Part shown: piece after piece, positions 1-44,119 of the stretch
Layout: each line of letters begins with the position of its first letter
How positions within the stretch are numbered: the first letter of the stretch is position 1
Origin: a virus
Virus genome (UHGV): UHGV-0175781
Length of the DNA stretch: 44,119 nt
Strand: one strand, 5' to 3'
Translations under genes and position numbers: made by a program
Notes under the pieces: generated by a model
What the model saw: only the letters and a program-made list of their open reading frames with translations
Told to the model about the DNA's origin: nothing
Databases searched by the model: none

Positions 1-160
1 TCAGCAGCGGCAGCATATCCATGTTCAGATCTTCGCGGACGTGCGCCTTGTGCCACTTCGCCCAAAAGGTGGATTTAGTTTTTATCCCAGGCACCAGGTC
101 GGCACGCGCATCGCTTGAACCGTTAATAACGCCATCCAAATCGCAAATCAGTAATTTCAT
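1..160 (-). CDS. HAD-superfamily phosphatase-like protein, N-terminal part; ORF runs off the window start and is in frame with 43809..44117 if the window is circular
   Basis: ATG at 160..158 preceded by GGAGG; N-terminus MKLLICDLDGVI matches HAD motif I (DxDxV); my hand translation shows frame still open at position 1. Confidence 0.5.
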   Translation of the reverse strand, partial: MKLLICDLDGVINGSSDARADLVPGIKTKSTFWAKWHKAHVREDLNMDMLPLL

Positions 161-390
161 TTCAACTCCTCGATCAGATTCATACGAACAACACGGGCAG
201 AAAAAGCGTCACACACAAGATGACAACGGGCGGTCATTACAAGCCAGCCGGTAAGGTCCATGCCGAGCAATTGCTCCGGGCGACTGACCCGCCGCACTTT
301 GTTCTCCCTCGGGTTAATTTGGTAGCGTTTAACAATTTCGTCCACGACGCGCATACTGCGGTCAACGACTAAGATATTCATGTAGCTCAC
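157..390 (-). CDS. hypothetical protein (probable true start at ATG 381, about 75 aa)
   Basis: ORF track (GTG at 390, ATG at 381); stop overlaps the downstream ATG at 160 in an ATGA arrangement. Confidence 0.4.
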   Translation of the reverse strand: MSYMNILVVDRSMRVVDEIVKRYQINPRENKVRRVSRPEQLLGMDLTGWLVMTARCHLVCDAFSARVVRMNLIEELK

Positions 391-847
391 TCTCGCTCAT
401 TATTTCAATTTGTGCGCTGCCGCGGGGCGGCGCTTCGTCAAAGATTACCAATTGCTGGCACTTGTTATTGCTCGGCCCGACTTCACCGGTTACAGCGTGT
501 ATAAATCTGATACGCCAGTCCAGAAGAATTATCAGGTTTGCGGTCTTCCTGGCCAGCTTCGCCCACTTCGTCGACGTGTCCTGATTCAGTAGCATGACAG
601 TACGGCGTCCATGCGCCGCACACTCGACCCACGGCAGCGGATCGGAATACGGCGGGTTGCACCACTTCCACCCTTTCAACTCTGACCAGTCCACATCGAG
701 CGCGCTGTGCTCCGCCGTGAAGTAACGCGGTAACAGGTGGTTGGCATCGCTCGCCGCCATGTCATAACGGAATCTGTACTTCCGGCGCAGCGGTTTAAAT
801 AAAGCTGGCGGCGTGCGCCAGCTATCTTTTTGCTCACTCTTCTGCAT
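362..847 (-). CDS. DNA N6-adenine methyltransferase, phage Dam family
   Basis: 161 aa; N-terminal WRTPPALF and catalytic NPPY motif (WCNPPYS) typical of phage Dam-type MTases. Confidence 0.85.
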   Translation of the reverse strand: MQKSEQKDSWRTPPALFKPLRRKYRFRYDMAASDANHLLPRYFTAEHSALDVDWSELKGWKWCNPPYSDPLPWVECAAHGRRTVMLLNQDTSTKWAKLARKTANLIILLDWRIRFIHAVTGEVGPSNNKCQQLVIFDEAPPRGSAQIEIMSESELHEYLSR

Positions 848-1298
848 GGTCGGTGTCTATCGCATACAGGGCGATTTTATTGCCGGTCTTGAGAATGCGT
901 TGCACGCGCTTTGTCTCCTCGGCACTAAGCGGGCGAGCGTCCGGGTAGAAGCTGCCGTTTGTAGGGTTGCGCCACGCCATAAGCACCAAGTCTTTACGGT
1001 CGATCTCAGACGTGCGACCCTTCGGTCGCACGTACTCCTCCGCACGTTTGCAGTGCTCACGCAGCCCGTCGGCAGTGATGCGGTTTAGCGCAACGCTGGT
1101 TGTGTATCCGGTGCGCTGCATAATCCCCATCAGTTCGAAGAGAAGTACGAAGCGTTCCGCTAATTCCTCGCGCACTTTCTTCTCGCCTTCATAGAGAGCC
1201 TGGTTGGTGTCGGCCAACGCGTTCGCACGTTCGGCCTGTTCGCGGGCTTCGAGGCATTGCGCGGCCCAGTAATCTTTTTCTTCTTGTAAAATTTTCAT
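834..1298 (-). CDS. hypothetical protein
   Basis: 154-aa ORF in the co-directional minus-strand operon; no recognisable motif. Confidence 0.55.
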   Translation of the reverse strand: MKILQEEKDYWAAQCLEAREQAERANALADTNQALYEGEKKVREELAERFVLLFELMGIMQRTGYTTSVALNRITADGLREHCKRAEEYVRPKGRTSEIDRKDLVLMAWRNPTNGSFYPDARPLSAEETKRVQRILKTGNKIALYAIDTDHAEE

Positions 1299-1550
1299 CT
1301 ATTTAGTCTCCGTAGTGCGGATTTCATCGCGGGGGATAAATTTGCCGTCCATCTCTAACCAGCAGACACCATAGCGCCATTGGGTGTTGCGACCTGTTTG
1401 CTCTGCGTACACAGTCCGGCATTCGTAGCGTTCCGAGTAGTAGGCACCCGCGACACCAGCGGCAGGTACGCAAACACAAACGGCAATCATGAGGGTGAGG
1501 AGCACCCAAAATCGAAGGTCGCCGTCGTAGTCGAAAAATAATGATTTCAT
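1299..1550 (-). CDS. small membrane protein
   Basis: 83 aa with one hydrophobic helix (WVLLTLMIAVCVCVPAAGVAGAY); GGAGA SD upstream of ATG 1550. Confidence 0.55.
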   Translation of the reverse strand: MKSLFFDYDGDLRFWVLLTLMIAVCVCVPAAGVAGAYYSERYECRTVYAEQTGRNTQWRYGVCWLEMDGKFIPRDEIRTTETK

Positions 1551-1597
1551 ATCACTGTCTCCGGGTATTAAAAAGGGCGTCCAAACCGGACACCCTC

Positions 1598-1626
1598 AAT
1601 ATAATGCAACCAATACGGTTATGCAA
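1598..1626 (-). promoter_or_regulatory. putative sigma70-like promoter (-35 TTGCAT, 17-bp spacer, -10 TATATT) upstream of gene 1299..1550
   Basis: read on minus strand; -35 lies inside an ATTGGTTGCAT motif, a second motif copy is in the spacer. Confidence 0.35.
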
Positions 1627-1631
1627 CCAAT

Positions 1632-1955
1632 TTACGAATAAAAATTTGGGTCGCGCGCAACGTCTACCAGATACAGGTTACTAATGCGGTTGCCATAGTG
1701 CCCTGGCGTGCGCTGGCGACACACAACGGCGTAGCCTGGAGGGATTGTATTGCCTGTCGCGATAATCCACGCCACGCGCGCTCCAGACAGCGTCTTGCCG
1801 TTGCACTCGATGCGCGTGCCACCATCGGCAGTGTTAAGGTTGCCGATCTTGCAGCCTGTGGATTTCAGGCGAATGACGCCGGTCTTGCTGTCGTAGGAAA
1901 AAAGCTGATTGGTCATTGCCACGGAAAAGTCGATGGCTTCGAATGTAGTATTCAT
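1632..1955 (-). CDS. HNH_3-like homing endonuclease-like protein, possibly degenerate
   Basis: 107 aa; pattern GK..ARVAW..TG...P.GY.VV....P...GNRISNLYLV resembles HNH_3 endonucleases but the usual His-Asp positions are replaced by CRQ. Confidence 0.4.
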   Translation of the reverse strand: MNTTFEAIDFSVAMTNQLFSYDSKTGVIRLKSTGCKIGNLNTADGGTRIECNGKTLSGARVAWIIATGNTIPPGYAVVCRQRTPGHYGNRISNLYLVDVARDPNFYS

Positions 1956-2647
1956 TTTAAATTTTCCTCATTGACCGCTATCGCGAAGCCGCGCGGGGTG
2001 AGCGACCTGATTAATTTGGTGCGGGCAGATTTGCCCCCGAGGCGACTATACTGCTTCGAGTACCCTTTTTCAACGAAAACAGGTTTCTTCTCTGGCATAC
2101 GGAAGCCGTTGCCGGTCCATAAGCAGGTCAGCTTCGGATATGAATCGCGGGCGTTGATGTATTCAGGGAATAACGGGTGTACGTCATCCTCTGGCAAATA
2201 GCCACCATACTCCCACGGGTCAAACGAGTGGTCCGGCTTACGCCATTGAGTGGATAGCACGCTGCGCGGATTCTCAATCATATATGGCACCTCAAAGAAA
2301 TCACCCAGGTAAGCGGCAATCTTCGCGGTGCGCACCGCCTTAAGCTGAAAGGCAGGGTCTTTAGCCCGCTTGCGCGGAAAAGCGGGCGCACCGCTAACTG
2401 CCAGATCCGTACACGGAGGGAACGCATATATGATATCCGGCGTACCGAAATCACCATTCATCGCGCGGTCCACGAAGTCCAGGTCTATAAACTCATTACG
2501 ATAGCGGATCCCGCGCCCATAAATCCGGTAGTCCAGGTACGATCCGTGGTCGGCTTCGGAGTAGTTGAAGCAAAAACACTTATGACCCATCTCGGCAGCA
2601 CGCTCAATCATCAAGCCGCTGCCGTCAAATAATGACCAGATAATCAT
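1952..2647 (-). CDS. short DNA (cytosine-5)-methyltransferase-like protein
   Basis: 231 aa; motif I FDGSG (FxGxG), motif IV FPPC..LAVSGA (cf. GPPCQ.FS.AG), motif VI ENP (cf. ENV); too short for a canonical target-recognition domain. Confidence 0.5.
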   Translation of the reverse strand: MIIWSLFDGSGLMIERAAEMGHKCFCFNYSEADHGSYLDYRIYGRGIRYRNEFIDLDFVDRAMNGDFGTPDIIYAFPPCTDLAVSGAPAFPRKRAKDPAFQLKAVRTAKIAAYLGDFFEVPYMIENPRSVLSTQWRKPDHSFDPWEYGGYLPEDDVHPLFPEYINARDSYPKLTCLWTGNGFRMPEKKPVFVEKGYSKQYSRLGGKSARTKLIRSLTPRGFAIAVNEENLK

Positions 2648-4068
2648 TTGCGCGCCTTTTTAGCTTTCATGTATTCCATCAAGTCGTCCTGAATATCTCG
2701 CTTACTGTCGCGACGCTCGGCGACCAGTTCGTCCAGTGTCCCGCGCGCCTGGATAATATAGACGAATACTGGACGGGGGTGTCCGGCTTGCATCTGGCGA
2801 ACCGGCCCTATACGCTCCACGATCTGCGAAAAGTGCTCAAAGTTCCAGGTATCGGAGAAGATAGCAAGGTGGTGCCCGCCATCCTGCAGGTTGAGGCCGT
2901 GACCCGCCGAGGCAGGGTGCGCAAACATGATGGGGATCTCGCCCCTATTCCACGCTTCCATATCCTTATTGCCCTGCTTGCCCTTGCCCAACGCAACGCC
3001 GTGCGGGAATTTCTTCTTGAGACGCGCCAGATCATGCTTGTATTGGTACGCGACGAGCAACGGTGCGCCGTTCAACTCCTCCGCGATACTTTCCAGCGCG
3101 TCCAGTTTAGCGTCGTGAATTTTCACCCATTCGTCGGTCCGTTCGCCGTCTTCGTCGACCTTATACACGGCCCCGGAAGCAAGCTGAAGGCACTTAATGG
3201 TCTTCGAAGCAGCGTTCGCCGCCTCCACCGTTCCGCTTTCCAGTTCGGCAAATAGCTCGCTTTCAAACTGGTCGTAGATCTTGCGGGCTTTCTTCGGCAG
3301 GTCCACAACAACCGGCGTATAGATTGGCTTGTCACATCCGAAGTATTCAGCCGCATCAACGGTGAGCGATACGTCAGACAGGCGTTGTTGTATTTCTTTC
3401 TCGGAGTTCTTAAGCGGGGCGTGCTGCATAGTAAAGCTGCCAGGCTTAACAGGCTTGCTAATAAACCAGCGATCAGTGAATGCCTTATAACTACTGCCGA
3501 GGCGTTCGCCGCCGTCGACAAACCACGTCTGACCCCACAGGTCTTTCAGTCCGTTTGGTGCGGGTGTGCCGGTCAGGTTAATCCAGCGCTTGACGTGCTT
3601 ATGTGCGATCGCTGCCAGCGCACGGGCACGCTTACTTCCCTGCTTGCTTCGATAACCTTTCAGCTTAGTGGATTCATCGGCAACAACGACCGTAAAGGGC
3701 CACGCATCGCCGTAATAGTCAACCAGCCACTCAACTACATCATAGTTAACACAAACTACGTTAGCGCCGCTCTCAAGCGCGGCTATACGGTCTTTTTCAG
3801 ACCCGGTGCCGTCTACTACCAGCAAGGCGGGGAATCGCCATTTTTCCTGTTCCGGGGGCCATGTGCCAGATGCAACGCGCAGCGGGGCCAGCACCAGTAC
3901 GCGGTCCTCCTGGTTGGACAGGATACCGGTCTGGAACATTTTATTCAGCGCCCACATGGTCGCGCCGGTTTTACCCGACCCCATTGTCGCCCATATATTG
4001 CATCGCTTATGCTTGAGGATGAACGCGGTTATCAACTTCTGATATTCGCGACGTCGGAAACGTGCCAT
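2644..4068 (-). CDS. SNF2/DEAD-like superfamily 2 ATP-dependent helicase (ORF extends to GTG at 4158; ATG at 4068 preferred)
   Basis: Walker A GSGKTGAT, DExx box VVADESTKLK, C-terminal SNF2-like helicase region (PASAGHGLNLQDGG...); start at 4068 avoids overlap with the well-supported gene 4073..4297. Confidence 0.8.
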   Translation of the reverse strand: MARFRRREYQKLITAFILKHKRCNIWATMGSGKTGATMWALNKMFQTGILSNQEDRVLVLAPLRVASGTWPPEQEKWRFPALLVVDGTGSEKDRIAALESGANVVCVNYDVVEWLVDYYGDAWPFTVVVADESTKLKGYRSKQGSKRARALAAIAHKHVKRWINLTGTPAPNGLKDLWGQTWFVDGGERLGSSYKAFTDRWFISKPVKPGSFTMQHAPLKNSEKEIQQRLSDVSLTVDAAEYFGCDKPIYTPVVVDLPKKARKIYDQFESELFAELESGTVEAANAASKTIKCLQLASGAVYKVDEDGERTDEWVKIHDAKLDALESIAEELNGAPLLVAYQYKHDLARLKKKFPHGVALGKGKQGNKDMEAWNRGEIPIMFAHPASAGHGLNLQDGGHHLAIFSDTWNFEHFSQIVERIGPVRQMQAGHPRPVFVYIIQARGTLDELVAERRDSKRDIQDDLMEYMKAKKARK

Positions 4069-4072
4069 ATCT

Positions 4073-4297
4073 TTATTCCGCCTTTTTCCAGACTTCGGTT
4101 TCACTGTTCCAGTTCCTTTTTGTGGCGTCATAGTTGGTGCTGTGCCCGATGTGTACACCCGTCGCCCGGAAGCTATTAAATTTTTGCCAGCACACCGTTA
4201 ACGGCAGCGGGTTATTCATGCCCGCGATAAACCATACGCGATCGCCTGGTTTGCATTCGCCCAGTGTGGTGAGTCGATAATGTTCTTTCATCGTCAT
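4073..4297 (-). CDS. hypothetical protein
   Basis: 74-aa ORF with GGAGA SD directly upstream of ATG 4297. Confidence 0.6.
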   Translation of the reverse strand: MTMKEHYRLTTLGECKPGDRVWFIAGMNNPLPLTVCWQKFNSFRATGVHIGHSTNYDATKRNWNSETEVWKKAE

Positions 4298-4303
4298 GTC
4301 TCC

Positions 4304-4327
4304 AAAAAATGGCGGGACAAGCCCGCC
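4304..4327 (-). terminator. hairpin (GGCGGG-loop-CCCGCC) plus T6 on minus strand; intra-operon attenuator-like
   Basis: seen in sequence between genes 4335..4508 and 4073..4297; contains one GGCGGGACAA iteron-like unit. Confidence 0.35.
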
Positions 4328-4334
4328 GTATTAA

Positions 4335-4508
4335 TTATTTTTGCTCTGCTCGGTAGCGGCGCTGCCGTTCGCGCTCTTTTTTATTGCGGCACGATTTGCA
4401 CTCTGCCCGATACCCGTCCGGGCTTCGCGCAGTCTTACCGGTGTATTTATGGAACTGGGACAGCGGTTTAACGCAGCCGCAATTACTGCAACGTTTTTCT
4501 TCAACCAT
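4335..4508 (-). CDS. small zinc-ribbon-like protein with basic C-terminus (probable start at internal ATG; ORF extends to 4580)
   Basis: CSNCGC...C..C cysteine pattern followed by KKERERQRRYR; GAGGA SD before the internal ATG. Confidence 0.45.
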   Translation of the reverse strand: MVEEKRCSNCGCVKPLSQFHKYTGKTARSPDGYRAECKSCRNKKERERQRRYRAEQK

Positions 4509-4548
4509 TTCTAAAATCCTCGATAGTGCTAACCGGCCCACTATACCG

Positions 4549-4827
4549 CTACGCGACCAACTCAGCAACCAATAAATCACAGTCTGCTATGTTGTCGATA
4601 ACGCGAACGTCCGCACCGCGGCGGGCCATTCGCTCATGTTCTCGTATCTGGTGCGGCTTCGGTTTTCCTCCGGGGCGCTTCACTTCGACGAACACTATTT
4701 TGCCGTTGATGATGATAATCAGATCGGGCGCACCCGCGCGCCCCTCCCATGCCACTTTACGGCAGAATCCGCCTACGGCTTTAACCAACTTCATAAGGTG
4801 ACTTTGGATCTTGCCTTCTGGTGTCAT
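4549..4827 (-). CDS. VRR-NUC domain nuclease (PD-(D/E)xK fold)
   Basis: 92 aa; GAPDLIII...GKIVFVEVKRPGG matches the VRR-NUC D...E.K core. Confidence 0.7.
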   Translation of the reverse strand: MTPEGKIQSHLMKLVKAVGGFCRKVAWEGRAGAPDLIIIINGKIVFVEVKRPGGKPKPHQIREHERMARRGADVRVIDNIADCDLLVAELVA

Positions 4828-5015
4828 TTGGTTTGCAATTCCACGTTACGCAGGCGGAGGTCTACCGACACATCAGATCGACCGGTCAGCGCCAGCGCCA
4901 GGTTTTCAGGAGTAACAAGTGCCGTAATGGTCTTGCCACGTTCCAGTCTAATGACGATTCGAATCTCGTCATTGTCCGTCGCGCCCGCGCGCATTATGCT
5001 CATTTCTGCTTTCAT
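4824..5015 (-). CDS. hypothetical protein (start at internal ATG; ORF extends to 5060 but would overlap polymerase stop)
   Basis: ORF track; internal Met 16 placed just downstream of the polymerase stop at 5020. Confidence 0.45.
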   Translation of the reverse strand: MKAEMSIMRAGATDNDEIRIVIRLERGKTITALVTPENLALALTGRSDVSVDLRLRNVELQTK

Positions 5016-5019
5016 AATA

Positions 5020-7311
5020 TTATTTCCTGTACCTGTACATAATGTCGCCTTCGGCGGCAAGTGGGAAGCCTTTCGCCCAAATAGGCAGGTCGCACATCAG
5101 CGCGCATAGCTCCTCGGTCGTGTAGTCGTCAGTATCCGGAACTTCGGTGATCAATTCATCGTGCACTGACAGGACGATCTCGTATCCCGCGGATTCAACG
5201 CCAGGCATGGACCATGCGAGGATATCGCGACACAGCGCCTGCACGATGTTTTCCGTCAGTTTGCCGCCGTAGGTATACTGGAAGCCCCACTGGCGCGTCG
5301 TCTGATTCTCGCCCTGGTATTTAATGCGGGTGCTGGTGCGTTTCTTGCCAGTATCTTCGTCGATCTCGGTAGTGACAGACAGCGCGATGCCCGGATAACT
5401 CATGATGCGCCCTGACGGCAACTCAATTTTAAGCCACCACCCCGCCGCGTTCGGGTCGTCGCGCTCCTCGTCGAAGGTTGGGTCATGCTTCGCCTTCGTG
5501 CGAACAATCTTAAGCGCTTTCCTGCCATCCGGGCGAACGTTCGCGCCAGCCCAGTACGCTTTGCCTGGATTGCGGATTGCACACAACACCGCGTCTTCCA
5601 GTTCGGCCCAAAAGGCTACCGTCTTCGGGTGGGCCTCACGCCACATACGTTTGATCGCGTCACACGTCAACCACACGTTTTTCGGCAGTATATAAGTTGG
5701 GCGCTCGTCCTTCTTGCCAGGCTTCGGCGGGCGCTTCGCTTCGTTGATTCGGGCGTACTCATAACCACGTTTCGCCGCCGCCCATATGTGGTCTGGGAAT
5801 GTGCCCTTCATCACGTCAGCCATCGCGTAAAGGTCGAGGCCCAGGTTTTTAGCGAACTGCAAGAACGCCGCAACGCCGCCGCCATAGCCTAGTCCCAATT
5901 CGCACGCCTTACCGATCTGGCGTAAGTCTTTGCGGTTGGCTTTAATGTATTCCGGGTCGAGGCCAAACATCTTACCGGCAGTTTCACAATAAATATCGCG
6001 ACCCGCCCTAAACACCATTAGCGCGGTTTTCTCGCCAGCGATCCAGGCGAGGCCACGCCCTTCCACGTTAGAATAGTCCGCTACGACAAACTTCTTTCCC
6101 TTAGCCGGAATAATGCACCCGCGAACGGTCGAGGCTGTTAACTTCGATATGTCATACGCCCAGTGTGCGGTCCCGCGTAACAGGGAGTTGATGCCGTTGG
6201 TAAGCATGTGCGACCGCACCCAAAACGCGACGTCGCTCTCGCCTTCACGGCGCTTAATCTTCCCTTCGTGGTCGTCGCTATACTCGCCGCGTGCCAGGTT
6301 TTGCGGCTGGAAGCCCTTACCGGCCCAGCGTAGCGTGCGCTTTGCCCCACCATACTGAAGACAACCACGGCGGCGACCATCGGCAGACAGCCCATTTACG
6401 AGCGGATTGTACTTAGTCGACGCCGTTGATGATGCCCCGAGGCGCATCTCGATAAGCACTTTGCCCTCGTCAGGGAAGTCTGGATCTTCAAGCAGGTCGT
6501 TAAGCGTGGATTTCTGCGCGTTGTGGATCGTGAACGCAGGCGCGAGGTCGCGCAGCGCGGGCAAGAAGTCATTGCCGGTCAGCTTACCGCCGAAGCGCTC
6601 CCAGGCTTCTTCCTTCAATTCTTCCTTATGCGCCTGCACCGCTTTGATCGCGGCGTTCGCCAGGTCAACGTCCACATAGAAGCCGCGGTCATTGATCAAC
6701 TGGTCAATAAGCAGGATTTCGTCTTCCTTCGGCGTGTTGCCCCAGTCCGGTATGCGCCAATAGACTTCCCTCATAGCGATGATATCCAACGCGGCATAGC
6801 GCAGGAATTTAGCCCACTCCTCGGGGTGCGTCTCGCGCGTGTAGCGGCGGATTTTGTAGGTCTTAGGGGTTGGCTTACAGAATCGTTTGATCAGCGCCTT
6901 GCCCGCCTTATCCTTCGCGTGCTCTGCGTCAACGCCCAACACCTGGCACTGCATATCGAGGCCACCCGGCAGCGCGTGTCGAAAGGCCATAATCATGGTG
7001 TCTTCGATCTGGCACACTGGCAGGTCAATGCCCCACTTCTCGCGAATGACCAGGCGGTCAAACAGGAGGCCGTTAGCCATCACTATTTTTGCTTTCTTGC
7101 GGGATACCCTGCGGAGCGCCTTGCGCAGTTCACGCGGCATTGTTGGGGACTCTGTGCAATCCCATGTCTGCACGCGGCCCTCGTCGATGGCGTAGGTGCA
7201 AATCATAATCTCGGTTGTTGGGTGCTCTGCGTAGGCGTATGCGCCCACTTTCTTCAGGTCCACCCCGCTAAATGTCTCGGTATCGAGAAAAAGGCGTTCG
7301 AAGTCTTTCAT
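5020..7311 (-). CDS. family A DNA polymerase (Pol I-like) with N-terminal 3'-5' exonuclease domain
   Basis: 763 aa; Exo I motif LFLDTETF; motif B K....GLGYGGG; motif C VLSVHDELITEV. Confidence 0.9.
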   Translation of the reverse strand: MKDFERLFLDTETFSGVDLKKVGAYAYAEHPTTEIMICTYAIDEGRVQTWDCTESPTMPRELRKALRRVSRKKAKIVMANGLLFDRLVIREKWGIDLPVCQIEDTMIMAFRHALPGGLDMQCQVLGVDAEHAKDKAGKALIKRFCKPTPKTYKIRRYTRETHPEEWAKFLRYAALDIIAMREVYWRIPDWGNTPKEDEILLIDQLINDRGFYVDVDLANAAIKAVQAHKEELKEEAWERFGGKLTGNDFLPALRDLAPAFTIHNAQKSTLNDLLEDPDFPDEGKVLIEMRLGASSTASTKYNPLVNGLSADGRRRGCLQYGGAKRTLRWAGKGFQPQNLARGEYSDDHEGKIKRREGESDVAFWVRSHMLTNGINSLLRGTAHWAYDISKLTASTVRGCIIPAKGKKFVVADYSNVEGRGLAWIAGEKTALMVFRAGRDIYCETAGKMFGLDPEYIKANRKDLRQIGKACELGLGYGGGVAAFLQFAKNLGLDLYAMADVMKGTFPDHIWAAAKRGYEYARINEAKRPPKPGKKDERPTYILPKNVWLTCDAIKRMWREAHPKTVAFWAELEDAVLCAIRNPGKAYWAGANVRPDGRKALKIVRTKAKHDPTFDEERDDPNAAGWWLKIELPSGRIMSYPGIALSVTTEIDEDTGKKRTSTRIKYQGENQTTRQWGFQYTYGGKLTENIVQALCRDILAWSMPGVESAGYEIVLSVHDELITEVPDTDDYTTEELCALMCDLPIWAKGFPLAAEGDIMYRYRK

Positions 7312-7478
7312 TGCTTAATCCTCACTACGGCGTCAGCGCTGCCGAACATGGAGAAGATACCGTCGGAAAGGGTTATCTCCTCGCCGTTGTTGCGAATCTC
7401 GGCAACGGTGAAATACTCGCCCAGCAATTTAGACCATACCTGCATTCCGACTTTTACTTCGCTGGCTTTAATGCGCAT
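7308..7478 (-). CDS. small hypothetical protein translationally coupled to the DNA polymerase (stop overlaps pol ATG)
   Basis: 56-aa ORF found by hand translation (below the ORF-track size cut-off); ATGA overlap with the polymerase start; AGGA SD. Confidence 0.4.
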   Translation of the reverse strand: MRIKASEVKVGMQVWSKLLGEYFTVAEIRNNGEEITLSDGIFSMFGSADAVVRIKQ

Positions 7479-7493
7479 TTTTCATTGTCCTAT

Positions 7494-7518
7494 TAAAAAG
7501 CCCGCATTAAGCGGGCTT
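7494..7518 (-). terminator. rho-independent terminator (AAGCCCGC-loop-GCGGGCTT plus T-run on minus strand)
   Basis: seen in sequence just downstream of the SSB-like gene stop at 7537. Confidence 0.55.
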
Positions 7519-7536
7519 GAATAGTGGGCTTTGCCC

Positions 7537-8259
7537 TTAACGGCGGCGACGTTTACGTGGCGCTTCGTCTTCGTCGTCGTCATCATCTTCGTCATCGCGT
7601 GGCTTACGACGTTTACGAGGTTTTTCATCTTCGTCATCGTCATCACGACGTTTTGACTTTTTGGACTTGCGTGGCACTTCATCTTCGTCGTCGTCGCCCA
7701 GGTCTTCGTCGGAGCAAGAAGATCCGCCACCGCCGAAGGCTTCGCCGTCATCGCGGAAGCGCAGACCCAAAAGACCGGCACCGAGTCCCTTGCCGTTGGT
7801 ATTGTTCCACGCCCAAATATCCAGGGACACGTTGCAATAACAACCGGAGTAGATCTCCTGGCCTTCGATCTCGTCGCCTTCTACGGTCAGACCTTGTTCA
7901 GTCTGCTTCTCGCCGAGTGACGTTTGAATGTTTGGCTGTTTGAACGATTTAGCGTTGATGTACAACATGCCTTCGAATTCTTCGGTTACTTCGTCGCGCT
8001 CGTCACCGTCGCGGACTGCGCATTCCTTAGAATCCTGGGCGTAGTGGCGGTCCATCCACTTATCAGCATTCTTCTCGGATTTCAGCTTGTCGGTGAGCAC
8101 TGCGCGCGCTGCCGCTTCCACTTTGTCCACCTGCGGATCTTCTTTATCAAGAAGAATCACTGCACGGTATGCCGGTTTTTGTCCATCCTGTTTAGGGGTA
8201 TCACGTTCCCAAATTTTAAGGAAACATACGCGCACATTTTTCAGGTTGACTTTAGCCAT
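7537..8259 (-). CDS. ssDNA-binding protein, DUF2815-like, with alternating acidic/basic C-terminal tail (ORF extends to 8280)
   Basis: core IYSGCYCNVSLDIWAWNNTNGKGLGAGLLGLRFRDDGEAFGG matches the DUF2815 phage SSB pattern; C-terminal 60 aa are blocks of DDDDEDE and PRKRRK. Confidence 0.6.
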   Translation of the reverse strand: MAKVNLKNVRVCFLKIWERDTPKQDGQKPAYRAVILLDKEDPQVDKVEAAARAVLTDKLKSEKNADKWMDRHYAQDSKECAVRDGDERDEVTEEFEGMLYINAKSFKQPNIQTSLGEKQTEQGLTVEGDEIEGQEIYSGCYCNVSLDIWAWNNTNGKGLGAGLLGLRFRDDGEAFGGGGSSCSDEDLGDDDEDEVPRKSKKSKRRDDDDEDEKPRKRRKPRDDEDDDDDEDEAPRKRRRR

Positions 8260-8349
8260 TTTCCAATTCCTCATTCTCACATGTATCGGGGTTATTATGA
8301 GCCACCCCGTTCGGCTTGGTTGCTAATCTACTTGGTTGCGCCTAAGCGG

Positions 8350-8592
8350 TCAAGCATTTTCATTAAAAAGATTTCGGGTCACGTAGTTGGTGGCGTTCTC
8401 GATCCAGCTTAGCGGCGGGCGTTCGATGTTATTTTCCACCCAATCGACGGCAACTTCGCTATAGCCGTCATCCAGCCCGCGGGTCGGATGGCGAATCATC
8501 CACGCCACCATTAACACGCCTTGCACGCAATGCAGGATAAAGCCCAGCGCGCCGAGCAAAAACATCAATAAGATTGCGAATACTTTATTCAT
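8350..8592 (-). CDS. small membrane protein
   Basis: 80 aa with N-terminal hydrophobic helix (FAILLMFLLGALGFILHCVQGVLMVAWMI). Confidence 0.5.
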   Translation of the reverse strand: MNKVFAILLMFLLGALGFILHCVQGVLMVAWMIRHPTRGLDDGYSEVAVDWVENNIERPPLSWIENATNYVTRNLFNENA

Positions 8593-10015
8593 TGCTTAAG
8601 TCCTCGTCAGTAGCTTCCGACCACGCAGGGCGAGGGTCGTCGATTGGTGCTAACACCGGTTTGGCTGGTGCGCGTGTGATTTTATCACACAGCTTCGCCC
8701 ACACTTTCGGTTTTTCGTCCTTCAGTACCTTCTCGGCATCCGTAGGGCTGAGCAATGTTTCTTTGTACATCACATCGCGCTTGATCCGGGCCTTCGTGAA
8801 GATTTCAATCACTTCGCTCTCGTCCGCCCACTTACGGATCCCTTCCCTACCGGCAACCATCTTAAGGCCCAACGATTCGCCATCGCCAGCCATGACCGCT
8901 TTGAATACCGCGGACTCGATAGCTTTGATGTGCTGGCGCATTGCGTCAAGTCCTTCATAAGCCTTGCGCAGTTCCGCCGCGCTCATAGCGCCGGGGGTGG
9001 ATTCCTTCTTGCCCCGTTTAGCACGTCTGGCAGCCTTCGGGGCTTCGCGGGCCATATTGCGGTCGTGGTTGGCGCACTCTTCCTCGGTTGCCACGCTCAC
9101 GTCGTCGCCCAGGTCTTCGTCGGTTGCCGTTGGTGGCGTCATCGTGTCGATTGCGGCCTTCGCCCGGACGCGGCACTGGTCCGCGAATCTGCACCACTGG
9201 CACGCATCAATGCTCGGTCGGAAGTCAGCGCGGGTTAGTCCCTTTTTGCCGCGTGCGTACGCATCGAGCGCGGCGATAGCGCGCTTGGACGCAAACTTCG
9301 CGAATATCTCCAGCGCTTCTACCGAAATATCCCACTCCGACGCCCCGCCGCAATACGGCTGGAAGATAACCAGGCGAACGGTCGTAATGTCGTACATAGT
9401 TTGCAGCTTGCGCAGCAGTCCGAGCGCGTACAACATAAGCTGTTTGTTCTCTTTCGCCTCGACCTTATGCCGCCCGGTCTTCAGGTCGCCAACAATCAGC
9501 ATGTACGTCCCATCGGTCTTTTTCATGACCATGACCATATCGGCAGTACCGAACGTTTTAATCCTGTTGCCGTCGATCTCGTAGCCTGAGTGAAGGACGC
9601 GGGTCAGATCGGCGCGCATCTCAAGCTGGACAAACTCCGCCACTTCGAGGAGCGGTCGCCAGTGGTCGATGTACGCGTCGCACTGTTTCACCATGTCGTC
9701 GTTGACCAGTACGCCGCCTTTCGGTGCTTTAGGGTGTGCCTTTACTGGCCCCTTGCCTTCGTTCTCGACGTAGCACCCTTTATACGTCTTCGCGGTTATC
9801 AGCTTCTCACCGGCGATAATGCGGTTTAGCACCACCTCAGATACGGTGTGCATACTCGTACCGTTAATCGCGGCTTGCCCGGATTCGTTCGGGATATCTT
9901 TTTCCACCACCAGGGCGGCAGGGCAACCCATCCATTTTTTAGCACCGGATGGGCCAAGTAATGAGTGTTCCGTATTGCTACCGGATTGCGTTTTACGTTT
10001 TGGTTTAATCGCCAT
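8585..10015 (-). CDS. PD-(D/E)xK Cas4/RecB-like exonuclease (DUF2800-like)
   Basis: 476 aa; N-terminal LLGPSGAKKWMGCP, VGDLKTG motif, C-terminal cysteine cluster CQWCRFADQC typical of Cas4/AddB-type nucleases. Confidence 0.7.
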   Translation of the reverse strand: MAIKPKRKTQSGSNTEHSLLGPSGAKKWMGCPAALVVEKDIPNESGQAAINGTSMHTVSEVVLNRIIAGEKLITAKTYKGCYVENEGKGPVKAHPKAPKGGVLVNDDMVKQCDAYIDHWRPLLEVAEFVQLEMRADLTRVLHSGYEIDGNRIKTFGTADMVMVMKKTDGTYMLIVGDLKTGRHKVEAKENKQLMLYALGLLRKLQTMYDITTVRLVIFQPYCGGASEWDISVEALEIFAKFASKRAIAALDAYARGKKGLTRADFRPSIDACQWCRFADQCRVRAKAAIDTMTPPTATDEDLGDDVSVATEEECANHDRNMAREAPKAARRAKRGKKESTPGAMSAAELRKAYEGLDAMRQHIKAIESAVFKAVMAGDGESLGLKMVAGREGIRKWADESEVIEIFTKARIKRDVMYKETLLSPTDAEKVLKDEKPKVWAKLCDKITRAPAKPVLAPIDDPRPAWSEATDEDLSNE

Positions 10016-10203
10016 TATTCCACCCTTGAAAACTGAGCAATGTAATATTCATGTTTAACCCCAGCCCGCTTCGCGGCTTCGTTCATGGTAGCCGCCAGTC
10101 CTCTGGCTTGAGTCCAGCAGCAATTCCAGTTCTGATTCATAACGATTTCCGGTTGCTCGTCGCCGGTAATACGGCAACGAAATAAAACAAAGAATATAGC
10201 CAT
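10015..10203 (-). CDS. hypothetical protein
   Basis: 62-aa ORF with GGGAGA SD; stop overlaps downstream ATG (TAATG). Confidence 0.5.
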   Translation of the reverse strand: MAIFFVLFRCRITGDEQPEIVMNQNWNCCWTQARGLAATMNEAAKRAGVKHEYYIAQFSRVE

Positions 10204-10455
10204 TTATTTTGTCTCCCAGCGGTCAATTGTTTTTGCTTCGGATGCAACTGCAAAGCGAACATATTCCAGATTGGAGTCCGCCCAAATAAAAAAGTCGGGG
10301 TTAGTAAAGGTGGTGCGCTTAATTTGCGCGGGGGTGTTACGGCGTTTATCTATTACGGCAACGCGTGACTGAAAGCTGCCGATGCGTTCGAATAGCCAAT
10401 AGTACGGGCGCTGGTCGCGGGAATCCACCGCCTCGATTAGCGTGAAGCGTGCCAT
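10204..10455 (-). CDS. hypothetical protein
   Basis: 83-aa ORF with AGAGGA SD. Confidence 0.55.
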   Translation of the reverse strand: MARFTLIEAVDSRDQRPYYWLFERIGSFQSRVAVIDKRRNTPAQIKRTTFTNPDFFIWADSNLEYVRFAVASEAKTIDRWETK

Positions 10456-10467
10456 TGTCTCGTCCTC

Positions 10468-10495
10468 TAAAAATAGGCCCGCAGATTAGCGGGCC
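10468..10495 (-). terminator. hairpin (GGCCCGC-AGATTA-GCGGGCC) plus T-rich run on minus strand, after the first early gene
   Basis: seen in sequence between 10504 and 10455. Confidence 0.4.
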
Positions 10496-10503
10496 GGATA
10501 ATA

Positions 10504-11043
10504 TTAGTCTTCCAGTTCGAAATAGGTTTCGACGATTTCTTTCAGGTCTTTGTGGAAGTCTTCTACGTCGTCATCTTCCAGTTTAGCGATTGATTTGATC
10601 TCGAACGCTTCCAGCAGGTCGTCGAATTCGTCGTTCGCATCGTCGTCATCGCCACCGGCAATAATCGCGGCATACTGTTTGATTTCGTCGCGCATCTCTG
10701 CCAGCGGGTCGGCATCTTTCTTACCTTTGCCTTTCGCTGGTGCTTTTTTACCCTTCGCCGGTTTTTCGTCTTCGTCATCCTCGTCGTCATCCTCTACGAC
10801 TTCTTTTTTAGCCTTACCTTTAGACTTGGTTTCTTTTGCCGCGCCTTTTTTCGTTTTAGGCGTATCTTCGACTTCGTCCTGATCGTAGTCGTCTTCGACT
10901 TCAGTCTCCGGCTTGGCCTTGCCCTTCTTAGCAGTGCCGTTTGCTTTTGGGTCTACGGCAGCGCCAACAGTTTCATAATGTTTAGCGATGGTTTCCAGTG
11001 CTACTACGCCGCGAGTAATCAGGTTTATGAATTGTTCCAACAT
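10504..11043 (-). CDS. highly charged, low-complexity early protein (acidic blocks alternating with lysine-rich blocks)
   Basis: 179 aa; first gene downstream of the near-consensus leftward promoter; GGAGA SD. Confidence 0.6.
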   Translation of the reverse strand: MLEQFINLITRGVVALETIAKHYETVGAAVDPKANGTAKKGKAKPETEVEDDYDQDEVEDTPKTKKGAAKETKSKGKAKKEVVEDDDEDDEDEKPAKGKKAPAKGKGKKDADPLAEMRDEIKQYAAIIAGGDDDDANDEFDDLLEAFEIKSIAKLEDDDVEDFHKDLKEIVETYFELED

Positions 11044-11103
11044 GGTATATCTCCGATTGGTTAAGTTTGGGTGTCCGGGCGGTGTGCCCTGTCGACGAGG
11101 TGA

Positions 11104-11132
11104 ATATTAGATTGGTTGCAGAAGGGAGTCAA
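11104..11132 (-). promoter_or_regulatory. leftward early promoter, near-consensus sigma70 type (-35 TTGACT, 17-bp spacer, -10 TAATAT)
   Basis: read on minus strand; spacer contains TGCAACCAAT motif; about 55 bp upstream of gene 10504..11043. Confidence 0.5.
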
Positions 11133-11142
11133 CAACTAATTT

Positions 11143-11177
11143 AAAAAAAAAAGCGCCGAAGCAAAATGCGACGGCGC
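11143..11177 (-). terminator. strong terminator-like element on minus strand (GCGCCG-13 nt loop-CGGCGC followed by T10)
   Basis: seen in sequence; lies upstream of the leftward promoter, so its role is unclear. Confidence 0.4.
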
Positions 11178-11248
11178 TAACCAATAAGAGACAATGAGAC
11201 GGGAATTATTATTACACGCGTGCGCGCCCGTTTCAATATCCAAAGGAT

Positions 11249-11277
11249 TTGACACCTTGCGGTTTTAGGTGTAGTTT
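11249..11277 (+). promoter_or_regulatory. putative rightward promoter (-35 TTGACA, 17-bp spacer, weak -10 TAGTTT)
   Basis: seen in sequence upstream of gene 11309..11638. Confidence 0.3.
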
Positions 11278-11308
11278 CGTTGGTCATCAACCAACCGGAG
11301 ACAGAATA

Positions 11309-11638
11309 ATGAATATCAACGACGCAATCGAAATGTTAACGAAGACTGTTTGCAGTGAGACAAGCCGGTCATGGGCGTATACCGATGCCGTGGGTGCGGT
11401 GCTATTTGAAATCGAACGTCTGCGACTTACCGAAAAAGAATTGCGCGCCAGGCTGGAATTGCTCAACGGTACGGCGGCGAGCAAGCTGCAGAAGCACAAT
11501 GAAGAAATGGAAGAATACAAAAAACAGGTTATCCGTTTGCGCGCCGAGGGCAAATCTTGGGCGATGATTGCCGAGTTGACCGGAATTAATCAGAGCACAG
11601 TGCGCTCCTGGGTACGCAATAATAAAACTTCCAAATAA
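11309..11638 (+). CDS. HTH DNA-binding protein (candidate regulator or replication helper; ORF extends to 11249)
   Basis: C-terminal helix-turn-helix GKSWAMIAELTGINQSTVRSWV; GGAGA SD before ATG 11309. Confidence 0.6.
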   Translation: MNINDAIEMLTKTVCSETSRSWAYTDAVGAVLFEIERLRLTEKELRARLELLNGTAASKLQKHNEEMEEYKKQVIRLRAEGKSWAMIAELTGINQSTVRSWVRNNKTSK

Positions 11639-11642
11639 GGCT

Positions 11643-13913
11643 ATGACCATGAGTTTAATTAAATTCGCCGTAACAAGACCCGCTAAAAAAGGCGAAAAAG
11701 CCAGGGCGGAAAACTTCCAGATGACTACCGAAGAGTTTTTCGAATTTATCAATGATGCGAAAGAAATCTCCTCGGTGCATATCAACAAGACGGAAGATAA
11801 AGCCGAGTATGCGCGCCGCAAGCGTAAGGCCGACGGCATCGTGGCGTATACCAGTGACGGATTGCGTCGTAAGACCAGTGCGGTGGACCGCTCGATCCTG
11901 TTCTTCGATATTGACCGCACCGACACCCGCACCCTACGCCGCTGCCGTAAGGCGTTCATTGACGCGGGTCTTGAACACGTATTTCACACCACAACCGGCG
12001 ACCGTCACCCACTGAAAGGTGGAACACGTTGCGCTCGCTTCCTGGTGTTGACGGACAAGCCTGTACCGGCTGAAGACCTGGGACGCGCCCAGTATGCCCT
12101 GTTAGCCCAACTGGGTCTGTCAGATGTGGACTTCGACGATTGCACGAAAGACACAAACCGCCTGATGTACCTGCCACACCAGCAGTCTGTAATAAAGTGT
12201 CATTACGGCAAACGTGCCCGCGTCCGTCGTCTGCTTCGCCTGGCGGATAAGCTGGGGGTGGATAAAGAGGAAGTACGCCGCGAACTAACCAAGGGAGACG
12301 ACGAAGTGGCGGACGGCATTCTGGACTGGTGCTTCCAGGCAGGATTCGAACCACTGTCGTCCGGGCGTGGTTATGAGGTGCCGTGCCCGAACGAACATCT
12401 GCACAGCGGCGAAGGGTCCACCGCCATAATGGTTAAGGATGGCGAGATCCGTTTCAAGTGTATGCACACCGGAAACGAGTGTTGCTCGGAACTGAACAGA
12501 CACCAGCACCTGGCGCTACGTCTTATCGGGATCCCGGACCACCTGAACGTCGAGCCACACAATATGTCCCGTAAGCAAATCGCCGCCATCCTTCCGGGGC
12601 TGGACGACGAGGAAGTGGAGTCGTGCTATGAACATATTGTTGATGCGGTTGGCGACGGCGAAGAATACGGCGTGTGCACCGATGCGGATCTGGATAACGA
12701 GCCGGTTGCGCTGTTCAGTAAGCACGACCCGATCATCGAGGGGTTGATTAACTTTAAATCGACCTGGTACATGGCTGGCGAGTCGAATATCGGTAAGTCT
12801 TTCTATGTGCTTGGGCAGATGGGCGCGGTTGCCGCCGGTATTCCGTTTGGCGGTGCGAAGGTCGTCCAGTCTCATTGCTTCTATTTCGACGCGGAAGGTG
12901 GCGAAGCCTCCAACCAGCGCAAAGAAGCATTGCAGATTAAATACGAGCACGACCTGGACAAGCTGCACATTATCGACCTGCAATCACGCGGCTGGGATAT
13001 CACAAGCAAGTCCGGCTTGCGTGAAGTTATCAGCTTCATCAATCGCACCGCTAACGGTGAACCTGTTGGCCTGGTGGCGTTCGACTCACTCAACCAGACT
13101 GTTGCGCTGCGGTCCGCCGATGCTAAACCGTTTGACGAGAACAACGCCAGCGATATGGGTGAAGTGGTCAAAGCGCTGAAAGCCATTGCGGAAAATACAG
13201 GTGGCAGTGCGGGCGTCATCCACCACCCGGCGAAGGGTGCAAACGGCAGCAGAACCCCACGCGGGTCCGGCGCGCTGCATGGTGCTGTCGATTCAGCGTT
13301 CTTCCTGGAACAGCCGGACGACAACCAGCCCGGGCAATTGAACCTGTATCATGAGAAGTCACGTAACGGCATCAAGCAAGCGCCGCGCGGCTTCGTCCTG
13401 CTCAAGTGCAAGGTGAAGGTAGATCTCCGCAAGTCAGAAGCGTTCGAGGCGCACCAGTCCACCAGCACTGGGCCAGACTTCGGCGACGTGGTTGCCGGAT
13501 GGGACGTCAAGCCGATTGCCTCCACGCCTCGCGACGAGACTCTCTACCTCGTACCGGTTGCCCTGGCACCGTTCGCTATAGAACAGGCGAAGGCAGCAGG
13601 CAAGGCCGCGGTTAAGGAAGAGAACACCGCCGGACCGCGCAACGAAAAAGAGAAAGTGCTTTATGCGGCCCTGGAAAAACTGATGGAAGATAACCCGGAC
13701 CATACTGGATTCAGTAAATCGGCAATTGTCCGCCAGGCCGGACTCGCGAAAGGTGGCACATCGACGAAGGCAATCGACGATATGGTCGAGCGCGGCGTAC
13801 TCGGTTTTTATACAGATCCGCACACTGGGGCCATCTATGGGTCGTCGAATATCGTCATCAAAACGAATATACCCATCACGCTTTCGGCGACCGATGACGA
13901 CCTGAAAGATTAA
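11643..13913 (+). CDS. DNA primase/helicase (AEP-type primase-like N-terminus, zinc-binding region, C-terminal RecA-fold ATPase)
   Basis: 756 aa; LFFDIDR acidic motif; Cys/His cluster CPNEHLHSGEGST...CMHTGNECC; Walker A GESNIGKS; Walker B LVAFDSL. Confidence 0.75.
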   Translation: MTMSLIKFAVTRPAKKGEKARAENFQMTTEEFFEFINDAKEISSVHINKTEDKAEYARRKRKADGIVAYTSDGLRRKTSAVDRSILFFDIDRTDTRTLRRCRKAFIDAGLEHVFHTTTGDRHPLKGGTRCARFLVLTDKPVPAEDLGRAQYALLAQLGLSDVDFDDCTKDTNRLMYLPHQQSVIKCHYGKRARVRRLLRLADKLGVDKEEVRRELTKGDDEVADGILDWCFQAGFEPLSSGRGYEVPCPNEHLHSGEGSTAIMVKDGEIRFKCMHTGNECCSELNRHQHLALRLIGIPDHLNVEPHNMSRKQIAAILPGLDDEEVESCYEHIVDAVGDGEEYGVCTDADLDNEPVALFSKHDPIIEGLINFKSTWYMAGESNIGKSFYVLGQMGAVAAGIPFGGAKVVQSHCFYFDAEGGEASNQRKEALQIKYEHDLDKLHIIDLQSRGWDITSKSGLREVISFINRTANGEPVGLVAFDSLNQTVALRSADAKPFDENNASDMGEVVKALKAIAENTGGSAGVIHHPAKGANGSRTPRGSGALHGAVDSAFFLEQPDDNQPGQLNLYHEKSRNGIKQAPRGFVLLKCKVKVDLRKSEAFEAHQSTSTGPDFGDVVAGWDVKPIASTPRDETLYLVPVALAPFAIEQAKAAGKAAVKEENTAGPRNEKEKVLYAALEKLMEDNPDHTGFSKSAIVRQAGLAKGGTSTKAIDDMVERGVLGFYTDPHTGAIYGSSNIVIKTNIPITLSATDDDLKD

Positions 13914-13988
13914 TTTTTGCGCGCATTGGTTGCCGGTATGGGAATTCCCATATCGCTAAGAGATTAATTTTTGCGCGCATTGGTTGCC
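13907..13988. repeat. two 28-bp direct repeats (AGATTAATTTTTGCGCGCATTGGTTGCC) flanking a 14-bp perfect palindrome ATGGGAATTCCCAT
   Basis: seen in sequence; first repeat overlaps the primase/helicase stop codon; a third partial copy (CGCATTGGTTGCC) at about 14011. Confidence 0.7.
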
Positions 13989-14071
13989 ATTTTGAGTGTT
14001 TTTAGCTGGTCGCATTGGTTGCCGTGTGATGTAAATATAATGCATAGTTATGCAATAAAACTGCATAAACC

Positions 14072-14231
14072 AAACGGGACAAAAAGCGGGACAAACAGGA
14101 GGCGGGACAAAGCGGGACAGCACCCCTGTCCCGCCAGTGCTGCCGCGGCTTCCAGAGGAGCGGGACAGCGGGACAGCACCCCAGTCTTTCAGACTAGACG
14201 GGGGGTCTGGCACCCCCCTCGTCTGAGACTG
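14072..14231. repeat. iteron array copy 1: at least 7 GCGGGACA(R) units (one inverted pair) followed by a ~50-bp bulged hairpin
   Basis: seen in sequence; about 85% identical to 30330..30491; flanked by CTGCATAAA boxes and an AT-rich tract. Confidence 0.8.
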
Positions 14232-14390
14232 CATAAAATCCAGGATTGCAAAATACACGGCAGCATGTTGTGGATTGCGGTCGTCACTGAACTAGGCAAC
14301 CAATACGAGTTGCAGAATGGTGGGTGAGAAATGCCGTTTGCAGTCACAACTGATAGCGATCAACTTTTTCATGCGCGTGATTAATATTGG

Positions 14391-14419
14391 TTGCATTCGC
14401 GCCAGCACCCTGCTAGATT
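14391..14419 (+). promoter_or_regulatory. putative promoter (-35 TTGCAT within ATTGGTTGCAT, 17-bp spacer, -10 TAGATT)
   Basis: seen in sequence about 30 bp upstream of gene 14448. Confidence 0.4.
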
Positions 14420-14447
14420 GGTTGCACACCAACAAGAGGACTGAACA

Positions 14448-14714
14448 ATGGCACACAAAGACCTGGTAGACGAATTGATTGAACTGCTCGAGGCTGAGGA
14501 CAATGAGGACCTTCAAGAGAGCGCGGAACACGAAGACCTGGCAGACGTATTGCTTGAACTGATCGAGGCTGAGAAAAATGCGGACCTTAAAGCGCGTGCG
14601 GCGCACATACTCGGCAACTTCAAGAAAGAGCACCGTTACGAAGCTATGCGCGTCTCGGCGCAAGAAGCGCTGATTAATTTCCTGAATAGCGTAACCATCA
14701 CGAAGAAGGACTGA
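14448..14714 (+). CDS. small acidic protein with internal tandem duplication
   Basis: 88 aa; strong SD AAGAGGA; two ~23-aa repeat units (DLVDELIELLEAEDNEDL / DLADVLLELIEAEKNADL). Confidence 0.6.
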   Translation: MAHKDLVDELIELLEAEDNEDLQESAEHEDLADVLLELIEAEKNADLKARAAHILGNFKKEHRYEAMRVSAQEALINFLNSVTITKKD

Positions 14715-14717
14715 ACG

Positions 14718-15011
14718 ATGAAAAAATTAATCTGGAATTACGCGATGGCGATGGCGAAGTTGGCAGAAGCGCGCCACCACGACGGCAACATACCAGAAGC
14801 CCAGCATGAGGCCGTCATGGCCTGGCATGCGATCACGAACGCGAGTGAGGGCCAGAGGGACCCCAGAGCGCTGCGCATGGCTATCCAGGCCTACGCGCTT
14901 GCATTCTCTCGCGAGCGCCTGGCGTATCGCTTCAGGATTGGCGAGACGGCAGTGACAAACGTCGCCCGGATTGCAGCACAACGCGAGCTAGTCGCCCAGC
15001 TTGCGAAATAA
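14718..15011 (+). CDS. hypothetical protein
   Basis: 97-aa ORF with GAAGGA SD. Confidence 0.55.
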   Translation: MKKLIWNYAMAMAKLAEARHHDGNIPEAQHEAVMAWHAITNASEGQRDPRALRMAIQAYALAFSRERLAYRFRIGETAVTNVARIAAQRELVAQLAK

Positions 15012-15020
15012 GGGGCCAAA

Positions 15021-15290
15021 ATGGACCGTAGGCGAGCTAAACAGCTTTCGTGGTACATTCCCCTCCACTGCATACGAATATGGGCTGAGAATGCGATTGA
15101 GGGCGATTCTGTGTTCTGGAGCTACCGCGATGATGTGAAGCCATTAACGCAGACCCGCTACTTGCGCCAGTTCGCCAGGGAGCATGGGTTATCCATAAAA
15201 ACGTCCTTGCAACCAATTGGCATTCGTATTACATTACGCCGGAAGCCCGCCGTTGAGCGGGTAGGCAAACACTGGAGACTGAGAAAATGA
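15021..15290 (+). CDS. hypothetical protein
   Basis: 89-aa ORF with AAGGGG SD. Confidence 0.5.
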   Translation: MDRRRAKQLSWYIPLHCIRIWAENAIEGDSVFWSYRDDVKPLTQTRYLRQFAREHGLSIKTSLQPIGIRITLRRKPAVERVGKHWRLRK

Positions 15291-15505
15291 CACCAGCACT
15301 AATGGCGGGATTCTCGCAGAAGTTTATTTCTGTTGATGCCCGCATAGCAGATTATGAGATGAACGGCATCGCCACTGTGTGCGATGGCGACACGAAAACT
15401 GTCGAAGAACTAGAAGACTGCGAGCATGACTTCGGGGAGTTTGCCGATGACCCGAACTATGATGATTACCTGGTGTGCCGCAAATGCGGCTGTGTTAAAC
15501 TTTAA
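15287..15505 (+). CDS. small cysteine-containing acidic protein
   Basis: 72-aa ORF with GGAGA SD; C-terminal CRKCGC. Confidence 0.5.
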   Translation: MTPALMAGFSQKFISVDARIADYEMNGIATVCDGDTKTVEELEDCEHDFGEFADDPNYDDYLVCRKCGCVKL

Positions 15506-15561
15506 AGGTGCCGTGGCGGCAGCATGAAAGCCATTTTCGATTAATTATGCAAGCGTGATAT

Positions 15562-15596
15562 AGTCCCAGTGAGCTAAAACTTACTGGGACTTTTTT
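15562..15596 (+). terminator. hairpin (AGTCCCAGT-12 nt loop-ACTGGGACT) plus T6, abutting the holin start codon
   Basis: seen in sequence. Confidence 0.45.
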
Positions 15597-15887
15597 ATGG
15601 ATAAGCTAAACGAGTGGCTATTCGCCCTGGCATGTCTGGCGGGGGGCTTCGTAGGCGCACGCATTCATGATGAGGCTACGAAGGGGCCGCTAAACTTCGT
15701 TTTGTATGTTGTAGTTGGCTTCCTGTGTGCCATATTTGGCGCACCGGCTATCGCTGAGTGGGCTGGTTTGTCGGGGGAGCGCACTGTCGCCGGTTTGGGC
15801 TTCGTAACTGCCATCTTCTGGATGCCAATAGCTGACCGGATCCGGGAGACAATTGCGACGCTACACCTTCCGGGGGGCGCAAAATGA
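15597..15887 (+). CDS. holin-like membrane protein (about 3 transmembrane segments)
   Basis: 96 aa; three hydrophobic stretches and a charged C-terminus; directly upstream of the endolysin. Confidence 0.6.
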   Translation: MDKLNEWLFALACLAGGFVGARIHDEATKGPLNFVLYVVVGFLCAIFGAPAIAEWAGLSGERTVAGLGFVTAIFWMPIADRIRETIATLHLPGGAK

Positions 15888-16129
15888 TTATCTCCGTCCT
15901 GTTGTTTGTTATCATCGGGGCTTCGTCCCTGTTTAACGTGTATGCGCCGTCCGTCCAGGATGGCATCTTAGGCCGGGTGCTGTATCTGTTAACGGCAATG
16001 ATCTGTCTTATTGGACTGTTGCAAACAGGAGACGTATCGGATACCACCTGGACCGCGTTAATCTGGCTGTTTGCATTGCGCACCCTGCGTAATGCTGTTT
16101 TAAATGGGGTAAAACATGCGATTCAGTGA
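15884..16129 (+). CDS. second holin/antiholin-like membrane protein
   Basis: 81 aa, mostly hydrophobic; overlaps holin stop and endolysin start. Confidence 0.5.
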   Translation: MIISVLLFVIIGASSLFNVYAPSVQDGILGRVLYLLTAMICLIGLLQTGDVSDTTWTALIWLFALRTLRNAVLNGVKHAIQ

Positions 16130-16607
16130 TAACGGTCTACGATTTACGGCAGCATGGGAGGCTTTCAGCCCGGTGCCGTATTTCGCGACCAAGAAAGAGC
16201 AGGCCCGCGGCCTGTACACCTGGGGTTATGGTCATACTGGCACTAATCCGCCACGAAGCATTACCCGCGAGGAAGCGCTGGCATTGCTCAAGCGCGATGT
16301 GGCGTATGCCGAGGGCTGGGTGAACAAATACGCACATCCGAGCATTAACCAGGCGCAATTTGACGCGCTGGTGGACCTGGTAATCAACGCCGGTCCGGGT
16401 CCGATCGTACCGGATGGCGTCGCGAATGATTTCGATGACGCGGTGCGGTTGGGCGACTGGGCGAAGGTACGTGCTACGCTGCCGCTGTTCCGCAAGCAAG
16501 GCGGGGAAGTGCTTAAGGGTCTGGTGCGCCGTGCAATCGGCAGACAGGCGTTGTTTGATGGTAAGCAGTGGGACGTTGCCGAGAAAATCGGGCGTAACGC
16601 CGCATAA
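16116..16607 (+). CDS. endolysin, GH24 lysozyme (T4 / lambda R type)
   Basis: 163 aa; WEAF...GLYTWGYGHTG matches the GH24 catalytic region; no N-terminal signal-anchor. Confidence 0.85.
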   Translation: MRFSDNGLRFTAAWEAFSPVPYFATKKEQARGLYTWGYGHTGTNPPRSITREEALALLKRDVAYAEGWVNKYAHPSINQAQFDALVDLVINAGPGPIVPDGVANDFDDAVRLGDWAKVRATLPLFRKQGGEVLKGLVRRAIGRQALFDGKQWDVAEKIGRNAA

Positions 16608-16622
16608 TACGAGGTAACACAG

Positions 16623-16785
16623 TATGTTAAAAAGCATTCTTGATCATAACGCTGACGCGCTCGCCGCGCTGGCTAAAACCGAAGATCCGGGCGCTCGCGC
16701 TATCATCGCGGACACTATCAGCCACGCTGGGGTCTTCGATGCGAAGCTGCCAAGCCCACCACCGTCCGCAGAGCCAGAAGAGTAA
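16623..16785 (+). CDS. small hypothetical protein (54 aa)
   Basis: hand-found ORF with GAGG SD, followed by a terminator. Confidence 0.3.
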
Positions 16786-16791
16786 ACAATC

Positions 16792-16818
16792 AAGCCCGGT
16801 ATTATCCGGGCTTTTTAT
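16792..16818 (+). terminator. rho-independent terminator (AAGCCCGG-TATTAT-CCGGGCTT plus T5)
   Basis: seen in sequence after the lysis cassette. Confidence 0.6.
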
Positions 16819-16881
16819 TGCCCGCCTCAATAAGTCCCATGATATATTGTCCCCAGTACACTAATCAGGAATTAATTAAAT

Positions 16882-18024
16882 ATGCACCCGCAAACTAAAA
16901 TTACCGATGAGCAATTGATCGCAGAAATTCAGGCAGGGACTACGGTTAAAGAGATTGCGAAGAAATACGGTATTGCCCTCCGAAACGTCTACATGCGGAA
17001 AGCCCGCCTGTCGAAAAAAGGCATTGGACACGGCAATGATACCGTAATCCGCAAGCGCGTTGCTGATGGCTTCGGTGTTAAGCGCGTATCTGCCTTGGTG
17101 CGCGGCAATGGCGAAGAGGTCATGTCGTGGGTCATCACTGAGCAGGACAAGGAGCGCCAACTCGAAGCCATGCGCGCTGTTGTCGAGGGTATGAACAGCG
17201 AAATCACACCGGCAGCGCCAGTAAAATCCCCTCCAGTACCGATCCAGGCGCTTGACTTGCTCAACCTGTACACCGTGTCAGACTTCCACCTGGGCATGTT
17301 GGCATGGGGCGAGGAGACTGGCGAAGACTGGGATATGGCGATCGCCGAAGACCTGTTCTACCGCTGGTTTGTCGAAGCCTTCGCACGCGCACCAGACGCA
17401 GGCACTGCCGTGATCAATATCCTCGGCGATATGGCGCACTTTGATAGCCTTGATGCCGTCACACCGGCAAGCGGTCACGTACTTGACGCTGACACCAGAT
17501 ACCAGAAGTTGGTCCGCTACATGATTCGCATGGTGCGCAACGTGGTAGACCTGGCGCTGCAAAAACACCACAAAGTCAAACTGCTAATCGTCCAGGGTAA
17601 TCATGACGAGTCGGGCATGATTTGGCTTGCTGAGATGTTCAACACGCTGTACGAGAACGAGCCGCGCGTCGATGTGGATACGTCCCCGGACGTCTACAAA
17701 ATGGTGCAGCACGGTAAGACCACGCTATTTTTCCACCACGGGCACAAAGCGCGATTCGATGCTATCGAGCAGGTTATGATCGCTAAATTCAGACAGGCGT
17801 TCGGGTCAAGCGAATACAGCTACGCGCACGTAGGTCATTTGCACCACCAGAAGATTGTCGAGTCTCGCAACATGATTGTTGAACAGCACCGGACGCTCGC
17901 AGCGAAAGACGCCTACGCCAGTCGTGGCGGTTGGATGTCCGGTCGCAGCGCAAACGTCATCACCTATAGCGCCAACTACGGCGAAGTAGCGCGCTTAACC
18001 ATTAGCCCGGAAATGTTGAAGTAA
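16882..18024 (+). CDS. HTH domain fused to calcineurin-like metallophosphoesterase
   Basis: 380 aa; N-terminal HTH TVKEIAKKYGIALRNVYMRKARL; phosphoesterase motifs DFHLG, GDMAHFD, GNHDE, HHGH, GHLHH. Confidence 0.7.
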   Translation: MHPQTKITDEQLIAEIQAGTTVKEIAKKYGIALRNVYMRKARLSKKGIGHGNDTVIRKRVADGFGVKRVSALVRGNGEEVMSWVITEQDKERQLEAMRAVVEGMNSEITPAAPVKSPPVPIQALDLLNLYTVSDFHLGMLAWGEETGEDWDMAIAEDLFYRWFVEAFARAPDAGTAVINILGDMAHFDSLDAVTPASGHVLDADTRYQKLVRYMIRMVRNVVDLALQKHHKVKLLIVQGNHDESGMIWLAEMFNTLYENEPRVDVDTSPDVYKMVQHGKTTLFFHHGHKARFDAIEQVMIAKFRQAFGSSEYSYAHVGHLHHQKIVESRNMIVEQHRTLAAKDAYASRGGWMSGRSANVITYSANYGEVARLTISPEMLK

Positions 18025-18154
18025 CGGCAACCCGTAAGCCTCCCAGCCTGCCGATTTGGTGGGCTTTTTTGTGCCTGTTATAATCCCAATTAGATGGCAG
18101 GGCCGTCTCCTATGTTGCCGATGGTCGGCGCATATGAACAAAAGGGCATATACC

Positions 18155-18706
18155 ATGGCAGAAATCAAAGTTAAGGGCCGACGCGCCAAACTGGACGGAC
18201 GAGTGGCTGTAACCCCGCGCCGTAAACCAGGCGAGCAAACCGAGCATACCAATCTCGGACCTGAGATCGAGTACGGCAAGCGCCGTAAAGGCGGCAAATG
18301 TGGACGCCCTACGGACTACCGATCCGTTTACTGCGACCAGCTTCGCCGCTATTTTGCCGACGCCGACGCCTGGCAGGTCAACTACTCCGATAAAGGCGCT
18401 GCGCAAGTAATCCCCCGCAACAAAATGCCAACCTTCGGTCGATTTGCCGCGGAAATCGGTGTGGGCGTAGCTTGCCTGTATCGCTGGGCGCGCGCACATG
18501 AGGAGTTCGCCGAGGCGATGGCTGACGCGATGGAGTTGCAGAAAACTTTCCTGATGGAAGCTGGCGGCGTGACCATCGCGGCGGGCTTCGCCACGTTCCT
18601 GCTTAAAGCCAACCACGGCGTACGCGACGATATCCCACTGGATGACGACGAAGATGATAACGGCGACGTCGTTGTCGAACCTACCGGCAAAGGCCAGGGC
18701 GAATAA
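18155..18706 (+). CDS. terminase small subunit (ORF extends to 18056)
   Basis: KMPTFGRFAAEIGVGVACLYRWARAHEEFAEAM...FLLKANHG resembles the Terminase_2 type TerS; stop overlaps TerL ATG. Confidence 0.7.
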   Translation: MAEIKVKGRRAKLDGRVAVTPRRKPGEQTEHTNLGPEIEYGKRRKGGKCGRPTDYRSVYCDQLRRYFADADAWQVNYSDKGAAQVIPRNKMPTFGRFAAEIGVGVACLYRWARAHEEFAEAMADAMELQKTFLMEAGGVTIAAGFATFLLKANHGVRDDIPLDDDEDDNGDVVVEPTGKGQGE

Positions 18707-20091
18707 TGCGTAACTATGCGGCGGAACACCGCGCACTGGAGCGCACGATCGCAAAGCGCAACCGACCACCACGCCCAACACGCGTTGCGCAGGCGGTGCG
18801 GCTTTACCAGCCTGATTGCCTTCCGCACCAGGTCGAACTACTGCGGGACACTAAGACTAAAATCCTCGGCCTGTGTTCTGGCTTCGGTGGCGGAAAGTCG
18901 TGGGTCGCTGCGCGTAAGGTCATCCAGCTTTTAACCCTGAACCCCGGTCATGATGGCATTGTTACGGAGCCGACTATTCCCCTCCTGGTTAAAATCATGT
19001 ATCCGGAACTGGAGAAGGCTTTCGACGAGGCTGGCTTCCGGTGGAAGTTCAACAAGCAGGACAAGATCTATAGCGTTCTGGTGAAAGGCAAATGGACCCG
19101 CGTGATCTGTGAATCAATGGAGAACTATACCCGCCTGATCGGGGTCAACGCCGCGTGGATTGTTGCCGACGAGTTCGACACCACGAAACAAGACGTCGCG
19201 CTGGCGGCATATCACAAATTGCTAGGTCGTCTGCGTGCGGGCTTCGTCCGCCAGTTCGTCATAGTATCCACGCCTGAAGGCTACCGGGCGATGTATCAAA
19301 TTTTCGAGGTGGAGAAGGATAGCCAAAAGCGCCTGATCCGGGCGAAGACCACCGACAACCACCATTTACCGGCAGACTTTATCGACACGCTGCGCAGTCA
19401 GTACCCGGCGAACCTGATTGATGCGTACCTGAACGGTCTGTTTGTTAACCTTACGTCGGGCGCGGTGTACAAGATGTTCAACCGCGATGAGAACGCCAGC
19501 ACCGAAGAAGTACAACCGGACGATACGCTGATTATCGGTATAGACTTTAACGTCACGAAAATGGCGGCGGTCGTGTATGTAAGACGGCAGCGTACCACCG
19601 AGAACAAGGAGTTCCGCGACGAGATTCACGCGGTGGATGAATTTGTGGACCTGTTTGACACCCCGGCTATGATTGAGGCGATCGAGGAGCGCTACCCGGA
19701 ACATTGTGCCGCCGGTAGGGTCGTCGTGTATCCGGATAGCAGCGGAAAATCCCGCAAAACGGTCAACGCGTCGTCGTCCGATATCGCGCAACTGGAAGAT
19801 GCGGGCTTCGAGGTGGAGTACGACAGCGTTAACCCACCTGTGAAAGACCGATTGATCGCGATGAATACGATGATGTGCAACTCGAAGGGTGTACGCCAGT
19901 ATTTTGTCAACCTGGATAAATGCCCTACACTAGCGAAATGTCTGGAACAGCAGGTTTACGACCTGAAGAAAGGCGAGCCGGATAAAACGGCCGGGGTGGA
20001 CCACATGAATGACGCAGCGGGCTATCCTATTGCGCACTTGTTCCCAGTGATTCGCCCAATCGCCGTTGTTCCAACTGTAGACTTCTACTAA
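18706..20091 (+). CDS. terminase large subunit
   Basis: 461 aa; Walker A-like GFGGGKSWVAA, Walker B WIVADEFD; position before portal. Confidence 0.85.
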   Translation: MRNYAAEHRALERTIAKRNRPPRPTRVAQAVRLYQPDCLPHQVELLRDTKTKILGLCSGFGGGKSWVAARKVIQLLTLNPGHDGIVTEPTIPLLVKIMYPELEKAFDEAGFRWKFNKQDKIYSVLVKGKWTRVICESMENYTRLIGVNAAWIVADEFDTTKQDVALAAYHKLLGRLRAGFVRQFVIVSTPEGYRAMYQIFEVEKDSQKRLIRAKTTDNHHLPADFIDTLRSQYPANLIDAYLNGLFVNLTSGAVYKMFNRDENASTEEVQPDDTLIIGIDFNVTKMAAVVYVRRQRTTENKEFRDEIHAVDEFVDLFDTPAMIEAIEERYPEHCAAGRVVVYPDSSGKSRKTVNASSSDIAQLEDAGFEVEYDSVNPPVKDRLIAMNTMMCNSKGVRQYFVNLDKCPTLAKCLEQQVYDLKKGEPDKTAGVDHMNDAAGYPIAHLFPVIRPIAVVPTVDFY

Positions 20092-20102
20092 GGAAACCGA
20101 CC

Positions 20103-21623
20103 ATGACCGTTAACGTTGACAACCAGCACCCGCGCTATGCACGCATCGCGCCAGAGTGGAAAATGATCCGTGACTGCGTAGCAGGGGAGCGCGCCGTAAA
20201 GGCGTGCGGGCCATTGTACCTGCCACACCCAGCCAGCGGCGACACCACCGACCCGAAATCGCGTGCGCGCTATAAGGCATATAAGCAACGTGCTGTCTTC
20301 CTGAATGCCACCGCCCGCACACTGAATGCCCTGTTAGGCGTCGCCTTCGCCAAACCGGTGAGTATTGACCTTTCCGGGGCAATGGCTGACCTGATTGATG
20401 ACGTAGACGGCAGCGGGATGCCGCTGGCGCAACTCCTGCGCGGAGCTATGTCGGAAGTGCTGCAATCGGGCCGCGCTGGCTTTATGGCGGACTACGACCG
20501 CCAGGCGCATTTTGACGAACTGGGTAACGTAGTGCCGCAGACAGCCGCTGAAATGGCGGCACACCGCCCGCTTATCCGCCTGTATACGGCGGAACAGATC
20601 ATTAACTGGCGACAGACCCACGGGGTCGACACGCTAATCGTGCTGAAGGAGACGGACGAAATCAGCACCGTAGACCCGGACGACTTCGCAAACCACGAAG
20701 TAACGATCTGGACTGAGCTTCGCATGATTGCGGGTAAGGCACACGCCCGCCGCTGGTTTTACAATGCGGACACGTCCGAGGTGCAAATGGACTTGCCGCG
20801 GGGATTCACCCGCACCGACCTTGTGCCACTGGTGGATGCCGCCGGTAACGCGCTTACGCAACTGCCTTTCTGTTGGTGTGGCGCGGTGGATAACAATGCA
20901 ACACCAGATGCCGCACCGCTGGCGGATATCGCGTCAATCAACATTAAGCACTACAACGCCGAAGCAGACGTCGCCGAGATTGCGCACATTGTGGGCCAAC
21001 CTACACTCATTGCGACCGGTCTGACCCAATCATGGGCGGATAAAAACCTGAAGGGCGGCATCGCGCTAGGGGCCACTAAAGGCGTCATCCTTGGTCAGAA
21101 CATGGACGCTAAACTGCTTCAGGCGGAGGAGCGAAACCTGTCAGTTGCGCTGTGTGAGCGACGCGAATTGCAAATGGCTAAACTGGGCGCGGCCCTGGTC
21201 GAGAAGGGGACCGCACCTAAGACGGCAACCGAGGCGGCCTATGATGCACAGACGGATAACAGTATCCTGTCACTGATCGCCGGTAACGTTGAGAAGGCTT
21301 TCAACCGTGCGCTGCAAATCGTCAAGCTGTTCACTGGCGACACCGCAGATCAACGCGTAACGCTGAATAAGTTCTACACCGAGATCACGGTGGACGCACA
21401 GCTTATGACCGCAATGATGGCGGGGGTGCAGACCGGTACGGTCCGTCTGGCGGACTTTATCAAGTGGATGATGGCCCAGGGCGTAATTGATGACTCGCAA
21501 ACCGTCGAGCAGGTGGAAGACGAACTGCGAAATCAGAATCCATTGCCTCAAATGTCCCCGGATGCGGTAGAATCTACCGAAGAAGACCCGGACAAGGTTG
21601 CGGACAATGGCGAAGACAATTAA
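20103..21623 (+). CDS. portal protein
   Basis: 506 aa, immediately after TerL, acidic C-terminus; call by position and size. Confidence 0.75.
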   Translation: MTVNVDNQHPRYARIAPEWKMIRDCVAGERAVKACGPLYLPHPASGDTTDPKSRARYKAYKQRAVFLNATARTLNALLGVAFAKPVSIDLSGAMADLIDDVDGSGMPLAQLLRGAMSEVLQSGRAGFMADYDRQAHFDELGNVVPQTAAEMAAHRPLIRLYTAEQIINWRQTHGVDTLIVLKETDEISTVDPDDFANHEVTIWTELRMIAGKAHARRWFYNADTSEVQMDLPRGFTRTDLVPLVDAAGNALTQLPFCWCGAVDNNATPDAAPLADIASINIKHYNAEADVAEIAHIVGQPTLIATGLTQSWADKNLKGGIALGATKGVILGQNMDAKLLQAEERNLSVALCERRELQMAKLGAALVEKGTAPKTATEAAYDAQTDNSILSLIAGNVEKAFNRALQIVKLFTGDTADQRVTLNKFYTEITVDAQLMTAMMAGVQTGTVRLADFIKWMMAQGVIDDSQTVEQVEDELRNQNPLPQMSPDAVESTEEDPDKVADNGEDN

Positions 21624-22710
21624 TCAATATATGGCGGATCGAATGATCCGCCGACACATCTTCACCCAGCGCCTGAGCAATGACCAGGCGCGAAGGGTGC
21701 TGGCTATGTGGGAGAAGTTCCGGCCTACGTTACTGGGAAAGCTGACTGAGTTGCTTGATGGCAAATCGTCAATGAACAACAAGGCACTTTCAACCCTGCT
21801 AACGCAAATCGACAAGACCGTAAAAACGGAACTGCGCGCCGAGTTTAAGGCGTTGGCTGAAAGCCTTCAGGAGTTTGCCGACACGGAGGCTGATTATCTC
21901 GCCGACACATTAACGGCAGCGATCCAGCCGGTGGTCGCCGTACCTGCAGTCGAGGTGGTTGGCGTAGTGACCGGTGCGCAGATCGCAGCGACTGCAATTA
22001 AAAACCCGTTCCAGGGTAATACGATGATGCAATGGCCTGACTCACTTTCTGAGTGGACCAGGACGCAGATCGGCAATCAGGTGCGCGCCGGATTCATCCA
22101 GGGCAAGCCGACTATGGAAATTATTGCGGACGTGAGGCGCGCGCTCGGCGGTCGTAGTGCGCAAGCTATCTCAAGCGTTGTTAAGTCCGCAGTCAACCAC
22201 TATGCGGCGACAGCCCGCGAACTAATGGTAAAAGCAAATGACGATATTCTCGAAGGTCGCCAATGGTTATCTACATTGGACACGCATACTTCTCCCATGT
22301 GCCAGCTACGCGATCGCCTGTTTTATCCGGTTGATGTTACTCCCGACACCAAAGGAAAGCGCGGCGGGAAAGTGGTGGCTGGATCACAATATGGCGCTGG
22401 TCCAGGCAAGCTACATTATTGCTGCCGTTCGACGGAGACGTGGAAAGTCAAAGGTATGGAAGATTGGCCCAGTGGTAAGCGTCCGGCGCTGAAGGCTGAC
22501 GCTGGCAGATTGCTGAGTGAGCAGGTCGACGCGCAGACTGATTTCTTCTCATGGGTGCAGCGCCAGCCGCGCCATATCCTGGAGGAATTATACGGGGTGC
22601 AACGCGCCGACCAGATTATGCGCGGCGTGAAAGTCCCGAAGATGTTCACCGATTCCGGCGAACTAATGACTATCGCACAGCTTAAAAACCGGGGGTTATG
22701 GCGTGATTAA
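21598..22710 (+). CDS. head morphogenesis protein (Mu F / SPP1 gp7-like minor head protein)
   Basis: 370 aa directly downstream of portal; call mainly by position. Confidence 0.55.
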   Translation: MRTMAKTINQYMADRMIRRHIFTQRLSNDQARRVLAMWEKFRPTLLGKLTELLDGKSSMNNKALSTLLTQIDKTVKTELRAEFKALAESLQEFADTEADYLADTLTAAIQPVVAVPAVEVVGVVTGAQIAATAIKNPFQGNTMMQWPDSLSEWTRTQIGNQVRAGFIQGKPTMEIIADVRRALGGRSAQAISSVVKSAVNHYAATARELMVKANDDILEGRQWLSTLDTHTSPMCQLRDRLFYPVDVTPDTKGKRGGKVVAGSQYGAGPGKLHYCCRSTETWKVKGMEDWPSGKRPALKADAGRLLSEQVDAQTDFFSWVQRQPRHILEELYGVQRADQIMRGVKVPKMFTDSGELMTIAQLKNRGLWRD

Positions 22711-23032
22711 ATATGCGGCTATTGGACTGGTTATGGGTCTGGCGGTAGGATTCTGGCTAGGTGACTCCTACCGCGCTGGCGTAGTGGCGAAGGCGGCGCA
22801 AGAAGCGCAATCCCAAGCCCAACGGCAGCAAACTAAAGTAATTGAGCGCTCCGTGCAGGCAGAACAAGCCCGCGACGTGGAATACCGGACTATCACAAAA
22901 GAGGTTGTTAAATATGTTACGCGCCCTAACCGCCCTGATTGTAGTTTTGACGCTGAGCGCGTGCGGATCAAGCAGCGTGCCGTTGATGCCGCTAACGGAA
23001 TCGGCACTGCGACCGCCGTGCAAGTTCGATAA
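22703..23032 (+). CDS. i-spanin (Rz-like)
   Basis: 109 aa; N-terminal transmembrane helix then charged periplasmic region rich in A/Q/E/R. Confidence 0.6.
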   Translation: MIKYAAIGLVMGLAVGFWLGDSYRAGVVAKAAQEAQSQAQRQQTKVIERSVQAEQARDVEYRTITKEVVKYVTRPNRPDCSFDAERVRIKQRAVDAANGIGTATAVQVR

Positions 23033-23144
23033 CCCGTCTGCGGACCCCGACGAAGATTTGATGATTGACGTGAAAAATATGGAATGCGGGGCGAAGCTAA
23101 GGGCGCAGGTGCTGGAGTTGCAGCAAATAATTAAGGGGCCATAA
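22914..23144 (+). CDS. o-spanin (Rz1-like outer-membrane lipoprotein), overlapping the i-spanin in another frame (ORF extends to 22842)
   Basis: MLRALTALIVVLTLSAC lipoprotein signal with lipobox LSAC; AAAGAGG SD; proline-rich mature part. Confidence 0.6.
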   Translation: MLRALTALIVVLTLSACGSSSVPLMPLTESALRPPCKFDNPSADPDEDLMIDVKNMECGAKLRAQVLELQQIIKGP

Positions 23145-23157
23145 TGGCCCCTTTTTC
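23134..23157 (+). terminator. rho-independent terminator (AGGGGCC-ATAAT-GGCCCCT plus T5)
   Basis: seen in sequence; o-spanin stop codon lies in the loop. Confidence 0.6.
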
Positions 23158-23158
23158 G

Positions 23159-23923
23159 TTAGCGAGGAATGCCGCAAATCTCGTTGAGTGTTTTCACATC
23201 CAGCGCCACCGCCGTGGATTTTGGCTTGTCCGGGTATGGGATGAATTGCTCAACTTCAGGCCATGCTTTAATCAGCTTCTTGTCAGTATTGTGCAGGTCC
23301 AGTACACCGGTAACGGTGAGTTTGAACGCGTCATACTTCGCACGCAACTCGCGACGTGCCTTGTCGTTGCGGTCCAGGCGCTTACAGAAGTCATGGTCCG
23401 CCGGGTAGTCTGCGCGACCGCGTGGGAGATATATCGGCAGCGCTTTCCCTTCCTCGTCCACTTCGCACACTGACGCGAGCATAACTGTCTCGAACCCCGG
23501 AACGATATCGCCGAGATCAGGCGAGAGCTTATTCATATATTTCTCTTCCCAGTATCCGCGATGTACGCGGTATTGGCGACCGTCACCGCTCAAGGACAAG
23601 GTGCGAACATTTCCGCCTGCGTTGATTTCAAAGGTGGCGTCGTAAACGCTGCCGATACCCTTCGGGCGGTCGGTGTTATAACTATACGTCGCCTTGTTGG
23701 CGTATACGCTGACGCCGTACATCTGCGACTGGTCATCGCGGATTGCCTTGATATGCTCGCGTAGCGCGGCGAATGTGCGAATGCCGTCCGGCATACAGTC
23801 CAGCGTGATTGCGTACGCCAGGTCGCGAGAGTCCATCATGATTGTTTTGGCTTCGGTAGCGATTTCGTGGTCGCGCAGGATGTTAGCTAGGATCTGATTT
23901 TTAATGTCTTTCGTCAGTCTCAT
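23159..23923 (-). CDS. hypothetical protein, opposite-strand insertion in the morphogenesis block (ORF extends to 23968)
   Basis: about 254 aa; GAGGA SD before internal ATG; own predicted promoter and flanking terminators; no recognisable motif. Confidence 0.6.
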   Translation of the reverse strand: MRLTKDIKNQILANILRDHEIATEAKTIMMDSRDLAYAITLDCMPDGIRTFAALREHIKAIRDDQSQMYGVSVYANKATYSYNTDRPKGIGSVYDATFEINAGGNVRTLSLSGDGRQYRVHRGYWEEKYMNKLSPDLGDIVPGFETVMLASVCEVDEEGKALPIYLPRGRADYPADHDFCKRLDRNDKARRELRAKYDAFKLTVTGVLDLHNTDKKLIKAWPEVEQFIPYPDKPKSTAVALDVKTLNEICGIPR

Positions 23924-23989
23924 TTTTATGTCCTCATTGTTGGTGTGCAACCAATATAGCGCAACCAATTCCCGCAGTGCAAGCGAATT

Positions 23990-24017
23990 TTGCGATTATT
24001 TTTATCGCTGATAATAT
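23990..24017 (+). promoter_or_regulatory. putative promoter for scaffold/capsid genes (-35 TTGCGA, 16-bp spacer, -10 TAATAT)
   Basis: seen in sequence upstream of 24072. Confidence 0.4.
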
Positions 24018-24071
24018 TAAGGCGTGAAGTCAAGCGGGTGGCCCGCTTTGCCACAATCCCAGGGGGATAGC

Positions 24072-24773
24072 ATGAAACTTACTAAAGCAGGATATGACGC
24101 GTTGCCAGAAGGCATGAAGGCGTTATTTGTTGCCGATGGCGATGGGTATAAATCCACGTTCATGACCGCCGAAGAAGTACAGGCGGAGATCAAGGGTCTG
24201 AAAGACAACAACGCGAAGCTGGTTAGCGAGAAGAAAGCAGAAGCCGAACGCCGCGCCGAAGCCGAGCGCCTTGCGAAAGAGAAAGAGGAAGCCGCCGCGC
24301 GCAAAAATGGCGACCTCGAAGCGATCGATAAGTCCTGGAAAGATAAGTTCGCAAAACATGAAGCAGACACAGCGGGAAAAATCGAAGCCTACCGCAAGCA
24401 GATCCACGATCTAACCATCGGCAGCGCTGCCAAAGATTTGGCCTCGAAGCTGTTCGGTAAGAATGCTGGAATCATGCAACGCCACGTAATGGACCGCCTG
24501 ACGCTGGAAGACGGCGAAGACGGCAGCTTGAAGGTGCGTGTCTTGCAGGATGGTAAACCGTCCGCGCTGACTATGGAAGAGCTTGAAAAAGAGTTCCGTA
24601 ATAACGCCGATTTTGCATCCGTCCTGGCTGGCACGCCAGCCGGTGGTGCGCCGAGCAAACCGACGCATGTTGTCGAAGATGTGAAGTCGAAAATCTCTAT
24701 GGGCCACAGCTTCGGCATCACCGATCTGACGAAACAGGCTGGTGAAATCATCGCTAAAATGGGCGACGAGTAA
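24072..24773 (+). CDS. putative head scaffolding protein (ORF extends to 24024)
   Basis: charged, Ala/Glu/Lys-rich sequence suggesting coiled coil; immediately upstream of major capsid gene; GGGGGA SD. Confidence 0.5.
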   Translation: MKLTKAGYDALPEGMKALFVADGDGYKSTFMTAEEVQAEIKGLKDNNAKLVSEKKAEAERRAEAERLAKEKEEAAARKNGDLEAIDKSWKDKFAKHEADTAGKIEAYRKQIHDLTIGSAAKDLASKLFGKNAGIMQRHVMDRLTLEDGEDGSLKVRVLQDGKPSALTMEELEKEFRNNADFASVLAGTPAGGAPSKPTHVVEDVKSKISMGHSFGITDLTKQAGEIIAKMGDE

Positions 24774-24778
24774 GCAAA

Positions 24779-24803
24779 TTGCCCGCGAAAGCGGGCAATT
24801 TTG
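24779..24803 (+). terminator. rho-independent terminator (TTGCCCGC-GAAA-GCGGGCAA plus T-run)
   Basis: seen in sequence. Confidence 0.55.
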
Positions 24804-24870
24804 CGAGCGCGTAAATCTAAGGTAACATTAACGGTACTGGGCGAATGCTCACAACTCAAAGGATTTCGAT

Positions 24871-25965
24871 ATGTCTTTAACAGTGTTCCAGCGTAAACTC
24901 GTCACCGCGGTTACGCAAATGATTCCCGATAACCTGAACGTGTTCAACGCTGCCGCTAACGGTGCTGTTGTTCTCGGCACGGGTGAAGTGCTGAAGGACG
25001 TTGTAGAAAAAATGTCCGTAGGCTTGATCGCCAACCTAGTTACCGACCGTAACGCCTATGCCCCTGTAGGTACTCCGGCGACCGCAAAAGTGCTGGCGCG
25101 TATGCTGACCAACTCCGTCAACCTGTCCGCGAAAGTGGGTCCGGTGGCAATCACTAAGGCTATGATGGCTAAGATCGAAACCAACGTTAACAGCGTTGCG
25201 GCTGAGATTGCGGCGCAGGCCACTCAAGCGATTTTGTTGCACTACCTGAAAGCGGGTATCGGTGCGGGTAAAGCGGCGATCGAGAGCAACGAAGCGGCAA
25301 AATACACCCAACCGGCGCGCGTTGACGGCGTTGGCGGTCGTACATTCCCGACCCTGGCAGACTTCCCGCTGGCGGCTTCTAAGTTCGGCGATCAGGCGTC
25401 TTTGATTAAATCCTGGTTTATGGACGGCGTTACCTGGGCAAACTTCATTGCTTACCAGGCGCTCCCTTCCGCTGAGCAGGTATTCGCGATCGGCGATCTG
25501 CAAGTGATGGGTGACGGCCTGGGCCGCCGTTTCATTATCTCCGATGCCGCTGCCGATGCTATGGGTGCTGGCAAAATGCTGGGCCTGGTCCCTGGCGCGG
25601 TTGCAGTTACCACCAACGGCCTCGATATGCTGGCGCAGGAAAAAGGCGGTAACGAGAACATTGAGCGCTGGTGGCAGGGCGAGTTCGACTTCAACGTGGC
25701 TGTTAAGGGCTATCGTCTGACGGCGTCCGCTCGTACTCCGATCGAAGGCGTTCGCTCGTTCAAACTGGACGACATCACCACTTCCGCTAACTGGGAACTG
25801 GACCAGGGCCAGGTAGACAACGCACCGGCAACCGTTCAGGATGTTGGTGGTGATAGCGATACTAAAGGCCGTCGTAAGACCCAGGCCGCGCAGGCAGTGC
25901 CTACCCGTAACATCAAGGAAACGGCGGGCGTACTGGTTACGCTGACTGCGACCACAGCGTCCTAA
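24871..25965 (+). CDS. major capsid protein
   Basis: 364 aa; AAAGGA SD; follows scaffold-like gene and is followed by a strong terminator. Confidence 0.75.
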   Translation: MSLTVFQRKLVTAVTQMIPDNLNVFNAAANGAVVLGTGEVLKDVVEKMSVGLIANLVTDRNAYAPVGTPATAKVLARMLTNSVNLSAKVGPVAITKAMMAKIETNVNSVAAEIAAQATQAILLHYLKAGIGAGKAAIESNEAAKYTQPARVDGVGGRTFPTLADFPLAASKFGDQASLIKSWFMDGVTWANFIAYQALPSAEQVFAIGDLQVMGDGLGRRFIISDAAADAMGAGKMLGLVPGAVAVTTNGLDMLAQEKGGNENIERWWQGEFDFNVAVKGYRLTASARTPIEGVRSFKLDDITTSANWELDQGQVDNAPATVQDVGGDSDTKGRRKTQAAQAVPTRNIKETAGVLVTLTATTAS

Positions 25966-25983
25966 CAGGCGCACATCCCAAAG

Positions 25984-26009
25984 GGGCGGGCTTATGCCCG
26001 CCTTTTTTA
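25984..26009 (+). terminator. strong rho-independent terminator (GGCGGGC-TTAT-GCCCGCC plus T6)
   Basis: seen in sequence directly after the capsid gene. Confidence 0.7.
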
Positions 26010-26023
26010 TAGGAGTGAATGAA

Positions 26024-26524
26024 ATGTATGGCGACCCACAAACCTTTATTGATTATGCCGCCGCGCGAGGCGTTGAAGTCACGCTGATCGATGCAACGCG
26101 CCACCTTACCGTCGTTAATGACTTCCTTAACGGCATCAACTGGATCGGCGAACCCGCAGACCAGACAGGCATCGACGCATGGCCTCGCATCAATTACCCC
26201 TCTGACGGTAAGCCGGTGCGCGACACGCTCACTGAAGTTTTGGCAGTAGTGCCTGCAGGGCAAATAGTAGACTTCGCATCAATCCCCGTAGCCGTTGAGC
26301 AAGCCGTTTACAGGTTGGCGATGTTGGTGGCTGACGAGGTTGATATTTCTCCTGTGGGCAGCGGTAAGGAGACTATCCGCGAAACTGTTGGCCCGATCAC
26401 GATGGAATATGACCCTGCGACGATTGGTAGCGGTGTCTCGTTCCCGTGGTGGGATGGCTTGCTGGGCCACTGGATTGACTCAGACGGCAACGCAGCGGGT
26501 AATTTTGATGTATTCCGGGGGTAA
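26024..26524 (+). CDS. head-tail connector / head completion protein (ORF extends to 25994)
   Basis: AGGAG SD before internal ATG; position after capsid gene. Confidence 0.45.
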   Translation: MYGDPQTFIDYAAARGVEVTLIDATRHLTVVNDFLNGINWIGEPADQTGIDAWPRINYPSDGKPVRDTLTEVLAVVPAGQIVDFASIPVAVEQAVYRLAMLVADEVDISPVGSGKETIRETVGPITMEYDPATIGSGVSFPWWDGLLGHWIDSDGNAAGNFDVFRG

Positions 26525-26525
26525 T

Positions 26526-26643
26526 ATGAATCCTGCATTACTGGCGGCTATTATCGCCGCAAATACTAAACGCCAACAAGAACCGGAACCAGCGCCAGAA
26601 CCGGAACCACCGGTACAGGGGGATGATAATGGCGGGCTTTAAT
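26526..26643 (+). CDS. very small proline/glutamate-rich protein (39 aa)
   Basis: hand-found ORF with GGGGG SD. Confidence 0.25.
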
Positions 26644-26982
26644 TACGCGGGGTTAAAGCGGAAAGTCAATCCGCTGATTAAAAAGTTCGGCATGACGGCT
26701 ACGGTGACGCGTCCAGGCACCGTAGACCGCGTAGACGGCGACGAAGTGGTCATCCCTGCGACCTCGTTTGACGTCATCGGTCTTCGCGAGGAGTACAAGC
26801 CTAGCGAGATCGACGGAACGCGTATCGTTGCCGGTGATGTGAAGTTTTTGTGCCAGGCCGTCAAGCCGGTGAAGGTAGGGGATTTGGTTAGCCTGAACAA
26901 TACAGACTACAGGGTCATCAATCCAAACCCCCTGCAACCGGCAGGCACAACCATGCTGTTTCAACTACAGCTAAGGGGCTAA
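26629..26982 (+). CDS. head-tail joining protein
   Basis: about 117 aa; call by position. Confidence 0.45.
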   Translation: MAGFNYAGLKRKVNPLIKKFGMTATVTRPGTVDRVDGDEVVIPATSFDVIGLREEYKPSEIDGTRIVAGDVKFLCQAVKPVKVGDLVSLNNTDYRVINPNPLQPAGTTMLFQLQLRG

Positions 26983-26983
26983 C

Positions 26984-27577
26984 GTGGCTGAAGTCTACTC
27001 GTTCGCCGCCACGATTGCTACGTGGGTAGATAAGACGAAGGAGAACAACGACAAGGCTGTGCGGGCGTATGGGATGCAAATACTCGGACGCCTTATTGAG
27101 ATCTCCCCGGTGGGCGACCCTCGCCGGTGGAAGATTAACAAGGCTTATGCAATGGCCCGCCAGCACGCGAACAAGGTGAACGCCGCACAACGTCGCAAGA
27201 ATGGTGGCAAACTGAAGCGCGGTCAGAAGAAGCACGCCAGTGTGCTCGTTTCATTCAAGACTAAAAACGGCAATGTAACATTCCGGCAGCGTGGCTGGGC
27301 CGCGAAGAATTACACCGGCGGGCGCTTCCGTGGTAACTGGCAGGTGACGTTTGATCGCCCGGCTGTCGGCGCTATTGATCGCGTTGACAAGGCCGGAACG
27401 GCAACATTAGCCGCGGGGCGTGAAGTGCTGGCGCATTACGATTCGAGTGAATACGGGTCGATCTGGTTTACTAACAATGTGCCATACGCGCAGCGACTTG
27501 AGTATGGCTGGAGTAAACAAGCGCCCGCGGGGATTGTTCGCGTCGTAGCGGCAGAAATTAATTCGAAGGTGAAATAA
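26984..27577 (+). CDS. HK97 gp10-family tail component
   Basis: 197 aa; C-terminal NNVPYAQRLEYGW matches the conserved end of the HK97 gp10 family. Confidence 0.55.
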   Translation: MAEVYSFAATIATWVDKTKENNDKAVRAYGMQILGRLIEISPVGDPRRWKINKAYAMARQHANKVNAAQRRKNGGKLKRGQKKHASVLVSFKTKNGNVTFRQRGWAAKNYTGGRFRGNWQVTFDRPAVGAIDRVDKAGTATLAAGREVLAHYDSSEYGSIWFTNNVPYAQRLEYGWSKQAPAGIVRVVAAEINSKVK

Positions 27578-27999
27578 TGAGCAATACCGCAATCCGCAAA
27601 GCGCTTAACAGCGTGGTAGAAGAGTTATCGGCGCGCCTGAGCACAAGCCAGCGTCCGATCCGGGTTAACTGGGAGAACGTGCAAGGGGACCACGCAATCG
27701 GGAGTGGTGTCTACCTGGAGCCGTACCTGCTACCGGCCCCGACCCAGTTTGTGGGCCTCCAGCAAAAGGGGAGAATATATGCAGGCGTTTATCAGGTTGC
27801 CGTTGTGTTCCCCGCGGGTACTGGCACACAGTACGCGAGCGAACTGGCGGACGCCATCGCTACGTCGGATAAGTGGCTGGCGGTAAAGATTTCCGGCGCT
27901 GCATTCCAGCTTCAGGACTCGCCTTATACCAGTTCAGTGATTGAGGACGTTGATCGTGCCCGAATCGTGGTTACAGTCCCCTACACCTGTTGCGCCTAA
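27577..27999 (+). CDS. tail terminator / tail completion protein
   Basis: 140 aa; position just upstream of major tail protein. Confidence 0.45.
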   Translation: MSNTAIRKALNSVVEELSARLSTSQRPIRVNWENVQGDHAIGSGVYLEPYLLPAPTQFVGLQQKGRIYAGVYQVAVVFPAGTGTQYASELADAIATSDKWLAVKISGAAFQLQDSPYTSSVIEDVDRARIVVTVPYTCCA

Positions 28000-28589
28000 A
28001 TTAGCTCGAAGCGGTGGAACATCTCGCCGCTTTTTTTCCATTTCTTGCGCACTGTGTCGTAATTAACACCCGCGGCATCGCAAGCTGATTTTAAGTTGTA
28101 CACCCTGCCATTAAAGCGAACGTGTATTATGCGCCTTGTGTTATCAGTCTGAGTATCTTGCGACGCCCAACGGCAATTACTTGGTTCGTAGTTGCCGTTA
28201 CTGTCGATCCTGTCGAGGGTTGTACCTGCGGGACGCGGCCCCATATCTTCCAGGAAGTTCTTGAATACCCGCCAGCGGTCGCACACCGTAATCCCTCGAC
28301 CGCCATATATTTCGTATTTAGCCGCATTAGGGTTGTGGCAACGCTGAATCATACCCTCCCATGAAAACATTGTTGGCGTTCCCGTCATTCCGTGTCGCGA
28401 TCTCTTACCAAAACAAGTACATACCCAGCGCAGCGTGTCGCCTCTCATGAATTCCAATAGCGCGCCGTTAGTGCGAAGTGTCTCGCTGCCGCATACGGGG
28501 CAGGAGCAGAACCACTTAAGCCCGGGGCCTTTGCGCAACAAAGTAACGCCTCTAAATGTCATGCCTTCGAAAAGAATGCCTTTACGCAT
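27996..28589 (-). CDS. HNH homing endonuclease with N-terminal zinc-finger-like cysteines
   Basis: W..MIQRCHNPN...YEIYGGRGITVCDRW...F..DMGPRP.G.TLDRIDSNGNYEPSNCRW is the pattern of free-standing phage HNH endonucleases; opposite strand. Confidence 0.7.
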   Translation of the reverse strand: MRKGILFEGMTFRGVTLLRKGPGLKWFCSCPVCGSETLRTNGALLEFMRGDTLRWVCTCFGKRSRHGMTGTPTMFSWEGMIQRCHNPNAAKYEIYGGRGITVCDRWRVFKNFLEDMGPRPAGTTLDRIDSNGNYEPSNCRWASQDTQTDNTRRIIHVRFNGRVYNLKSACDAAGVNYDTVRKKWKKSGEMFHRFELI

Positions 28590-28704
28590 AGCCGCTCCGG
28601 TTGGTTATCAATTTTGGTGAATAGTACCGTTGGCGGTATGATTAGTCAAGACCTGAAATGTCTCAGGTTGCATATATTGTAATCCGTTGATTTAGGAGGT
28701 TATT

Positions 28705-29430
28705 TTGGGATACCAGTTACCAAATGGATCCAGCGTCCAGATTGGGTCCGTATTAGGCCACGGCATCGCTGTTACGGCAGCTACCAACGCCGCCGCGTCT
28801 ATCTCTGACCTTACGAAAGGTTGCGTTATCACCTGCGCGGCTTCTCATGGCCTGAAAGTCGGCGACGTGGTAATGTTCACTAAAACTCCGTGGGTCCGTG
28901 CGCTGAACCGAGCGTTCATCGTGGGTAAAGTGGCTACCAACGACGTTACGCTGGCGCGCTTCGATACTCAAGACGCCACCAAATACCCGACCGGTGCTTT
29001 CAGCGTAGGCACACCAGGCGAGGTGGTGAAGGTGTCGAGCTTTATCGACTTCCCGTTTATCACTAACGTCGCCGTGTCTGGTGGCGACCAGCAGACTACT
29101 ACCTTCCAGCCGTTGCAGGTGAATACTGCGATCAGTCTGAATACCACGAAAAACCCGTTGGTCCAGACCTACACTTTCACCCACGACGAAGAAGACCCGA
29201 TCCGCCCGATTCTGGAAGACCTGGACGACACACAGAAAACCACTGTGATTAAGTTCACCAACCCGGCAGCGGCAAGCGGCAAAGGTGAAATTCGTATTTA
29301 CCCGGCTAAGGTGTCTTTCCAGAAGATTCCGTCCGCTGAAGTAAACAACGTGGAGACGGTGGAGTCTACTCTGACCATGCAATCCGATATGGTTATTTAC
29401 CGTAAGGACCTGGTTGAAGCGCTGTCGTAA
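28705..29430 (+). CDS. major tail protein (TTG start)
   Basis: 241 aa; perfect AGGAGG SD 6 nt before the TTG; followed by a terminator; precedes G/GT and tape measure. Confidence 0.65.
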   Translation: MGYQLPNGSSVQIGSVLGHGIAVTAATNAAASISDLTKGCVITCAASHGLKVGDVVMFTKTPWVRALNRAFIVGKVATNDVTLARFDTQDATKYPTGAFSVGTPGEVVKVSSFIDFPFITNVAVSGGDQQTTTFQPLQVNTAISLNTTKNPLVQTYTFTHDEEDPIRPILEDLDDTQKTTVIKFTNPAAASGKGEIRIYPAKVSFQKIPSAEVNNVETVESTLTMQSDMVIYRKDLVEALS

Positions 29431-29460
29431 TTTGGTCGCTTAAATAGCGGGTGTTAATAT

Positions 29461-29483
29461 GGGGCCTGTATGGCCCCTTTTTA
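29461..29483 (+). terminator. rho-independent terminator (GGGGCC-TGTAT-GGCCCC plus T5)
   Basis: seen in sequence. Confidence 0.6.
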
Positions 29484-29498
29484 TTGGAGAATACTACA

Positions 29499-29861
29499 AT
29501 GGCTAAAGCACCACTCTTTACACTAGACCCTAAACCGACCTTTAAGCTGCCGATTGAGATCCCGCGCCCTGGCGAGAACGAACCGGGCAAAATGACGTTT
29601 ACCGTGCGCCACCGCCCTATCGACGAATTTTCGCAGACCATGCAGGACACTGAGCGCAAATTGTCGGAGTATGACGACAATGACCCGGAAGGCTTTAACG
29701 TTATGGTCGAGGCCATCATGCACGTCGCAGAGGGTTGGAATCTTCCAGACGAATTTAACGCGGAGAACGTCCGCCGCCTGGTAGTTAACTATCCTCGCGC
29801 GTTCGGCGTGTTCCATACGTCGTACTATCTTGAACTGATGGGATTGCGTGAAAAAAACTAA
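29499..29861 (+). CDS. tail assembly chaperone G (ORF extends to 29451)
   Basis: GGAGA SD; ends at a slippery heptamer next to the stop codon; immediately upstream of the tape measure region. Confidence 0.7.
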   Translation: MAKAPLFTLDPKPTFKLPIEIPRPGENEPGKMTFTVRHRPIDEFSQTMQDTERKLSEYDDNDPEGFNVMVEAIMHVAEGWNLPDEFNAENVRRLVVNYPRAFGVFHTSYYLELMGLREKN

Positions 29862-30175
29862 TTGAGGCGGCGCGACGCTTTTATGGCCCGCCGCCACCCT
29901 CCGAAGATTTAGCCGCGAGTTTATGGGGCGCGGCCCCTGAAGATGTTTGCCCACCAGTTGCGCTATGGCCCGACAACGCGAAGGTAGTCGCAGTCTTCAC
30001 AGATTGCTCCACGCAATGGCGCACCGGATTCGGTGGCGCATACGGCATCGACTACGGCGTACTGGAATGGCTGTTTAAGATGCATGGCGTCGAAAACGCG
30101 CAGCGTGCGTTTAAAGATATTAAGCTAATGGAACGCGTTGCGCTGGATGAAATGGCGCGGCAGAACCCCGCATAA
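29499..30175 (+). CDS. tail assembly chaperone GT fusion made by programmed -1 ribosomal frameshift
   Basis: slippery A AAA AAC at about 29852..29858; the -1 frame stays open for about 105 codons to TAA at 30173..30175 (hand translation ends ...LMERVALDEMARQNPA). Confidence 0.6.
29852..29858 (+). other. slippery heptanucleotide A_AAA_AAC for -1 frameshifting
   Basis: seen in sequence: XXXYYYZ heptamer in correct register with the G frame, directly before the G stop codon. Confidence 0.6.
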
Positions 30176-30177
30176 CG

Positions 30178-30491
30178 GAGCGGGACAGGCGGGACGTCCC
30201 GTTTTGTCCCGCCACCATTAAACAGCATATATACTCACTTTCATTGCATAAATTAAAAGCGGGACAGGGGTGCTGTCCCGATCTGTCCCGCCTCCAAAAT
30301 GTGAATATCTATTCAGTTTTCGTGCATAAAACAAACGGGACAAAAAGCGGGACAGAATGGGGCGGGACAAGGCGGGACAGCACCCCTGTCCCCGCCAGTG
30401 CTGCCGCGGGTTTTAGCCGATCGGGACAGGCGGGACAAAGCCCAGTCTTTCAGACTAGACGGGGGTCATTGGCCCCCCTCGTCTGAGACTG
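30178..30491. repeat. iteron array copy 2: about 14 GCGGGACA(R) units in both orientations, palindrome CGGGACGTCCCG, then a conserved bulged hairpin
   Basis: seen in sequence; 30330..30491 is about 85% identical to 14072..14231. Confidence 0.8.
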
Positions 30492-30559
30492 AATAAGGTT
30501 TGTTTTAAATTCGCTGATACAATGACCGACGGCAACTGCATAAAAAGGGGGACTGCATA

Positions 30560-33202
30560 ATGGCAGATCAGGCAGCGGGCATCACGCTCAAGGCGGACGT
30601 CGCGCAAATTAAAACGGCGAATACTGTGCTGGACACATTTGCGCAGAAATCCGAGAACACAGAACAGAAAGTCAAAAAATTAAACGACACCCTCGGTAAG
30701 TCGAAAAAGGTTACTGGCGACGCCGCGGGCGGAATGGAAAAGTTAGCGACTGAATCGCAGCGCGCCGCCGACGGCATGACGAAACAGGAGCGACTAGCCA
30801 GCCGATTAGGCATGTCGACCAAAAACCTGGGATTCGCATCGCGGAATGCCGCATTCCAGTTACAGGATATCGCGGTTACGCTTGAGATGGGTATGCCGGT
30901 GCACCGCGTTATGCTTCAGCAGCTACCGCAGCTTACTGGGGCGTTTGGCGGACTGGGAAACACGCTGCGTTATGTCGTCGGCACACTCGGCCCGTTAGGG
31001 ATCGGCATCGCTGCATTAACGGCGACGTTAGGCGTGGGCGTGGCAATCGCGTCACGGGCAGAGAACCAGGTCGCCGCGCTTAATAAGACGCTGGCGCTGT
31101 CCGGTAATATTTCAGGCCTCACCGCTAACCAGATCCTGGTGCTGTCCGAGAACGCCGAGCGCATGGGCGGGTCATTTCGCAAGACGCGTGACACAATCCA
31201 GGCGCTGGCGGCGGCGGGTGTGAAAGCGGGCGGTGACTTCGGCGCATTGGCTAAGGTAGTTAATGACTTTGCGAAGGTGTCCAGCCAGCCGATCGAGGAT
31301 GTGGTAGCGGCTGTGGCGAAGCTGTCAACCGACCCCGTTGGTGGACTGCGTGCGCTGGCGGATAAGTATCACGTCGTAAACGAAGCGCAGATCCAGCAGG
31401 TACAGTCGCTCGTTGATGCGGGTCGTGAGACAGACGCAGTTGCGTTGGCTAACAAAACAGCCGCTGCGTCGTTCACCAGCATGACCAATGAAATCAAGTC
31501 CAACATGGGTACGCTTGAGCGGTCGATGAACGTCGTCACATCGGCAGCTAAATCTATGTGGGATGCAATCCTGGATGTGGGCCGCGCGCAGTCCTCGAAT
31601 GAGTCCGAGATGAAAGCGCGTGAGTCCTTGCAGCGCATGACCACGGCTTATTATGCCGAGATGAAAGCGGTAAACGCTGCCGGTGGGGTAATGACTGAAG
31701 CGCAGAAAGCACGTATTAACATGCTTTACAGCGAACTGGTAGCCCAGGAAAAAGTGGTGGCGTCGCTCACCCTGCGTAACCGTGCGGAGCGAGACAACGC
31801 CCGCGCCGCAGACGAATCCGCAAAGGCGAACGAGGAGGCCAACCGCACTGCCCGTGACCGCGCCGCGTTCGAGAAGGAATACGCCACCAACGCTAAGAAG
31901 CGCGCCGACGAGATCGCCCGCCTCAATTTGCTGAATAAGCGCGGCGTTATCGACGAGAAAGAGCTTGCTGAGGCGGTGAAGCAGGTAAACGAGCGTTACA
32001 AAGACCCCGCCCCGAAGAAGGCCGCGGCTGTTCGCGTGGATGCCGGTATGAAAATGCTGGAAGTTGCACGGAGCGAACTGGTCCAGCTTCGAGAATCCGG
32101 CAAGCAGATCGAAGCCAACGCATCGACGCAGACCCGCACGCAACGCGCTCAAGCGGCCTTAAACAAGCTGATCGCGGATAATGAGCAGTTAATTGCCGCA
32201 AGCAAAGAAAGGGCGCTAACGGCAGCGGAAAAGCAGCAAATGGCAGAATTCGGACGCGTGAAGGAAGTGCGCGAGCAGATCGTCGAAGAAGCCAAATTGC
32301 TGGACGCGAAAGAGAAGCAGGTCAAGGCGCACGCGCAGATCGATGCCTTCGTTAAGAACCAGAACGCCGAACTAAAAGCCACCGCGGCGGGCTATGCGCT
32401 TTCCACTCGCGAAGCGGCAAACCTGCGTGAAGAATTGCAGCTAATTGACCGCCTGAAGCGGGTTGGCGCTAACGATACCGATATTGACAAGGCGGTGTCT
32501 AAGCTGCGCGAAGTGCAGGAAGCACAGACCGGCGCTAACGCCTCGCTATGGGATGGCTTCAGCCGCGGGCTTAAGGATAGCGTGGATGATATGGGTAACG
32601 GATATACGCAGATGGCGTCACTCACAAAATTCACGTTCGGCGCTATGCAAGACACGATGAACGAGTTTTTCGAGACTGGCAAGCTGAACGCAAAGGATAT
32701 GGTTAAGTCCATCCTGAGCGAATTAATCAAGCTGGCTACATCGCAGGCATTCAAGTCCATTGTTAGCGCTTTCGGTGGCGATGGCGGCAAAAACGGATTG
32801 TTCGGCGCTATCTTCTCTGGCCTAACTAAGAATGCGGACGGAGGAGCGTACGCAGGAGGCAATCTCGCGGCCTATTCGGGGAAAGTGGTAAGCCAGCCTA
32901 CCTTTTTCAGTTATGGCGTTCAGGCGTTCGCTAAGGGCGCGGGATTGATGGGTGAGGCTGGGCCAGAGGCCATCATGCCACTGAAGCGCGGGCCGGACGG
33001 TAAACTTGGCGTTGCCGCGTCGGGAGCAGGCGGTGGTATGGTCGTGACGACCAACGTTTACACGGGGACTGGTAAAACGGATACCAGTGTCAGCGGGCCG
33101 GACCCCCGTACCGCGCAGGCGTTCGGCAAGCAAATCACCGAGGCGGTGAAGGCCGAGATCGTGAAGGCGACGAAACCGGGTGGTGTACTTTATAAACGAT
33201 GA
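30560..33202 (+). CDS. tail tape measure protein
   Basis: 880 aa, long Ala/Glu/Lys-rich helical sequence, glycine-rich C-terminus; SD AAAGGGGGA. Confidence 0.85.
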   Translation: MADQAAGITLKADVAQIKTANTVLDTFAQKSENTEQKVKKLNDTLGKSKKVTGDAAGGMEKLATESQRAADGMTKQERLASRLGMSTKNLGFASRNAAFQLQDIAVTLEMGMPVHRVMLQQLPQLTGAFGGLGNTLRYVVGTLGPLGIGIAALTATLGVGVAIASRAENQVAALNKTLALSGNISGLTANQILVLSENAERMGGSFRKTRDTIQALAAAGVKAGGDFGALAKVVNDFAKVSSQPIEDVVAAVAKLSTDPVGGLRALADKYHVVNEAQIQQVQSLVDAGRETDAVALANKTAAASFTSMTNEIKSNMGTLERSMNVVTSAAKSMWDAILDVGRAQSSNESEMKARESLQRMTTAYYAEMKAVNAAGGVMTEAQKARINMLYSELVAQEKVVASLTLRNRAERDNARAADESAKANEEANRTARDRAAFEKEYATNAKKRADEIARLNLLNKRGVIDEKELAEAVKQVNERYKDPAPKKAAAVRVDAGMKMLEVARSELVQLRESGKQIEANASTQTRTQRAQAALNKLIADNEQLIAASKERALTAAEKQQMAEFGRVKEVREQIVEEAKLLDAKEKQVKAHAQIDAFVKNQNAELKATAAGYALSTREAANLREELQLIDRLKRVGANDTDIDKAVSKLREVQEAQTGANASLWDGFSRGLKDSVDDMGNGYTQMASLTKFTFGAMQDTMNEFFETGKLNAKDMVKSILSELIKLATSQAFKSIVSAFGGDGGKNGLFGAIFSGLTKNADGGAYAGGNLAAYSGKVVSQPTFFSYGVQAFAKGAGLMGEAGPEAIMPLKRGPDGKLGVAASGAGGGMVVTTNVYTGTGKTDTSVSGPDPRTAQAFGKQITEAVKAEIVKATKPGGVLYKR

Positions 33203-33236
33203 TAAAATGGCCCTCACTACAACGTGGGGGCTTTTT

Positions 33237-33836
33237 ATGTCACAAGGTACAATCACACTAACGAAAGGAAGTAAGACCGTCACGGGCGCGGGAACGGCGT
33301 TCCTTAGCGAGATCGGGAAGGTACTCGTATTCGCCCGCATCGACGGCAACGACTACACCGGCAAAATTGCGGCATTCAACTCGAACACGGTCATTACTCT
33401 GAAAGATAACTGGGCTGGGCCAACGAAATCCGGTGCGGCATATGAGCTAATCGAAGCACACGACCCGCGATCAAACGAATGGCCCTATTACTGGCACATG
33501 CAATTGCAAGGCGGCGGAGACGTGCAGTTGTCTTTCCGGTCCGAGGAATTGCAATTTGGTAACGGTTACGGTCAGAACATCGCAGACGGCCCGAACGCCG
33601 AGACGAAACAGTTCCCCATGCAATTCATCGGACTGACTACTGACAAGTGGTGCGACCCCAAACTGGTTTACAACTTCCTTCGCGGTCACTTCGTAAAACC
33701 GTTTGTCGTCACCGCGCCGGATGGCGAAACAGGTTTATTCGTGGTCGAGCGTTCGAGCTTGTCGTACACGGACAACGGGCACTACACGGCAACGGTATCC
33801 GCCACCCTTAAGACTGCTATTGGATTCGTAAGATGA
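33237..33836 (+). CDS. minor tail protein in the gpM position (ORF extends to 33180)
   Basis: position directly after tape measure in a conserved M-L-K-I-J order. Confidence 0.6.
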   Translation: MSQGTITLTKGSKTVTGAGTAFLSEIGKVLVFARIDGNDYTGKIAAFNSNTVITLKDNWAGPTKSGAAYELIEAHDPRSNEWPYYWHMQLQGGGDVQLSFRSEELQFGNGYGQNIADGPNAETKQFPMQFIGLTTDKWCDPKLVYNFLRGHFVKPFVVTAPDGETGLFVVERSSLSYTDNGHYTATVSATLKTAIGFVR

Positions 33837-34621
33837 ATAAACTCTATCGTGAAGCGACGCGCTTTGACCCATCAGGACGCGTTCGCCTTATTCACATTGA
33901 CGCTCAGGACGTGGAACCAGGCGACGGCGCGATCGGAGCGGGGCATCACTATTTTCACTACTGCTTTATTCCGCACACTGCCGAGGATATTGCTGCCGCC
34001 GGTGGTGACGAGGATAAGCTAAAACCTAAATCAATCTTCTTCGGCGGGCAGGAGTTCGAATTTTGGCCCTTCGATTTGTCCGGCCTTAACTTCTCCACAT
34101 CGACGGCAGCAGAACCGCAACTAACAATCGTCGATATTGGCGGCATAATAACCCGGCTGTCGCTGAACCACGACCAGCTACTTGGCGCGAAGGTTGAGAT
34201 CATTGATACGTTCGCGAAGTTCCTGGATAACGGGACAGATCCAGATCCGACGCAGAAACGAGTTCAGGAGTATTACATCGACTCCCAGGTGGGCCGAAAT
34301 CCGGGCAAGCAAATTACCTTCGCACTATCCTCGCCTGCGGATATGGAAGGGCAGGTCGTTCCACGTCGCCAAATCATGAATATGTGCGAGTGGGCGCTCA
34401 ACGGGAAGTACGCCAGCGGGGACGGGTGCACCTGGAACCTTGCGAAGCCTGGTATAAAGTATTATGACGAGCGAGGTAATGAAGTCATCGCGATGAACAT
34501 GGACCGATGCGGCGGCTGTTTGTCAGACTGTTATCTTCGATTTGGGCAAGGGCTTGCGGACCCTAAAGCGGCTGTGCTGGACTTCGGCGGCTTTCCGGGG
34601 TCCAGATTAATTAAGGGGTAG
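33833..34621 (+). CDS. minor tail protein L-like
   Basis: 262 aa; C-terminal cysteine cluster (CEW...C..C...C) as in lambda gpL. Confidence 0.65.
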   Translation: MNKLYREATRFDPSGRVRLIHIDAQDVEPGDGAIGAGHHYFHYCFIPHTAEDIAAAGGDEDKLKPKSIFFGGQEFEFWPFDLSGLNFSTSTAAEPQLTIVDIGGIITRLSLNHDQLLGAKVEIIDTFAKFLDNGTDPDPTQKRVQEYYIDSQVGRNPGKQITFALSSPADMEGQVVPRRQIMNMCEWALNGKYASGDGCTWNLAKPGIKYYDERGNEVIAMNMDRCGGCLSDCYLRFGQGLADPKAAVLDFGGFPGSRLIKG

Positions 34622-34623
34622 TT

Positions 34624-35364
34624 ATGTTAACGAAAAAGGTTAAAAGCGATATCGCCGCACACGTCGCGGCGTGTCTGCCGGAAGAAGCCTGTGGCCTGGT
34701 TGTCATGGTGGGTCGTAAGCAAGTGTTCGTCCCATGTCTGAACGTATTCGAAGACCCGACCGGCGTGCGCTCCCGCAAAGACGCTTTTACGATTAGTGAT
34801 ATGGCCTGGATGGATGCCGAGGATATGGGCGACGTCGTGCGCGTAGTCCACTCACACCCGGGTCAGCGCGAGTTAACCCCCTCACTGGGCGACGTTAACG
34901 GATGCAACGGCAGCGGCGTAGTGTGGACCATCACTAACGAATATGGCGACTTTATTGAGATTGACCCGGAAGACCCGCCGCTGGTAGGTCGCCGATTTGT
35001 CCTCGGAATTACGGATTGCTATGGCCTCGTAATGGCATGGCACAAAAAGCAGGGTGTAAACCTGCCAGACTTCCGCGTGCCGTATAATTGGTGGGAGACA
35101 GGCGAAAATCTGTATATGGATAACTGGTACGGCGCTGGCTTCAGGGAATGCGAGGAGAATACGCCGGGGGCGATGGTCATCATGCAGATTAGCGCGCCAG
35201 TGCCTAACCACGCCGGGATATTCCTTCCTGGCAACCAACTCCTACACCATATCTACGGCAGTCTGTCGAGCGTGGTCCCCTTCCGGGCAGGATTTTTCCG
35301 CGACAATGTGGTTAAATGGGTCCGTCATAAAGACCTACCGGGGAATATCACAGAATGGCAATGA
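34624..35364 (+). CDS. tail assembly protein K-like (JAB/MPN plus NlpC/P60 domains)
   Basis: VVHSHPGQ JAMM-type motif; C-terminal Cys/His hydrolase region. Confidence 0.7.
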   Translation: MLTKKVKSDIAAHVAACLPEEACGLVVMVGRKQVFVPCLNVFEDPTGVRSRKDAFTISDMAWMDAEDMGDVVRVVHSHPGQRELTPSLGDVNGCNGSGVVWTITNEYGDFIEIDPEDPPLVGRRFVLGITDCYGLVMAWHKKQGVNLPDFRVPYNWWETGENLYMDNWYGAGFRECEENTPGAMVIMQISAPVPNHAGIFLPGNQLLHHIYGSLSSVVPFRAGFFRDNVVKWVRHKDLPGNITEWQ

Positions 35365-35972
35365 CAACGTTTAAATTGTACGGCGTCTTAGGGCGTCGAT
35401 TCGGTAAAGTGCATAAGCTGGACTGCTTCACACCGGGCGAAGGAATCACCGGCTTGTGTGTGAAGTTGCCAGGGTTACAAGACTTTTTAATGTCCGCCCA
35501 CCTGGACAACATGATGTTCAAGGTGCGCAAGGGTAATCACACAATGACCGGTTATGATGAGCTTGGCGAGTTCCACGGCAACCGCGTCGTTACCATCGCG
35601 CCGGTTATGACTGGCGCAAAAAGAGGATTGGGTCAATTGCTGGCGGGTGTCGCGATCGTAGTGGCGTCGTTCTATACTGGCGGGCTTGCTACTGCCGCTT
35701 TCGGGGCTTCGGCGGCGACCGCTGCCGCTATCGGGACGGCGACGTTTTCGTTCGGGATGTCGATGGCGCTGGGTGGCGTTATGCAATTGCTATCGCCGCA
35801 ACCGAAAGGATTGCAGACAAGGCAGGACGTGGATAACAAAGCGTCGTACGCGTTCGGCGGGCCTGTAAACACGACCGCGCAAGGCACGGCGCTTGGTGTA
35901 TTATGGGGCGAGCGTGAGATCGGCGGCGCTATTATTTCAGCCGGAATCGTAACCGAGGACTTGAACGAATGA
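35355..35972 (+). CDS. tail assembly protein I-like
   Basis: 205 aa; Ala/Gly-rich C-terminal half; position between K-like and J-like genes. Confidence 0.6.
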   Translation: MAMTTFKLYGVLGRRFGKVHKLDCFTPGEGITGLCVKLPGLQDFLMSAHLDNMMFKVRKGNHTMTGYDELGEFHGNRVVTIAPVMTGAKRGLGQLLAGVAIVVASFYTGGLATAAFGASAATAAAIGTATFSFGMSMALGGVMQLLSPQPKGLQTRQDVDNKASYAFGGPVNTTAQGTALGVLWGEREIGGAIISAGIVTEDLNE

Positions 35973-38900
35973 CGATTATCTACGACGTCACAGGGCATAA
36001 AGGCGGAGGCGGCAAACAGCACACCCCACAGGAGACGCCCGATAGCCTGCATTCGCTGGCTAAAATCCGCATCTTGCTTGCACTGGGCGAGGGTGAATTC
36101 GAAAGTATTACCAGCGCCAGCGAATTGCGGCAGCGTGTATATCTGGATGGAACGCCGATCCAGAATGCTGACCTGTCCGAAAACTTCCCTGGAGCGCGGG
36201 TGGAGTTCCGCCCCGGCACACAGCACCAGGATGTGATCCACGGATTTTCGGCGGTGGAAAGTGAGCAATCTGTCGGCGTAAAACTGGAAAACGGCACGCC
36301 GTGGGTGCGCCAGATTAACGATACCAGTCTGGACGCTGTTCGCATTCGCATCGGTATTCCAGCCCTGTACACTAACGAAGATAATGGCGACCTGGTGGGC
36401 GGGCGCATCGACTATAAGATAGTTGTGTATACGGATAACGCCGACCCGCGTGAGTTCAGATTCGCCGCCGTTGGTAAAACAATGTCGCTATATGAGCGCG
36501 ACCACCGCATCGAATTACCTCCGAACGTTAACACCGGCTGGCGCGTGGAGGTGCACCGCATAACGGCAGACCCCACATCGGCGAAAGTGGTTAATGATAT
36601 CCGGGTGCAGTCCATCACTGAGATTATTGACGCCCGCCTGCGTTACCCGCTAACCGCGCTGTTGTTTGTGGAGTTCGACGCCAAAGCGTTCCAGAACATC
36701 CCGCGCGTGTCCATCAAGTGCAAAGGCCGCAAAGTTCTAATACCTAACAACTACGACCCGATCAATCATACCTATTCCGGGGACTGGGACGGCACGTTTA
36801 AACGCGCATGGACTGATAACCCTGCGTGGCACTGGTACGATATTTGTATTACTGAGCGCTTCGGCCTCGGTCGGCGTATCAAACCGCAAATGCTAAACCG
36901 ATACGCGCTCTACCAGATTGCGCAGCGCTGCGATCAGTTGGTCAGCGACGGCAACGGTGGTCGAGAAATCCGCTTTAAGAATGATATGTACATTCAGTCA
37001 CAGACGGATGCCTGGACCGTGCTTAAGGATTTAGCCGCCATCTTCGCTGGAATGACCTGGTGGGGCAACCAGATGTTGAATATTGTCAGTGACCAACCGG
37101 TCGCAGCAGTGTCGCACACTATCACCAACGCCTCGGTAATTGATGGTCGATTCGACTACGCATCTGGCAGCCAGAAAACTCGCTATTCCACATTTGCGGT
37201 AGCATACGGCAACCCGAAGAACCACTATGAAGATGCCATCGCAACGGGGCAGCGCGTCGAACTTGTACGCCGCCATAAGATTAACCGTCTTGATATTACG
37301 GCGATCGGCTGTACGCGTGAATCTGAAGCGCAACGCCGCGGGCACTGGGCGCTAATTTCCAACCAGCTTGACCAGCAAGTTAGCTTTAAGGTTGGCATGG
37401 AAGGGTTATTCTTTATTCCGGGTAGCGTAGTCGCGATCGCCGATACAAACATTTCTGGCGGTTTTGAGACGCGCGGCGGTCGACTGTTGTCAGACCCGGG
37501 CACGCGTACCGTGCTGAACACGGATAGCGAAATCACGTTCCGTCCTGGCGATAAGTTCCTTGTACGCACCGATAGCGGAAATGTTGAGACTCGCGAGATC
37601 GCCAGCGTCAACGGCAACAAGGTAACGTTAAAAACCGCACTGGACGCCAACCCTATTCCTGACCAGCCGTTTTGCGTTGATGGTGACGATATCCAGTTGC
37701 AGAAATTCCGCATCACCGACCTTGAGTATGACGACTCTACCAGCACTTTCTCGGTGCGCGGGATTGAATACAACGATAGCAAATATGATGCCGTTGATAA
37801 TGGCGCGCGCCTTGATCCGGGCATCTTTACTCAAGTGCCTGACGGCGTAATGAAGGGGCCGGAATCAGTGACCATAACCCCGTCGCAGATTTCATCGCAA
37901 GGCCAGCTAATCACCAACGTGGATATTGTTTTCCCTCCGGTGAAGGACGCCGTGGTGTATGAAATACAGTGGCGGCGCACCAGCTTACAGAATATGGAAA
38001 TCCAGTGGGGTAACGACTGGGTGAATATCCCGCGCACGGCGTCGAATGGCGCGCACATTCCTAACGTGTTCTCCGGTAACTACCAGGCACGCGTCCGTGC
38101 GATCGGTATGGGCGAGATTTCATCTCCGTGGGTATCATCCGCGATCACGCCGATAGAAGGTCGTCTCGGCGGGCTTAACGCGCCTATCATCACCAACGCG
38201 ATTTCGGGCCTCCACCAAATTTTGTGGAAGTGGAACCACAACAACGCCGCGACGGATATTTCGTACACCGAGCTTGAAGTGCGCAAGACCGGTGAAACGG
38301 AATGGAAGTTTCTTACCAACGTCCCTTATCCGGGGGCGGAGTATGCGCAAACGTCACTGGAGTTCGGGATCTATCAGCAGTTGCGCGCCCGTGTAGCGGA
38401 TAAAATCGGCAACCTGTCGGACTGGTCGGCCCCGTTTGAAGGGCAGGTGAGTGACAAAGTTGACGAATACATGAAGGGGCTTGATAACGATTTCTTGACC
38501 TCCGAGGACGGTAAACGCTTCCAGGAAGCGATCGACACCATGCCGCAAGGTATCTATGAGTCTATGCTTACGGACGCCCAGCAGCTATTCAATGCCCGCG
38601 CAGAATATAAAGGGATTTATGCAGAGATCTCGGTCGCGTATAACGTGGCGGCGGACGCGCATAAAGCCGTAGCGCAACTGGAAACGTTGATCGGCACTCG
38701 TCTGGACGATGCTGAAGCGTCAATCCACACGTTGCAGACTGCGCAAAGCACGCATGAACAAGCGTTCGCCAAGTACCAGCAAACTGTTGCCGCTAAGTTT
38801 TCGGAACAGGAAGCAGCCATCCAGCAGGTACAAACGGCAACGGCGGACGTGGCGGGCGCGCTGGCAGAGTATAAGACCAAGGTCGCGGCGCAGTTCGGAC

Positions 38901-39388
38901 AGCAGTCCGCAGCTATCGAGCAGAAGATGACGTCTTCGTTTAACCATGCTGGTGGCAGCGCCACGTACAGTCTTAAGGCTGGCGTGACGTATAACGGGAC
39001 TTACTATGACGCCGGTATGCAGCTTTCAGTTGTGAAGTCTGGCAACGCAGTTAAATCGCGTATTGCGTTCAAAGCCGACCAGTTCTATATCATGCACCCA
39101 TCTAACGGGTCGCTTTCGTCCGCGTTTATCGTAGACGGCGGACAGGTGTATATCGACACGGCCCGAATCAAGGACGCGACTATTAACTTCGCGCAGATCA
39201 CGGACACGCTGCAATCGAATAACTATGACGGCAACACGCGTGGTTGGCGCTTAGGGAAAGATGGAACGTTTATCAACCTGGGAACCGGTAACGGCGGCGG
39301 GATGAAACAGACAAATACGCAAATCAGCGTTAGGGACGGAAACGGCGTTCTCCGCGTGCAGATTGGTGAAATCACTGGTAGTTGGTAG
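35969..39388 (+). CDS. tail tip / host specificity protein J-like (central fiber)
   Basis: 1139 aa; position after the I-like gene; size typical of J-type proteins. Confidence 0.8.
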   Translation: MTIIYDVTGHKGGGGKQHTPQETPDSLHSLAKIRILLALGEGEFESITSASELRQRVYLDGTPIQNADLSENFPGARVEFRPGTQHQDVIHGFSAVESEQSVGVKLENGTPWVRQINDTSLDAVRIRIGIPALYTNEDNGDLVGGRIDYKIVVYTDNADPREFRFAAVGKTMSLYERDHRIELPPNVNTGWRVEVHRITADPTSAKVVNDIRVQSITEIIDARLRYPLTALLFVEFDAKAFQNIPRVSIKCKGRKVLIPNNYDPINHTYSGDWDGTFKRAWTDNPAWHWYDICITERFGLGRRIKPQMLNRYALYQIAQRCDQLVSDGNGGREIRFKNDMYIQSQTDAWTVLKDLAAIFAGMTWWGNQMLNIVSDQPVAAVSHTITNASVIDGRFDYASGSQKTRYSTFAVAYGNPKNHYEDAIATGQRVELVRRHKINRLDITAIGCTRESEAQRRGHWALISNQLDQQVSFKVGMEGLFFIPGSVVAIADTNISGGFETRGGRLLSDPGTRTVLNTDSEITFRPGDKFLVRTDSGNVETREIASVNGNKVTLKTALDANPIPDQPFCVDGDDIQLQKFRITDLEYDDSTSTFSVRGIEYNDSKYDAVDNGARLDPGIFTQVPDGVMKGPESVTITPSQISSQGQLITNVDIVFPPVKDAVVYEIQWRRTSLQNMEIQWGNDWVNIPRTASNGAHIPNVFSGNYQARVRAIGMGEISSPWVSSAITPIEGRLGGLNAPIITNAISGLHQILWKWNHNNAATDISYTELEVRKTGETEWKFLTNVPYPGAEYAQTSLEFGIYQQLRARVADKIGNLSDWSAPFEGQVSDKVDEYMKGLDNDFLTSEDGKRFQEAIDTMPQGIYESMLTDAQQLFNARAEYKGIYAEISVAYNVAADAHKAVAQLETLIGTRLDDAEASIHTLQTAQSTHEQAFAKYQQTVAAKFSEQEAAIQQVQTATADVAGALAEYKTKVAAQFGQQSAAIEQKMTSSFNHAGGSATYSLKAGVTYNGTYYDAGMQLSVVKSGNAVKSRIAFKADQFYIMHPSNGSLSSAFIVDGGQVYIDTARIKDATINFAQITDTLQSNNYDGNTRGWRLGKDGTFINLGTGNGGGMKQTNTQISVRDGNGVLRVQIGEITGSW

Positions 39389-39391
39389 CAT

Positions 39392-39414
39392 AGGGGCTTC
39401 GGCCCCTTTCTTTT
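39392..39414 (+). terminator. rho-independent terminator (AGGGGC-TTCG-GCCCCT plus T-run)
   Basis: seen in sequence after the J-like gene. Confidence 0.55.
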
Positions 39415-39425
39415 GGAGGTATAAC

Positions 39426-39728
39426 ATGGCTTTCGGTGTCGCAACATGGGACGCGCAAGGGCGGCCAAACAACTACGGGATCAAGCCCGTTTCGGTTGTC
39501 GGAATTATTAAACTGACTCAAGGTCAAACATGGGGGGCGTGGTCGTTCGATATCCCGTCCAGTATGAAAGTAGGTTTTGTGGTCACGCTGGACGTAGGCG
39601 GCACTACGGTCGGCCGGGCGATCCGCGCCAGCGGGAACACGATAACAGTATCCGCGGCAAACAGCGCAGGTATTGGAAATTACCCGGCATCAGAATGTGA
39701 GGTAGTAGTTTTTGTGGAGAAAGCGTAA
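39426..39728 (+). CDS. hypothetical tail-associated protein (ORF extends to 39363)
   Basis: about 100 aa; GGAGG SD. Confidence 0.5.
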   Translation: MAFGVATWDAQGRPNNYGIKPVSVVGIIKLTQGQTWGAWSFDIPSSMKVGFVVTLDVGGTTVGRAIRASGNTITVSAANSAGIGNYPASECEVVVFVEKA

Positions 39729-39730
39729 AA

Positions 39731-40402
39731 ATGGCAAACTTCGGCGCGTTAATAGATAACAACAACGGCAACCCATTCATTACGCCAAACTCAACGCCGT
39801 TCGTCCTCTACGCTAAAGTGTCGGCAAATTCAGTGGACGCCGGTGCTGATTATAAAACAGCAAGCGGGGGTGTGGATATCCCATCGAACTATCCGGCGAT
39901 GGTGTTTATGCGGTCAAATAACCGCTGCGTCCTGGCGGCGTCACGATCCGGTAACCGGATTATATTTAGCGGAAGCATTCAGGGGCAGAATAACCCACAT
40001 TTTACCGTCACGGCGTACATATTCGCGAGATTCCCGCAACCGCTGCCGAGATGGGGTTTTGCTATTTGGGACGCCAGCGGGACTTGCATACTAACCAACG
40101 AAAGCAAGGTACTCACCGATTTAGTCACAGTTGGCAGCTTCGGCAATAACGGAGGAATTAACATAGACCAGACGCTGCCGGGTAAGTACGCGGTATCACC
40201 CATGTTAATGGGCGCTACTTTGATCCAAATCTTTGTACAGGGGCAACCGCAGATTATCCAGATCTCGGCGGGGACAGGGGCTTACGACAACGGAAGCGGC
40301 ACTCGTATTAACGCAGTCGCTACGCAGGCTGGGTCTGGTAGCATCGCCGGGTATCAAAACACCGGCGTTGCGCTGACCGCGATTAACGTGGACGGGATAT
40401 GA
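39731..40402 (+). CDS. hypothetical tail-associated protein
   Basis: 223-aa Gly/Asn/Ser-rich ORF between J-like gene and tail fiber. Confidence 0.5.
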   Translation: MANFGALIDNNNGNPFITPNSTPFVLYAKVSANSVDAGADYKTASGGVDIPSNYPAMVFMRSNNRCVLAASRSGNRIIFSGSIQGQNNPHFTVTAYIFARFPQPLPRWGFAIWDASGTCILTNESKVLTDLVTVGSFGNNGGINIDQTLPGKYAVSPMLMGATLIQIFVQGQPQIIQISAGTGAYDNGSGTRINAVATQAGSGSIAGYQNTGVALTAINVDGI

Positions 40403-40403
40403 A

Positions 40404-40425
40404 AAGCCCCGGAAGGGGCTTATTT
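40404..40425. terminator. bidirectional hairpin terminator (AAGCCCC-GGAA-GGGGCTT) between convergent genes
   Basis: seen in sequence; T-rich on both sides. Confidence 0.45.
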
Positions 40426-40638
40426 GCAAGTGGTGCTTTTGAAGTGGTCTACAGAAACATACTGGAAGTTGAAAGGGTAGCCCGCCCGCAACATTTTATG
40501 CCCGCTAAAGTCGGCAACCCCAAACACCGGGACCGAGTATTCCATGCCGCTATTAACATATGTCGCGTCGCAGACTTTAGTCGGCATGTTGGCACAACCC
40601 GACAGAAGAACCGCACAAATCATAATTAAAGTTTTCAT
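40420..40638 (-). CDS. small outer-membrane lipoprotein, candidate superinfection-exclusion protein (Cor/Llp-like)
   Basis: 72 aa; signal peptide MKTLIMICAVLLSGC with lipobox LSGC; opposite strand next to receptor-binding genes; AGGGGGA SD. Confidence 0.55.
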   Translation of the reverse strand: MKTLIMICAVLLSGCANMPTKVCDATYVNSGMEYSVPVFGVADFSGHKMLRAGYPFNFQYVSVDHFKSTTCK

Positions 40639-40670
40639 GGTATCATCCCCCTATATTTGGTTGAGTTTTA

Positions 40671-40698
40671 GTATTACACCGCTCAATCACGAATGCAA
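40671..40698 (-). promoter_or_regulatory. putative promoter for the lipoprotein gene (-35 TTGCAT in ATTGGTTGCAT, 16-bp spacer, -10 TAATAC)
   Basis: read on minus strand. Confidence 0.4.
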
Positions 40699-40721
40699 CC
40701 AATTTATACGAGGATTTAGCT

Positions 40722-42545
40722 ATGGCAGCGGGTACTCTATCCGTAACGAATAACAGCAAGGCGGTTGTCGGCGTCGGCACAACGTTTACCGCGTTCAAGG
40801 CTGGCGACTTCTTAACGCTGGTGGTAGGACAAGTGCCATACACTGTTGCGATCGCGTCCGTCGAAAGCGACACCGCGCTTACGCTGGTGCTGCCGTTCGA
40901 CGGCCCCACGGCAACGGGACTCGCGTGGGATGGTGTTAAGCGCGATACCATGTCGCTGGCGACGATGGGCGTAACCGTCCAGGCACAGAAAGCGTTGCGC
41001 TTGATGATCGCGGACGAAAACAACTGGCGTGCGATCTTCGGAGACGAAGAAGAAATAACGGTAACGCTGCCGAACGGGCAAGTTATGCAGGGTATGTCCT
41101 GGGGCTACCTGTCGCAATTGCTGAAGGAAGTTGACCCCGTTGAAATGCGCAACCTGCAACAACAAGCCGCGGCATCTGAAGCAGCAGCGCAAGGATTTCG
41201 CAATGAGGCCGAAGGCTTCAAGACGGAGACGGCTGGCATTCGCGATGCCACCAACCAGATTAAGGCAGATACGGCAGGCATTCGCGATGCCACTAATACC
41301 ATCAAAACGCAGACTGATCAGATTAAGGCTGATACGCAGGCGATCAAAGACCAGACTAACCAGATCAAGACTGACACCGGCGCTATTCGCGACGAGGCCA
41401 ACGCCGCGAAGGCTGAAGCGCAAGCCGCCAGCACTGCCGCGCAGGGATTTCGCGATCAGGCCGAAGAATGGGCGCAAAGCGTAAACCCCGACAATCTGCT
41501 AACCAAATCCGGCAACCTCGCCGGGCTTGCGGACAAAAGTGCGTCGTGGGCTAACCTTATGCCGTCAGGACCGCTTCGCGTAGGCGCGGACCCAGTCGAC
41601 CCTCTTGACTCTGCGACTAAAGGGTGGGTGTGGCGCGGTCTTGATGACGTGGGGATTTGGGGTTTACGCAATAATTACGCTTCAGATCCGGCGAATGGCG
41701 CAGAAGTATACGGCGGTAGATTCGACTCATCTGTGACCGTTGCTGGGGCCGAAAAATACAGAACGTCGATTCAGCTTCAGGGGCGTAATAACGTAGACGC
41801 CTGGACCCGTTTGGCGACCGTTAACGTCCTCGACCCGGTGAACTCGCCGTCGTGGGACTTTAAATATGATGGTAGGCTTATTTTTTATAAAGCATTGAGG
41901 CCATCGGCCATTTCTGCGTCGCCTGTTAATACCTACGCGACCCTTCCTAATACCTGGATGGACAGCCAGTACGCGGGCCACGTAGGTTTTATTGGTGGTG
42001 GCGCGGGCACGGCGGGTGGTGGGTGGCGTAACTTCATTTCGTTCGGGGCGTTGATTCACCCCGTTGCGGAGTCATCACACCCTCACGCTATGATTTCGCA
42101 GGTCTTTGACTATGATCTGGCGACTGGACTGCAGCCTAACGCCGATATAGTTCGGAATACTACCTTTAACGCCGAGTCATACGATATTACCTTCGGCAAC
42201 AACGCTGGGTCGGTTGGATATATTTTCGCAAAATCCCCGGTATCCGACAGGGCGCTGAAGCATGATATCGCCAGGATCGACACTCAAGTTGCGTTCGATA
42301 ACGTTATGGCAATGGAATACTCTTCCTTTGTCTATAATTACGACAAAAAGGAGACAGTCAGACGTGGTTTTATCGCGCAGCAGTTGGAAGAGATCGACCC
42401 GCAGTATGTTCGCAAGTACGCCGACGCAACTGGTAAAGAGTTTCTGGCATTAGATGAAAACGTCCTGTTACTTGACCTTGTCGCGACTGTTCAGCATTTG
42501 GCGGCGAAGGTTGAGGCTTTGGAAAGTAAGTTGGCGGAGAAATAA
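40722..42545 (+). CDS. tail fiber with C-terminal intramolecular chaperone (peptidase S74-type) domain
   Basis: 607 aa; heptad-like repeats (IRDATNQIKADT...) in the shaft; C-terminal SDRALKHDIARID...LAAKVEALESKLAEK matches the S74 autoproteolytic chaperone motif. Confidence 0.8.
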   Translation: MAAGTLSVTNNSKAVVGVGTTFTAFKAGDFLTLVVGQVPYTVAIASVESDTALTLVLPFDGPTATGLAWDGVKRDTMSLATMGVTVQAQKALRLMIADENNWRAIFGDEEEITVTLPNGQVMQGMSWGYLSQLLKEVDPVEMRNLQQQAAASEAAAQGFRNEAEGFKTETAGIRDATNQIKADTAGIRDATNTIKTQTDQIKADTQAIKDQTNQIKTDTGAIRDEANAAKAEAQAASTAAQGFRDQAEEWAQSVNPDNLLTKSGNLAGLADKSASWANLMPSGPLRVGADPVDPLDSATKGWVWRGLDDVGIWGLRNNYASDPANGAEVYGGRFDSSVTVAGAEKYRTSIQLQGRNNVDAWTRLATVNVLDPVNSPSWDFKYDGRLIFYKALRPSAISASPVNTYATLPNTWMDSQYAGHVGFIGGGAGTAGGGWRNFISFGALIHPVAESSHPHAMISQVFDYDLATGLQPNADIVRNTTFNAESYDITFGNNAGSVGYIFAKSPVSDRALKHDIARIDTQVAFDNVMAMEYSSFVYNYDKKETVRRGFIAQQLEEIDPQYVRKYADATGKEFLALDENVLLLDLVATVQHLAAKVEALESKLAEK

Positions 42546-42550
42546 GGATA

Positions 42551-42575
42551 AGGGGCCATGTGGCCCCTGTTTTTA
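42551..42575. terminator. terminator where the plus-strand late block and the minus-strand genes converge (AGGGGCC-ATGT-GGCCCCT plus T5)
   Basis: seen in sequence. Confidence 0.55.
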
Positions 42576-43148
42576 GTTTGAGTTTTCCCAGTCCATTTTG
42601 CGCCGCACAAGCGGGCTTTCGTAATATTCCTTTCCATCCACTTCCACCAGGGGCCAGTCGTTCACTATCACGTATGGCTCCGCAATATCCTCAATAACGC
42701 CGCTGGCACTATGTTGCCCGAACGATACGCCCACCAGGATAACCCCTGCAACGCGACGGGTAAGGTATTCTCGAGCGCAACGTGCCTCCACCAGTCCTCG
42801 ACGTATGCCGCTGGTGGCCTTAACCTCGTAGGTCCAGACGGCATCGATCACATGTTCGCGGAAGTCGGGACCGGATTTTACCTTGCGCTTGCCGACCATG
42901 ATAATATCGCCGCGGTCAATGGTGTTGGCGCTAAACAGGCCTGTACGCATCAGTAAGCCTTGCGGGATACAACTACGCCCACCCGCCTGACCCTCAAGGT
43001 ACATGCCTGCAAACATTTCGCCAAGCACACCGACGAGTCTGCTTTGCTTGCACGCGTCAGACTTGTATCGCCTCTGGTCAAACTCGATGCTTGCTATCAT
43101 TGCCGCCATGTGGAATTGTTTACCAGATATTTCGTATTCGCCGTACAT
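42573..43148 (-). CDS. hypothetical protein (possible PD-(D/E)xK-like nuclease fold, weak)
   Basis: 191 aa; GAGGA SD; D...EVK arrangement (GDIIMVGK...TYEVKA) is only suggestive. Confidence 0.5.
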   Translation of the reverse strand: MYGEYEISGKQFHMAAMIASIEFDQRRYKSDACKQSRLVGVLGEMFAGMYLEGQAGGRSCIPQGLLMRTGLFSANTIDRGDIIMVGKRKVKSGPDFREHVIDAVWTYEVKATSGIRRGLVEARCAREYLTRRVAGVILVGVSFGQHSASGVIEDIAEPYVIVNDWPLVEVDGKEYYESPLVRRKMDWENSN

Positions 43149-43190
43149 CGTGTGGTCCTCATTGATGCGGGCCGAAGCCCGCGATTAGAA

Positions 43191-43745
43191 TTATTTAAGT
43201 GCACCAGTCACCAGTGTTTTTTCCATGTTGCGGAAATCTTCCTGCGTCATGCAGATTTTCGACCCGTCTTCGCCGGTGAGCACGACCATAGGCTGGACGT
43301 CCTGGGCTACGACCCCAAAATCGCGTGCCTTAACAGTCTTGCCGAACGAGGCCACCGTATCTTCTGCAACGCGAATTGCGCTGTTATACGCATTAATCTC
43401 GCCGTCAAGACGCACGGACAGCCCTTTGAGGCTTTCAAATTGCGCTGCCGTTGTATCGATCTGAATTTCGTCATGCACGGTCATGTAAGATTCGCCCAGC
43501 AGGGCGGCATACGCCACCAGGTCCACGATATTATCTTCTTGGTGCTTACGGTGCTGGCGCACCAGCTTCAGGCAGATCAGGAAGGTCCAGGCTTCTTGCT
43601 CGGTAAGGTCGCGACCGGTAAGCGCGTTAAATACGGCAGCGATTTGTTTCGCGCTGCGTTCTTCTTTTGCGTTGTCATAGCCGTTTTCTTTCCCGCGCTG
43701 TTCCATAGTGGTGGCGGCATTTTTGCAGTATTCGTATGCTTTCAC
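43191..43745 (-). CDS. hypothetical protein
   Basis: 184-aa ORF in the minus-strand operon; no confident motif. Confidence 0.5.
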   Translation of the reverse strand: MKAYEYCKNAATTMEQRGKENGYDNAKEERSAKQIAAVFNALTGRDLTEQEAWTFLICLKLVRQHRKHQEDNIVDLVAYAALLGESYMTVHDEIQIDTTAAQFESLKGLSVRLDGEINAYNSAIRVAEDTVASFGKTVKARDFGVVAQDVQPMVVLTGEDGSKICMTQEDFRNMEKTLVTGALK

Positions 43746-43808
43746 AGTATTACCCTTTTTAGCGAGGGGCGATATTGCCCCCGACGTGATTAAGATACTG
43801 CAACCAAC

Positions 43809-44119
43809 CTATTGGTTGCAAGTGAATTTTGCAACGTTTATTGCGTAAATTTTCGGGACCAAATCGCCACACGCCCGACGAATTGCCGCGATGTTCTTCT
43901 CGCAATCTTCAATGATGACCAGTTCCGACACGTCCGCATAGCAGACCATTTTGAACACGGCGCACGCCTTAAACTCTGGCGGCGGGGTATCGTCCAGCAT
44001 GTGGCGCATAAACAACCGGCCTGTCGGGAATACTTCCAGTTGTTCGGCGGTGGTTTCCCAGCATTCCCGCTGCCGGTTGGTCAGATACGCGATTTCGAAG
44101 CCTTGCTCTTTGTACATGG
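43809..44119 (-). CDS. HAD-superfamily phosphatase-like protein, C-terminal part (probably continuous with 160..1 across the window junction)
   Basis: contains HAD motif II-like AYLTNR, a lysine region and motif IV-like VIIEDCEKN; frame is continuous with the ORF at 160..1 if ends are joined. Confidence 0.5.
   Translation of the reverse strand, partial: MYKEQGFEIAYLTNRQRECWETTAEQLEVFPTGRLFMRHMLDDTPPPEFKACAVFKMVCYADVSELVIIEDCEKNIAAIRRACGDLVPKIYAINVAKFTCNQ

What the first reader, a model, noticed from the sequence alone, without database searches (positions are those of the whole stretch)
14384..14430. Genome-wide 9-mer ATTGGTTGC confined to intergenic regions; a likely phage promoter or operator signature
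ATTGGTTGC or its complement occurs about 17 times at approximately 1606, 1623, 8319, 8336, 11111, 13926, 13982, 14014, 14388, 14418, 14292, 23946, 23960, 40694, 43801 and 43813, with one more inside a gene 3' end near 4565. A random 9-mer is expected well under once in 44 kb on both strands, and the genome is roughly 90% coding. In several copies the motif supplies the -35 hexamer (TTGCAT) of a sigma70-like promoter with a 16-17 bp spacer and a TAnAnT -10 (14391..14419, 1598..1626, 40671..40698). In the leftward early promoter it sits in the spacer, and at 43798..43822 two copies form the inverted repeat TGCAACCAA-CCTA-TTGGTTGCA, which looks like an operator. This may be the promoter consensus plus binding site of a phage transcription factor.
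Basis: partly seen in the sequence, partly recalled or inferred. Interest (0 to 1): 0.7.

Follow-up and report, generated by a model that had tools for sequence, protein, structure and literature searches.

The report
Phage-wide 9-mer operator in promoters
A nine-base word, ATTGGTTGC, sits at fixed positions inside almost every early and middle promoter of this E. coli phage; it is probably the docking site of a small phage-encoded DNA-binding protein that times gene expression, but no binding has been shown.

Summary
The window is a complete Dhillonvirus (HK578-like coliphage) genome. ATTGGTTGC occurs 15 times against about 0.5 expected and is the commonest 9-mer. Thirteen copies lie in the 6.8% of the genome that is noncoding (P=6e-14). 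The two copies inside genes also sit in promoter-like contexts, and three more intergenic copies differ by one base.

All 28 loci that encode a homologue of gp34 carry the word. Two syntenic outgroup phages with an XRE regulator in that gene slot have none.

The word is not a fixed promoter element. It takes several registers: over a weak -35 exactly 19 nt before a -10; reversed in the spacer of strong TTGACn promoters, abutting the -10; over the -10/+1; and as a promoter-free cluster after the primase-helicase gene.

I conclude it is an operator for a phage factor. The best candidate is gp34 (11309-11638), a coiled coil plus helix-turn-helix protein in the Cro-like slot. Repression of early promoters is the likeliest action.

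Binding and the direction of regulation are inferred, not shown. This is a new member of a known kind (L5 stoperators, P1 C1 operators, T1 repeats).

The parts
1623..1631 (-). Motif copy, class A. Its TTGC plus AT form the -35 (TTGCAT, 1626-1621) of the promoter for the gene at 1299-1550; the -10 TATATT lies at 1603-1598.
   Evidence: invariant in 11 unique orthologues
1606..1614 (-). Motif copy in the spacer of the same promoter, ending 2 nt before the -10.
4565..4573 (-). Motif copy, class A, inside the 3' end of the resolvase-like gene. TATAGT (4545-4540) follows 19 nt after the motif, upstream of the ORF at 4073-4504 and the helicase operon. A degenerate second copy, GTTGGTCGC, lies 3 nt downstream.
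   Evidence: the 19-nt spacing is kept in L007 and L013
8331..8339 (+). One-mismatch copy (CTTGGTTGC), reversed relative to the leftward promoter TTGACC-17-TAGATT (8353-8325). It fills the spacer and abuts the -10 (class B), upstream of the SSB/PolA operon.
8315..8323 (+). One-mismatch copy immediately downstream of the -10 of the same promoter, in the +1 region.
11111..11119 (+). Motif copy reversed in the spacer of the leftward promoter TTGACT-17-TAATAT (11132-11104), class B, upstream of the gene at 10504-11043.
   Evidence: the same layout occurs in L013, and in L007 two tandem copies fill the spacer
11287..11295 (-). Degenerate copy (GTTGGTTGA) inside the palindrome GTTGGTCATCAACCAAC (11279-11295). 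It starts 2 nt after the -10 of the rightward promoter TTGACA-17-TAGTTT (11249-11277) that drives gp34. This is a candidate autoregulatory site.
   Evidence: L007 and L009 have an exact copy 14 nt before the gp34 start
11309..11638 (+). gp34, 109 aa: an N-terminal helix (3-18), a long helix (26-79) and a C-terminal HTH (84-91, 95-107). Candidate motif-binding protein. It is the first gene of the rightward operon, directly before the primase-helicase gene.
   Evidence: Pfam HTH_23, HTH_28 and Sigma70_r4_2; conservation; model; phyletic co-occurrence
13925..14022 (+). Three co-oriented copies (13925, 13979, 14014), all ATTGGTTGCC, directly after the primase-helicase stop codon and embedded in 33-nt direct repeats. 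The first two have no promoter register. The third lies 13 nt before a conserved TATAAT (14036-14041).
14296..14304 (-). Inverted partner copy (ATTGGTTGCC) that, with the three copies above, brackets the CGGGACA repeat region.
14386..14394 (+). Motif copy, class A: -35 TTGCAT at 14391-14396, a 17-nt spacer, and -10 TAGATT at 14414-14419. This is the promoter for the rightward genes from 14448.
14417..14425 (+). Motif copy whose ATT ends the -10 of the same promoter, so it covers -10 to +1 (class C).
15209..15217 (-). Copy inside the gene at 15021-15290. Read on the + strand it gives -35 TTGCAA (15207-15212), 17 nt, then TACATT (15230-15235): a candidate internal promoter.
   Evidence: motif and -10 are invariant in 17 orthologues while neighbouring codon positions vary
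23947..23969 (-). Two copies (23961, 23947) in the promoter of the minus-strand Nmad5 gene (23162-23923): TTGCAC (23982-23977), 18 nt, TATATT (23958-23953). One copy is in the spacer and one is over -10/+1.
40695..40703 (-). Motif copy, class A: -35 TTGCAT (40698-40693) and a -10 at about 40676-40670, upstream of the minus-strand superinfection-exclusion-like gene (40423-40638). A degenerate inverted copy, TTTGGTTGA, lies at 40656-40664.
43800..43819 (.). Inverted pair: GTTGGTTGC on the minus strand at 43800 and ATTGGTTGC on the plus strand at 43811. The reversed copy gives -35 TTGCAA (43821-43816). The forward copy lies in the 18-nt spacer before TATCTT (43797-43792). This is the promoter for the gene at 43191-43745.

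Best explanation
ATTGGTTGC is the recognition word (operator) of a phage-encoded, sequence-specific DNA-binding protein. It is built into the host-sigma-70-type promoters of the early and middle genes of Dhillonviruses. The most likely binder is gp34 (11309-11638).

gp34 is a 109-aa protein with a variable N-terminal helical part, a long coiled-coil-like helix and an invariant C-terminal helix-turn-helix. It is the first gene transcribed rightward from the divergent early control region, the slot that Cro occupies in lambdoid phages.

Proposed sequence of events:
1. gp34 is made early from a strong promoter.
2. As it accumulates it occupies copies that lie in the spacer, over the -10/+1 or over the -35 of about ten promoters. 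It also occupies a degenerate site just after its own promoter.
3. This turns those promoters down.

At promoters where the word replaces a proper -35 at a fixed 19-nt distance from the -10, gp34 could instead help RNA polymerase.

The promoter-free cluster after the primase-helicase gene may block read-through into the repeat-rich presumed origin, or couple the regulator to replication.

Shown: the motif's excess, its location, its registers, its conservation and its co-occurrence with gp34. Inferred: which protein binds, and whether it represses or activates.
For: 1. Excess and sharpness. There are 15 exact copies against 0.56 expected. One- and two-mismatch variants occur at chance levels.

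2. Noncoding bias. Thirteen of 15 copies lie in 6.8% of the genome.

3. Discrete registers. I analysed 45 sites from the window, L007 and L013. TAnnnT peaks exactly 19 nt after the motif (8 sites; other offsets have 0-4). Seven reversed copies have a TAnnnT starting 0-1 nt after them, and five of these have a TTGACn -35 at a 17-18 nt spacing. Four forward copies end 2 nt before a -10. Two copies overlap the -10. In L007 the spacer of the leftward promoter is made of two tandem copies. Spacer positions are not read by sigma-70, so a separate binder is needed (established knowledge of sigma-70 promoters).

4. Footprint. Motif positions are close to 100% conserved in 11-19 unique orthologous sequences while the spacers between copies vary. 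Mean conservation is 0.95 against 0.85 for other intergenic positions (P=3.5e-5).

5. gp34 has the only DNA-binding domain found among the roughly 25 proteins scanned. Residues 47-106 are invariant in 17 diverged homologues while the N-terminus is hypervariable. The structure model has pLDDT 82, with a long helix followed by an HTH.

6. Phyletic pattern. All 28 gp34-encoding loci carry the word, including metagenomic relatives whose gp34 is about 60% identical or less. Serratia phage Smarc3 and Salmonella Cornellvirus CECAV_044 are syntenic but have XRE-type regulators in that slot. Both have 0 copies. Smarc3 has its own word (GATTAATCC) in promoter spacers.

7. A site lies between the -10 and the start codon of gp34's own promoter in every lineage examined.

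8. Intergenic regions without the motif mostly hold terminator hairpins.
Against: - No binding, transcription-start or expression data exist for any Dhillonvirus in the searchable literature.
- The gp34-motif link rests on co-occurrence within one clade, so it is confounded by shared ancestry. I found no case where the HTH and the motif changed together. Even the most diverged homologue (P0027 in L013) keeps the same word.
- Exact 9-mers with almost no degeneracy are unusual for transcription-factor sites.
- Spacings between paired copies are irregular (start-to-start 14, 16, 17 and 31 nt, and an inverted pair 11 nt apart). This needs a monomeric or very flexible binder.
- Orientation relative to transcription is only weakly biased: by my count, 12 of 17 assignable sites.
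- I did not scan about half of the phage's proteins for DNA-binding domains.
Confidence: 0.6

Rival explanations
1. The word is an intrinsic promoter element read by host RNA polymerase alone. It would be a phage-specific flavour of the -35 (TTGCnn) and of the -10 plus discriminator (TAnATTGGTTGC), with no phage factor involved.
For: In 8-10 sites the TTGC provides a -35-like hexamer exactly 17 nt from a -10. In two sites the ATT ends a -10. Upstream flanks are A/T-rich.
Against: The same 9-mer sits in promoter spacers, in reversed orientation, and in a promoter-free cluster. Sigma-70 needs only about 3-4 of these bases, yet all nine are invariant. Syntenic phages of related enterobacteria lack the word entirely.
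Confidence: 0.12
2. The copies are primarily replication iterons. gp34, or the primase-helicase, would bind them to assemble the replisome at an origin next to the primase-helicase gene. The promoter copies would be secondary, as DnaA boxes are in promoters.
For: Six copies lie within 13925-14425, directly after the primase-helicase gene. Four of them share the extended form ATTGGTTGCC and sit within 33-nt repeats that bracket an A/T-rich stretch and a repeat region. The cluster is conserved in L007 and L013. The gp34 gene abuts the primase-helicase gene.
Against: Twelve of 18 copies lie elsewhere, at precise promoter registers. Spacing in the cluster is irregular (54 and 35 nt). A different repeat, CGGGACA, forms the iteron-like arrays in this region and in a second region. 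Outgroups have XRE-type transcription regulators in the gp34 slot.
Confidence: 0.1
3. A host transcription factor binds the word, for example a GntR-family protein such as PdhR, whose half-site is (A)ATTGGT. The phage would be tying its promoters to host physiology.
For: ATTGGT is identical to the PdhR half-site (PdhR box AATTGGTnnnACCAATT, PMC7660256). Some copies form TTGGT-N5-ACCAA palindromes (14417, 23947, 11279-11295).
Against: No PdhR-type palindrome overlaps any copy. Matches with up to 3 mismatches number 11 against 14.7 expected. The invariant TGC would fall in the unspecified spacer of a PdhR box. The word is kept in phages of Sodalis and of unknown hosts, but is absent from the Serratia and Salmonella relatives.
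Confidence: 0.06
4. The word acts in RNA, as a 5'-UTR or processing signal. AUUGGUUGC would be recognised by a nuclease or a translational regulator.
For: Two copies lie 22-23 nt before start codons and could form a small hairpin next to the ribosome-binding site.
Against: About a third of the copies are antisense to local transcription. Most lie at or upstream of the predicted start sites, so they would not be transcribed from their own promoter. No Rfam family matches.
Confidence: 0.03

Closest known systems
Mycobacteriophage L5 / Cluster A stoperators and their monomeric repressor (gp71; Brown et al. 1997 as cited in PMC4319613; structure in PMC9283540; PMC6550527)
   Same: A short asymmetric word is repeated many times across a phage genome, mostly in short intergenic spaces. 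It is bound by one phage-encoded HTH protein, and some copies overlap promoters.
   Different: Stoperators are 13 bp, strictly co-oriented with transcription, and act mainly by blocking elongation in a prophage. Here the phage has no integrase or prophage state that I found. Orientation is mixed, and most copies sit at exact promoter registers. gp34 shows no sequence match to any solved repressor.
The 22-bp asymmetric intergenic repeats of coliphage T1 and relatives (16-20 copies; function unknown; PMC4319613 citing Roberts et al. 2004)
   Same: Virulent enterobacterial siphophages carry a dispersed, predominantly intergenic, asymmetric repeat of unknown role. Copy number is similar.
   Different: The sequence, length (22 against 9 bp) and phage family differ. 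No promoter-register analysis or candidate binder was reported for T1. Here a candidate binder and fixed promoter registers are identified.
Phage P1 C1 repressor with dispersed asymmetric operators (own knowledge, not checked here)
   Same: One repressor controls many operators scattered around the genome, and each operator is asymmetric and overlaps a promoter.
   Different: P1 operators are 17 bp and the phage is temperate. Homology was not tested directly.
Lambda Cro / XRE-type early regulators
   Same: gp34 occupies the same slot: first gene of the rightward early operon, facing a divergent promoter region and followed by replication genes. Syntenic outgroup phages carry XRE-type proteins in that slot.
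   Different: Cro binds palindromic operators at two loci. gp34 is not an XRE-family protein: HTH_3 scores below its cut-off, and the best matches are HTH_23 and Sigma70_r4_2. Its word is asymmetric and occurs at about 18 sites.
DnaA boxes (asymmetric 9-mers used at oriC and in promoters; own knowledge)
   Same: An asymmetric 9-mer, probably read by a single HTH domain, is clustered next to replication genes and also placed in promoters.
   Different: There is no homology to DnaA. The cluster here has not been shown to be an origin.
T4 MotA box / sigma appropriation at middle promoters (own knowledge)
   Same: Class A promoters combine a good -10 with a phage-specific word in place of a consensus -35, at a fixed distance.
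   Different: The word is centred near -36, not -30. No MotA or AsiA matches were found among the proteins scanned. The same word also sits in spacers and over -10/+1, which fits repression.

Membership tests
Sigma-70 promoter core element | A TTG-containing -35 hexamer 16-18 bp upstream of a TAnnnT -10 | tested here: met
   Met for a subset only. Eight to ten sites have a -10 exactly 19 nt (or 18) after the motif, so TTGCnn acts as the -35. Other copies lie in spacers, over the -10, or away from any promoter.
Sigma-70 promoter core element | A single fixed position and orientation relative to the transcription start | tested here: not met
   There are at least four registers and both orientations, plus a promoter-free cluster at 13925-14304.
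Sigma-70 promoter core element | Transcription starts mapped next to the element | not testable with these tools
   No TSS or RNA-seq data for Dhillonviruses were found.
Dispersed asymmetric operators / stoperators (L5 gp71 type) | Asymmetric word, many copies, genome-wide, mainly intergenic | tested here: met
   There are 15 exact and 3 near-exact copies, and 13 of the 15 exact copies are noncoding.
Dispersed asymmetric operators / stoperators (L5 gp71 type) | One orientation with respect to transcription | tested here: inconclusive
   By my count, 12 of 17 assignable copies are co-oriented with the local genes and 5 are reversed (binomial about 0.07).
Dispersed asymmetric operators / stoperators (L5 gp71 type) | A cognate phage-encoded repressor that binds the word | not testable with these tools
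   gp34 is a candidate only, from domain content, conservation and co-occurrence.
Dispersed asymmetric operators / stoperators (L5 gp71 type) | Sequence homology of the regulator to Cluster A repressors | tested here: not met
   A profile search of all PDB chain sequences, which should include the solved stoperator repressor, gave no such match at E<=1. Foldseek gave only generic HTH domains.
Replication-origin iterons | Tandem, regularly spaced direct repeats confined to the origin next to the initiator gene | tested here: not met
   A cluster exists after the primase-helicase gene, but its spacing is 54 and 35 nt with one inverted copy, and two thirds of all copies lie elsewhere.
Host PdhR (GntR-family) box | Palindrome AATTGGTnnnACCAATT (PMC7660256) | tested here: not met
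   No match with up to 3 mismatches overlaps any copy: 11 matches against 14.7 expected.
Cro/XRE-type early regulator (for gp34) | Membership of the HTH_3/XRE family | tested here: not met
   HTH_3 scores E=0.0035 and 17.8 bits, below its 23-bit cut-off. HTH_23 (30.8 bits) and Sigma70_r4_2 (27.9 bits) pass theirs.
Cro/XRE-type early regulator (for gp34) | Position as first gene of the rightward early operon, before the replication genes | tested here: met
   Window gene order. XRE-type regulators occupy the same slot in Smarc3 and CECAV_044.
T4 MotA-box / sigma appropriation | MotA and AsiA homologues encoded by the phage | tested here: not met
   No such Pfam or PHROG matches among the roughly 25 proteins scanned. 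The remaining proteins were not scanned.
Known RNA families (Rfam) | A match to a curated covariance model | tested here: not met
   No matches at gathering score anywhere in the window.

The most novel reading that the evidence does not exclude
gp34 is a two-way temporal switch that carries a sigma-region-4-like HTH. Bound to reversed copies in the spacers of strong TTGACn promoters, it shuts off the earliest transcription. Bound to forward copies centred near -36, always 19 nt from a -10, it stands in for -35 recognition and activates middle promoters. That would be a one-protein analogue of T4 sigma appropriation or of phi29 p4. The same protein, through the ATTGGTTGCC cluster, would also gate transcription into the replication origin, or its firing.
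Probability: 0.2. Interest if true: 0.7.

Novelty: new member of a known kind. Interest (0 to 1): 0.5.

Why it matters
Dhillonviruses are common laboratory and therapy-candidate coliphages (SECphi4/6/18; BASEL Bas14-18 according to PMC11564622). I found no description of their transcription programme.

This analysis gives a concrete and cheap-to-test map:
- about ten promoters;
- one 9-bp word that marks them;
- one 109-aa candidate regulator.

If confirmed, it would explain how a small virulent siphophage without its own RNA polymerase orders early and middle expression. It would give a portable operator/regulator pair for phage engineering. It would also provide a worked example for the unexplained dispersed repeats of T1-like phages.

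Tried and rejected
- **Literature.** Searches for the motif, for Dhillonvirus promoters or transcriptomes, and for genome papers on relatives found nothing relevant.
- **Host PdhR box.** It shares a half-site with the motif, but no full boxes occur at the sites.
- **Phosphoesterase (16882-18024) as the binder.** It has no HTH and is absent from motif-bearing relatives.
- **Co-variation of the HTH with the motif.** The gp34 family is tiny: three full-length representatives among 1.8 billion proteins. Even the most diverged member keeps the same word, so only presence/absence could be used.
- **Fold and sequence searches with gp34.** They returned only generic HTH domains and a weak coiled-coil match.
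- **Scan of viral contigs for paired copies (ATTGGTTGC-N5-35-ATTGGTTGC).** It returned at least 120 unrelated stretches, many of them tandem repeats. By my estimate that is about what chance gives in a collection this size, so the scan was uninformative.
- **Rfam.** Nothing matched.
- **Sigma-54, IHF, DnaA and marbox consensus sequences.** I compared these by eye from memory. None fits.
- **Degenerate copies.** One- and two-mismatch variants are at chance, so a looser motif model adds no sites beyond those listed.
Full report
**What the window is.** The 44,119-bp window is a complete, circularly permuted genome of a Dhillonvirus (an HK578/JL1/SO-1-like virulent siphophage of E. coli). It is 90-93% identical over most of its length to many deposited phages. 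One gene is split across the window ends. I transferred the gene map from phage vB_EcoS_Sponge by tblastn. Genes run leftward over 1-11043 and rightward from 11309. There are minus-strand islands at 23162-23923, 27996-28589, 40423-40638 and from 42573 onward. No phage RNA polymerase is evident in this gene map, so transcription presumably uses the host enzyme (inference).

**Checking the observation.** ATTGGTTGC occurs 15 times on the two strands, against 0.56 expected from dinucleotide shuffles, whose maximum was 3. It is the most frequent 9-mer in the genome. Fourteen coordinates are exact copies within a few bases. Three are one-mismatch variants (8315, 8331 and 43800). One exact copy inside a gene (15209) was missed.

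Noncoding DNA is 6.8% of the genome, yet it holds 13 of the 15 copies (P=6e-14). An unbiased k-mer comparison of noncoding against whole-genome counts puts this word and its sub-words at the top. The word is unusually sharp: one-mismatch variants (8 against 8.5 expected) and two-mismatch variants (112 against 99) occur at chance levels.

**Conservation.** The copies are kept in every relative I examined. Full genomes of Sponge, CHD5UKE2, SO-1, JL1, WFI and 'rolling' have 14-16 copies each. In alignments of orthologous intergenic regions, the nine positions are almost always invariant across 11-19 unique sequences. The spacers between paired copies and the flanks do vary. Mean conservation is 0.95 for motif positions against 0.85 for other intergenic positions (Mann-Whitney P=3.5e-5).

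The copy inside gene 15021-15290 is invariant, together with a TACATT 17 nt from its TTGCAA, while neighbouring codon positions vary freely. The small ORF that some records annotate over 14317-14448 changes mostly non-synonymously between relatives (my reading). I therefore treat that stretch as noncoding.

**Position relative to promoters.** The simple sigma-70 scan finds few consensus promoters, no more than in shuffles. The few that lie in intergenic regions overlap the motif. I analysed registers on 45 sites from the window and two diverged metagenomic relatives, L007 and L013. Discrete classes emerged.

- **Class A.** A TAnnnT hexamer starts exactly 19 nt after the motif in 8 sites; other offsets have 0-4. 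The motif then spans about -40 to -32, and its TTGC plus two bases is a weak -35. Window examples are 1623, 4565, 14386 and 40695. The 19-nt distance is kept in orthologues whose spacer sequence differs.
- **Class B.** The reversed motif abuts the -10 (0-1 nt away) in 7 sites, with a near-consensus TTGACn -35 at a 17-18 nt spacing in 5 of them. Window examples are 8331 in TTGACC-17-TAGATT and 11111 in TTGACT-17-TAATAT. In L007 the whole 17-nt spacer of the leftward early promoter is two tandem reversed copies.
- **Class B2.** A forward copy ends 2 nt before the -10 (1606, 23961, 43800).
- **Class C.** The motif's ATT completes the -10, so the copy covers -10 to +1 (14417, 23947).
- **Reversed -35.** Reversed copies can also supply a TTGCAA -35 (15209, 43811).

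Most promoters carry two copies. Intergenic regions without the motif mostly hold terminator-like hairpins. These include the regions before the terminase, capsid, tail and tape-measure genes.

**The promoter-free cluster.** Four copies, all of the extended form ATTGGTTGCC, lie directly after the primase-helicase stop codon (13925, 13979, 14014) and, inverted, at 14296. Two of them sit inside 33-nt direct repeats. Together they bracket an A/T-rich stretch and an array of a second repeat, CGGGACA. Equivalent clusters exist in L007 and L013. The first two copies have no promoter register. The 14014 copy lies 13 nt before a conserved TATAAT.

**Who binds it.** I scanned about 25 proteins. The only DNA-binding domain found is in gp34 (11309-11638, 109 aa): HTH_23 (30.8 bits), HTH_28 and Sigma70_r4_2 (27.9 bits), all above their cut-offs, at residues 65-105. 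PHROGs labels the family 'transposase' purely from this HTH. Deposited records call it variously transposase, resolvase or 'Gam'.

Across 17 diverged homologues, residues 47-106 are invariant while the first 45 residues are hypervariable. In CHD5UKE2 the N-terminal half is replaced but the HTH is kept. An AlphaFold2 model (pLDDT 82.5) gives a short helix, a 54-residue helix and a three-helix HTH. Foldseek finds only generic HTH domains such as LuxR/GerE, resolvase and IstA. A PDB sequence search finds nothing except a weak match of the long helix to vimentin coil 1A, which is consistent with a coiled coil.

The family is very narrow. There are 24 clusters in the 5.8-billion-protein index and three full-length representatives in the exhaustive 1.8-billion-protein search.

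**Co-occurrence.** All 28 loci that encode a gp34 homologue carry the exact word. These include metagenomic relatives whose gp34 is about 60% identical or less (L007, L009, L011, L013) and 15 IMG/VR contigs.

The two nearest syntenic outgroups have primase-helicases 44-45% identical to the window's. They are Serratia phage Smarc3 and Salmonella Cornellvirus CECAV_044. Both carry an XRE-type regulator in the slot before the primase-helicase gene, and both have zero copies of the word. Smarc3 has its own intergenic word, GATTAATCC, also placed in the spacers of TTGCnn-type promoters.

It is also absent from L007, L009 and L013, which keep the motif.

gp34's own promoter is TTGACA-17-TAGTTT at 11249-11277. 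It is followed 2 nt later by a degenerate palindromic version of the word at 11279-11295. In L007 and L009 an exact copy sits 14 nt before the gp34 start codon.

**Interpretation.** A 9-mer that is invariant at all nine positions, and that occupies spacers, -35s, -10/+1 regions and a promoter-free cluster in both orientations, cannot be explained by sigma-70 recognition alone. It behaves as a protein-binding operator.

The positions between -40 and +10 are those from which bound proteins usually occlude RNA polymerase, especially where both core elements of one promoter are covered. The likeliest action is therefore repression: early turn-down and autoregulation by a Cro-like protein. The gene's position and the XRE proteins in the outgroups fit this.

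The strict 19-nt register of class A, at promoters with poor -35s, leaves open activation at those promoters. That would give a two-way switch of the phi29 p4 or T4 MotA kind (my knowledge of those systems). The ATTGGTTGCC cluster may act as a roadblock for read-through from the gp34/primase-helicase operon into the presumed origin, as L5 stoperators do. Alternatively it may link the regulator to replication. All of this is inference. No step of binding or regulation has been shown.

**Rivals.**
- A pure host-polymerase promoter element is contradicted by the registers and by its absence from related phages.
- A primary iteron role is contradicted by the dispersal and by the irregular spacing. 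A separate repeat (CGGGACA) forms the iteron-like arrays.
- Host PdhR shares the half-site ATTGGT (PMC7660256), but no PdhR-type palindromes occur at the sites.
- An RNA-level role is contradicted by mixed strandedness and by positions upstream of the predicted starts. Rfam finds nothing.

**Comparison with known systems.** The closest known kinds are:
- the stoperators of Cluster A mycobacteriophages with their monomeric repressor (PMC9283540, PMC6550527);
- the dispersed asymmetric operators of P1 C1 (own knowledge);
- the unexplained 22-bp asymmetric, mostly intergenic repeats of T1-like coliphages, with 16-20 copies and an explicitly unknown role (PMC4319613).

The Dhillonvirus word differs in sequence and length. 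It lies at exact promoter registers with mixed orientation, in a virulent phage. Its candidate regulator has no detectable homology to those repressors. I found no description of it in the searchable literature. I therefore rate it a new member of a known kind.

**Verdict.** The motif is an operator rather than a promoter consensus. gp34 is a good candidate binder, but the phosphoesterase is not. Interest is moderate (0.5). A conserved regulatory word in a phage is not surprising in itself. However, the result gives a complete and easily tested regulon hypothesis for a widely used phage genus.

Noticed in passing
window 14067-14186 and 30173-30440: A second repeat family, (G)CGGGACA, is strongly enriched in noncoding DNA: 14 of 17 copies of the 8-mer. 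It forms two arrays of direct and inverted repeats about 16 kb apart, with about 120 bp of shared sequence. One array lies after the primase-helicase gene and the other between the tail chaperone and tape-measure genes. The Sodalis phage SO-1 record annotates the equivalents as repeat 'region B' and 'region A'. The layout recalls the ori/crr repeat pair of phage P4, which its primase-helicase binds (own knowledge). In L013 a different word (TGGCACCCC) is enriched instead.
   Followed up: partly
window 27996-28589 (-): A 197-aa HNH endonuclease gene (PHROG 3377/374) is inserted on the minus strand between the tail-completion and major-tail genes. It has no counterpart in Sponge at this position. 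A TTGACT-17-TACTAT promoter-like site at 28649-28621 lacks the ATTGGTTGC word. It looks like a free-standing homing endonuclease outside the phage's regulon.
   Followed up: partly
window 4073-4504 (-): The homologue of Sponge gp23 (87% identity over 143 aa) carries an in-frame stop codon in this genome. It also begins with TTG where the relative starts. This may be a pseudogene, a split gene or a sequencing error.
   Followed up: no
window 23162-23923 (-): This minus-strand gene inside the late region matches Pfam Nmad5 (nucleotide modification associated domain 5, E=1e-60). It is driven by a two-copy ATTGGTTGC promoter. With the Dam-like and Dcm-like methylases (362-847, 1952-2647), it hints at DNA modification in this phage.
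   Followed up: no
window 11309-11443 (the N-terminal 45 aa of gp34): The N-terminal third of gp34 is hypervariable or replaced outright between otherwise 90-98% identical phages, while the C-terminal 60 aa are invariant. The pattern suggests diversifying selection or module swapping on a partner-binding or defence-exposed surface.
   Followed up: partly
window 1570-1597 (-): Directly after the -10 of the promoter at 1598-1626 lies a conserved terminator-like hairpin with a T-run (GGGTGTCC-GGTT-TGGACGCCC-TTTTT). The predicted start site falls inside the 5' arm. Upstream read-through transcripts could therefore be terminated, while transcripts started at this promoter could not form the stem. 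This is inference only.
   Followed up: no
L004 (JL1) 3330-3440 and L002 (CHD5UKE2) 14200-14310: After the lysis genes, relatives carry an extra promoter module: TTGACT-c-GCAACCAAC-N8-CATACT-GCAACCAAT. Two reversed copies follow the -35 and the -10. The window lacks this module. Copy number therefore varies with mosaic gene cassettes, each of which brings its own copy of the word.
   Followed up: partly
L014 (Serratia phage Smarc3) 2517, 3635, 7: This syntenic outgroup has its own intergenic-only word, GATTAATCC (part of the palindrome GGATTAATCC). Two copies lie in the spacers of TTGCAG/TTGCCA...TAnnnT promoters, and the phage has an XRE regulator in the gp34 slot. This is a possible parallel regulon.
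   Followed up: partly

Follow-up and report, generated by a model that had tools for sequence, protein, structure and literature searches.

The closest described counterpart of the locus analysed here lies in phage SSL-2009a, where gp55, gp56 and gp57 (phrog_9839, phrog_12533 and phrog_15977) follow one another between the helicase-primase and holin genes; gp50 of Sodalis phage SO-1 is grouped with them among the closest known counterparts. Our window, i.e. the whole stretch of 44,119 nucleotides that was analysed (UHGV virus genome UHGV-0175781), belongs, by genus assignment and synteny, to a virulent Dhillonvirus (SSL-2009a/HK578-like), a siphophage of E. coli. At positions 14448-15505 it harbours a cluster of four tightly packed + strand ORFs (88, 97, 89 and 72 aa; Table 1), in which ORF2, ORF3 and the first 47 residues of ORF4 represent the three families at full length, in the same order and in the same place as in SSL-2009a. 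Unlike SSL-2009a, the window has ORF1 added in front and a 25-residue C-terminal extension on ORF4, and is without equivalents of gp58-gp60.

Late control in phage lambda (Q - PR' - tR' - S R Rz - structural genes) offers a parallel in layout, since there as here a block of small genes stands before a conserved promoter/terminator element, from which the window continues in lambda-like order to holin, endolysin and packaging/structural genes. Any shared mechanism would be by analogy: none of the proteins here matches the Q families (Pfam, E ≤ 1), and ORF3 has 89 aa, whereas Q proteins have roughly 160-207 aa. Host RNA polymerase is redirected by several small phage proteins, among them T4 AsiA, T7 Gp2, T5 gpT5.026 and P23-45 gp39. 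ORF2 resembles them in length (about 90-100 aa) and is predicted to consist of helices throughout, and in the window a box marks the -35 region of the proposed early promoters, whereas an extended -10 characterises the proposed late one; however, Foldseek against the PDB returned no fold match for ORF2 at E ≤ 0.001 (best E 0.9, TM below 0.45), and the likeness is again one of analogy. Proteins that engage host defence are also on record, namely anti-Tmn (SM_S22 ORF35), the KpAvs2 trigger Ksap1 (SECphi18) and the Tmn trigger Nmad5, which are small or accessory, genus-specific and dependent on few residues for their activity or recognition (PMC11846954, PMC11564622). The window encodes a presumed anti-Tmn homologue at 834-1298(-), 83% identical to SM_S22 CDS0035, and Nmad5 at 23159-23923(-), while in SECphi18 the genes on either side of Ksap1 encode a methyltransferase and a phosphatase; unlike ORF1-4, to which none of them is homologous, they are located elsewhere in the genome.

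Table 1. Features of the four-gene cluster and its flanks (positions in the window)
Feature	Coordinates	Strand	Description
Putative cluster promoter	14386..14425	+	box ATTGGTTGC, spacer, -10-like element, second box
Left cassette-bounding repeat	14437..14450	+	14-nt direct repeat AGGACTGAACAATG, SD plus ATG
ORF1	14448..14714	+	88 aa, acidic, from a rare family of 65-aa proteins, carries the duplication
In-frame tandem duplication	14450..14599	+	2 x 75 nt (14450-14524, 14525-14599), 83% identical
Right cassette-bounding repeat	14707..14720	+	AGGACTGAACGATG, the ORF2 SD plus ATG
ORF2	14718..15011	+	97 aa, phrog_9839, genus-wide
ORF3	15021..15290	+	89 aa, phrog_12533, genus-wide
ORF4	15287..15505	+	72 aa, start overlaps ORF3 stop (ATGA)
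Conserved 70-bp element	15531..15600	+	identical in at least 48 phages

The cluster occupies the boundary between replication and lysis/structural genes. A preliminary description of the sequence had let it open the rightward block, which does not hold, as an HTH gene (11249-11638) and the helicase-primase gene (11643-13913) precede it on the same strand. It looks like a separate unit because a conserved 534-bp non-coding region stands before it and a strong terminator (15562-15591) after it, the only strong one in our terminator scan, in which a weak internal hairpin was found at 14655-14673. As had been described, the genes lie downstream of a repeat and promoter region, which proved conserved, and they are co-oriented and tightly coupled, with 3 nt between ORF1 and ORF2, 9 nt between ORF2 and ORF3 and a 4-nt overlap of ORF3 and ORF4. 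SD-like elements are placed 5-9 nt before ORF1 to ORF4 (AGAGGA, GAAGGA, AAGGGG and GGAGA), and their anti-SD duplex energies of -5.4 to -7.6 kcal/mol make them good, not exceptional; all four ORFs of 72-97 aa were recovered as first delineated, each with a usable SD. The sequence is compatible with a single transcription unit, and our main reading, to which we give a probability of about 0.55, is that the cluster forms a short promoter-to-terminator operon encoding four small, soluble, genus-restricted proteins.

This operon would be driven by a promoter with the ATTGGTTGC box in its -35 region. The box (14386-14394) brings TTGCAT into the -35 position, followed after a 17-nt spacer by the -10-like TAGATT (14413-18; TATATT in SM_S22), and a second box (14417-14425) overlaps the -10 and +1. 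The putative promoter has a poor consensus score and was not called by a generic sigma-70 scan (3/6 + 4/6 matches); its sequence is nearly invariant in 18 distinct relatives, and the 28-nt distance from box to -10 is repeated at four other boxes upstream of genes. The box is found genus-wide, also preceding replication genes and, together with the 5' leader, the DNA-modification gene nmad5. Because box and leader are shared in this way, an early or middle timing is probable for ORF1-4, and the motifs suggest that the four proteins would appear together with the products of the early or middle DNA-metabolism genes and ahead of the late genes; a literature search found neither a Dhillonvirus transcriptome nor an experimental account of gene-expression timing in the genus. 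At the far end of the cluster, an extended -10-like TGATATAGT (15556-15564) overlaps the 5' arm of the terminator hairpin, the 3' arm contains the holin SD, and the hairpin is followed by a T-run and the holin ATG (15597). Rfam gave sub-threshold matches only, driven by the terminator.

ORF1 had been singled out as very acidic, and so it is (pI 4.59; 22 D+E against 10 K+R). It is bounded by direct repeats of an SD plus ATG, and in phages without ORF1 the AGGACTGAACAATG sequence stands directly before ORF2. Judged by these flanks, ORF1 is a rare cassette whose insertion point coincides with the ribosome-binding site of ORF2, which is duplicated. Its homologues mckay gp59 and vB_Eco_CS16 CS16C_044 (hypothetical proteins of 65 and 62 aa, 58-60% identity) likewise lie directly before ORF2, bounded by the same repeat, and a metagenomic relative, P0019, shares 80% identity. 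In mckay gp59 and CS16C_044 the junction with ORF2 is an ATGA overlap, whereas in the window a 1-nt insertion puts the ORF1 TGA stop in frame with the ORF2 ATG, one codon apart.

The homologues are single-copy, whereas ORF1 of the window has its 25-codon N-terminal unit twice. The in-frame duplication was thus correctly noticed at the outset, with its length to be amended from ~69 bp to a period of 75 nt (25 codons); Tandem Repeats Finder (TRF) placed 1.9 copies of this period at 14453-14592, free of indels and with 86% matches. Separate samples and two assembly sources (ENA, Logan) together yielded at least nine contigs that encode the identical 88-aa protein, among them genomes that are 26-27 SNPs from the window elsewhere. 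Since the copies differ at 13 positions, an assembler could neither have collapsed nor invented the duplication, and the suspicion of an assembly artefact is dispelled. The differences comprise 12 nonsynonymous changes and one synonymous change, an amino-acid excess relative to the orthologue comparison (Fisher's test p=0.011; P=0.003 under omega 0.3), although not significantly above neutrality (P=0.20), so that it may reflect relaxed rather than positive selection. The N-terminal 25 codons of ORF1 were duplicated in this lineage, to which the duplication is unique, and nearly all later divergence between the copies altered amino acids. A HEAT repeat (PF13646 HEAT_2, residues 33-79, E=8e-4) was considered and rejected at 20.1 bits, below the gathering threshold of 27.7; ORF1 has a helical-repeat resemblance only.

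ORF2 aligns with the phrog_9839 HMM over its full length (residues 1-97 on profile 1-101 of 101, E=2.7e-37), and a PDB profile search gave no match. Structure prediction, suggested earlier as a check, returned a confident four-helix bundle in AlphaFold2 (pLDDT 96.5). Conserved ends flank a hypervariable centre (aa 15-51), with a mean column entropy of 1.76 versus 0.5-0.6 and a pN/pS of 0.71, still below 1, versus about 0.3 at the ends. This constant/variable pattern fits a protein in a host-phage arms race, in which the invariant helices 3-4 of the model would contact a constant partner and the hypervariable helix 2 a variable one. The first position before ORF2 is held elsewhere by an unrelated 59-aa cassette or by nothing in place of ORF1, and in-frame fusions join the 59-aa cassette to ORF2 in eight clusters and ORF1 to ORF2 in one; some of these records could be annotation or sequencing quirks, yet fusions recur in many independent clusters. 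Because the cassette is translationally coupled to ORF2, or fused to it in frame, in other phages, the occupant of the first position (ORF1, the 59-aa protein or none) may act jointly with ORF2. A sigma-70 region 4 or LuxR-type HTH was tried for the ORF2 C-terminus against a small, approximate sigma region-4 alignment and rejected (hhalign probability 1.3%, E=0.039, 19 columns); the AlphaFold2 C-terminus consists of two long helices of the four-helix bundle, against HTH geometry.

ORF3 matches the phrog_12533 HMM from end to end (residues 1-89 of 89, E=8.7e-58) and is 81-93% identical across the genus. It is basic (pI 11.1), with a conserved arginine-rich N-terminal helix in a predicted alpha/beta fold, and here the structural check had a more modest outcome, with a moderate model (pLDDT 75.5 from a 3-sequence alignment) and heterogeneous fold matches. 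A deep HMMER search yielded one true remote homologue, P0144, which matches phrog_12533 at E=1.4e-10 and whose gene lies immediately upstream of holin-holin-lysozyme in a different phage; P0142 and P0145 were rejected as repeat-protein artefacts, and an eL20 match in the PDB profile search (E about 0.3) was rejected as chance. Neither ORF3 nor P0144 matches a Pfam family at E ≤ 1. We postulate that ORF3 could be a core factor that binds nucleic acid and perhaps controls expression past the terminator and into the lysis/late genes. A lambda N-like variant of this idea, built on the arginine-rich N-terminus and a 5-5-5 hairpin at 14418, was discarded, because no boxA was found and the hairpin is probably upstream of the transcript start.

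ORF4 matches phrog_15977 with residues 1-46 (positions 1-46 of 47, E=1.4e-27), and residues 48-72 form a rare conserved C-terminal extension (CEH...CRKCG) outside the model. On this alignment ORF4 is a rare long allele of a gene whose product usually has 47 aa. The extension, with one CxxC (CRKC) and a CxH that are both conserved in four long-form sequences, may bind metal, although a zinc ribbon (PF08792 A2L_zn_ribbon) was rejected at 12.7 bits against a cut-off of 22.9 (E=0.11). The protein is acidic (pI 4.1).

All four ORFs are real genes under purifying selection. NG86 pooled pN/pS values were 0.37, 0.53, 0.26 and 0.36 for ORF1 to ORF4, with controls of 0.11 for the holin and 0.98 for the wrong frame, and the conservation that the preliminary description presupposed is borne out by matches of three of the four to PHROG families (E 1e-27 to 1e-57); these matches, together with pN/pS far under the wrong-frame value, mark the ORFs as more than chance. 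In a map drawn from about 20 loci, hardly any relative examined lacks ORF2 or ORF3, and ORF1 and ORF4 are swappable extras. For example, the ORF2-ORF3 segment is matched by 157 of ~158 related phage records, while relatives of ORF1 occur in three phages and four protein clusters only and the long ORF4 in four clusters with differing gene contexts. Most relatives also have ~1 kb (three genes) between ORF4 and the terminator, which is replaced in the window phage, where the last codons of a lost gene survive at 15519-15539 as a deletion/replacement scar. Nowhere else between the replication and lysis genes is mosaicism as pronounced as in this region.

The scar, and the fact that gene callers skip ORF3 in some metagenomic contigs, could be taken to mean that the ORFs are remnants, without function or in decay, and that the duplication arose in assembly or sequencing. 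With pN/pS well below 1 throughout, full-length homologues in about 150 isolates and the duplication recovered from independent samples and assemblers, this explanation is effectively refuted. The suggestion that all four are early host-takeover or anti-defence proteins, inhibiting host defence or machinery by direct binding, draws on their being small and soluble, on the acidity of ORF1 and ORF4, on the mosaic setting, the hypervariable centre of ORF2 and the amino-acid divergence of the ORF1 copies, and on the small anti-defence and trigger proteins that Dhillonviruses carry. We nevertheless consider it unlikely for the four together. Searches of Pfam, NCBIfam and PADLOC gave sub-threshold matches only (HEAT_2, FliL, Baculo_8kDa, A2L zinc ribbon, LmuC, pyrophosphohydrolase; nothing below E=0.18 in PADLOC), and no sequence or fold match in these resources, the PDB or Foldseek links ORF1-4 to a characterised anti-defence or host-takeover protein or a solved anti-defence structure; the four are not reported among the proteins detected in EE09 proteomics. 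The Dhillonvirus escape/trigger genes identified in the literature consulted (SSB, DNA polymerase, portal, Ksap1, nmad5, anti-Tmn) map outside the cluster, the experimentally identified anti-Tmn and Ksap1 genes in a leftward operon, and three neighbour genes were lost in the window phage without comparable replacements. Moreover, the near-universal presence of ORF2 and ORF3 and the strong conservation of ORF3 are atypical of anti-defence cargo, which is typically patchy, and a core regulatory role fits at least as well. For ORF1, ORF2 and ORF4 such a role is plausible, since sequence comparison supports a mosaic and fast evolution like that of host-interaction genes (a cassette with diverged copies, a hypervariable centre and alternative alleles, respectively); that at least one of the three is a host-interaction or anti-defence factor we put tentatively at a little under even odds.

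A regulator of transcription or lysis timing in ORF3, possibly with ORF2, is possible but doubtful. In its most specific form, which we find rather improbable, a nucleic-acid-binding activator or antiterminator would act at the 70-bp element in a lambda Q-like layout, letting RNA polymerase pass or start there and so turning on the lysis and morphogenesis genes. Consistent with this late-gene switch, the cluster sits exactly at the early/late boundary, its strong terminator is fully conserved in at least 48 phages and interleaved with the holin SD and the extended -10, ORF3 is genus-wide, basic and arginine-rich, some of its fold neighbours are small nucleic-acid-binding domains, P0144 also immediately precedes a lysis cassette, and the annotated relatives examined list no transcription regulator except a 129-aa HTH protein. 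However, ORF3 has no Pfam match at E ≤ 1 and hence none to Q antiterminator families or other known regulators, ORF2 has no relevant Pfam match either, a boxA-like site was looked for and not found, most relatives have ~1 kb of other genes between ORF3 and the terminator, the lysis-cassette synteny could be plain common descent, and the sigma-region-4-like stretch of ORF2 is not significant. Still less probable is a joint reading in which ORF2 would be a modular specificity protein and ORF3 would stand for a new family of very small regulators of late genes or of lysis timing. Here ORF2 would combine a constant two-helix core and a hypervariable helix with N-terminal modules that can be exchanged for one another (ORF1-type, 59-aa beta-type or none). 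Such modules could stand alone, be coupled to ORF2 in translation, be fused to it or be linked to it by UGA read-through, and pressure from host defences would tune the whole, while the phrog_12533 family would act at the invariant overlapping terminator/promoter before the holin gene.

Overall, the cluster is unremarkable as a phage ORFan operon, apart from some evolutionary curiosities; it is of use for setting experimental priorities and offers no new principle. Dhillonviruses are common, well-sequenced coliphages in phage-therapy and defence-system research (SECphi18, SECphi4, BASEL Bas14-18), and the split between a core (ORF2, ORF3) and a swappable part (ORF1, ORF4 and the lost downstream genes) yields a short target list, in which the swappable genes suit defence-oriented screening and the core genes suit studies of the early-to-late switch.

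A megablast search with 13900–15600 matched 158 phage records at 80–92% identity, nearly all of them Escherichia phages of the genus Dhillonvirus (SSL-2009a, HK578-like, SECphi18, mckay and others), and the gene order of the window is the usual layout of that genus. A 44,147-bp metagenomic contig is 100% identical to the window across the 5.3 kb compared. Near-identical metagenomic variants (L009 and L010) differ from the window by 26 SNPs, 21 of them synonymous and all confined to a 600-bp primase patch (12764–13361), which is a recombination patch; their small-gene cluster is identical to that of the window. The record named 'Acinetobacter phage NJ01' (L006, OQ221563.1) is a typical Dhillonvirus, about 92% identical in this region, and its Acinetobacter host label looks doubtful.

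The preliminary description of the small-gene cluster as a whole was correct: coordinates and sizes of the four ORFs match the ORF map, and each is preceded by a Shine-Dalgarno (SD) sequence with an anti-SD pairing energy of −5.4 to −7.6 kcal/mol. The genes are tightly packed, with the ORF1 stop 3 nt 5' of the ORF2 ATG, 9 nt between ORF2 and ORF3, and the ORF4 start overlapping the ORF3 stop (ATGA). ORF2, ORF3 and residues 1–46 of ORF4 match PHROGs 9839, 12533 and 15977, respectively (E 1e-27 to 1e-57), each annotated 'unknown function'. Pooled pN/pS (pairwise Nei-Gojobori, about 20 distinct relatives) is 0.26–0.53 for the four ORFs against 0.98 for a helicase-primase segment read in a wrong frame, which identifies each ORF as a protein-coding gene under selection. 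Contrary to what had been proposed, the rightward block does not begin with the cluster: the HTH and primase genes precede it on that strand.

Features of the window, with genes taken from the ORF map and pooled pN/pS where calculated
Feature	Position	Strand	Pooled pN/pS
Leftward DNA-metabolism operon	about 360–11040	−	
154-aa protein similar to SM_S22 CDS0035	834–1298	−	
HTH gene (129 aa)	11249–11638	+	
Helicase-primase gene	11643–13913	+	
Helicase-primase segment, wrong frame (control)			0.98
Box-containing repeat units	13902–14023		
Non-coding region, 534 bp	between helicase-primase gene and ORF1		
Hairpin-forming repeats	14072–14186		
ORF1 (88 aa)	14448–14714	+	0.37
ORF2 (97 aa)	14718–15011	+	0.53
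ORF3 (89 aa)	15021–15290	+	0.26
ORF4 (72 aa)	15287–15505	+	0.36
Six-codon ORF	15519–15539		
Terminator element, 70 bp	15531–15600		
Two holins and endolysin	15597–16607	rightward	0.11 (holin)
Packaging, head and tail genes	beyond endolysin		
nmad5	23159–23923	−	
76-aa ORF	40399–40629	+	
72-aa ORF	40420–40638	−	
ATTGGTTGC boxes	11111, 13925, 13979, 14014, 14386, 14417, 43811	+	
ATTGGTTGC boxes	1606–1631, 4565, 14296, 15209, 23947–23969, 40695	−	

We mapped ORFs from the primase stop to the holin start in about 20 loci. Across the genus the promoter region is followed by a variable first position (nothing, an ORF1-type protein of 62–65 aa or an unrelated 59-aa protein), then by ORF2 (alleles of 96, 97, 101 or 108 aa) and the 89-aa ORF3, after which come ORF4 in a short (47–50 aa) or long (69–77 aa) form or another 50-aa gene. 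Genes of 174–205, 46–48 and 95–108 aa then precede the terminator and the holin. ORF2 and ORF3 are found in essentially all relatives, with 157 records matching the ORF2–ORF3 segment. In one relative (L023, IMGVR_UViG_2706795659) ORF3 is disrupted at 2396–2662, with stops in the upstream part and residues 36–89 alone readable; this genome may be able to do without ORF3, or its sequence record could contain errors. The window lacks the last three genes before the terminator, and the six-codon ORF ATGAAAGCCATTTTCGATTAA, which retains the final 17 nt of the 95–108-aa gene, is the scar of the replacement that removed them.

ORF1 has relatives in only three isolate phages (mckay, CS16 and Maverick) and in four of 5.8 billion protein clusters; each relative is 62–65 aa long and has the repeat unit in single copy. 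The sole family resemblance of ORF1 in Pfam is a sub-threshold HEAT_2 match (20 bits). DNA alignment reveals ORF1 to be a cassette inserted precisely at the translation-initiation region of ORF2: GAGGACTGAACAATG flanks it on both sides, and ORF2 starts at the left GAGGACTGAACAATG copy in phages without ORF1. The tandem duplication described within ORF1 is real, with a TRF period of 75 nt or 25 codons (1.9 copies, 0 indels) in place of the reported ~69 bp, which was the length of the matching stretch quoted. At least nine contigs, drawn from different samples and from two assembly sources, encode the identical 88-aa protein; they include genomes with 26–27 SNPs relative to the window (all but one in the primase patch), and an assembly artefact is therefore excluded. 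The copies (14450–14524 and 14525–14599) share 83% identity and differ by 13 nt in 11 codons, with 12 nonsynonymous changes and one synonymous (pN/pS 3.25), whereas each copy shows the usual synonymous excess against the closest relative's single unit (ratios 0.18 and 0.35; Fisher p=0.011 for the contrast). This divergence is incompatible with omega=0.3 (P=0.003) and not significantly above neutrality (P=0.20). We interpret the duplication as young, with both copies changing fast at the protein level; acidic residues were gained in copy 1 and basic residues in copy 2.

ORF2 is predicted to form a four-helix bundle (residues 2–21, 25–43, 49–72 and 77–96), and the AlphaFold2 model built from 79 sequences is very confident (pLDDT 96.5, pTM 0.88). 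Structure comparison with the model gave no significant PDB neighbour (best E 0.9) and, in BFVD, its own family alone. A profile search returned 120 clusters, all on phage-sized contigs (≤46 kb), with no Pfam domain and no member beyond this phage group. An invariant stretch, RERLAYRFGIGETAVTNVARI, that by eye resembles a sigma region-4 HTH is unsupported as such (profile-profile probability 1.3%). Variation is concentrated at residues 15–51, spanning the end of helix 1, helix 2 and the next loop (mean column entropy 1.76, pN/pS 0.71, against 0.61 and 0.29 for residues 1–14 and 0.49 and 0.32 for residues 52–97), where the length differences among alleles also fall. The first-position cassette and ORF2 share an ATGA overlap in several relatives; the 59-aa cassette is fused in frame to ORF2 in eight protein clusters (e.g. 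phage jat), and the fusion partner in Maverick is ORF1 itself. In the window ORF1 and ORF2 share a frame with TGA-ACG alone between them, where jat has CGA-ACA. Together these links are Rosetta-stone-type evidence that the products of cassette and ORF2 act together; low-level UGA read-through from ORF1 into ORF2 in the window is possible.

ORF3, very basic (pI 11.1), is the most conserved of the four, with relatives 81–93% identical to it and a mean column identity of 87%. Exhaustive HMMER searches of 1.84 billion representatives gave a single genuine remote homologue, P0144 (128 aa; E=8e-5, and E=1.4e-10 against phrog_12533), encoded 85 bp upstream of a holin-holin-lysozyme set on an otherwise different phage contig; the remaining matches were repeat-protein artefacts. 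ORF4 in most relatives has 47–50 aa and ends in EEIEETEQ. The long form, present in the window and three other clusters, carries a nearly invariant tail, ELEDCEHDFGEFADDPNYDDYLVCRKCG(A/C)VKL, behind more divergent N-terminal parts, and its presence in three or more different gene contexts makes it a true allele, not a by-product of local deletion. At the nucleotide level the stretch at about 15428–15506, covering this extension, matched none of 50,697 phage records. A CxH...CxxC pattern in the tail suggests a putative metal-binding knuckle, and the Pfam zinc-ribbon match is sub-threshold.

Conservation of the 534-bp region 5' of the cluster exceeds that of many coding regions. The window contains 15 copies of the 9-mer ATTGGTTGC, where 0.56 would be expected, most of them between genes, and SM_S22 has 16 boxes at homologous places. 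At five sites, belonging to the cluster, to nmad5, to a small leftward ORF of the tail region and to two positions within the leftward operon, it starts exactly 28 nt 5' of a −10-like hexamer and is oriented as the downstream gene. ATTGGTTGC looks to be more than an origin iteron, namely a promoter or operator box shared across the genus; a generic promoter scan made no call at the putative cluster promoter. A 26-nt leader, ATTGGTTGCACACCAACAA(T)GAGGAC, is common to ORF1 and nmad5 (Pfam Nmad5, E=1e-60), indirect evidence that the cluster may belong to the temporal class of the DNA-metabolism genes. The 129-aa protein encoded directly 5' of the helicase-primase gene carries an HTH at its C-terminus (HTH_23, E=3e-7; Sigma70_r4_2, E=3e-6) and is a candidate binder of the boxes or the origin. 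Box-containing repeat units after the primase stop number two in SSL-2009a-like genomes, three in the window and six in the relative L024. Further downstream, GGGACA/GCGGGACAG repeats form two conserved GC-rich hairpins (e.g. GCGGGACAG...CTGTCCCGC), nearly invariant in the genus, one of which is annotated as a terminator in CS16 and has no T-run after it. The 72-aa ORF in the tail-gene block, preceded by a box-type promoter and a strong SD (GGGGG), overlaps the 76-aa ORF on the other strand; likely just one of the two is real.

At the other end of the cluster, the terminator element is 100% identical in at least 48 phages. Its terminator has a 12-bp stem (fold z-score −4.7), and the divergent relative L019 keeps the hairpin, to which a compensatory C:G pair is added there. 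The 5' arm of the hairpin is overlapped by an extended −10-like TGATATAGT, and the only SD-like bases of the holin gene (GGGA) sit in the 3' arm; the element may serve as insulator and late promoter in one.

The anti-defence or host-takeover role proposed for the cluster is a reasonable prior. Experimentally identified defence-related genes of Dhillonvirus are anti-Tmn (SM_S22 ORF35), the Tmn trigger nmad5 and the KpAvs2 trigger Ksap1 (PMC11846954, PMC11564622), and escape loci lie in the SSB, DNA polymerase and portal genes; the cluster holds none of these. The 154-aa protein of the window, a presumed anti-Tmn homologue, shares 83% identity with SM_S22 CDS0035, which we equate with ORF35 from the numbering; the published work on anti-Tmn reports that a few residue changes decide activity. 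The window nmad5 is leftward, embedded among rightward head genes, and its 254-aa product matches the N-terminally short form described for phage SM_A8. No Dhillonvirus transcriptome was found in the literature searched. The finding is ordinary in kind and mainly of use for prioritising experiments. The cluster is a putative mixed operon of a core pair, ORF2 and ORF3, and accessory ORF1 and long-form ORF4. For the core pair, a role at the early/late boundary, regulatory or essential in some other way, fits at least as well as an anti-defence role. The accessory modules behave like arms-race cargo, ORF1 probably working together with ORF2.

Follow-up and report, generated by a model that had tools for sequence, protein, structure and literature searches.

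Proteins of the Pfam family PF18757 (InterPro IPR040835), which is named "Nucleotide modification associated domain 5" (Nmad5), are encoded by phages of several groups. Genetic data on such a protein come from Dhillonviruses. Yamashita et al. (2025, Commun Biol) studied the nmad5 genes of phages SM_A8 (CDS7) and SMS22 (CDS6) (PMC11846954). They found that a single substitution in nmad5 allows a Dhillonvirus to escape from Tmn; this substitution is K216E in SM_A8 and K296E in SMS22, in which a longer version of the gene is annotated (PMC11846954). Sensitivity to Tmn came back when the substitution was reverted. Phages with a deletion of nmad5 are viable and remain sensitive to Tmn, and cloning of the gene failed, apparently through toxicity (PMC11846954). 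The fact that the deletion does not result in escape argues against a simple triggering of Tmn by the wild-type protein; it also makes K216E look like a gain or a change of function in a conserved motif. The link between Tmn and nmad5 is genetic only. Tmn is reportedly triggered by the RIIB protein of phage T2, an early protein, which is linked to the membrane and the replisome (PMC13001434). Such a trigger is in keeping with a surveillance by Tmn of early phage proteins that are associated with replication.

Other members of the family are found in quite different surroundings. In the M6-like phages (Rabinowitzvirinae; Pseudomonas, Sphaerotilus and Bordetella phages) M6, SN1 and CN2 the nmad5 gene is located inside a thymidine-hypermodification operon, between the genes for aGPT-Pplase1 and dU hydroxymethylase; the operon also contains genes for a kinase, a radical-SAM enzyme and a PLP enzyme. 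The name Nmad5 derives from this neighbourhood. A second type is present in lambdoid phages, such as HK542 (gp33) and Kapi1 (Kapi1_018), and in many Stx phages. These carriers are temperate phages, and their Nmad5 is a single-domain protein of about 200-230 amino acids encoded at an accessory position; in HK542 and Kapi1 its gene is the next one after N in the pL operon, before cIII and the recombination genes. The sister genus Eiauvirus, which shares its head, replication and tail modules with Dhillonvirus, encodes Nmad5 as eiAU gp32. This gene, which is on the forward strand, is found outside of the head module; it follows the primase-helicase gene and a region rich in iterons and has a promoter of its own (TTGCAC-17-TATAGT). 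A literature search returned no paper that mentions PF18757 or IPR040835 and no biochemical characterisation of any Nmad5 member.

Identity of the gene

The DNA analyzed here, which we call the window, is the whole stretch of 44,119 nucleotides of virus genome UHGV-0175781. It is a rotated Dhillonvirus genome: a 3-kb stretch around nmad5 matches 159 phage records with 80-99% nucleotide identity, and nearly all of them belong to Dhillonviruses that infect Escherichia or Shigella (SSL-2009a, EP23, HK578-like). The gene order is terminase, portal, head morphogenesis, Rz/Rz1, nmad5, scaffold and major capsid. The spanin pair Rz/Rz1 occupies positions 22703-23144 on the plus strand (Rz 22703-23032, with Rz1 embedded at 22914-23144), and the head scaffolding gene is located at 24072-24773 on the same strand. 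Between them the minus strand contains only one sizeable open reading frame, at 23159-23923, in line with what had been described from the ORF list. It starts with ATG (23923-23921), ends with TAA and encodes 254 amino acids. A Shine-Dalgarno sequence, GAGGA (23931-23935, minus strand), which can be read from the sequence, precedes the start codon by 7 nt. A version of 269 amino acids with a TTG start, which would extend to position 23968, was rejected; it would overlap the promoter, and the gene is annotated in this way in none of the relatives.

The preliminary description had seen no motif in the protein and considered that it could be novel. This is not the case. The protein matches PF18757 with E=1.1e-60 (205.7 bits versus a gathering cut-off of 27), and the alignment runs from residue 1 to 253 over profile positions 1-206 of 206. 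A further match, with E=1e-62, is to PHROG 1965, for which no function has been assigned. With these two matches, the first of them end to end, the protein is not unrecognisable. Pairwise comparison with six relatives gave dN/dS values of 0.10-0.26 for the gene, which indicates purifying selection. From the Pfam match and the dN/dS values, both of them sequence criteria, we conclude that the open reading frame is a real gene, as had been proposed.

The same 765-nt gene is annotated in place in SSL-2009a (gp07), EP23 (p07), Kenya-K19, WFI and SM_A8. Orthologues with 85-98% amino acid identity are present in about 146 phage records and orthologues with 60-80% identity in four more; in every record examined the gene is positioned between Rz1 and the scaffold gene. 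Hence the gene of the window is the Dhillonvirus nmad5, which has already been catalogued and, through its orthologue in SM_A8, partly studied. The two proteins are 87% identical, both have a length of 254 amino acids, and the genes have the same position and the same opposite orientation. The segment NTDKKLIKAWPE, which contains K216, is the same in both proteins; they differ in the central region (residues ~45-135). A further difference is an extra small gene between promoter and nmad5, which is present in SM_A8 and most relatives and absent from the window.

The more distant members of the family match with E=3e-33 (SN1_019 of the M6-like phages, whose members also include M6 ORF056), E=3e-72 (HK542 gp33) and E=2e-68 (eiAU gp32). 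The M6-like proteins share ~38-41% identity with the window protein over the C-terminal 80 residues, and in the lambdoid proteins a Cys near the C-terminus is replaced by Ile. Compared with the PF18757 profile, the Dhillonvirus proteins carry a central insertion of ~40 residues (~113-160), and their genes lack the DNA-modification neighbourhood that stands behind the PF18757 name.

We also considered Ksap1, the Dhillonvirus trigger of KpAvs2, as a possible identity. [quoted passage not shown]

Transcription signals and control region

The probable transcription unit is composed of a control region, an optional variable gene, nmad5 and a bidirectional terminator-like hairpin. At the downstream end, a hairpin with a 9-bp stem (23133-23153) was scored as terminator-like on both strands in a scan, and its T-tracts are weak on both; it is common to Rz1 on the plus strand and nmad5 on the minus strand. 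The hairpin overlaps the stop codon of Rz1 and lies 6 nt past the stop codon of nmad5. In the annotation of phage WFI a terminator is found at the same place.

At the other end nmad5 and the scaffold gene are divergent and share a control region. This region had been called rich in a repeated motif, which we can confirm: two exact copies of GCAACCAAT (ATTGGTTGC) start at 23947 and 23961 inside the 148-bp region before the scaffold start at 24072. They span 23947-23969, are 14 nt apart from start to start and look like operators. The whole window contains 15 copies of GCAACCAAT; by calculation, a random 9-mer should occur ~0.34 times when both strands are counted. The corresponding non-coding region of eiAU has iterons of the type GCAACCAAC.

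The promoter claimed for nmad5 is a predicted one. A generic sigma-70 scan of positions 22600-24400 gave no site reaching the threshold. On the minus strand the region nevertheless contains a likely -35 element TTGCAC (23977-23982), which is separated by an 18-nt spacer from a likely -10 element TATATT (23953-23958) that scores too low for the generic scan and is conserved among the relatives checked. The arrangement TTGCAC-18 nt-TATATT is kept in seven of eight relatives compared, with TTGCAN or TTGCGC as the -35 element in relatives; the eighth (LM40P1) was missed by the anchor search. Because of this conservation, and because of the resemblance to the eiAU promoter, we infer a weak promoter of the sigma-70 type. 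It would be overlapped by the ATTGGTTGC repeats: the proximal copy overlaps the predicted -10 element, in that its first three bases are the last three of TATATT, and the second copy lies within the spacer. Among the relatives compared, the control region is kept irrespective of the gene that follows.

The repeats are not confined to this locus. They mark other non-late genes, including cor, a gene for a very acidic protein of 88 amino acids and the HTH/primase operon. The leader ATTGGTTGCACACCAACAAnGAGGAC is repeated near-exactly before the acidic gene (14448-14714), which is situated downstream of the primase-helicase gene, and the motif is also found 5' of the cor lipoprotein gene (opposite strand, 40420-40638) and of several other genes. 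At some genes the motif supplies a TTGCAT -35 element at a distance of 16-17 nt from a TAnAnT -10 element. This distribution suggests that nmad5 is a member of a phage-specific regulon of non-late genes. Since the repeats are common to non-late genes, nmad5 is probably expressed together with the early/middle set for DNA metabolism and not with the head genes. A candidate for a protein that binds the motif is the 129-aa HTH protein encoded at 11249-11638.

History of the locus

The preliminary description considered the gene as moron-like. With tblastn, full-length nmad5 was found in 147 records and at least a part of it in 150, while the count is 157 records (≥80% coverage) for the scaffold gene on one side and likewise for the head-morphogenesis gene on the other. 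The gene is thus kept at the same position in ~147-150 of ~157-159 Dhillonvirus records (~92-94%). Conservation at this position in all relatives had been named as an observation that would speak against the moron idea, and the prevalence comes close to it. Among the inspected Dhillonvirus records nmad5 is missing only in Sodalis phage SO-1, where it is absent, and in Teewinot, which retains a remnant of ~36 codons after a deletion between two GAAATCTG repeats. The GC content, calculated with a 400-nt window, is 0.53-0.565 for nmad5 and 0.52-0.57 for its flanks; it is 0.515 where the 400-nt window enters the AT-richer control region. The high prevalence, the ordinary GC content and the purifying selection indicate that nmad5 is not a recent moron.

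Other features of the locus agree with the moron-like description. In eiAU the head morphogenesis gene gp44 is followed after 86 bp by the scaffold gene gp45, and the spanins are in the lysis cassette. The adjacency of gp44 and gp45 indicates that Rz/Rz1 together with the minus-strand nmad5 unit are an insertion into the head module. Thus nmad5 belongs to a block that is inserted relative to Eiauvirus, it has been lost in SO-1 and Teewinot, and it is accessory and dispensable; however, its distribution is not patchy and its GC content not unusual.

The variable part of the locus is the slot between the control region and nmad5, the content of which differs among Dhillonvirus records. It holds a 109-aa gene (SSL-2009a gp08 type) in ~61 records and, in ~16 Dhillonvirus records, a 170-aa gene (EP23 p08) with a sub-threshold match to a beta-clamp domain; it is empty in the window, in Kenya-K19 and in WFI. 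A gene of the same type as EP23 p08, gp7 of SO-1, carries the label "possible moron" in the annotation of its authors. The moron-like element at this locus is therefore the neighbouring variable slot and not nmad5. The anti-Tmn gene of SMS22 (ORF35) was also considered as a variable neighbour of nmad5; to judge from its ORF number, it has another location in the SMS22 genome.

Conservation and predicted structure of the Nmad5 protein

An exhaustive profile search resulted in 516 clusters (50% identity) of Nmad5 proteins with E up to 0.001. The best 150 of these 516 all have ≤253 amino acids, and most of the full-length ones have ~170-250. No residues other than G104, W221 and N247 are the same in all of the 48 diverse members that were aligned; T/S213, L217, P222, P229, L246 and G251 show hardly any variation. 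Conserved polar or charged positions in the same 48 members are limited to R2, T/S213, K/R216 (75%), E/D223 (94%) and N247. The window protein has all of the positions conserved across the family, namely the N-terminal R-L-T, G104, T213, L217, W221-P222-E223, P229, L246-N247, G251 and P253. Near the C-terminus these residues form a nearly invariant motif, T213-x-x-K216-L217-x-x-x-W221-P222-E223 ... L246-N247 ... G251-x-P253. The published escape position K216 falls into the middle of this motif. The window protein and that of SM_A8 both have this Lys, and a comparison of 38 natural alleles found it in every one.

Within the genus the variation is concentrated at residues 21-30 and 41-135, and residues 1-20, 181-230 and 241-254 are nearly invariant. 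Relative to the portal, head-morphogenesis, scaffold and capsid genes in its flanks, nmad5 has a 3-6 times higher dN; in comparison with SM_A8 it is 0.068 versus 0.006-0.012 in the flanking genes. The dN/dS of nmad5 (see above) likewise stands against values of 0.01-0.11 in the structural genes. The dS values of nmad5 are discordant with those of the flanks in both directions, which points to recombinational mosaicism at the gene.

The window protein has a calculated pI of 7.0 and is near-neutral; it contains no hydrophobic segment and is computed to be soluble. AlphaFold2 models were obtained for this protein (mean pLDDT 67) and for a compact homologue of 206 amino acids (mean pLDDT 74). The underlying alignments are shallow, since few new sequences came in through a third, word-indexed homologue search based on a broad profile. 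Both models show a helical bundle, to which the N-terminal part contributes three long helices and the C-terminal part a further long one; a short C-terminal helical motif follows a central beta region. The overall confidence of the models is moderate, with the central region and the extreme C-terminus being poorly predicted. According to these models, the product is probably a soluble 29-kDa protein built on a long helical bundle with a fast-evolving centre.

The structure prediction and fold search proposed earlier for this protein did not lead to a solved fold. A PDB search with the single protein gave only hits at chance level (best E=0.02, lipoyl domains), and the same holds for a PDB search with the 48-member profile (best E 1.2). 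The matches found by Foldseek in BFVD were uncharacterised Nmad5 members only. The protein had no match in NCBIfam, and none in PADLOC, the library of which consists of defence models and not of anti-defence models. In all of the sequence, profile and fold searches that were run there was no match to an enzyme fold or to a structural family; the suggested check for homology to conserved structural or assembly proteins thus agrees with a non-structural gene.

Genomic context of nmad5 in other phages

We compared the neighbourhoods of nmad5 in hand-picked examples. In addition to the hypermodification operon of the M6-like phages, the pL operon of the lambdoid phages and the replication-proximal position in eiAU, the gene was found just upstream of the lysis genes in phage C130_2 and within the tail module of a Vibrio myophage. 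In metagenomic relatives with 23-28% identity, nmad5 is part of a replication operon, next to genes for a DUF2800 nuclease, an Enc34-type SSB, PolA and an AAA_25 primase-helicase. The window encodes the same DUF2800/SSB/PolA/primase-helicase replication module. The hypermodifying group accounts for only ~62 of 339 phage records with a detectable match (Pseudomonas 53 and Bordetella 9).

The family name thus rests on the M6-like neighbourhood, which does not apply to the Dhillonviruses, to the lambdoid and Stx phages and to several other groups. We conclude that the name probably misdescribes the function of the family.

Possible functions of Nmad5

Together the data show that nmad5, though conserved, can be dispensed with, and that it is an accessory and not a structural gene; it probably forms a short minus-strand transcription unit of its own. 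As for its product, we see an even chance that Nmad5 acts at the interface with the host, and not in base modification, and that its C-terminal motif binds a conserved partner which belongs to the host or is associated with replication. In this scheme nmad5 would be expressed early or in the middle phase from its own predicted promoter; Nmad5 would then engage the partner through the invariant motif, and this engagement would set the response of defences such as the membrane NTPase Tmn. The sparse conserved polar residues across the 48 diverse members favour binding over catalysis, although R2, T213, E223 and N247 could still form an active site. The raised dN and dN/dS values, the localised variable region and the mosaicism fit the signature of a host interface. 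With the diverse genomic contexts, the lack of an enzyme-like fold or a clear catalytic signature and the location of the Tmn-escape residue in a family-wide motif, the case for binding is a testable one.

A bolder version of the binding hypothesis is that Nmad5 is altogether misnamed and is a widespread, non-catalytic early protein, which hops between slots in replication operons, lambdoid pL operons, hypermodification cassettes and head or tail modules, and the C-terminal docking of which to a conserved component of the host or the replisome is either monitored by membrane NTPase defences of the Tmn type or blinds them. We regard this version as doubtful. If it were true, Nmad5 would constitute a new class of phage-host interface hub with at least 516 clusters (50% identity).

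A reading that overlaps with binding is that Nmad5 is a dedicated counter-defence protein, an inhibitor or a decoy, which travels as mobile cargo; the effect of K216E would be to redirect it to Tmn or to make it more potent against this system. The preliminary description had already suggested a function in defence, anti-defence or exclusion, and the published genetic link to Tmn (PMC11846954) bears this out to some extent. Several of the positions of the gene are accessory hot spots (the lambdoid pL operon after N, the variable locus of the Dhillonviruses and the tail module of the Vibrio myophage), and nmad5 evolves faster than its flanks, with the variable region being localised. The gene is moreover dispensable and apparently toxic, and the escape from Tmn by a point mutation but not by deletion is a gain-of-function pattern (PMC11846954). 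However, no anti-defence activity is known for wild-type Nmad5, i.e. there is no defence system that it is known to inhibit, and the phage lacking nmad5 has no reported defect. Furthermore, the C-terminal motif is strongly kept across phages of Escherichia, Pseudomonas, Vibrio and Bordetella. Such conservation in very different hosts favours a universal target over a rapidly changing immune protein, and for these reasons a dedicated counter-defence role seems to us possible at best and on balance improbable.

An enzymatic function, in contrast to binding, is implied by the name of the family. Nmad5 would then be an enzyme, or an obligatory subunit of one, for the modification of DNA or nucleotides, and it would produce a low-abundance mark that is read by Tmn or by other systems; in the Dhillonviruses it would act alone or together with the methyltransferases of the phage and cause a rare or site-specific modification. 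This is the interpretation given by the authors of the Tmn study (PMC11846954). It is in line with the tight embedding of nmad5 in the thymidine-hypermodification operons of M6, SN1 and CN2, and a few polar residues are indeed conserved throughout the family. The early region of the window, however, offers little for such a pathway. It encodes Dam, a DUF2800/PD-(D/E)XK protein, SSB, PolA, helicases, an HTH protein and a phosphoesterase. Neither in this region nor in the annotation of SSL-2009a did we find a gene for a hydroxymethylase, a nucleotide kinase, an aGPT-Pplase, a radical-SAM or a PLP enzyme; modification-type genes in the early region are limited to Dam-type methyltransferases. In addition, a sensitivity of Dhillonviruses to type I and type II restriction has been reported, in comparison with phages that contain 7-deazaguanine. 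The absence of hypermodification genes and the restriction sensitivity make a bulk modification of bases by Nmad5 unlikely here. The temperate lambdoid and Stx carriers also speak against the modification reading, since in the two that were checked there is no adjacent hypermodification cassette, and so do the small share of the hypermodifying group among the matching records and the failure to recognise an enzyme fold. Overall we consider modification as an unlikely function of Nmad5.

That Nmad5 is a structural protein or a helper in head assembly, with its position reflecting its function, is very improbable, because the gene is on the opposite strand with signals of its own, is missing from this position in eiAU in spite of the homologous head genes, is lacking in SO-1 and Teewinot, can be deleted from a viable phage (PMC11846954) and has homologues in replication, pL, lysis-proximal and tail contexts; a weak additional point is that, in the part of the EE09 protein table that was covered, no protein of ~254 amino acids appears among the 24 proteins reported for the purified lysate.

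The gene itself adds nothing new to the known repertoire, given that the family is catalogued, that orthologues exist in ~150 sequenced phages and that one of them has been studied genetically. The locus is of practical interest in two respects. Different Nmad5 alleles may affect the host range of phages on strains that carry Tmn. For phage engineering, the slot between the control region and nmad5 provides a natural cargo site, which tolerates zero, one or alternative genes.

Loss and probable exchange of nmad5

The minus-strand gene nmad5 (window 23159-23923), which encodes a 254-aa protein, has a natural knock-out in the Dhillonvirus relative Teewinot (2960-3101). A deletion running from one GAAATCTG repeat to another took out codons ~37 to 248 there but spared the promoter and the initial ~36 codons. 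Among phages that keep the gene, its synonymous divergence disagrees with that of the flanks. Compared with SSL-2009a, the dS of nmad5 is 0.10 and that of the flanks 0.19-0.26, while the comparison with the orthologue in the Dhillonvirus phage SM_A8 gives 0.52 for nmad5 and 0.24-0.34 for the flanks. Since this discordance runs in both directions, the sequence comparison indicates that nmad5 alleles are exchanged among Dhillonviruses, independently of the head genes.

Surroundings of nmad5

Between nmad5 and its conserved control region is a slot that in relatives accommodates either of two genes, as seen in SSL-2009a (gp08, 3463-3792), EP23 (p08, 3505-4017) and SO-1 (gp7, 5063-5581); in the window this slot is empty. 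The first gene type encodes 109 aa, belongs to no family and is found in ~61 records; distant copies are also carried by Pantoea phages and by two large (~155 kb) Escherichia and Salmonella phages. The second encodes 170-172 aa with a sub-threshold match to the beta-clamp central domain; it occurs in ~16 Dhillonvirus records and is also widespread among siphophages of Salmonella and Klebsiella. At the insertion junction TTGG microhomology is seen, and a GGGGCTTTCGCCCC hairpin is left behind.

The Dhillonvirus Rz/Rz1 spanin pair (window 22703-23144) is also located in the head module, a long way from the genes for holin and endolysin, whereas eiAU, of the sister genus Eiauvirus, has its spanin gene within the lysis cassette (30674-31159). 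The spanins and nmad5 appear to have reached the head-module site either jointly or one after another. A second case of an Nmad5 family member within a structural block was observed in the myovirus Vibrio phage 1.094.O, where the homologue, annotated 'coil containing protein' (4557-5276), sits in the tail module between a large transmembrane-helix protein and a DNA-circulation gene.

A repeated motif and its candidate regulator

The window contains 15 copies of the 9-mer GCAACCAAT/ATTGGTTGC, against ~0.34 expected by our own calculation (positions 1606, 1623, 4565, 11111, 13925, 13979, 14014, 14296, 14386, 14417, 15209, 23947, 23961, 40695 and 43811). Nearly all copies are located in intergenic or 5' regions, and the genes with a copy upstream are nmad5, cor, an acidic 88-aa gene, the HTH/primase operon and two leftward early genes. 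The motif supplies a TTGCAT -35 at several sites, overlaps the -10 at two and forms a palindrome at 43800/43811. It looks like an operator or promoter element of a phage regulon.

The acidic gene (window 14448-14714, plus strand) has a promoter and leader near-identical to those of nmad5. Its product (pI 4.6, 22 acidic residues) contains the internal repeat EDL.D.L.ELIEAE two times and gave no significant family match, a HEAT_2 match being sub-threshold; speculatively, it might mimic DNA or counteract restriction.

A candidate for the regulator that binds the motif is a basic 129-aa protein (window 11249-11638, plus strand; pI 9.1) with a C-terminal HTH (HTH_23 / Sigma70_r4_2), whose SSL-2009a counterpart is annotated as 'transposase'. 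Its gene is the first of the primase-helicase operon and has a ATTGGTTGC copy ~130 nt upstream.

The non-coding stretch of ~530 bp located 3' of the primase-helicase gene (window 13914-14447) may be a replication origin or a hub of regulation. It carries three copies of a 33-nt repeat that has ATTGGTTGCC as its last bases, at least six CGGGACA iterons at about 14072-14176, and several inverted repeats. In eiAU, the equivalent non-coding region (26900-27160) contains GCAACCAAC iterons.

Follow-up and report, generated by a model that had tools for sequence, protein, structure and literature searches.

A minus-strand gene with a predicted PacI-like active site lies between the tail terminator and major tail genes in the window, by which we mean the whole 44,119-nt viral genome UHGV-0175781 analyzed here. 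The window belongs to an E. coli siphophage of the HK578/EP23 type, a Dhillonvirus, and the gene is best explained as a homing endonuclease gene of the free-standing kind, a mobile and selfish element that is carried by a minority of Dhillonvirus-like phages and always occupies the terminator/major-tail spacer (probability about 70%). The first-pass annotation had taken it for a mobile HNH homing endonuclease gene. That interpretation is supported in substance by the absence of the gene from 158 of 159 and 17 of 17 relatives in two sets, by its fixed site and by its decoupled history, and is corrected below in biochemical detail. The features discussed are compiled in Table 1.

Table 1. Features of the endonuclease locus, in window positions
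Feature	Position	Strand	Basis or detail
Free-standing endonuclease gene, 197 aa	27996..28589	-	ATG 28587-28589, TAG stop 27996-27998; ORF, PHROGs, dN/dS, AlphaFold2 model
Left flank: tail terminator gene	27577..27999	+	Pfam PF13554 Phage_tail_terminator_5 E 2.6e-16; phrog_179
Right flank: major tail (tube) protein gene, 241 aa, TTG start	28705..29430	+	Pfam PF08813 Phage_tail_3 E 2.8e-32; phrog_584 'major tail protein' E 9e-75
705-bp segment in place of the 60-61 bp terminator/major-tail spacer	28000..28704	.	Three-way alignment
Divergent control region: endonuclease 5' leader, minus-strand promoter-like site, new major-tail Shine-Dalgarno	28590..28704	.	Sequence
N-terminal Cys-rich beta module (aa 9-60; C30, C33, C57, C59)	28410..28565	-	Alignment, model, weak C4 zinc-finger Pfam match
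Conserved core (aa 66-152), predicted His-Me finger (beta-beta-alpha-metal) nuclease domain, PacI type	28134..28394	-	
Predicted active-site stretch DRIDSNGNYEPSNCRWASQDTQTDN (D126, R127, Y134, N138, Q147, N150)	28140..28214	-	Gapless alignment to PacI 92-116 DRSDSFEGYSPQNARLACFICNRIK
C-terminal helix-turn-helix-like, putative DNA-binding domain (aa 155-197)	27999..28127	-	Model, Foldseek, Pfam matches in family
Recoded 5' end of major tail gene: TTG start and silent changes in codons 2-8; proposed immunized target	28705..28731	+	

The location of the gene, on the minus strand between genes for tail completion and the major tail protein, was confirmed by the ORF, by Pfam and by the annotation of Escherichia phage JLBYU27, in which the terminator gene is named 'tail completion' and the endonuclease gene 'hypothetical protein'. 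Both flanking ORFs are full length and the insert is intergenic. The best homologue of the endonuclease ORF has an E-value of 9e-122, and at least 7985 homologues were scored. Its dN/dS is 0.10-0.23 against three close homologues and 0.08-0.23 over all pairs. The ORF is a real and intact gene under purifying selection and no chance reading frame. Its stop codon overlaps that of the terminator gene tail to tail within the letters CTAA (27996-27999); the terminator gene ends with TAA in the window versus TGA in insert-less phages. In the divergent control region, the endonuclease leader carries a candidate signal, GGAG, 5 nt ahead of the ATG, and the major tail gene has a new Shine-Dalgarno sequence, TAGGAGG. 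A promoter-like site, TTGACT-17-TACTAT, is found on the minus strand at 28649..28621. The promoter and terminator scans gave one candidate each, no more than in shuffled sequence, so this site is a candidate only. An Rfam search of the window found no group I intron and no other known RNA.

The first-pass annotation also described the gene as interrupting a co-directional structural operon. Both flanks are indeed on the plus strand, but the block is not uniformly co-directional: a second minus-strand gene, conserved and matching phrog_1965 (E 5e-63), lies inside it at 23159..23968. The terminase and portal genes are located at about 18.7-21.6 kb and do not adjoin the endonuclease gene. At the left end of the window, the other HNH_3-like gene that had been pointed out does exist: at 1632..1955 it encodes 107 aa, with an HNH_3 match below threshold (E 0.07) and a match to phrog_99 'HNH endonuclease' (E 2e-16). 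A query of 1500..2100 containing this gene is covered to at least 80% by 150 of the 154 matching records.

To compare relatives at the insertion site, a 3-kb query around the endonuclease gene was searched against phage genomes. The 159 records with matching flanks, at 80-95% identity, are nearly all from Escherichia or Shigella phages of the genus Dhillonvirus. JLBYU27 is the one record that covers the full query and the sole carrier of the insert; in the other 158 the alignment breaks into two pieces, leaving out about 644 bp, and the insert is absent. Three-way alignment of the window, JLBYU27 and EP23 revealed that the insert replaces the spacer cleanly, with 61 bp from the terminator stop to the major tail start in EP23 versus 705 bp in the window and JLBYU27. 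The gene is also absent from all 17 IMG/VR relatives that have a recognizable terminator gene and both flanks located. Spacer lengths were tabulated for 16 insert-less loci, and in all 15 IMG/VR relatives with the spacer read directly it measures 60-61 bp. The presence/absence polymorphism that the first-pass annotation had proposed looking for was thus found, as 705 bp versus a 60-61 bp spacer, at one precise site among collinear close relatives. The gene is clearly not universally present; nearly all sister phages lack it. Such sporadic carriage is that of an ordinary sort of phage passenger.

Homologues with 92-54% identity sit in the same spot in nine other contigs. They were reached by tracing database homologues (P0001, P0003, P0004, P0006 and P0007, with 88, 72, 60, 56 and 54% identity, respectively) and metagenomic loci (92%, 66% and 61% identity) to their contigs. 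In every contig long enough to show both neighbors, the gene is flanked by a tail terminator gene and a major tail gene and runs opposite to them. Sequence comparison revealed that the endonuclease and its flanks do not diverge together. In loci L060 and L061, the endonuclease is 54-56% identical to that of the window and the flanking proteins just 32-38%; in L058, the respective values are 72% and 89-98%. The endonuclease genes of the window and JLBYU27 are separated by a dS of 0.73, as against 0.18 and 0.26 for their flanks. Moreover, the flanking proteins of the window are 96-97% identical to those of insert-less phages versus 86% and 95% to those of the insert-bearing L062. Recombination is seen as well: the protein P0003 is a recombinant, with its first 60 residues P0004-like and the remainder P0001-like, and L058 is a recombinant of two insert types. 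The divergence of the endonuclease is decoupled from that of its flanks, and the fixed niche, the recombination and the decoupled divergence all fit a mobile or exchanged element with one fixed site.

An AlphaFold2 model computed from a 91-sequence family alignment (mean pLDDT 90.2) divides the protein into three parts. The N-terminal module is mostly beta, with three strands and one helix; in the core, a beta hairpin (123-127 / 139-143) leads into a helix (144-149); and the C-terminal domain has two strands and two helices. In the N-terminal module, C30, C33 and C59 are nearly invariant in the broader alignment (A2) and all four cysteines are invariant in the close clade (A5); it is a probable zinc-binding DNA-recognition module. 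The same module is also found as tandem arrays in other proteins that have no core. For the C-terminal domain, Foldseek matches include the I-TevI DNA-binding domain (1i3j) and Fis, and family members match HTH_8 and I-TevI_DNA-bd in Pfam. Foldseek ranks I-HmuI (PDB 1U3E) first; the E-values in this fold search are 0.2-0.4.

The 197-aa protein matches two PHROGs families labeled 'HNH endonuclease' (E 1.6e-45 and 9e-45), and the model places a His-Me finger in the core. Sequence searches of Pfam, NCBIfam and the PDB, with either the single protein or the 91-sequence profile, yielded no nuclease match. Specifically, none of the Pfam HNH families (PF01844, HNH_3 PF13392 and related ones) matched the 197-aa protein at E up to 1, no Pfam HNH model matched any of the 91 family members at E up to 0.01, and NCBIfam gave no HNH match for the 197-aa protein. 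As these sequence-based domain searches gave no nuclease match, the fold assignment relies on structure prediction. In the model, the hairpin followed by the putative metal-ligand helix is recognizable by structure comparison as the arrangement typical of His-Me fingers. Taking together PHROGs, the AlphaFold model and the fold searches, the core is predicted to belong to the His-Me finger superfamily, closest to the restriction enzyme PacI.

The predicted active site differs from that first proposed. The strings RCHNPN, YGGRGITVCDRW and DRIDSNGNYEPSNCRW, which had been cited as the hallmark pattern of phage HNH enzymes, are all present in the protein. In the family alignment of 91 members, W77, R83, Y95, G96, G99, W106, F112, D115, R127, Y134, N138, W141 and Q147 are invariant, and H66, C84, C103, D126, C139 and N150 nearly so. 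H85, the histidine of RCHNPN, varies among H, Y, T, C and S; because it is not conserved, we rejected it as part of an H-N-H motif. The core motif is instead D126-R127...Y134...N138, in which the canonical D-H pair is absent and an invariant Arg (R127) holds the position of the catalytic His.

This arrangement has the same spacing as that of PacI. The Tyr follows the Arg by seven residues, as do R93 and Y100 of PacI, and the Asn by 11; with hhalign, LDRIDSNGNYEPSNCRWA pairs gaplessly with GVDRSDSFEGYSPQNARLA of PacI. Six residues invariant in the PacI family (D92, R93, Y100, N104, R106 and A108) match invariant or near-invariant residues here. At the position of the metal-binding N113 of PacI (+20), the endonuclease has an invariant Gln (Q147), and a near-invariant Asn (N150) lies at +23. 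C30/C33/C57/C59 could match the first Cys4 zinc site of PacI. The second Cys4 set of PacI (C63, C66, C109 and C112) is without an equivalent in the endonuclease, whose conserved C84, C103, C139 and possibly H66 lie elsewhere than the PacI Cys sites. PacI lacks the catalytic His, and a loop tyrosine takes over its role (PMC5714182); an Asp and an Asn coordinate its metal ion, and the Tyr serves as the base (PMC4081073). Y134 is predicted from its alignment to be placed like the PacI Tyr, to act as base or nucleophile. The hhalign statistics are marginal (E 0.004, probability 8.5%), and an hmmsearch of the family profile against the PDB did not match PacI. We therefore state that the endonuclease probably works like PacI and is probably related to it, rather than that it is a proven member of the PacI family. 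F-CphI was also considered as a relative and rejected, as it uses an Endo VII motif.

Adjacent to the insert, the major tail gene has a rewritten start. The insert-less consensus, drawn from 20 insert-less loci including distant ones, reads ATG GGT TAT CAA YTN CCN AAC GG, and the window reads TTG GGA TAC CAG TTA CCA AAT GGA. All of the first eight codons differ from the consensus, codons 2-8 silently and the first through the change of start codon from ATG to TTG, leaving the protein unchanged. Over 4294 aligned columns, the window has only 37 bases that none of the 13 close insert-less genomes carries; nine of the 37 lie within the 27 nt of 28705..28731, and the next-best stretch away from the junction has three. 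Whereas all 20 insert-less loci start the major tail gene with ATG, the window and the nine other insert-bearing loci, ten sequences in all, have TTG or ATC. TTG is found in the window, JLBYU27, L062-L064 and L067, and ATC in L058, L059, L060, L061 and L069. In each of the ten insert-bearing sequences, the frame is closed by a stop 4-5 codons upstream, and the conserved peptide GYQLPNGS is preceded by no ATG. The Shine-Dalgarno sequence is CAGGAG in insert-less phages and TAGGAGG or TAAGGA in insert-bearing ones. Reporter measurements in E. coli put initiation from AUC at only 1-2% of that from AUG (bioRxiv 10.1101/063800).

The recoded allele, which in an insert-less genome would mark loss after invasion, occurs in none of 157 insert-less records. 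DNA pattern scans of IMG/VR for the TTG and ATC alleles returned one match each, both by chance and in unrelated genes. Among all phages hosting this endonuclease lineage, the 5' coding stretch of the major tail gene is the sole conserved DNA. Four of its first 12 codons vary among insert-less phages versus 65% of codons overall; within the genus, the DNA of the target stretch is not exceptionally conserved, and the peptide MGYQLPNGS is conserved across distant phages. For the clade of L060, L061 and L069, a search of IMG/VR and the phage collection for insert-less relatives found only distant proteins of at most 43% identity, and because such relatives were not found, the ATC start in this clade may be a lineage trait. 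We infer that the recoded block confers target-site immunity to self-cleavage. Alternatively, the recoded flank could be a co-conversion tract from a divergent donor instead of a selected immunity allele.

Three other explanations of the gene were weighed against a homing endonuclease. Because the His is missing, the protein could be read as a DNA binder that has lost catalysis and become domesticated, for instance to regulate the expression of tail genes, and whose gene is kept as an accessory one. An invariant Arg in place of the catalytic His, the lack of any Pfam or NCBIfam HNH match, and two flanking modules of DNA-binding type, the N-terminal one also occurring in core-less arrays, would all suit such a protein, as would a gene divergent from, and directly upstream of, a major tail gene with an altered translation start. 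His-Me fingers with neither His nor Tyr are indeed known as inactive DNA binders, as in Smad MH1 (PMC5714182). However, PacI is active with exactly the D-R...Y...N arrangement, and D126, R127, Y134 and N138 are invariant or nearly so over 91 diverse members, which is unexpected for a dead site. Furthermore, more than 99% of sister phages lack the gene, so it is not a needed regulator. We consider a dead binder quite improbable.

An accessory nuclease, or 'moron', is likewise unlikely. Such a gene would have been gained once by illegitimate recombination, used against the host or competing phages, and passed on by vertical descent with repeated loss, with no homing. The tail-to-tail stop overlap with the terminator gene is kept from the window to L059 and L062, suggesting long residence; the clade covers very divergent phages in the same niche, and the very large family turns up in many contexts. 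Yet repeated loss would have had to re-create, precisely and in more than 170 genomes, an identical 60-61 bp spacer as well as the ATG allele. The difference in divergence between endonuclease and flanks, the concentration of recoding in the 27 nt adjoining the insert and the recombination between two insert types in L058 also speak against it; all of these observations fit exchange at a fixed site better than vertical descent with losses. Finally, a terminase-associated HNH protein of the HK97 gp74 type, required for cos cleavage and DNA packaging, would agree with a gene inside the morphogenesis module and with the PHROGs label 'HNH endonuclease', but this gene adjoins neither terminase nor portal genes, is missing from 158 of the 159 relatives and has neither canonical H-N-H residues nor a Pfam HNH match, leaving that assignment hardly credible.

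Taking the gene as a free-standing homing endonuclease gene, we propose a putative model for its movement. The endonuclease would bind DNA through its two flanking modules, probably as an extended monomer, and the recognition site is most likely the conserved first ~25 bases of the major tail gene (ATGGGTTATCAAYTNCCNAAYGG). During mixed infection, the insert-less allele would be cut or nicked at the junction, with a single metal ion putatively held by D126 plus Q147 or N150, and Y134 presumably standing in for the missing catalytic His. Recombinational repair from the insert-bearing genome would then copy the gene together with a short flank. Insert-bearing genomes would escape self-cleavage because the first stretch of their major tail gene is silently recoded and has lost its ATG, with TTG in its place here and ATC in other lineages. 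A bolder version, which we put forward tentatively and regard as somewhat unlikely, is that the family forms a distinct class of monomeric homing endonucleases with PacI-like, Tyr-dependent and His-less chemistry, that the site spans the major-tail start codon, and that carriage forces loss of the ATG.

The basic finding is otherwise ordinary; what is notable is the His-less PacI-like site, the very large family, and the link between insert and ATG loss. The family comprises 195,398 representative clusters at 50% identity (E up to 0.001) and is present in 1194 phage records, and its core is matched by no Pfam model. Its members are routinely labeled 'HNH endonuclease' though they lack the catalytic His, and PacI-like Tyr chemistry, if true, would firm up or correct that label. 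More than 170 insert-less genomes versus ten insert-bearing ones, with boundaries defined to the base pair, make a clean natural experiment, which renders target-site mapping straightforward for a family without a characterized member. From the tight link of the insert to loss of the major-tail ATG, it would seem that selfish elements can alter how translation starts on an essential gene of the host phage. If true, replacing ATG by TTG, or by the very weak ATC, on one of the most highly expressed structural genes of the phage would mean a measurable translational cost or a rewiring.

Free-standing homing endonuclease genes are common in phages. The Seg and Mob genes of T4-type phages, known for 'intronless homing', lie between conserved genes and occur sporadically among relatives. 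They move by cleavage of the gene-less allele, recombinational repair and co-conversion, and immunity comes from sequence differences at the target. We know of no case in which homing immunity is tied to loss of the ATG start of the target gene. Seg enzymes are of the GIY-YIG type and Mob enzymes canonical HNH, unlike the His-less endonuclease here. I-HmuI of SPO1 (PDB 1U3E) resembles the endonuclease in its extended, modular build, in coming from a phage, and in joining a His-Me finger core to a helix-turn-helix at the C-terminus of a homing enzyme, but is intron-encoded with a canonical D74-H75...N96, whereas the present gene is intergenic and its product has D-R for D-H.

Free-standing HNH endonucleases of lactococcal Skunavirus phages are PacI-like by remote homology (Microb Genom 2025, PMC12724721). 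A point against the homing explanation is that H1-93 of Skunavirus, the only PacI-like phage enzyme with an in vivo test, did not belong to the two enzymes reported to reduce plaquing (PMC12724721). Like the endonuclease described here, the Skunavirus PacI-like enzymes are phage-encoded, free-standing and sporadic, and occupy one fixed site in the morphogenesis module (PMC12724721); they come from another phage group and host, and the likeness drawn here is one of description. R.PacI itself (PDB 3LDY/3M7K; His-Me finger group 20, Jablonska et al. 2017) shares the His-less D-R...Y...N spacing. It is a 142-aa bacterial homodimer that recognizes an 8-bp palindrome and has two Cys4 zinc sites and no C-terminal helix-turn-helix. 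In comparison, the endonuclease has Gln at the +20 ligand position and an Asn at +23, does not conserve the second Cys4 site, gains a helix-turn-helix, and is borne by phages as a mobile element.

The endonuclease gene at 27996..28589 lies immediately upstream of the major tail gene, whose start position reads ATC in five independent metagenomic contigs that carry an endonuclease at this site (L058, L059, L060, L061 and L069). In each of these contigs, an in-frame TAA is located 4–5 codons upstream of the ATC. Moreover, the N-terminal peptide of the major tail protein is kept across the five contigs, which differ synonymously in this region. The upstream stop codon together with the kept peptide implies that this major structural gene would initiate at AUC. 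An AUC start on a gene of this kind is very unusual in E. coli-type systems.

The endonuclease of L058, P0003, is by its sequence a recombinant. Its residues 1–60 and the adjoining intergenic stretch, which carries the ATC allele, are similar to those of L059, which encodes the homologue P0004, and its residues 60–194 resemble the homologue P0001. This split likeness points to an exchange of sequence between two insert types inside the endonuclease gene.

The N-terminal Cys module of the endonuclease, of about 58 residues with the pattern FGxLTV..W.C.C.CG...L..G...SCGC, also occurs outside it. In the family search, P0144 (895 residues), P0255 and other proteins were found to hold tandem arrays of at least 10 copies, accompanied by a C-terminal helix-turn-helix region and devoid of the nuclease core. 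Such arrays suggest that the module is an autonomous, repeatable DNA-binding unit. Other top matches possess two to three nuclease cores in a single protein.

Additional features of the structural block and of the 1632..1955 locus are listed in the table. The hairpin is located just past the stop codon of the tail terminator gene and falls within the 3' end of the endonuclease coding sequence; should it act as a transcriptional terminator, read-through into the major tail gene would be reduced. Hairpins followed by a T run were not more numerous in the scan than in shuffled sequence. Around the second minus-strand gene, the query is at least 80% covered in 137 of the 154 matching records, and about 360 bp of additional DNA near this gene in some relatives (SSL-2009a, SD276 and Lzu_P3) represents a further indel polymorphism. 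The gap upstream of the tape measure gene, without any ORF of at least 90 residues, presumably harbors the frameshifted chaperone extension. The gap is of similar size in the insert-less relative EP23, and is about 560 bp longer, with several small annotated ORFs, in the insert-bearing JLBYU27.

Coordinates of the additional features
Feature	Position	Strand	Remarks
Gene called a second HNH_3-like gene in the first-pass annotation	1632..1955	-	107 aa; phrog_99 match
Second minus-strand gene in the plus-strand structural block	23159..23968	-	phrog_1965, unknown function, E 5e-63
Hairpin, 10-bp stem, then T run	28008..28033	+	candidate terminator from scan
Gap, tail assembly chaperone gene to tape measure gene	29862..30559		~700 bp

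The 107-residue protein, previously described as apparently catalytically degenerate, matches the phrog_99 'HNH endonuclease' family (E 2e-16) and Pfam HNH_3 only at E 0.07. Its gene adjoins a DNA methyltransferase gene, and a query of 1500..2100 is at least 80% covered in 150 of 154 matching Dhillonvirus records. By eye, the motif VVCRQRTPGHYGNRISNL displays an Arg at the expected HNH_3 His position and a Tyr seven residues on, so the protein may be a His-less variant rather than simply degenerate. This Arg-to-Tyr spacing, likewise judged by eye, is common to the 27996..28589 protein and identical in PacI, a His-less His-Me finger restriction enzyme.

Follow-up and report, generated by a model that had tools for sequence, protein, structure and literature searches.

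A candidate second, displaced copy of the replication-origin region between the GT and tape-measure genes of a Dhillonvirus

P4 carries a second cis-acting region, crr, with the same octamer repeats as its origin, several kilobases away and in both orientations, and its alpha protein contains an SF3 helicase. The oriV of RSF1010 combines iterons with hairpin ssi sites that are used by its primase. SPP1 has two regions with the same repeats, oriL among the replication genes and oriR within a segment that breaks into the conserved order of the late genes; the protein G38P binds both, and oriR has been proposed to act as a fork barrier that triggers the theta-to-sigma switch (PMC6316719, PMC3485210). 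P4 alpha, a primase-helicase with a Toprim primase, binds its origin repeats through a C-terminal winged helix (PMC4234260). In pRN1 the origin, a stem-loop, lies directly behind the primase-helicase gene orf904; it is functional when moved elsewhere in the plasmid and, according to the authors, is without iterons (PMC4234260). Within the genus Dhillonvirus, the same two loci that are described below are known from annotation alone: in Sodalis phage SO-1 (GenBank GQ502199) both are annotated as repeat_regions, "A" and "B", which are mutually similar and contain direct, inverted and palindromic repeats. A literature search on Dhillonvirus origins, promoters and transcriptomes, on HK578, SSL-2009a and JL1, on the SO-1 regions and on GGGACA iterons found no functional study, and nothing was found published on how Dhillonviruses replicate.

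In this study, we analysed the 44,119-nt stretch of UHGV-0175781 (the window), which is a complete or nearly complete genome of a Dhillonvirus, an E. coli siphophage of the SSL-2009a/JL1/HK578 group. Its region 29800-30900 is 97.5% identical to SSL-2009a and matches 159 GenBank phage records. According to the gene order read from the SSL-2009a and SO-1 annotation, early replication genes occupy the minus strand left of ~11 kb. The plus strand then encodes a small HTH protein (11309-11638), which has a sigma70-region-4-like motif, and a helicase-primase of 756 aa (11643-13913), followed by a 535-bp non-coding stretch 3′ of the helicase-primase gene and a long rightward block of small genes and lysis, terminase, head and tail genes. 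The GT stop (TAA, 30173-30175) and the tape-measure ATG (30560) are separated by 384 bp of non-coding DNA, as the initial annotation had described (about 380 bp). It had also called the position of the array in this gap unusual, and the comparison with relatives agrees: GT adjoins the tape-measure gene without a gap in three relatives whose G protein is 42-44% identical (L017-L019), in Hafnia phage TS33 and in Salmonella phage SE2. The insert was seen in Dhillonvirus and in Edwardsiella phage eiAU, the late-gene order being otherwise conserved, and it places the array among tail genes, 16 kb from the helicase-primase gene. At least 80% of the gap is covered in 151 of the 159 Dhillonvirus records, and the gap query found 424 matching places in total, roughly two or more per record, with most records having at least two; both copies occur across the genus. 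No similarity to the region was found in E. coli complete genomes, where a host element, a prophage and an sRNA mimic had been considered.

In the window we counted 23 CGGGACA heptamers where 6.4 were expected (sd 2.6), and none of 100 shuffles reached that number. Seven exact copies lie at 14075-14175 and 11 at 30181-30437. By eye, nine GGGAC/GTCCC cores were counted on the plus strand of the gap and five on the minus strand, which bears out the "about 14 units in both orientations" noted before. In 14 genomes the gap consists of three tandem modules of ~77 bp, in each of which an iteron cluster precedes an AT-rich block that ends in TGCATAAA. Module 1 (30180-30213), conserved in the 14 genomes, is an iteron palindrome (GCGGGACAGGCGGGAC/GTCCCGTTTTGTCCCGCC) with two direct and two inverted GGGAC cores and then TTTT, and it includes the previously noted perfect palindrome CGGGACGTCCCG (30190-30201). 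In the HK578 GenBank record the equivalent stretch is annotated as a rho-independent terminator. AT-rich spacer 1 (30214-30256) follows and ends in TGCATAAA (30245-30252). Module 2 (30257-30292) reads GCGGGACA-GGGGTG-CTGTCCCG-ATC-TGTCCCGCC, and the CGGGACAG-GGGTG-CTGTCCCG arrangement of the initial annotation is found there, at 30260-30280; among the 14 genomes this module has two alternative forms, one of which, found in other Dhillonviruses, is a straight copy of module 1. AT-rich spacer 2 (30293-30335) contains a palindrome, TGAATATCTATTCA (30303-30316), whose half-sites vary independently between TGAATA and TGCATA, and TGCATAAA (30323-30330). An identity of TGAATATCTATTCA as an ArgR box was rejected because other genomes carry TGCATACCTATGCA at the same place. 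The AT blocks (30214-30256, 30293-30335 and 14025-14074) are 70-80% AT. TGCATAAA is present in six copies against 1.4 expected, and all five plus-strand copies lie within the two repeat regions.

Homology to the region behind the helicase-primase gene (copy 1) begins in spacer 2 and runs through module 3 (30336-30437, plus strand), which has six direct CGGGACA, at 30336, 30348, 30363, 30373, 30422 and 30431, and one degenerate inverted unit, and which is homologous to 14075-14175. A 49-nt irregular hairpin follows (30443-30491, plus strand; CAGTCTTTCAGACTAGACGGGGG-TCATTGG-CCCCCCTCGTCTGAGACTG), with a variable loop and a core, GACGGGGG..CCCC-T-CGTC, in common with eiAU. The copy 1 unit (14041-14236, plus strand) comprises the palindrome TGCATAGTTATGCA, TGCATAAA, seven CGGGACA (six direct and one inverted) and the hairpin. 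It begins 128 bp past the helicase-primase stop, which is the canonical array position of the family. Alignment of copy 1 (14030-14260) with copy 2 (30290-30520) gave 86% mean column identity over ~195 bp, the match extending over the 14-bp palindrome, the six direct iterons and the 49-nt hairpin. The claim that the 3′ part of the gap duplicates the copy 1 unit, hairpin included, was thus borne out at ~86% identity, and the hairpin stems are, as had been reported, identical in the two copies while the loops differ (GTCTGGCA versus TCATTGG). When the 28 units of 14 genomes (two copies each) were aligned, the direct CGGGACA and the hairpin stems proved invariant or different in one sequence, and the spacers and loop vary, with 14 hairpin variants. 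The two copies within a genome are slightly more alike than copies from different genomes (identity 0.833 versus 0.817; permutation p = 0.007), and the same polymorphic variants appear in copy 1 and copy 2 across Dhillonvirus.

This layout resembles that of SPP1, in that two regions share the same direct repeats and AT-rich DNA, one at the replication genes and the other among late genes, and in that Dhillonvirus, too, encodes an exonuclease and a Gp2.5-like ssDNA-binding/annealing protein. The repeats of copy 2 are the same as those at the presumed primary origin, and copy 2 lies far from the replication genes and interrupts the late-gene order, as expected of a second origin of this type. 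An iteron cluster and an adjacent AT-rich segment, a possible unwinding element, are present as in iteron origins; copy 1 is next to the putative initiator gene, whereas copy 2 is 16 kb from it. SPP1 differs in having a separate initiator (G38P), a loader and a DnaB-type helicase, with oriL inside gene 38, whereas the candidate binder in Dhillonvirus is a single helicase-primase, copy 1 lies after its gene, and there is no sequence homology between the systems. With P4 alpha the phage has in common one multifunctional primase-helicase with a C-terminal winged helix, here a predicted one, as candidate repeat binder, but the core of the window protein is of the RepA(RSF1010)/RecA type (AAA_25) and the repeat sequences are unrelated. 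Copy 1 is located downstream of the helicase-primase gene like the origin of pRN1 but, unlike it, contains iterons. The helicase core is closest to RSF1010 RepA, but the iterons of RSF1010 are read by a separate protein, RepC. By analogy, it is a matter of speculation that the Dhillonvirus hairpin might serve as a priming site.

The key link between the repeats and the helicase-primase comes from distant phages. In IMG/VR, an exact scan for CGGGACA pairs at close spacing gave for the most part chance singletons, and also 25 non-Dhillonvirus contigs with real multi-copy arrays. When every ORF of the window was compared with these contigs by tblastn, the helicase-primase core was found in six of the 25, and it was the only window protein common to those six, with 19-23% full-length identity to the window protein. 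The array starts within ~20 bp of the helicase-primase stop or overlaps the 3′ end of the gene in five of the six; in L153, a 95-aa ORF separates gene and array. For the converse analysis, 80 loci were chosen by helicase homology only, 75 of which had enough downstream DNA. At least four GGGACA were present between −150 and +450 of the stop in 41 of the 75 loci, and in 26 of 59 after dereplication; these flanks hold 6.4 sites/kb against 0.43/kb elsewhere in the loci. The array is undercounted in at least four more loci because it keeps the reading frame open beyond the true gene end. Most of the remaining loci have a variant heptamer array at the same place downstream of the helicase gene (GGAACA, GTAACA, GTGACA, GCAACA, GAAACA, CCGGACA, GGAGACA or CCGCACA). 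Behind the array, relatives usually have a long palindrome with a C-run/TTTA/G-run core between inverted iterons; the Dhillonvirus hairpin and half-palindromes look like a rearranged form of it. TS33 and SE2, whose helicase-primase is more distant, showed no clear iteron array and no second copy, and are therefore uninformative. The C-terminal 197 aa used alone as query returned no homologue; the full-length query did.

The helicase-primase (phrog_3228) has a putative N-terminal primase, whose conserved Cys/His columns suggest a zinc finger, then a helicase core like that of RepA(RSF1010) (AAA_25) and a predicted C-terminal winged helix. The core is structurally closest to RSF1010 RepA (1nlf/1g8y), at an rmsd of 3.0-3.2 Å over 244 columns. 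AlphaFold gave a mean pLDDT of 79 for the full protein and of ~87-90 for the core of the last 112 residues, where a winged-helix domain is predicted at ~aa 665-740 (13635-13862), in the order helix-helix-helix-strand-strand and followed by an acidic tail. Foldseek searches of the PDB returned mostly winged-helix proteins (MarR family, linker histone H1, RIO2, ORC2), with probabilities of 0.85-0.99 and weak E values of 0.04-0.3, as generic matches. Among 59 distinct relatives, the heptamer is tracked by the first residues of a C-terminal helix, whose aligned counterpart in the window protein is the predicted recognition helix: GGGACA goes with dibasic KK/RK/RR, CCGGACA with KQ, GGAGACA with (R/K)E, and A-containing variants with V, M or T. 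Direct readout would be expected to give such tracking, which is, however, confounded by phylogeny. The helix of Dhillonvirus, TSTKAIDD, is without the dibasic signature of the other GGGACA-type relatives, so the protein–DNA code is not cleanly transferable to this phage. The small HTH protein encoded at 11309-11638, just upstream of the helicase-primase gene, could be an alternative iteron binder.

Edwardsiella phage eiAU, of the sister genus Eiauvirus, has the same genome plan as the window, and its helicase-primase is 47% identical to that of the window, only up to residue 644, with 20% identity in the C-terminal domain. Repeats again lie after the helicase-primase gene and in the GT–tape-measure gap, where eiAU has, in addition, the reverse-strand gene gp54. 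The two eiAU regions have a homologous block of ~60 bp in common, and their motifs are CGCCCCG and GCAACCAAC, not GGGACA; before the tape-measure gene the hairpin core GACGGGGG..CCCC-T-CGTC is kept with a different outer stem. Given that the eiAU regions match each other with a motif of their own and that the C-terminal domain has diverged, the copies co-evolve within a genome, together with that domain. In an exact IMG/VR scan for the hairpin core (GACGGGGG-N3-14-CCCCTCGTC), the matches beyond Dhillonviruses and eiAU appeared to be chance matches in GC-rich coding DNA.

The repeats are real and conserved, their motif is tied to the helicase-primase family across distant phages, and motif and C-terminal domain change together. 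The most plausible view of the GGGACA arrays is that they are the family's cognate iterons, hence replication origins, and we consider it probable, from these comparisons of sequence, that the array in the gap is a displaced second copy of the replication-origin region of the phage. A second origin had been one of several roles proposed for the array, and it is the best supported of them: heptamer arrays stand at the helicase-primase stop in unrelated phages and change with the C-terminal domain. In the mechanism that we propose, the GCGGGACA heptamers would be iterons, docking sites for the phage's own helicase-primase, and the C-terminal winged-helix domain of this protein would recognise them. 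Copy 1, just 3′ of the helicase-primase gene, would be the canonical origin, and copy 2, with the same iterons, AT-rich blocks and hairpin, would have been inserted between GT and the tape-measure gene; we infer that the helicase-primase binds both clusters. Transcription of the tape-measure and tail-tip genes probably starts anew at the conserved extended −10 promoter downstream of copy 2. GC skew follows the direction of transcription, with a minimum near 11 kb at the divergent early promoters, and marks no origin. DnaA boxes, IHF cores and GATC clustering are absent from both repeat regions, which is neutral for a self-initiating phage.

Copy 2 could act in three ways. It could be a second firing origin, or a tightly bound barrier that stalls forks from copy 1 and so leads to recombination-dependent concatemer synthesis, as has been proposed for SPP1 oriR, and we lean slightly towards one or other of these two; it could also be a cis enhancer like P4 crr. 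A more elaborate version, which we regard as improbable, is that copy 2 is a programmed checkpoint coupling replication to virion assembly through stalled forks and a tuned tape-measure promoter. Helicase-primase bound to the palindromic iteron modules would then halt forks that come from copy 1, the break so produced would be passed to the phage exonuclease and annealing proteins and lead to concatemer synthesis, and occupancy of the array would tune the tape-measure promoter, such that tail-tip expression would rise only once replication is under way. If the checkpoint did exist, the helicase-primase family would offer a readable winged-helix/heptamer recognition code across hundreds of phages.

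Copy 1 heads a long rightward operon and a promoter follows copy 2, so a transcriptional role would also fit the two positions. The gap might thus be a transcription-unit boundary, with module 1 as terminator (palindrome and T run) and a regulated internal promoter behind it; GGGACA would then represent operators or activator sites through which a phage transcription factor sets the expression of the tape-measure and tail-tip genes, and copy 1 would act likewise at the head of the late operon. We think this unlikely, although several features speak for it. An extended −10 promoter-like element (TGaTACAAT, 30515-30523, plus strand) lies ~37 bp before the tape-measure ATG; it is without a −35 but has the TGn, the TATAAT-like hexamer and the sensible distance to a gene start that define its class, and CTGATACAAT is invariant in 14 genomes. 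The internal promoter suggested by the initial annotation therefore stands as this conserved element near the tape-measure ATG, but the element lies outside the iteron array. The GenBank records of HK578 and WFI annotate a terminator within the gap, that of HK578 on module 1 (CGGGACGTCCCG followed by TTTT), where our scan calls no plus-strand terminator. A conserved TATAAT/TATAGT precedes copy 1, itself located before the rightward gene block; between the major tail gene and G/GT lies an intrinsic-terminator-like hairpin (29461-29477, plus strand; GGGGCC..GGCCCC, then TTTTT), so that a restart further downstream is plausible; and the HTH protein with its sigma70-region-4-like motif is encoded by the phage. 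On the other hand, the geometry is inconsistent, since the array lies 80-340 bp upstream of the tape-measure promoter with the hairpin in between, whereas copy 1 is downstream of its putative promoter. Standard −35/−10 promoter and terminator scans of both regions called nothing on the plus strand inside the array, leaving the restart without a −35/−10 pair, and the hairpin at 30443-30491 has no T run and is therefore not an intrinsic terminator. In distant phages the array goes with the helicase-primase gene, often overlapping its last codons and with no shared regulator, and the motif changes with the helicase C-terminal domain. The boundary reading is partly true, given the invariant extended −10 and a possible terminator in module 1, but it leaves the association of the array with the helicase-primase unexplained; it covers only part of the region, because a promoter and an origin can coexist.

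Alternatively, the second region may be a tolerated by-product: the junction would be an insertion hot spot, at which a copy of the origin was captured by illegitimate or homologous recombination and is functionless. The same junction holds an insert of ~700 bp with an apparent reverse-strand ORF in the relative L020 and the reverse gene gp54 in eiAU, and the two alternative forms of module 2 indicate structural turnover. Yet the direct iterons and stems of copy 2 are invariant or nearly so in 14 genomes in which the spacers and loops drift, the region is found in 151 of the 159 records, and the arrangement is kept in eiAU, where the motif is another one but again agrees with that of the eiAU copy 1, a state that would require continued selection or continual conversion. 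We consider a functionless copy very unlikely.

The initial annotation had taken the fixed stems and variable loops as a sign of selection on structure, in an RNA or a cruciform, and had listed an RNA processing or antitermination element among the possible roles. The stems are indeed fixed while the loops vary, but no compensatory changes were seen within Dhillonvirus: in the covariation check the RNAalifold covariation term was +0.28, the terminal hairpin stems being invariant and not co-varying, and two-sided changes affected two of 18 hairpin pairs, both from the single eiAU sequence. Stems without variation are as compatible with sequence-specific recognition as with structure. The fold z-scores of the units against shuffles were modest (−2.15 and −2.96), and a search of the whole window against Rfam at the gathering threshold gave no match. 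The central inverted repeat, GGGACAGCACCCC-TGTCCC, decays freely across genomes and is not conserved as a hairpin; this decay, with the Rfam and covariation results, speaks against the processing or antitermination element. A CsrA sponge and a CRISPR-repeat mimic were dropped for lack of a motif match to their consensus sequences. A structured cis-acting RNA, sense-transcribed in both copies (for example an RNase III site, a protein sponge or an antitermination element of the put/nut type), is the least probable of the readings. In its favour, the two copies have the same orientation as the genes, folding of the units is somewhat better than that of shuffles, the loops vary over fixed stems and the eiAU hairpin keeps its core with a different outer stem. 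Against it, there is neither an Rfam family at threshold nor covariation beyond the two eiAU-only pairs, the central inverted repeat is not maintained, the motif stands in both orientations and as perfect DNA palindromes, and the arrays of relatives overlap coding sequence and co-vary with a DNA-binding domain.

In summary, what we describe is of an already known kind, dual origin-like iteron regions, and the by-product of the analysis is a family-wide link between heptamer arrays and the winged helix of the helicase-primase. Dhillonviruses are common and easily grown E. coli phages, several of which are in the BASEL collection and have been used for work on defence systems. If both iteron regions are origins, they would be an E. 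coli counterpart to oriL and oriR of SPP1 and would open the switch of a lytic siphophage from circle-to-circle replication to concatemer synthesis to genetic tests. They would also be sequences that engineered phages must not disrupt, at a place where the GT–tape-measure gap looks like an attractive "non-coding" insertion site. Heptamer arrays at the stop codon that co-vary with the winged helix of a RepA-like helicase-primase would allow origins to be predicted in hundreds of uncultured phage genomes.

Both origin-like units, the copy 1 unit that follows the helicase-primase gene and the copy 2 unit in the GT-tape-measure gap, open with a 14-bp palindrome, TG(A/C)ATA-NN-TAT(G/T)CA, at 14041-14054 and 30303-30316, respectively. 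Because the half-site variants TGAATA and TGCATA combine freely across genomes, the sequence suggests a site for a dimeric protein rather than an RNA stem. The palindrome at 14041-14054 overlaps the transcription start expected from the TATAAT at 14036-14041.

A second motif, (A/T)ATTGGTTGC, is dispersed in the window, with 15 occurrences against 3.8 expected (1606-1632, 4565, 11110, 13924-14022, 14296, 14385-14425, 15209, 23947-23970, 40695, and 43810). The sites are mostly intergenic or at gene ends and, among those checked, are oriented with the strand of the downstream gene. Several take the form ATTGGTTGCAT-N16/17-TAnnnT, which is a sigma-70-like promoter with TTGCAT as the -35 element, and at two sites ATTGGTTGCACACCAACAA(G/T)GAGGA lies immediately 5′ of a start codon (14448, plus strand; about 23915, minus strand). 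Both origin-like regions of the Edwardsiella phage eiAU, of the sister genus, hold arrays of the reverse form, GCAACCAAC. The HTH protein (11309-11638, plus strand) encoded just upstream of the helicase-primase gene is a candidate for binding the motif.

The GT-tape-measure junction of other phages carries unrelated inserts, and therefore this junction tolerates insertions. In phage locus L020 (region 500-1100), the insert is about 700 bp with an apparent reverse-strand ORF inside, and in eiAU (L241, region 42121-43015) it is the reverse-strand gene gp54, which has no match in Pfam.

The window also contains a family of intrinsic-terminator-like hairpins that are nearly the same in sequence, each with GGGGCC-N4-6-GGCCCC and then a T-rich run. 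They are found near 23.1 kb (23132-23156), 3′ of the major tail gene (29458-29482), and 3′ of the 607-aa ORF ending at 42545 (42549-42573). Imperfect TCGTC-rich direct repeats (29-nt family D1) at 7553-7695 and 10754-10884 may be due to minus-strand genes that encode repetitive acidic stretches.

Heptamer arrays were found at the stop codon, that is, the 3′ end of the gene, across a large family of RepA-like helicase-primases (556 of 600 candidate stretches confirmed), in IMG/VR loci L161-L240, which were fetched by homology, usually with a long palindrome, iteron-Cn-TTTA-Gn-iteron, 3′ of the array. The heptamer differs by lineage, in step with the residues that start a C-terminal helix, and in the alignment this helix corresponds to the one predicted to be the recognition helix of the winged-helix domain in the window helicase-primase.

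Follow-up and report, generated by a model that had tools for sequence, protein, structure and literature searches.

The ICTV delimits a genus at about 70% nucleotide similarity over full length, and the genus Dhillonvirus comprises virulent siphoviruses that infect E. coli, Shigella, Salmonella and Sodalis. Published analyses of members of this genus bear directly on how their genomes end: the assemblies of five Dhillonvirus genomes closed into circles, and Opt-212 was predicted by PhageTerm to be packaged by the headful mechanism (PMC9022532); the same program indicated a pac site and headful packaging for UDS3lw (PMC13348001); and the large terminase subunit (TerL) of Kenya-K19 clusters with P1-type headful (pac) terminases (PMC10783031). 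Dhillonvirus virions are reported to be filled by a headful (pac) mechanism, giving terminally redundant, circularly permuted DNA, and it is because headful DNA is permuted and redundant that the genomes of the genus would assemble as circles. Dhillonvirus records in GenBank start at many different positions and run on either strand, which implies that the depositors found no fixed end.

In this work we analysed a single stretch of metagenome-derived viral DNA of 44,119 nucleotides, referred to as the window. By its alignments, the window represents a virulent E. coli siphovirus of the HK578/SO-1-like genus Dhillonvirus, whose genome it covers in full. Searches with its last 4.1 kb and with its first 25 kb each brought up 161-164 phage records, 80-95% identical; almost without exception these are Escherichia phages of Dhillonvirus type with genomes of 44-46 kb. 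Against phage B2 (MG581355, a circle of 44,283 bp), the window follows one collinear path round the entire circle, in an alignment that covers about 96% of each genome and whose blocks are mostly 91-94% identical. The resemblance to the Dhillonviruses B2, Kenya-K19 and Pubbukkers extends to the order of genes round the circle, to genome length (44.1 kb, compared with 44-46 kb) and to a 471-nt phosphatase gene in the same place, flanked by the Dam-side genes and a DUF6378 gene. The window departs from these relatives only in allelic changes, for example Thr54 versus Arg54, and in a few small indel regions, and it is a metagenome-derived genome rather than an isolate. The coordinates of the features discussed below are collected in Table 1.

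Table 1. Features of the window (positions in window coordinates; + and - denote the strand).
Feature	Coordinates	Strand	Remarks
Phosphatase gene, 5′ part	1..160	-	ATG 160..158, codons 1-53 and first base of codon 54 (base 1)
Phosphatase gene, 3′ part	43809..44119	-	Last two bases of codon 54, codons 55-156, TAG 43811..43809
Conserved residues on the end side	T67; R69 44075..44073; K104 43970..43968; E124-D125 43910..43905	-	From homologue alignment
Repeated bases	1..28		TCAGCAGCGGCAGCATATCCATGTTCAG; reappear at the 3′ end of scaffold_49 (44120-44147)
Replication/DNA-modification block	161..11043	-	With three genes beyond the junction makes 22
Dam methylase	847..362	-	In minus-strand block
SNF2 helicase	in 161..11043	-	
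DNA polymerase A	7311..5020	-	In minus-strand block
PD-(D/E)XK nuclease	10015..8585	-	In minus-strand block
184-aa DUF6378 gene	43745..43191	-	Downstream of phosphatase gene
191-aa gene, no family	43148..42573	-	Last gene of minus-strand block
Divergent intergenic region	11044..11308		Head of minus-strand block
G+C-rich hairpin AGGGGCC-ATGT-GGCCCCT	42551..42568		Likely terminator
TGCAACCAA, copies 1-5	1605-1613, 1622-1630, 11112-11120, 14387-14395, 14418-14426		
TGCAACCAA, copies 6-10	15208-15216, 23946-23954, 40694-40702, 43799-43807, 43812-43820		
Palindrome TGCAACCAA-ccta-TTGGTTGCA	43799..43820		Two motif copies; phosphatase TAG stop in loop
Terminase small subunit	ORF 18056..18706, probable start 18155	+	Packaging machinery
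Terminase large subunit	18706..20091	+	Terminase_6N and Terminase_6C

A first-pass annotation of the window, made from the letters alone, had proposed that a minus-strand open reading frame (ORF) starting at position 160 is still open at position 1, and that joining the two ends of the window completes the interrupted codon and continues into a second ORF, yielding a product of about 156 aa. To examine the junction, we placed the last 600 bases in front of the first 400 and read the minus strand of the joined piece. The translation reproduces the proposed arrangement exactly: base 1 is the first base of a codon that is completed by bases 44119 and 44118, the frame proceeds in phase into 44117..43809, and neither a stop codon nor a frame break is encountered at the join. 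The resulting ORF (160..1 plus 44119..43809) consists of exactly 156 codons and a TAG stop, in one uninterrupted frame, and its product (MKLLICDLDGVINGSS...AINVAKFTCNQ*) starts with MKLLICDLDGV. The junction codon is ACC (Thr54), and it is because Met55 directly follows it that 43809..44117 had been listed as a separate ORF of 102 aa. When one base or two are left out at the join, a stop closes the frame after 65 or 102 codons; each end of the window has a single open frame, so that the match in phase is not trivial.

The joined gene is also found outside the window. The exact 156-aa protein is present in public assemblies (P0017), from which 10 contigs bearing the identical protein were examined, and full-length homologues of 156 aa share 79-97% identity with it. 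Kenya-K19, Pubbukkers and B2 each have an intact 471-nt coding sequence annotated at the corresponding position, under the labels 'putative phosphatase', 'putative nucleotidase' and 'hypothetical protein', and the joined DNA aligns with these three relatives across the junction without gaps, at 91-94% identity. In the alignment with B2, window positions 28694..44118 pair with B2 22305..6868 and positions 2..1299 pair with B2 6865..5568, so that window bases 44119 and 1 face B2 bases 6867 and 6866. Since two bases face two, nothing has been lost or gained at the join. The joined ORF is not a product of chance.

The provenance of the cut can be followed in assembly records. Through the portal protein of the window we reached an ENA scaffold, PASO19-1_SAMN09781703_METAG-scaffold_49 (44,147 bp; hereafter scaffold_49), in which the portal gene has the coordinates that it has in the window. 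Between scaffold and window, segment 32573-44119 shows no difference and segment 10103-31623 a single one (position 11122), amounting to one mismatch over the 33.1 kb compared. The scaffold ends with a repetition of the first 28 bases of the window (Table 1). This repeat is the circular overlap left by the assembler, and the window is the trimmed form of the same assembly; no terminal direct repeat of at least 8 bases was found in the window, because the overlap had already been trimmed. A second ENA contig, NODE_129 (ERZ1034962), which belongs to another assembly record and follows another assembler naming scheme than scaffold_49, aligns with the 20 kb around the join as a single block, at 99.94% identity. 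In Logan and MEGAHIT-style contigs the phosphatase gene is likewise intact and lies mid-contig, and the contigs found to span the junction (L016, L017, L019, L021 and L022) derive from other samples and assemblers. With regard to size, NODE_129 (NODE_129_length_44218; L017/L022) measures 44,218 bp, 99 bases above the 44,119 of the window, an excess that a SPAdes terminal overlap with k=99 on a circle of equal size would give.

The window is very probably a complete Dhillonvirus genome, recovered as a circular metagenome assembly and opened arbitrarily within a 156-codon HAD phosphatase gene, in a genus for which headful packaging is reported. The first-pass proposal of a complete circular or circularly permuted genome cut inside a gene is upheld by collinearity with the B2 circle, by the 28-base overlap of the scaffold and by the contigs that span the join. 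The cut point is an accident of how the circle was opened in assembly, a bookkeeping artefact rather than a biological end, and in replicating or concatemeric DNA base 1 directly follows base 44119.

Other readings of the ends were weighed against this one. A reading of the window as a linear fragment of some larger molecule, such as a prophage in a chromosome or a longer phage genome, with two separate partial genes at its ends that only seem to match, is contradicted by the data and scarcely credible: no point in its support was found, and it would have to accommodate the overlapping ends of scaffold_49, the independent contigs that read through the join, the coverage of the whole B2 circle at a genus-typical length and the occurrence of the intact joined protein elsewhere. 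The junction might instead be slightly wrong, with the flanking bases (44119 G and 1 T) representing contig-end errors. These are the only positions of codon 54 at which the window differs from most relatives (ACC Thr versus CGC Arg), of 17 related loci compared, 13 have CG rather than GT at the join, and arginine occupies residue 54 in all close homologues returned. However, GT is found at the same place in four independent contigs (L011, L015, L016 and L017), far from their ends, the exact Thr54 protein is recorded from several assemblies, and the residue-54 column is variable in distant homologues (Y, N, L, Q, I), all of which makes an error of this kind extremely improbable. Thr54 is a natural allele, and its location at the junction is a coincidence.

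A different possibility concerns the virion and not the assembly: the genome may be complete and the junction arbitrary while packaged DNA has fixed ends elsewhere, in the form of short direct terminal repeats or cohesive ends. Circular assembly alone cannot separate headful genomes from terminal-repeat or cos genomes, as all three end types produce it, and with fixed ends it would come from collapsed terminal repeats or concatemer reads; the 28-bp overlap is a feature of the assembler and is silent on virion ends; and the TerL of the window matches only the general Terminase_6N and Terminase_6C families, which do not discriminate between end types. We nevertheless regard fixed ends as very unlikely, in view of the PhageTerm headful calls in two Dhillonviruses, the grouping of the K19 TerL with P1-type pac terminases and the many points at which records of the genus are opened. 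The first-pass remark that a circular window is consistent with headful packaging agrees with the reports on the genus, and the phage represented by the window, which is known from a metagenome scaffold, may be packaged in this way.

At the level of sequence, the 156-aa protein passes no curated family threshold. The match to Pfam Acid_phosphat_B (PF03767) is partial (residues 24-82) and scores 23.5 bits against a gathering cut-off of 27 (E 4.5e-5), matches to NCBIfam HAD models lie far under their cut-offs, and a PDB search with the single 156-aa sequence returned nothing below E = 0.37. A profile search of the PDB gave marginal matches to Pnkp1 (E 0.0018) and to a class B acid phosphatase (E 0.006). 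PHROG 415 ('polynucleotide kinase') is matched at 3e-35, and the labels carried by relatives disagree among phosphatase, nucleotidase and polynucleotide kinase. Because the sequence searches gave weak signals only, the fold was established by structure prediction.

The AlphaFold model, computed from 16 homologues, has an alternating strand-helix fold and is of good confidence, with a pLDDT of 85.8 and a pTM of 0.82. Comparison with the PDB using Foldseek gave 48 hits at E<=1e-3, essentially all of them HAD-fold proteins with probability 1.0. Among hits of similar size, the phosphatase of T4 Pnkp ranks first (5uj0_A; TMq 0.70, TMt 0.76 and an rmsd of 3.3 A), ahead of Pnkp1 and plant VSP/class B acid phosphatase. 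The neighbours found among viral models go by the names polynucleotide kinase/phosphatase, PNKP phosphatase domain or phosphatase, and several of them are stand-alone proteins of 154-173 aa. Comparison of the joined protein with HAD proteins bears out the original HAD phosphatase call through both predicted fold and conserved motifs, and the model supports a stand-alone HAD-fold phosphatase resembling the phosphatase half of Pnkp.

The catalytic motifs are distributed over both sides of the junction. HAD motif I, DxDx(T/V), which the first-pass annotation had recognised as DLDGV in the ORF from 160, is present at the end of strand 1 (strand E2-7 in the model) as D7-L-D9-G-V11, encoded by bases 142..128. 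The run C6-D7-L8-D9-G10-V11 is invariant in 16 sequences, as is R69, and within the DxDGV motif Asp7 would serve as the nucleophile and Asp9 as the general acid. Motifs II to IV had been placed in 43809..44117; conserved positions do occur on this side, but their assignment to particular motifs rests on weak alignments. Residue 67 is threonine or serine and lies two positions before the invariant R69; K104 is at least 90% conserved and is paired with a lysine of Pnkp1 only by a weak profile alignment; and E124-D125 align, again weakly, with the ED of beta-phosphoglucomutase 3e58. Thus placed, T67/S, K104 and E124-D125 appear to sit where HAD motifs II-IV are expected.

Among characterized proteins, the closest comparison is with the 3′-phosphatase domain of T4 Pnkp (5uj0) and with Pnkp1 (4xru/4xrp). 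Like these, the 156-aa protein is predicted to adopt a cap-less HAD Rossmann-like fold (~145-155 residues); its nucleophile motif is of the DxDGT/V type, its S/T-x-R motif includes an invariant arginine, and the alignment of the Pnkp1 profile hit takes in ICDLDG and LSxR. It differs from both in having no P-loop kinase domain, as no Walker A motif was found in the 156 aa, and in an identity of only 17-21%; it does not belong with the bifunctional Pnkp enzymes. Class B acid phosphatases/HAD IIIB proteins (PF03767; 2i33; plant VSP 4fyp) provide the best Pfam match and a structural TMq of 0.69, but the phage protein is devoid of a signal peptide and of extra cap elements. Proteins of Serratia phage Tsm2 and of Escherichia phages PTXU04 and Jk06 (gp61) have the same predicted fold (TMq 0.74-0.80), but share only 20-32% identity with the 156-aa protein and, to judge by their names, are uncharacterized. 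Encoded within a replication/DNA-modification block, the enzyme would most likely remove phosphate from the 3′ ends of nucleic acids or from nucleotides.

This block comprises 22 genes on the minus strand and runs from 11043 down to 1 and then from 44119 down to 42573, spanning ~12.6 kb; its counterparts in B2 (40424 to 44283/1 to 8414), Kenya-K19 and Pubbukkers are uninterrupted too. It had been suggested that the whole forms an operon reaching from about 11.1 kb across the junction to a terminator at 42.55 kb. The block and its end hairpin are both there, but a single operon was an assumption, and terminator-like hairpins occur inside the block. At its head, sigma-70-like sites on the minus strand are located at 11132..11104 (TTGACT-17-TAATAT) and 11236..11208, both being consensus matches only. 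At its far end, the hairpin at 42551..42568 lies between convergent genes, with the tail-fibre gene ending at 42545 and the last minus-strand gene at 42573, and its T-run is good on the plus strand and weak on the minus strand. The internal minus-strand hairpins, both strong and followed by T-runs, are found just after the first gene of the block (10495..10476; GGCCCGC...GCGGGCC TATTTTT) and between two small genes (4327..4311; GGCGGGC...GCCCGCC ATTTTTT), and sites of a repeated motif fill two of the intergenic gaps. On account of these hairpins and motif sites a single transcription unit is not established, and the hairpins suggest either more than one transcription unit or some control by read-through, as judged from consensus scans, which cannot settle transcription units.

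The repeated motif is a 9-mer, TGCAACCAA, usually followed by T, which is present in 10 copies in the window, compared with 0.42 expected by chance. Eight of the 10 copies are intergenic, and a -10-like A/T hexamer comes directly after several of them; one copy is within the spacer of the sigma-70-like promoter (11132..11104), and another is 28 nt before the ATG of the tail-fibre gene. Phage B2 has 11 copies of the motif, several at corresponding positions on the coordinate map. The 9-mer may be an operator or promoter element. A gene for a small HTH protein (11309..11638) adjoins the divergent promoter region. The single position at which the window and scaffold_49 differ, 11122, is 2 nt from the motif copy at 11112-11120 and inside the promoter-like spacer; the window has A where scaffold_49 and phage B2 have G, and the difference may stem from polishing or curation, or may be a variant.

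Two copies of the motif form a palindrome at the end of the phosphatase gene (43799-43820), where the motif itself supplies the last three codons (Cys-Asn-Gln). B2 and Pubbukkers keep this palindrome, and Kenya-K19 has a slightly altered form. No T-run follows it on the minus strand, and it is therefore not an obvious terminator.

The plus-strand structural module contains two embedded minus-strand genes, at 27996-28589 and 23159-23923. The former, an ORF of 197 aa, is present in the window, in scaffold_49 and in contig k119_27210 and absent from several relatives (in a comparison of L018 and L026 with L025, L027 and L028), and it falls in the largest stretch of the window without a B2 alignment (28006-28693). 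The latter encodes a 254-aa protein with an Nmad5 domain. Both look like accessory (moron-like) insertions. Just upstream of the small terminase subunit gene, a plus-strand gene (16882-18024) encodes a protein of 380 aa with hits to calcineurin-like phosphoesterases that are all sub-threshold and with the annotation 'putative phosphoesterase' in B2; with it, the genome would encode two enzymes of phosphatase type.

A more speculative account would take the phosphatase as a stand-alone PNKP-type enzyme that is conserved across Dhillonviruses and other siphoviruses and has lost, or never possessed, a kinase partner, and would cast it as a counter-defence enzyme and the palindrome motif as part of a phage-specific regulatory code, a combination that we consider unlikely. 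In one form of counter-defence, the enzyme might heal the 3′-phosphate or 2′,3′-cyclic phosphate ends left by host anticodon nucleases; in another, it might hydrolyse a phosphorylated immune signal.

What the junction reveals about the genus is already known, and it brings no new biology. For the annotation of this genome, the two terminal partial ORFs are one gene, which lowers the gene count by one and leaves no truncated gene, and the practical value of the result is that the window should be treated as a circle, with features near either end read across the junction. With the window, one metagenome-derived Dhillonvirus is added to a genus with well over 100 sequenced members.
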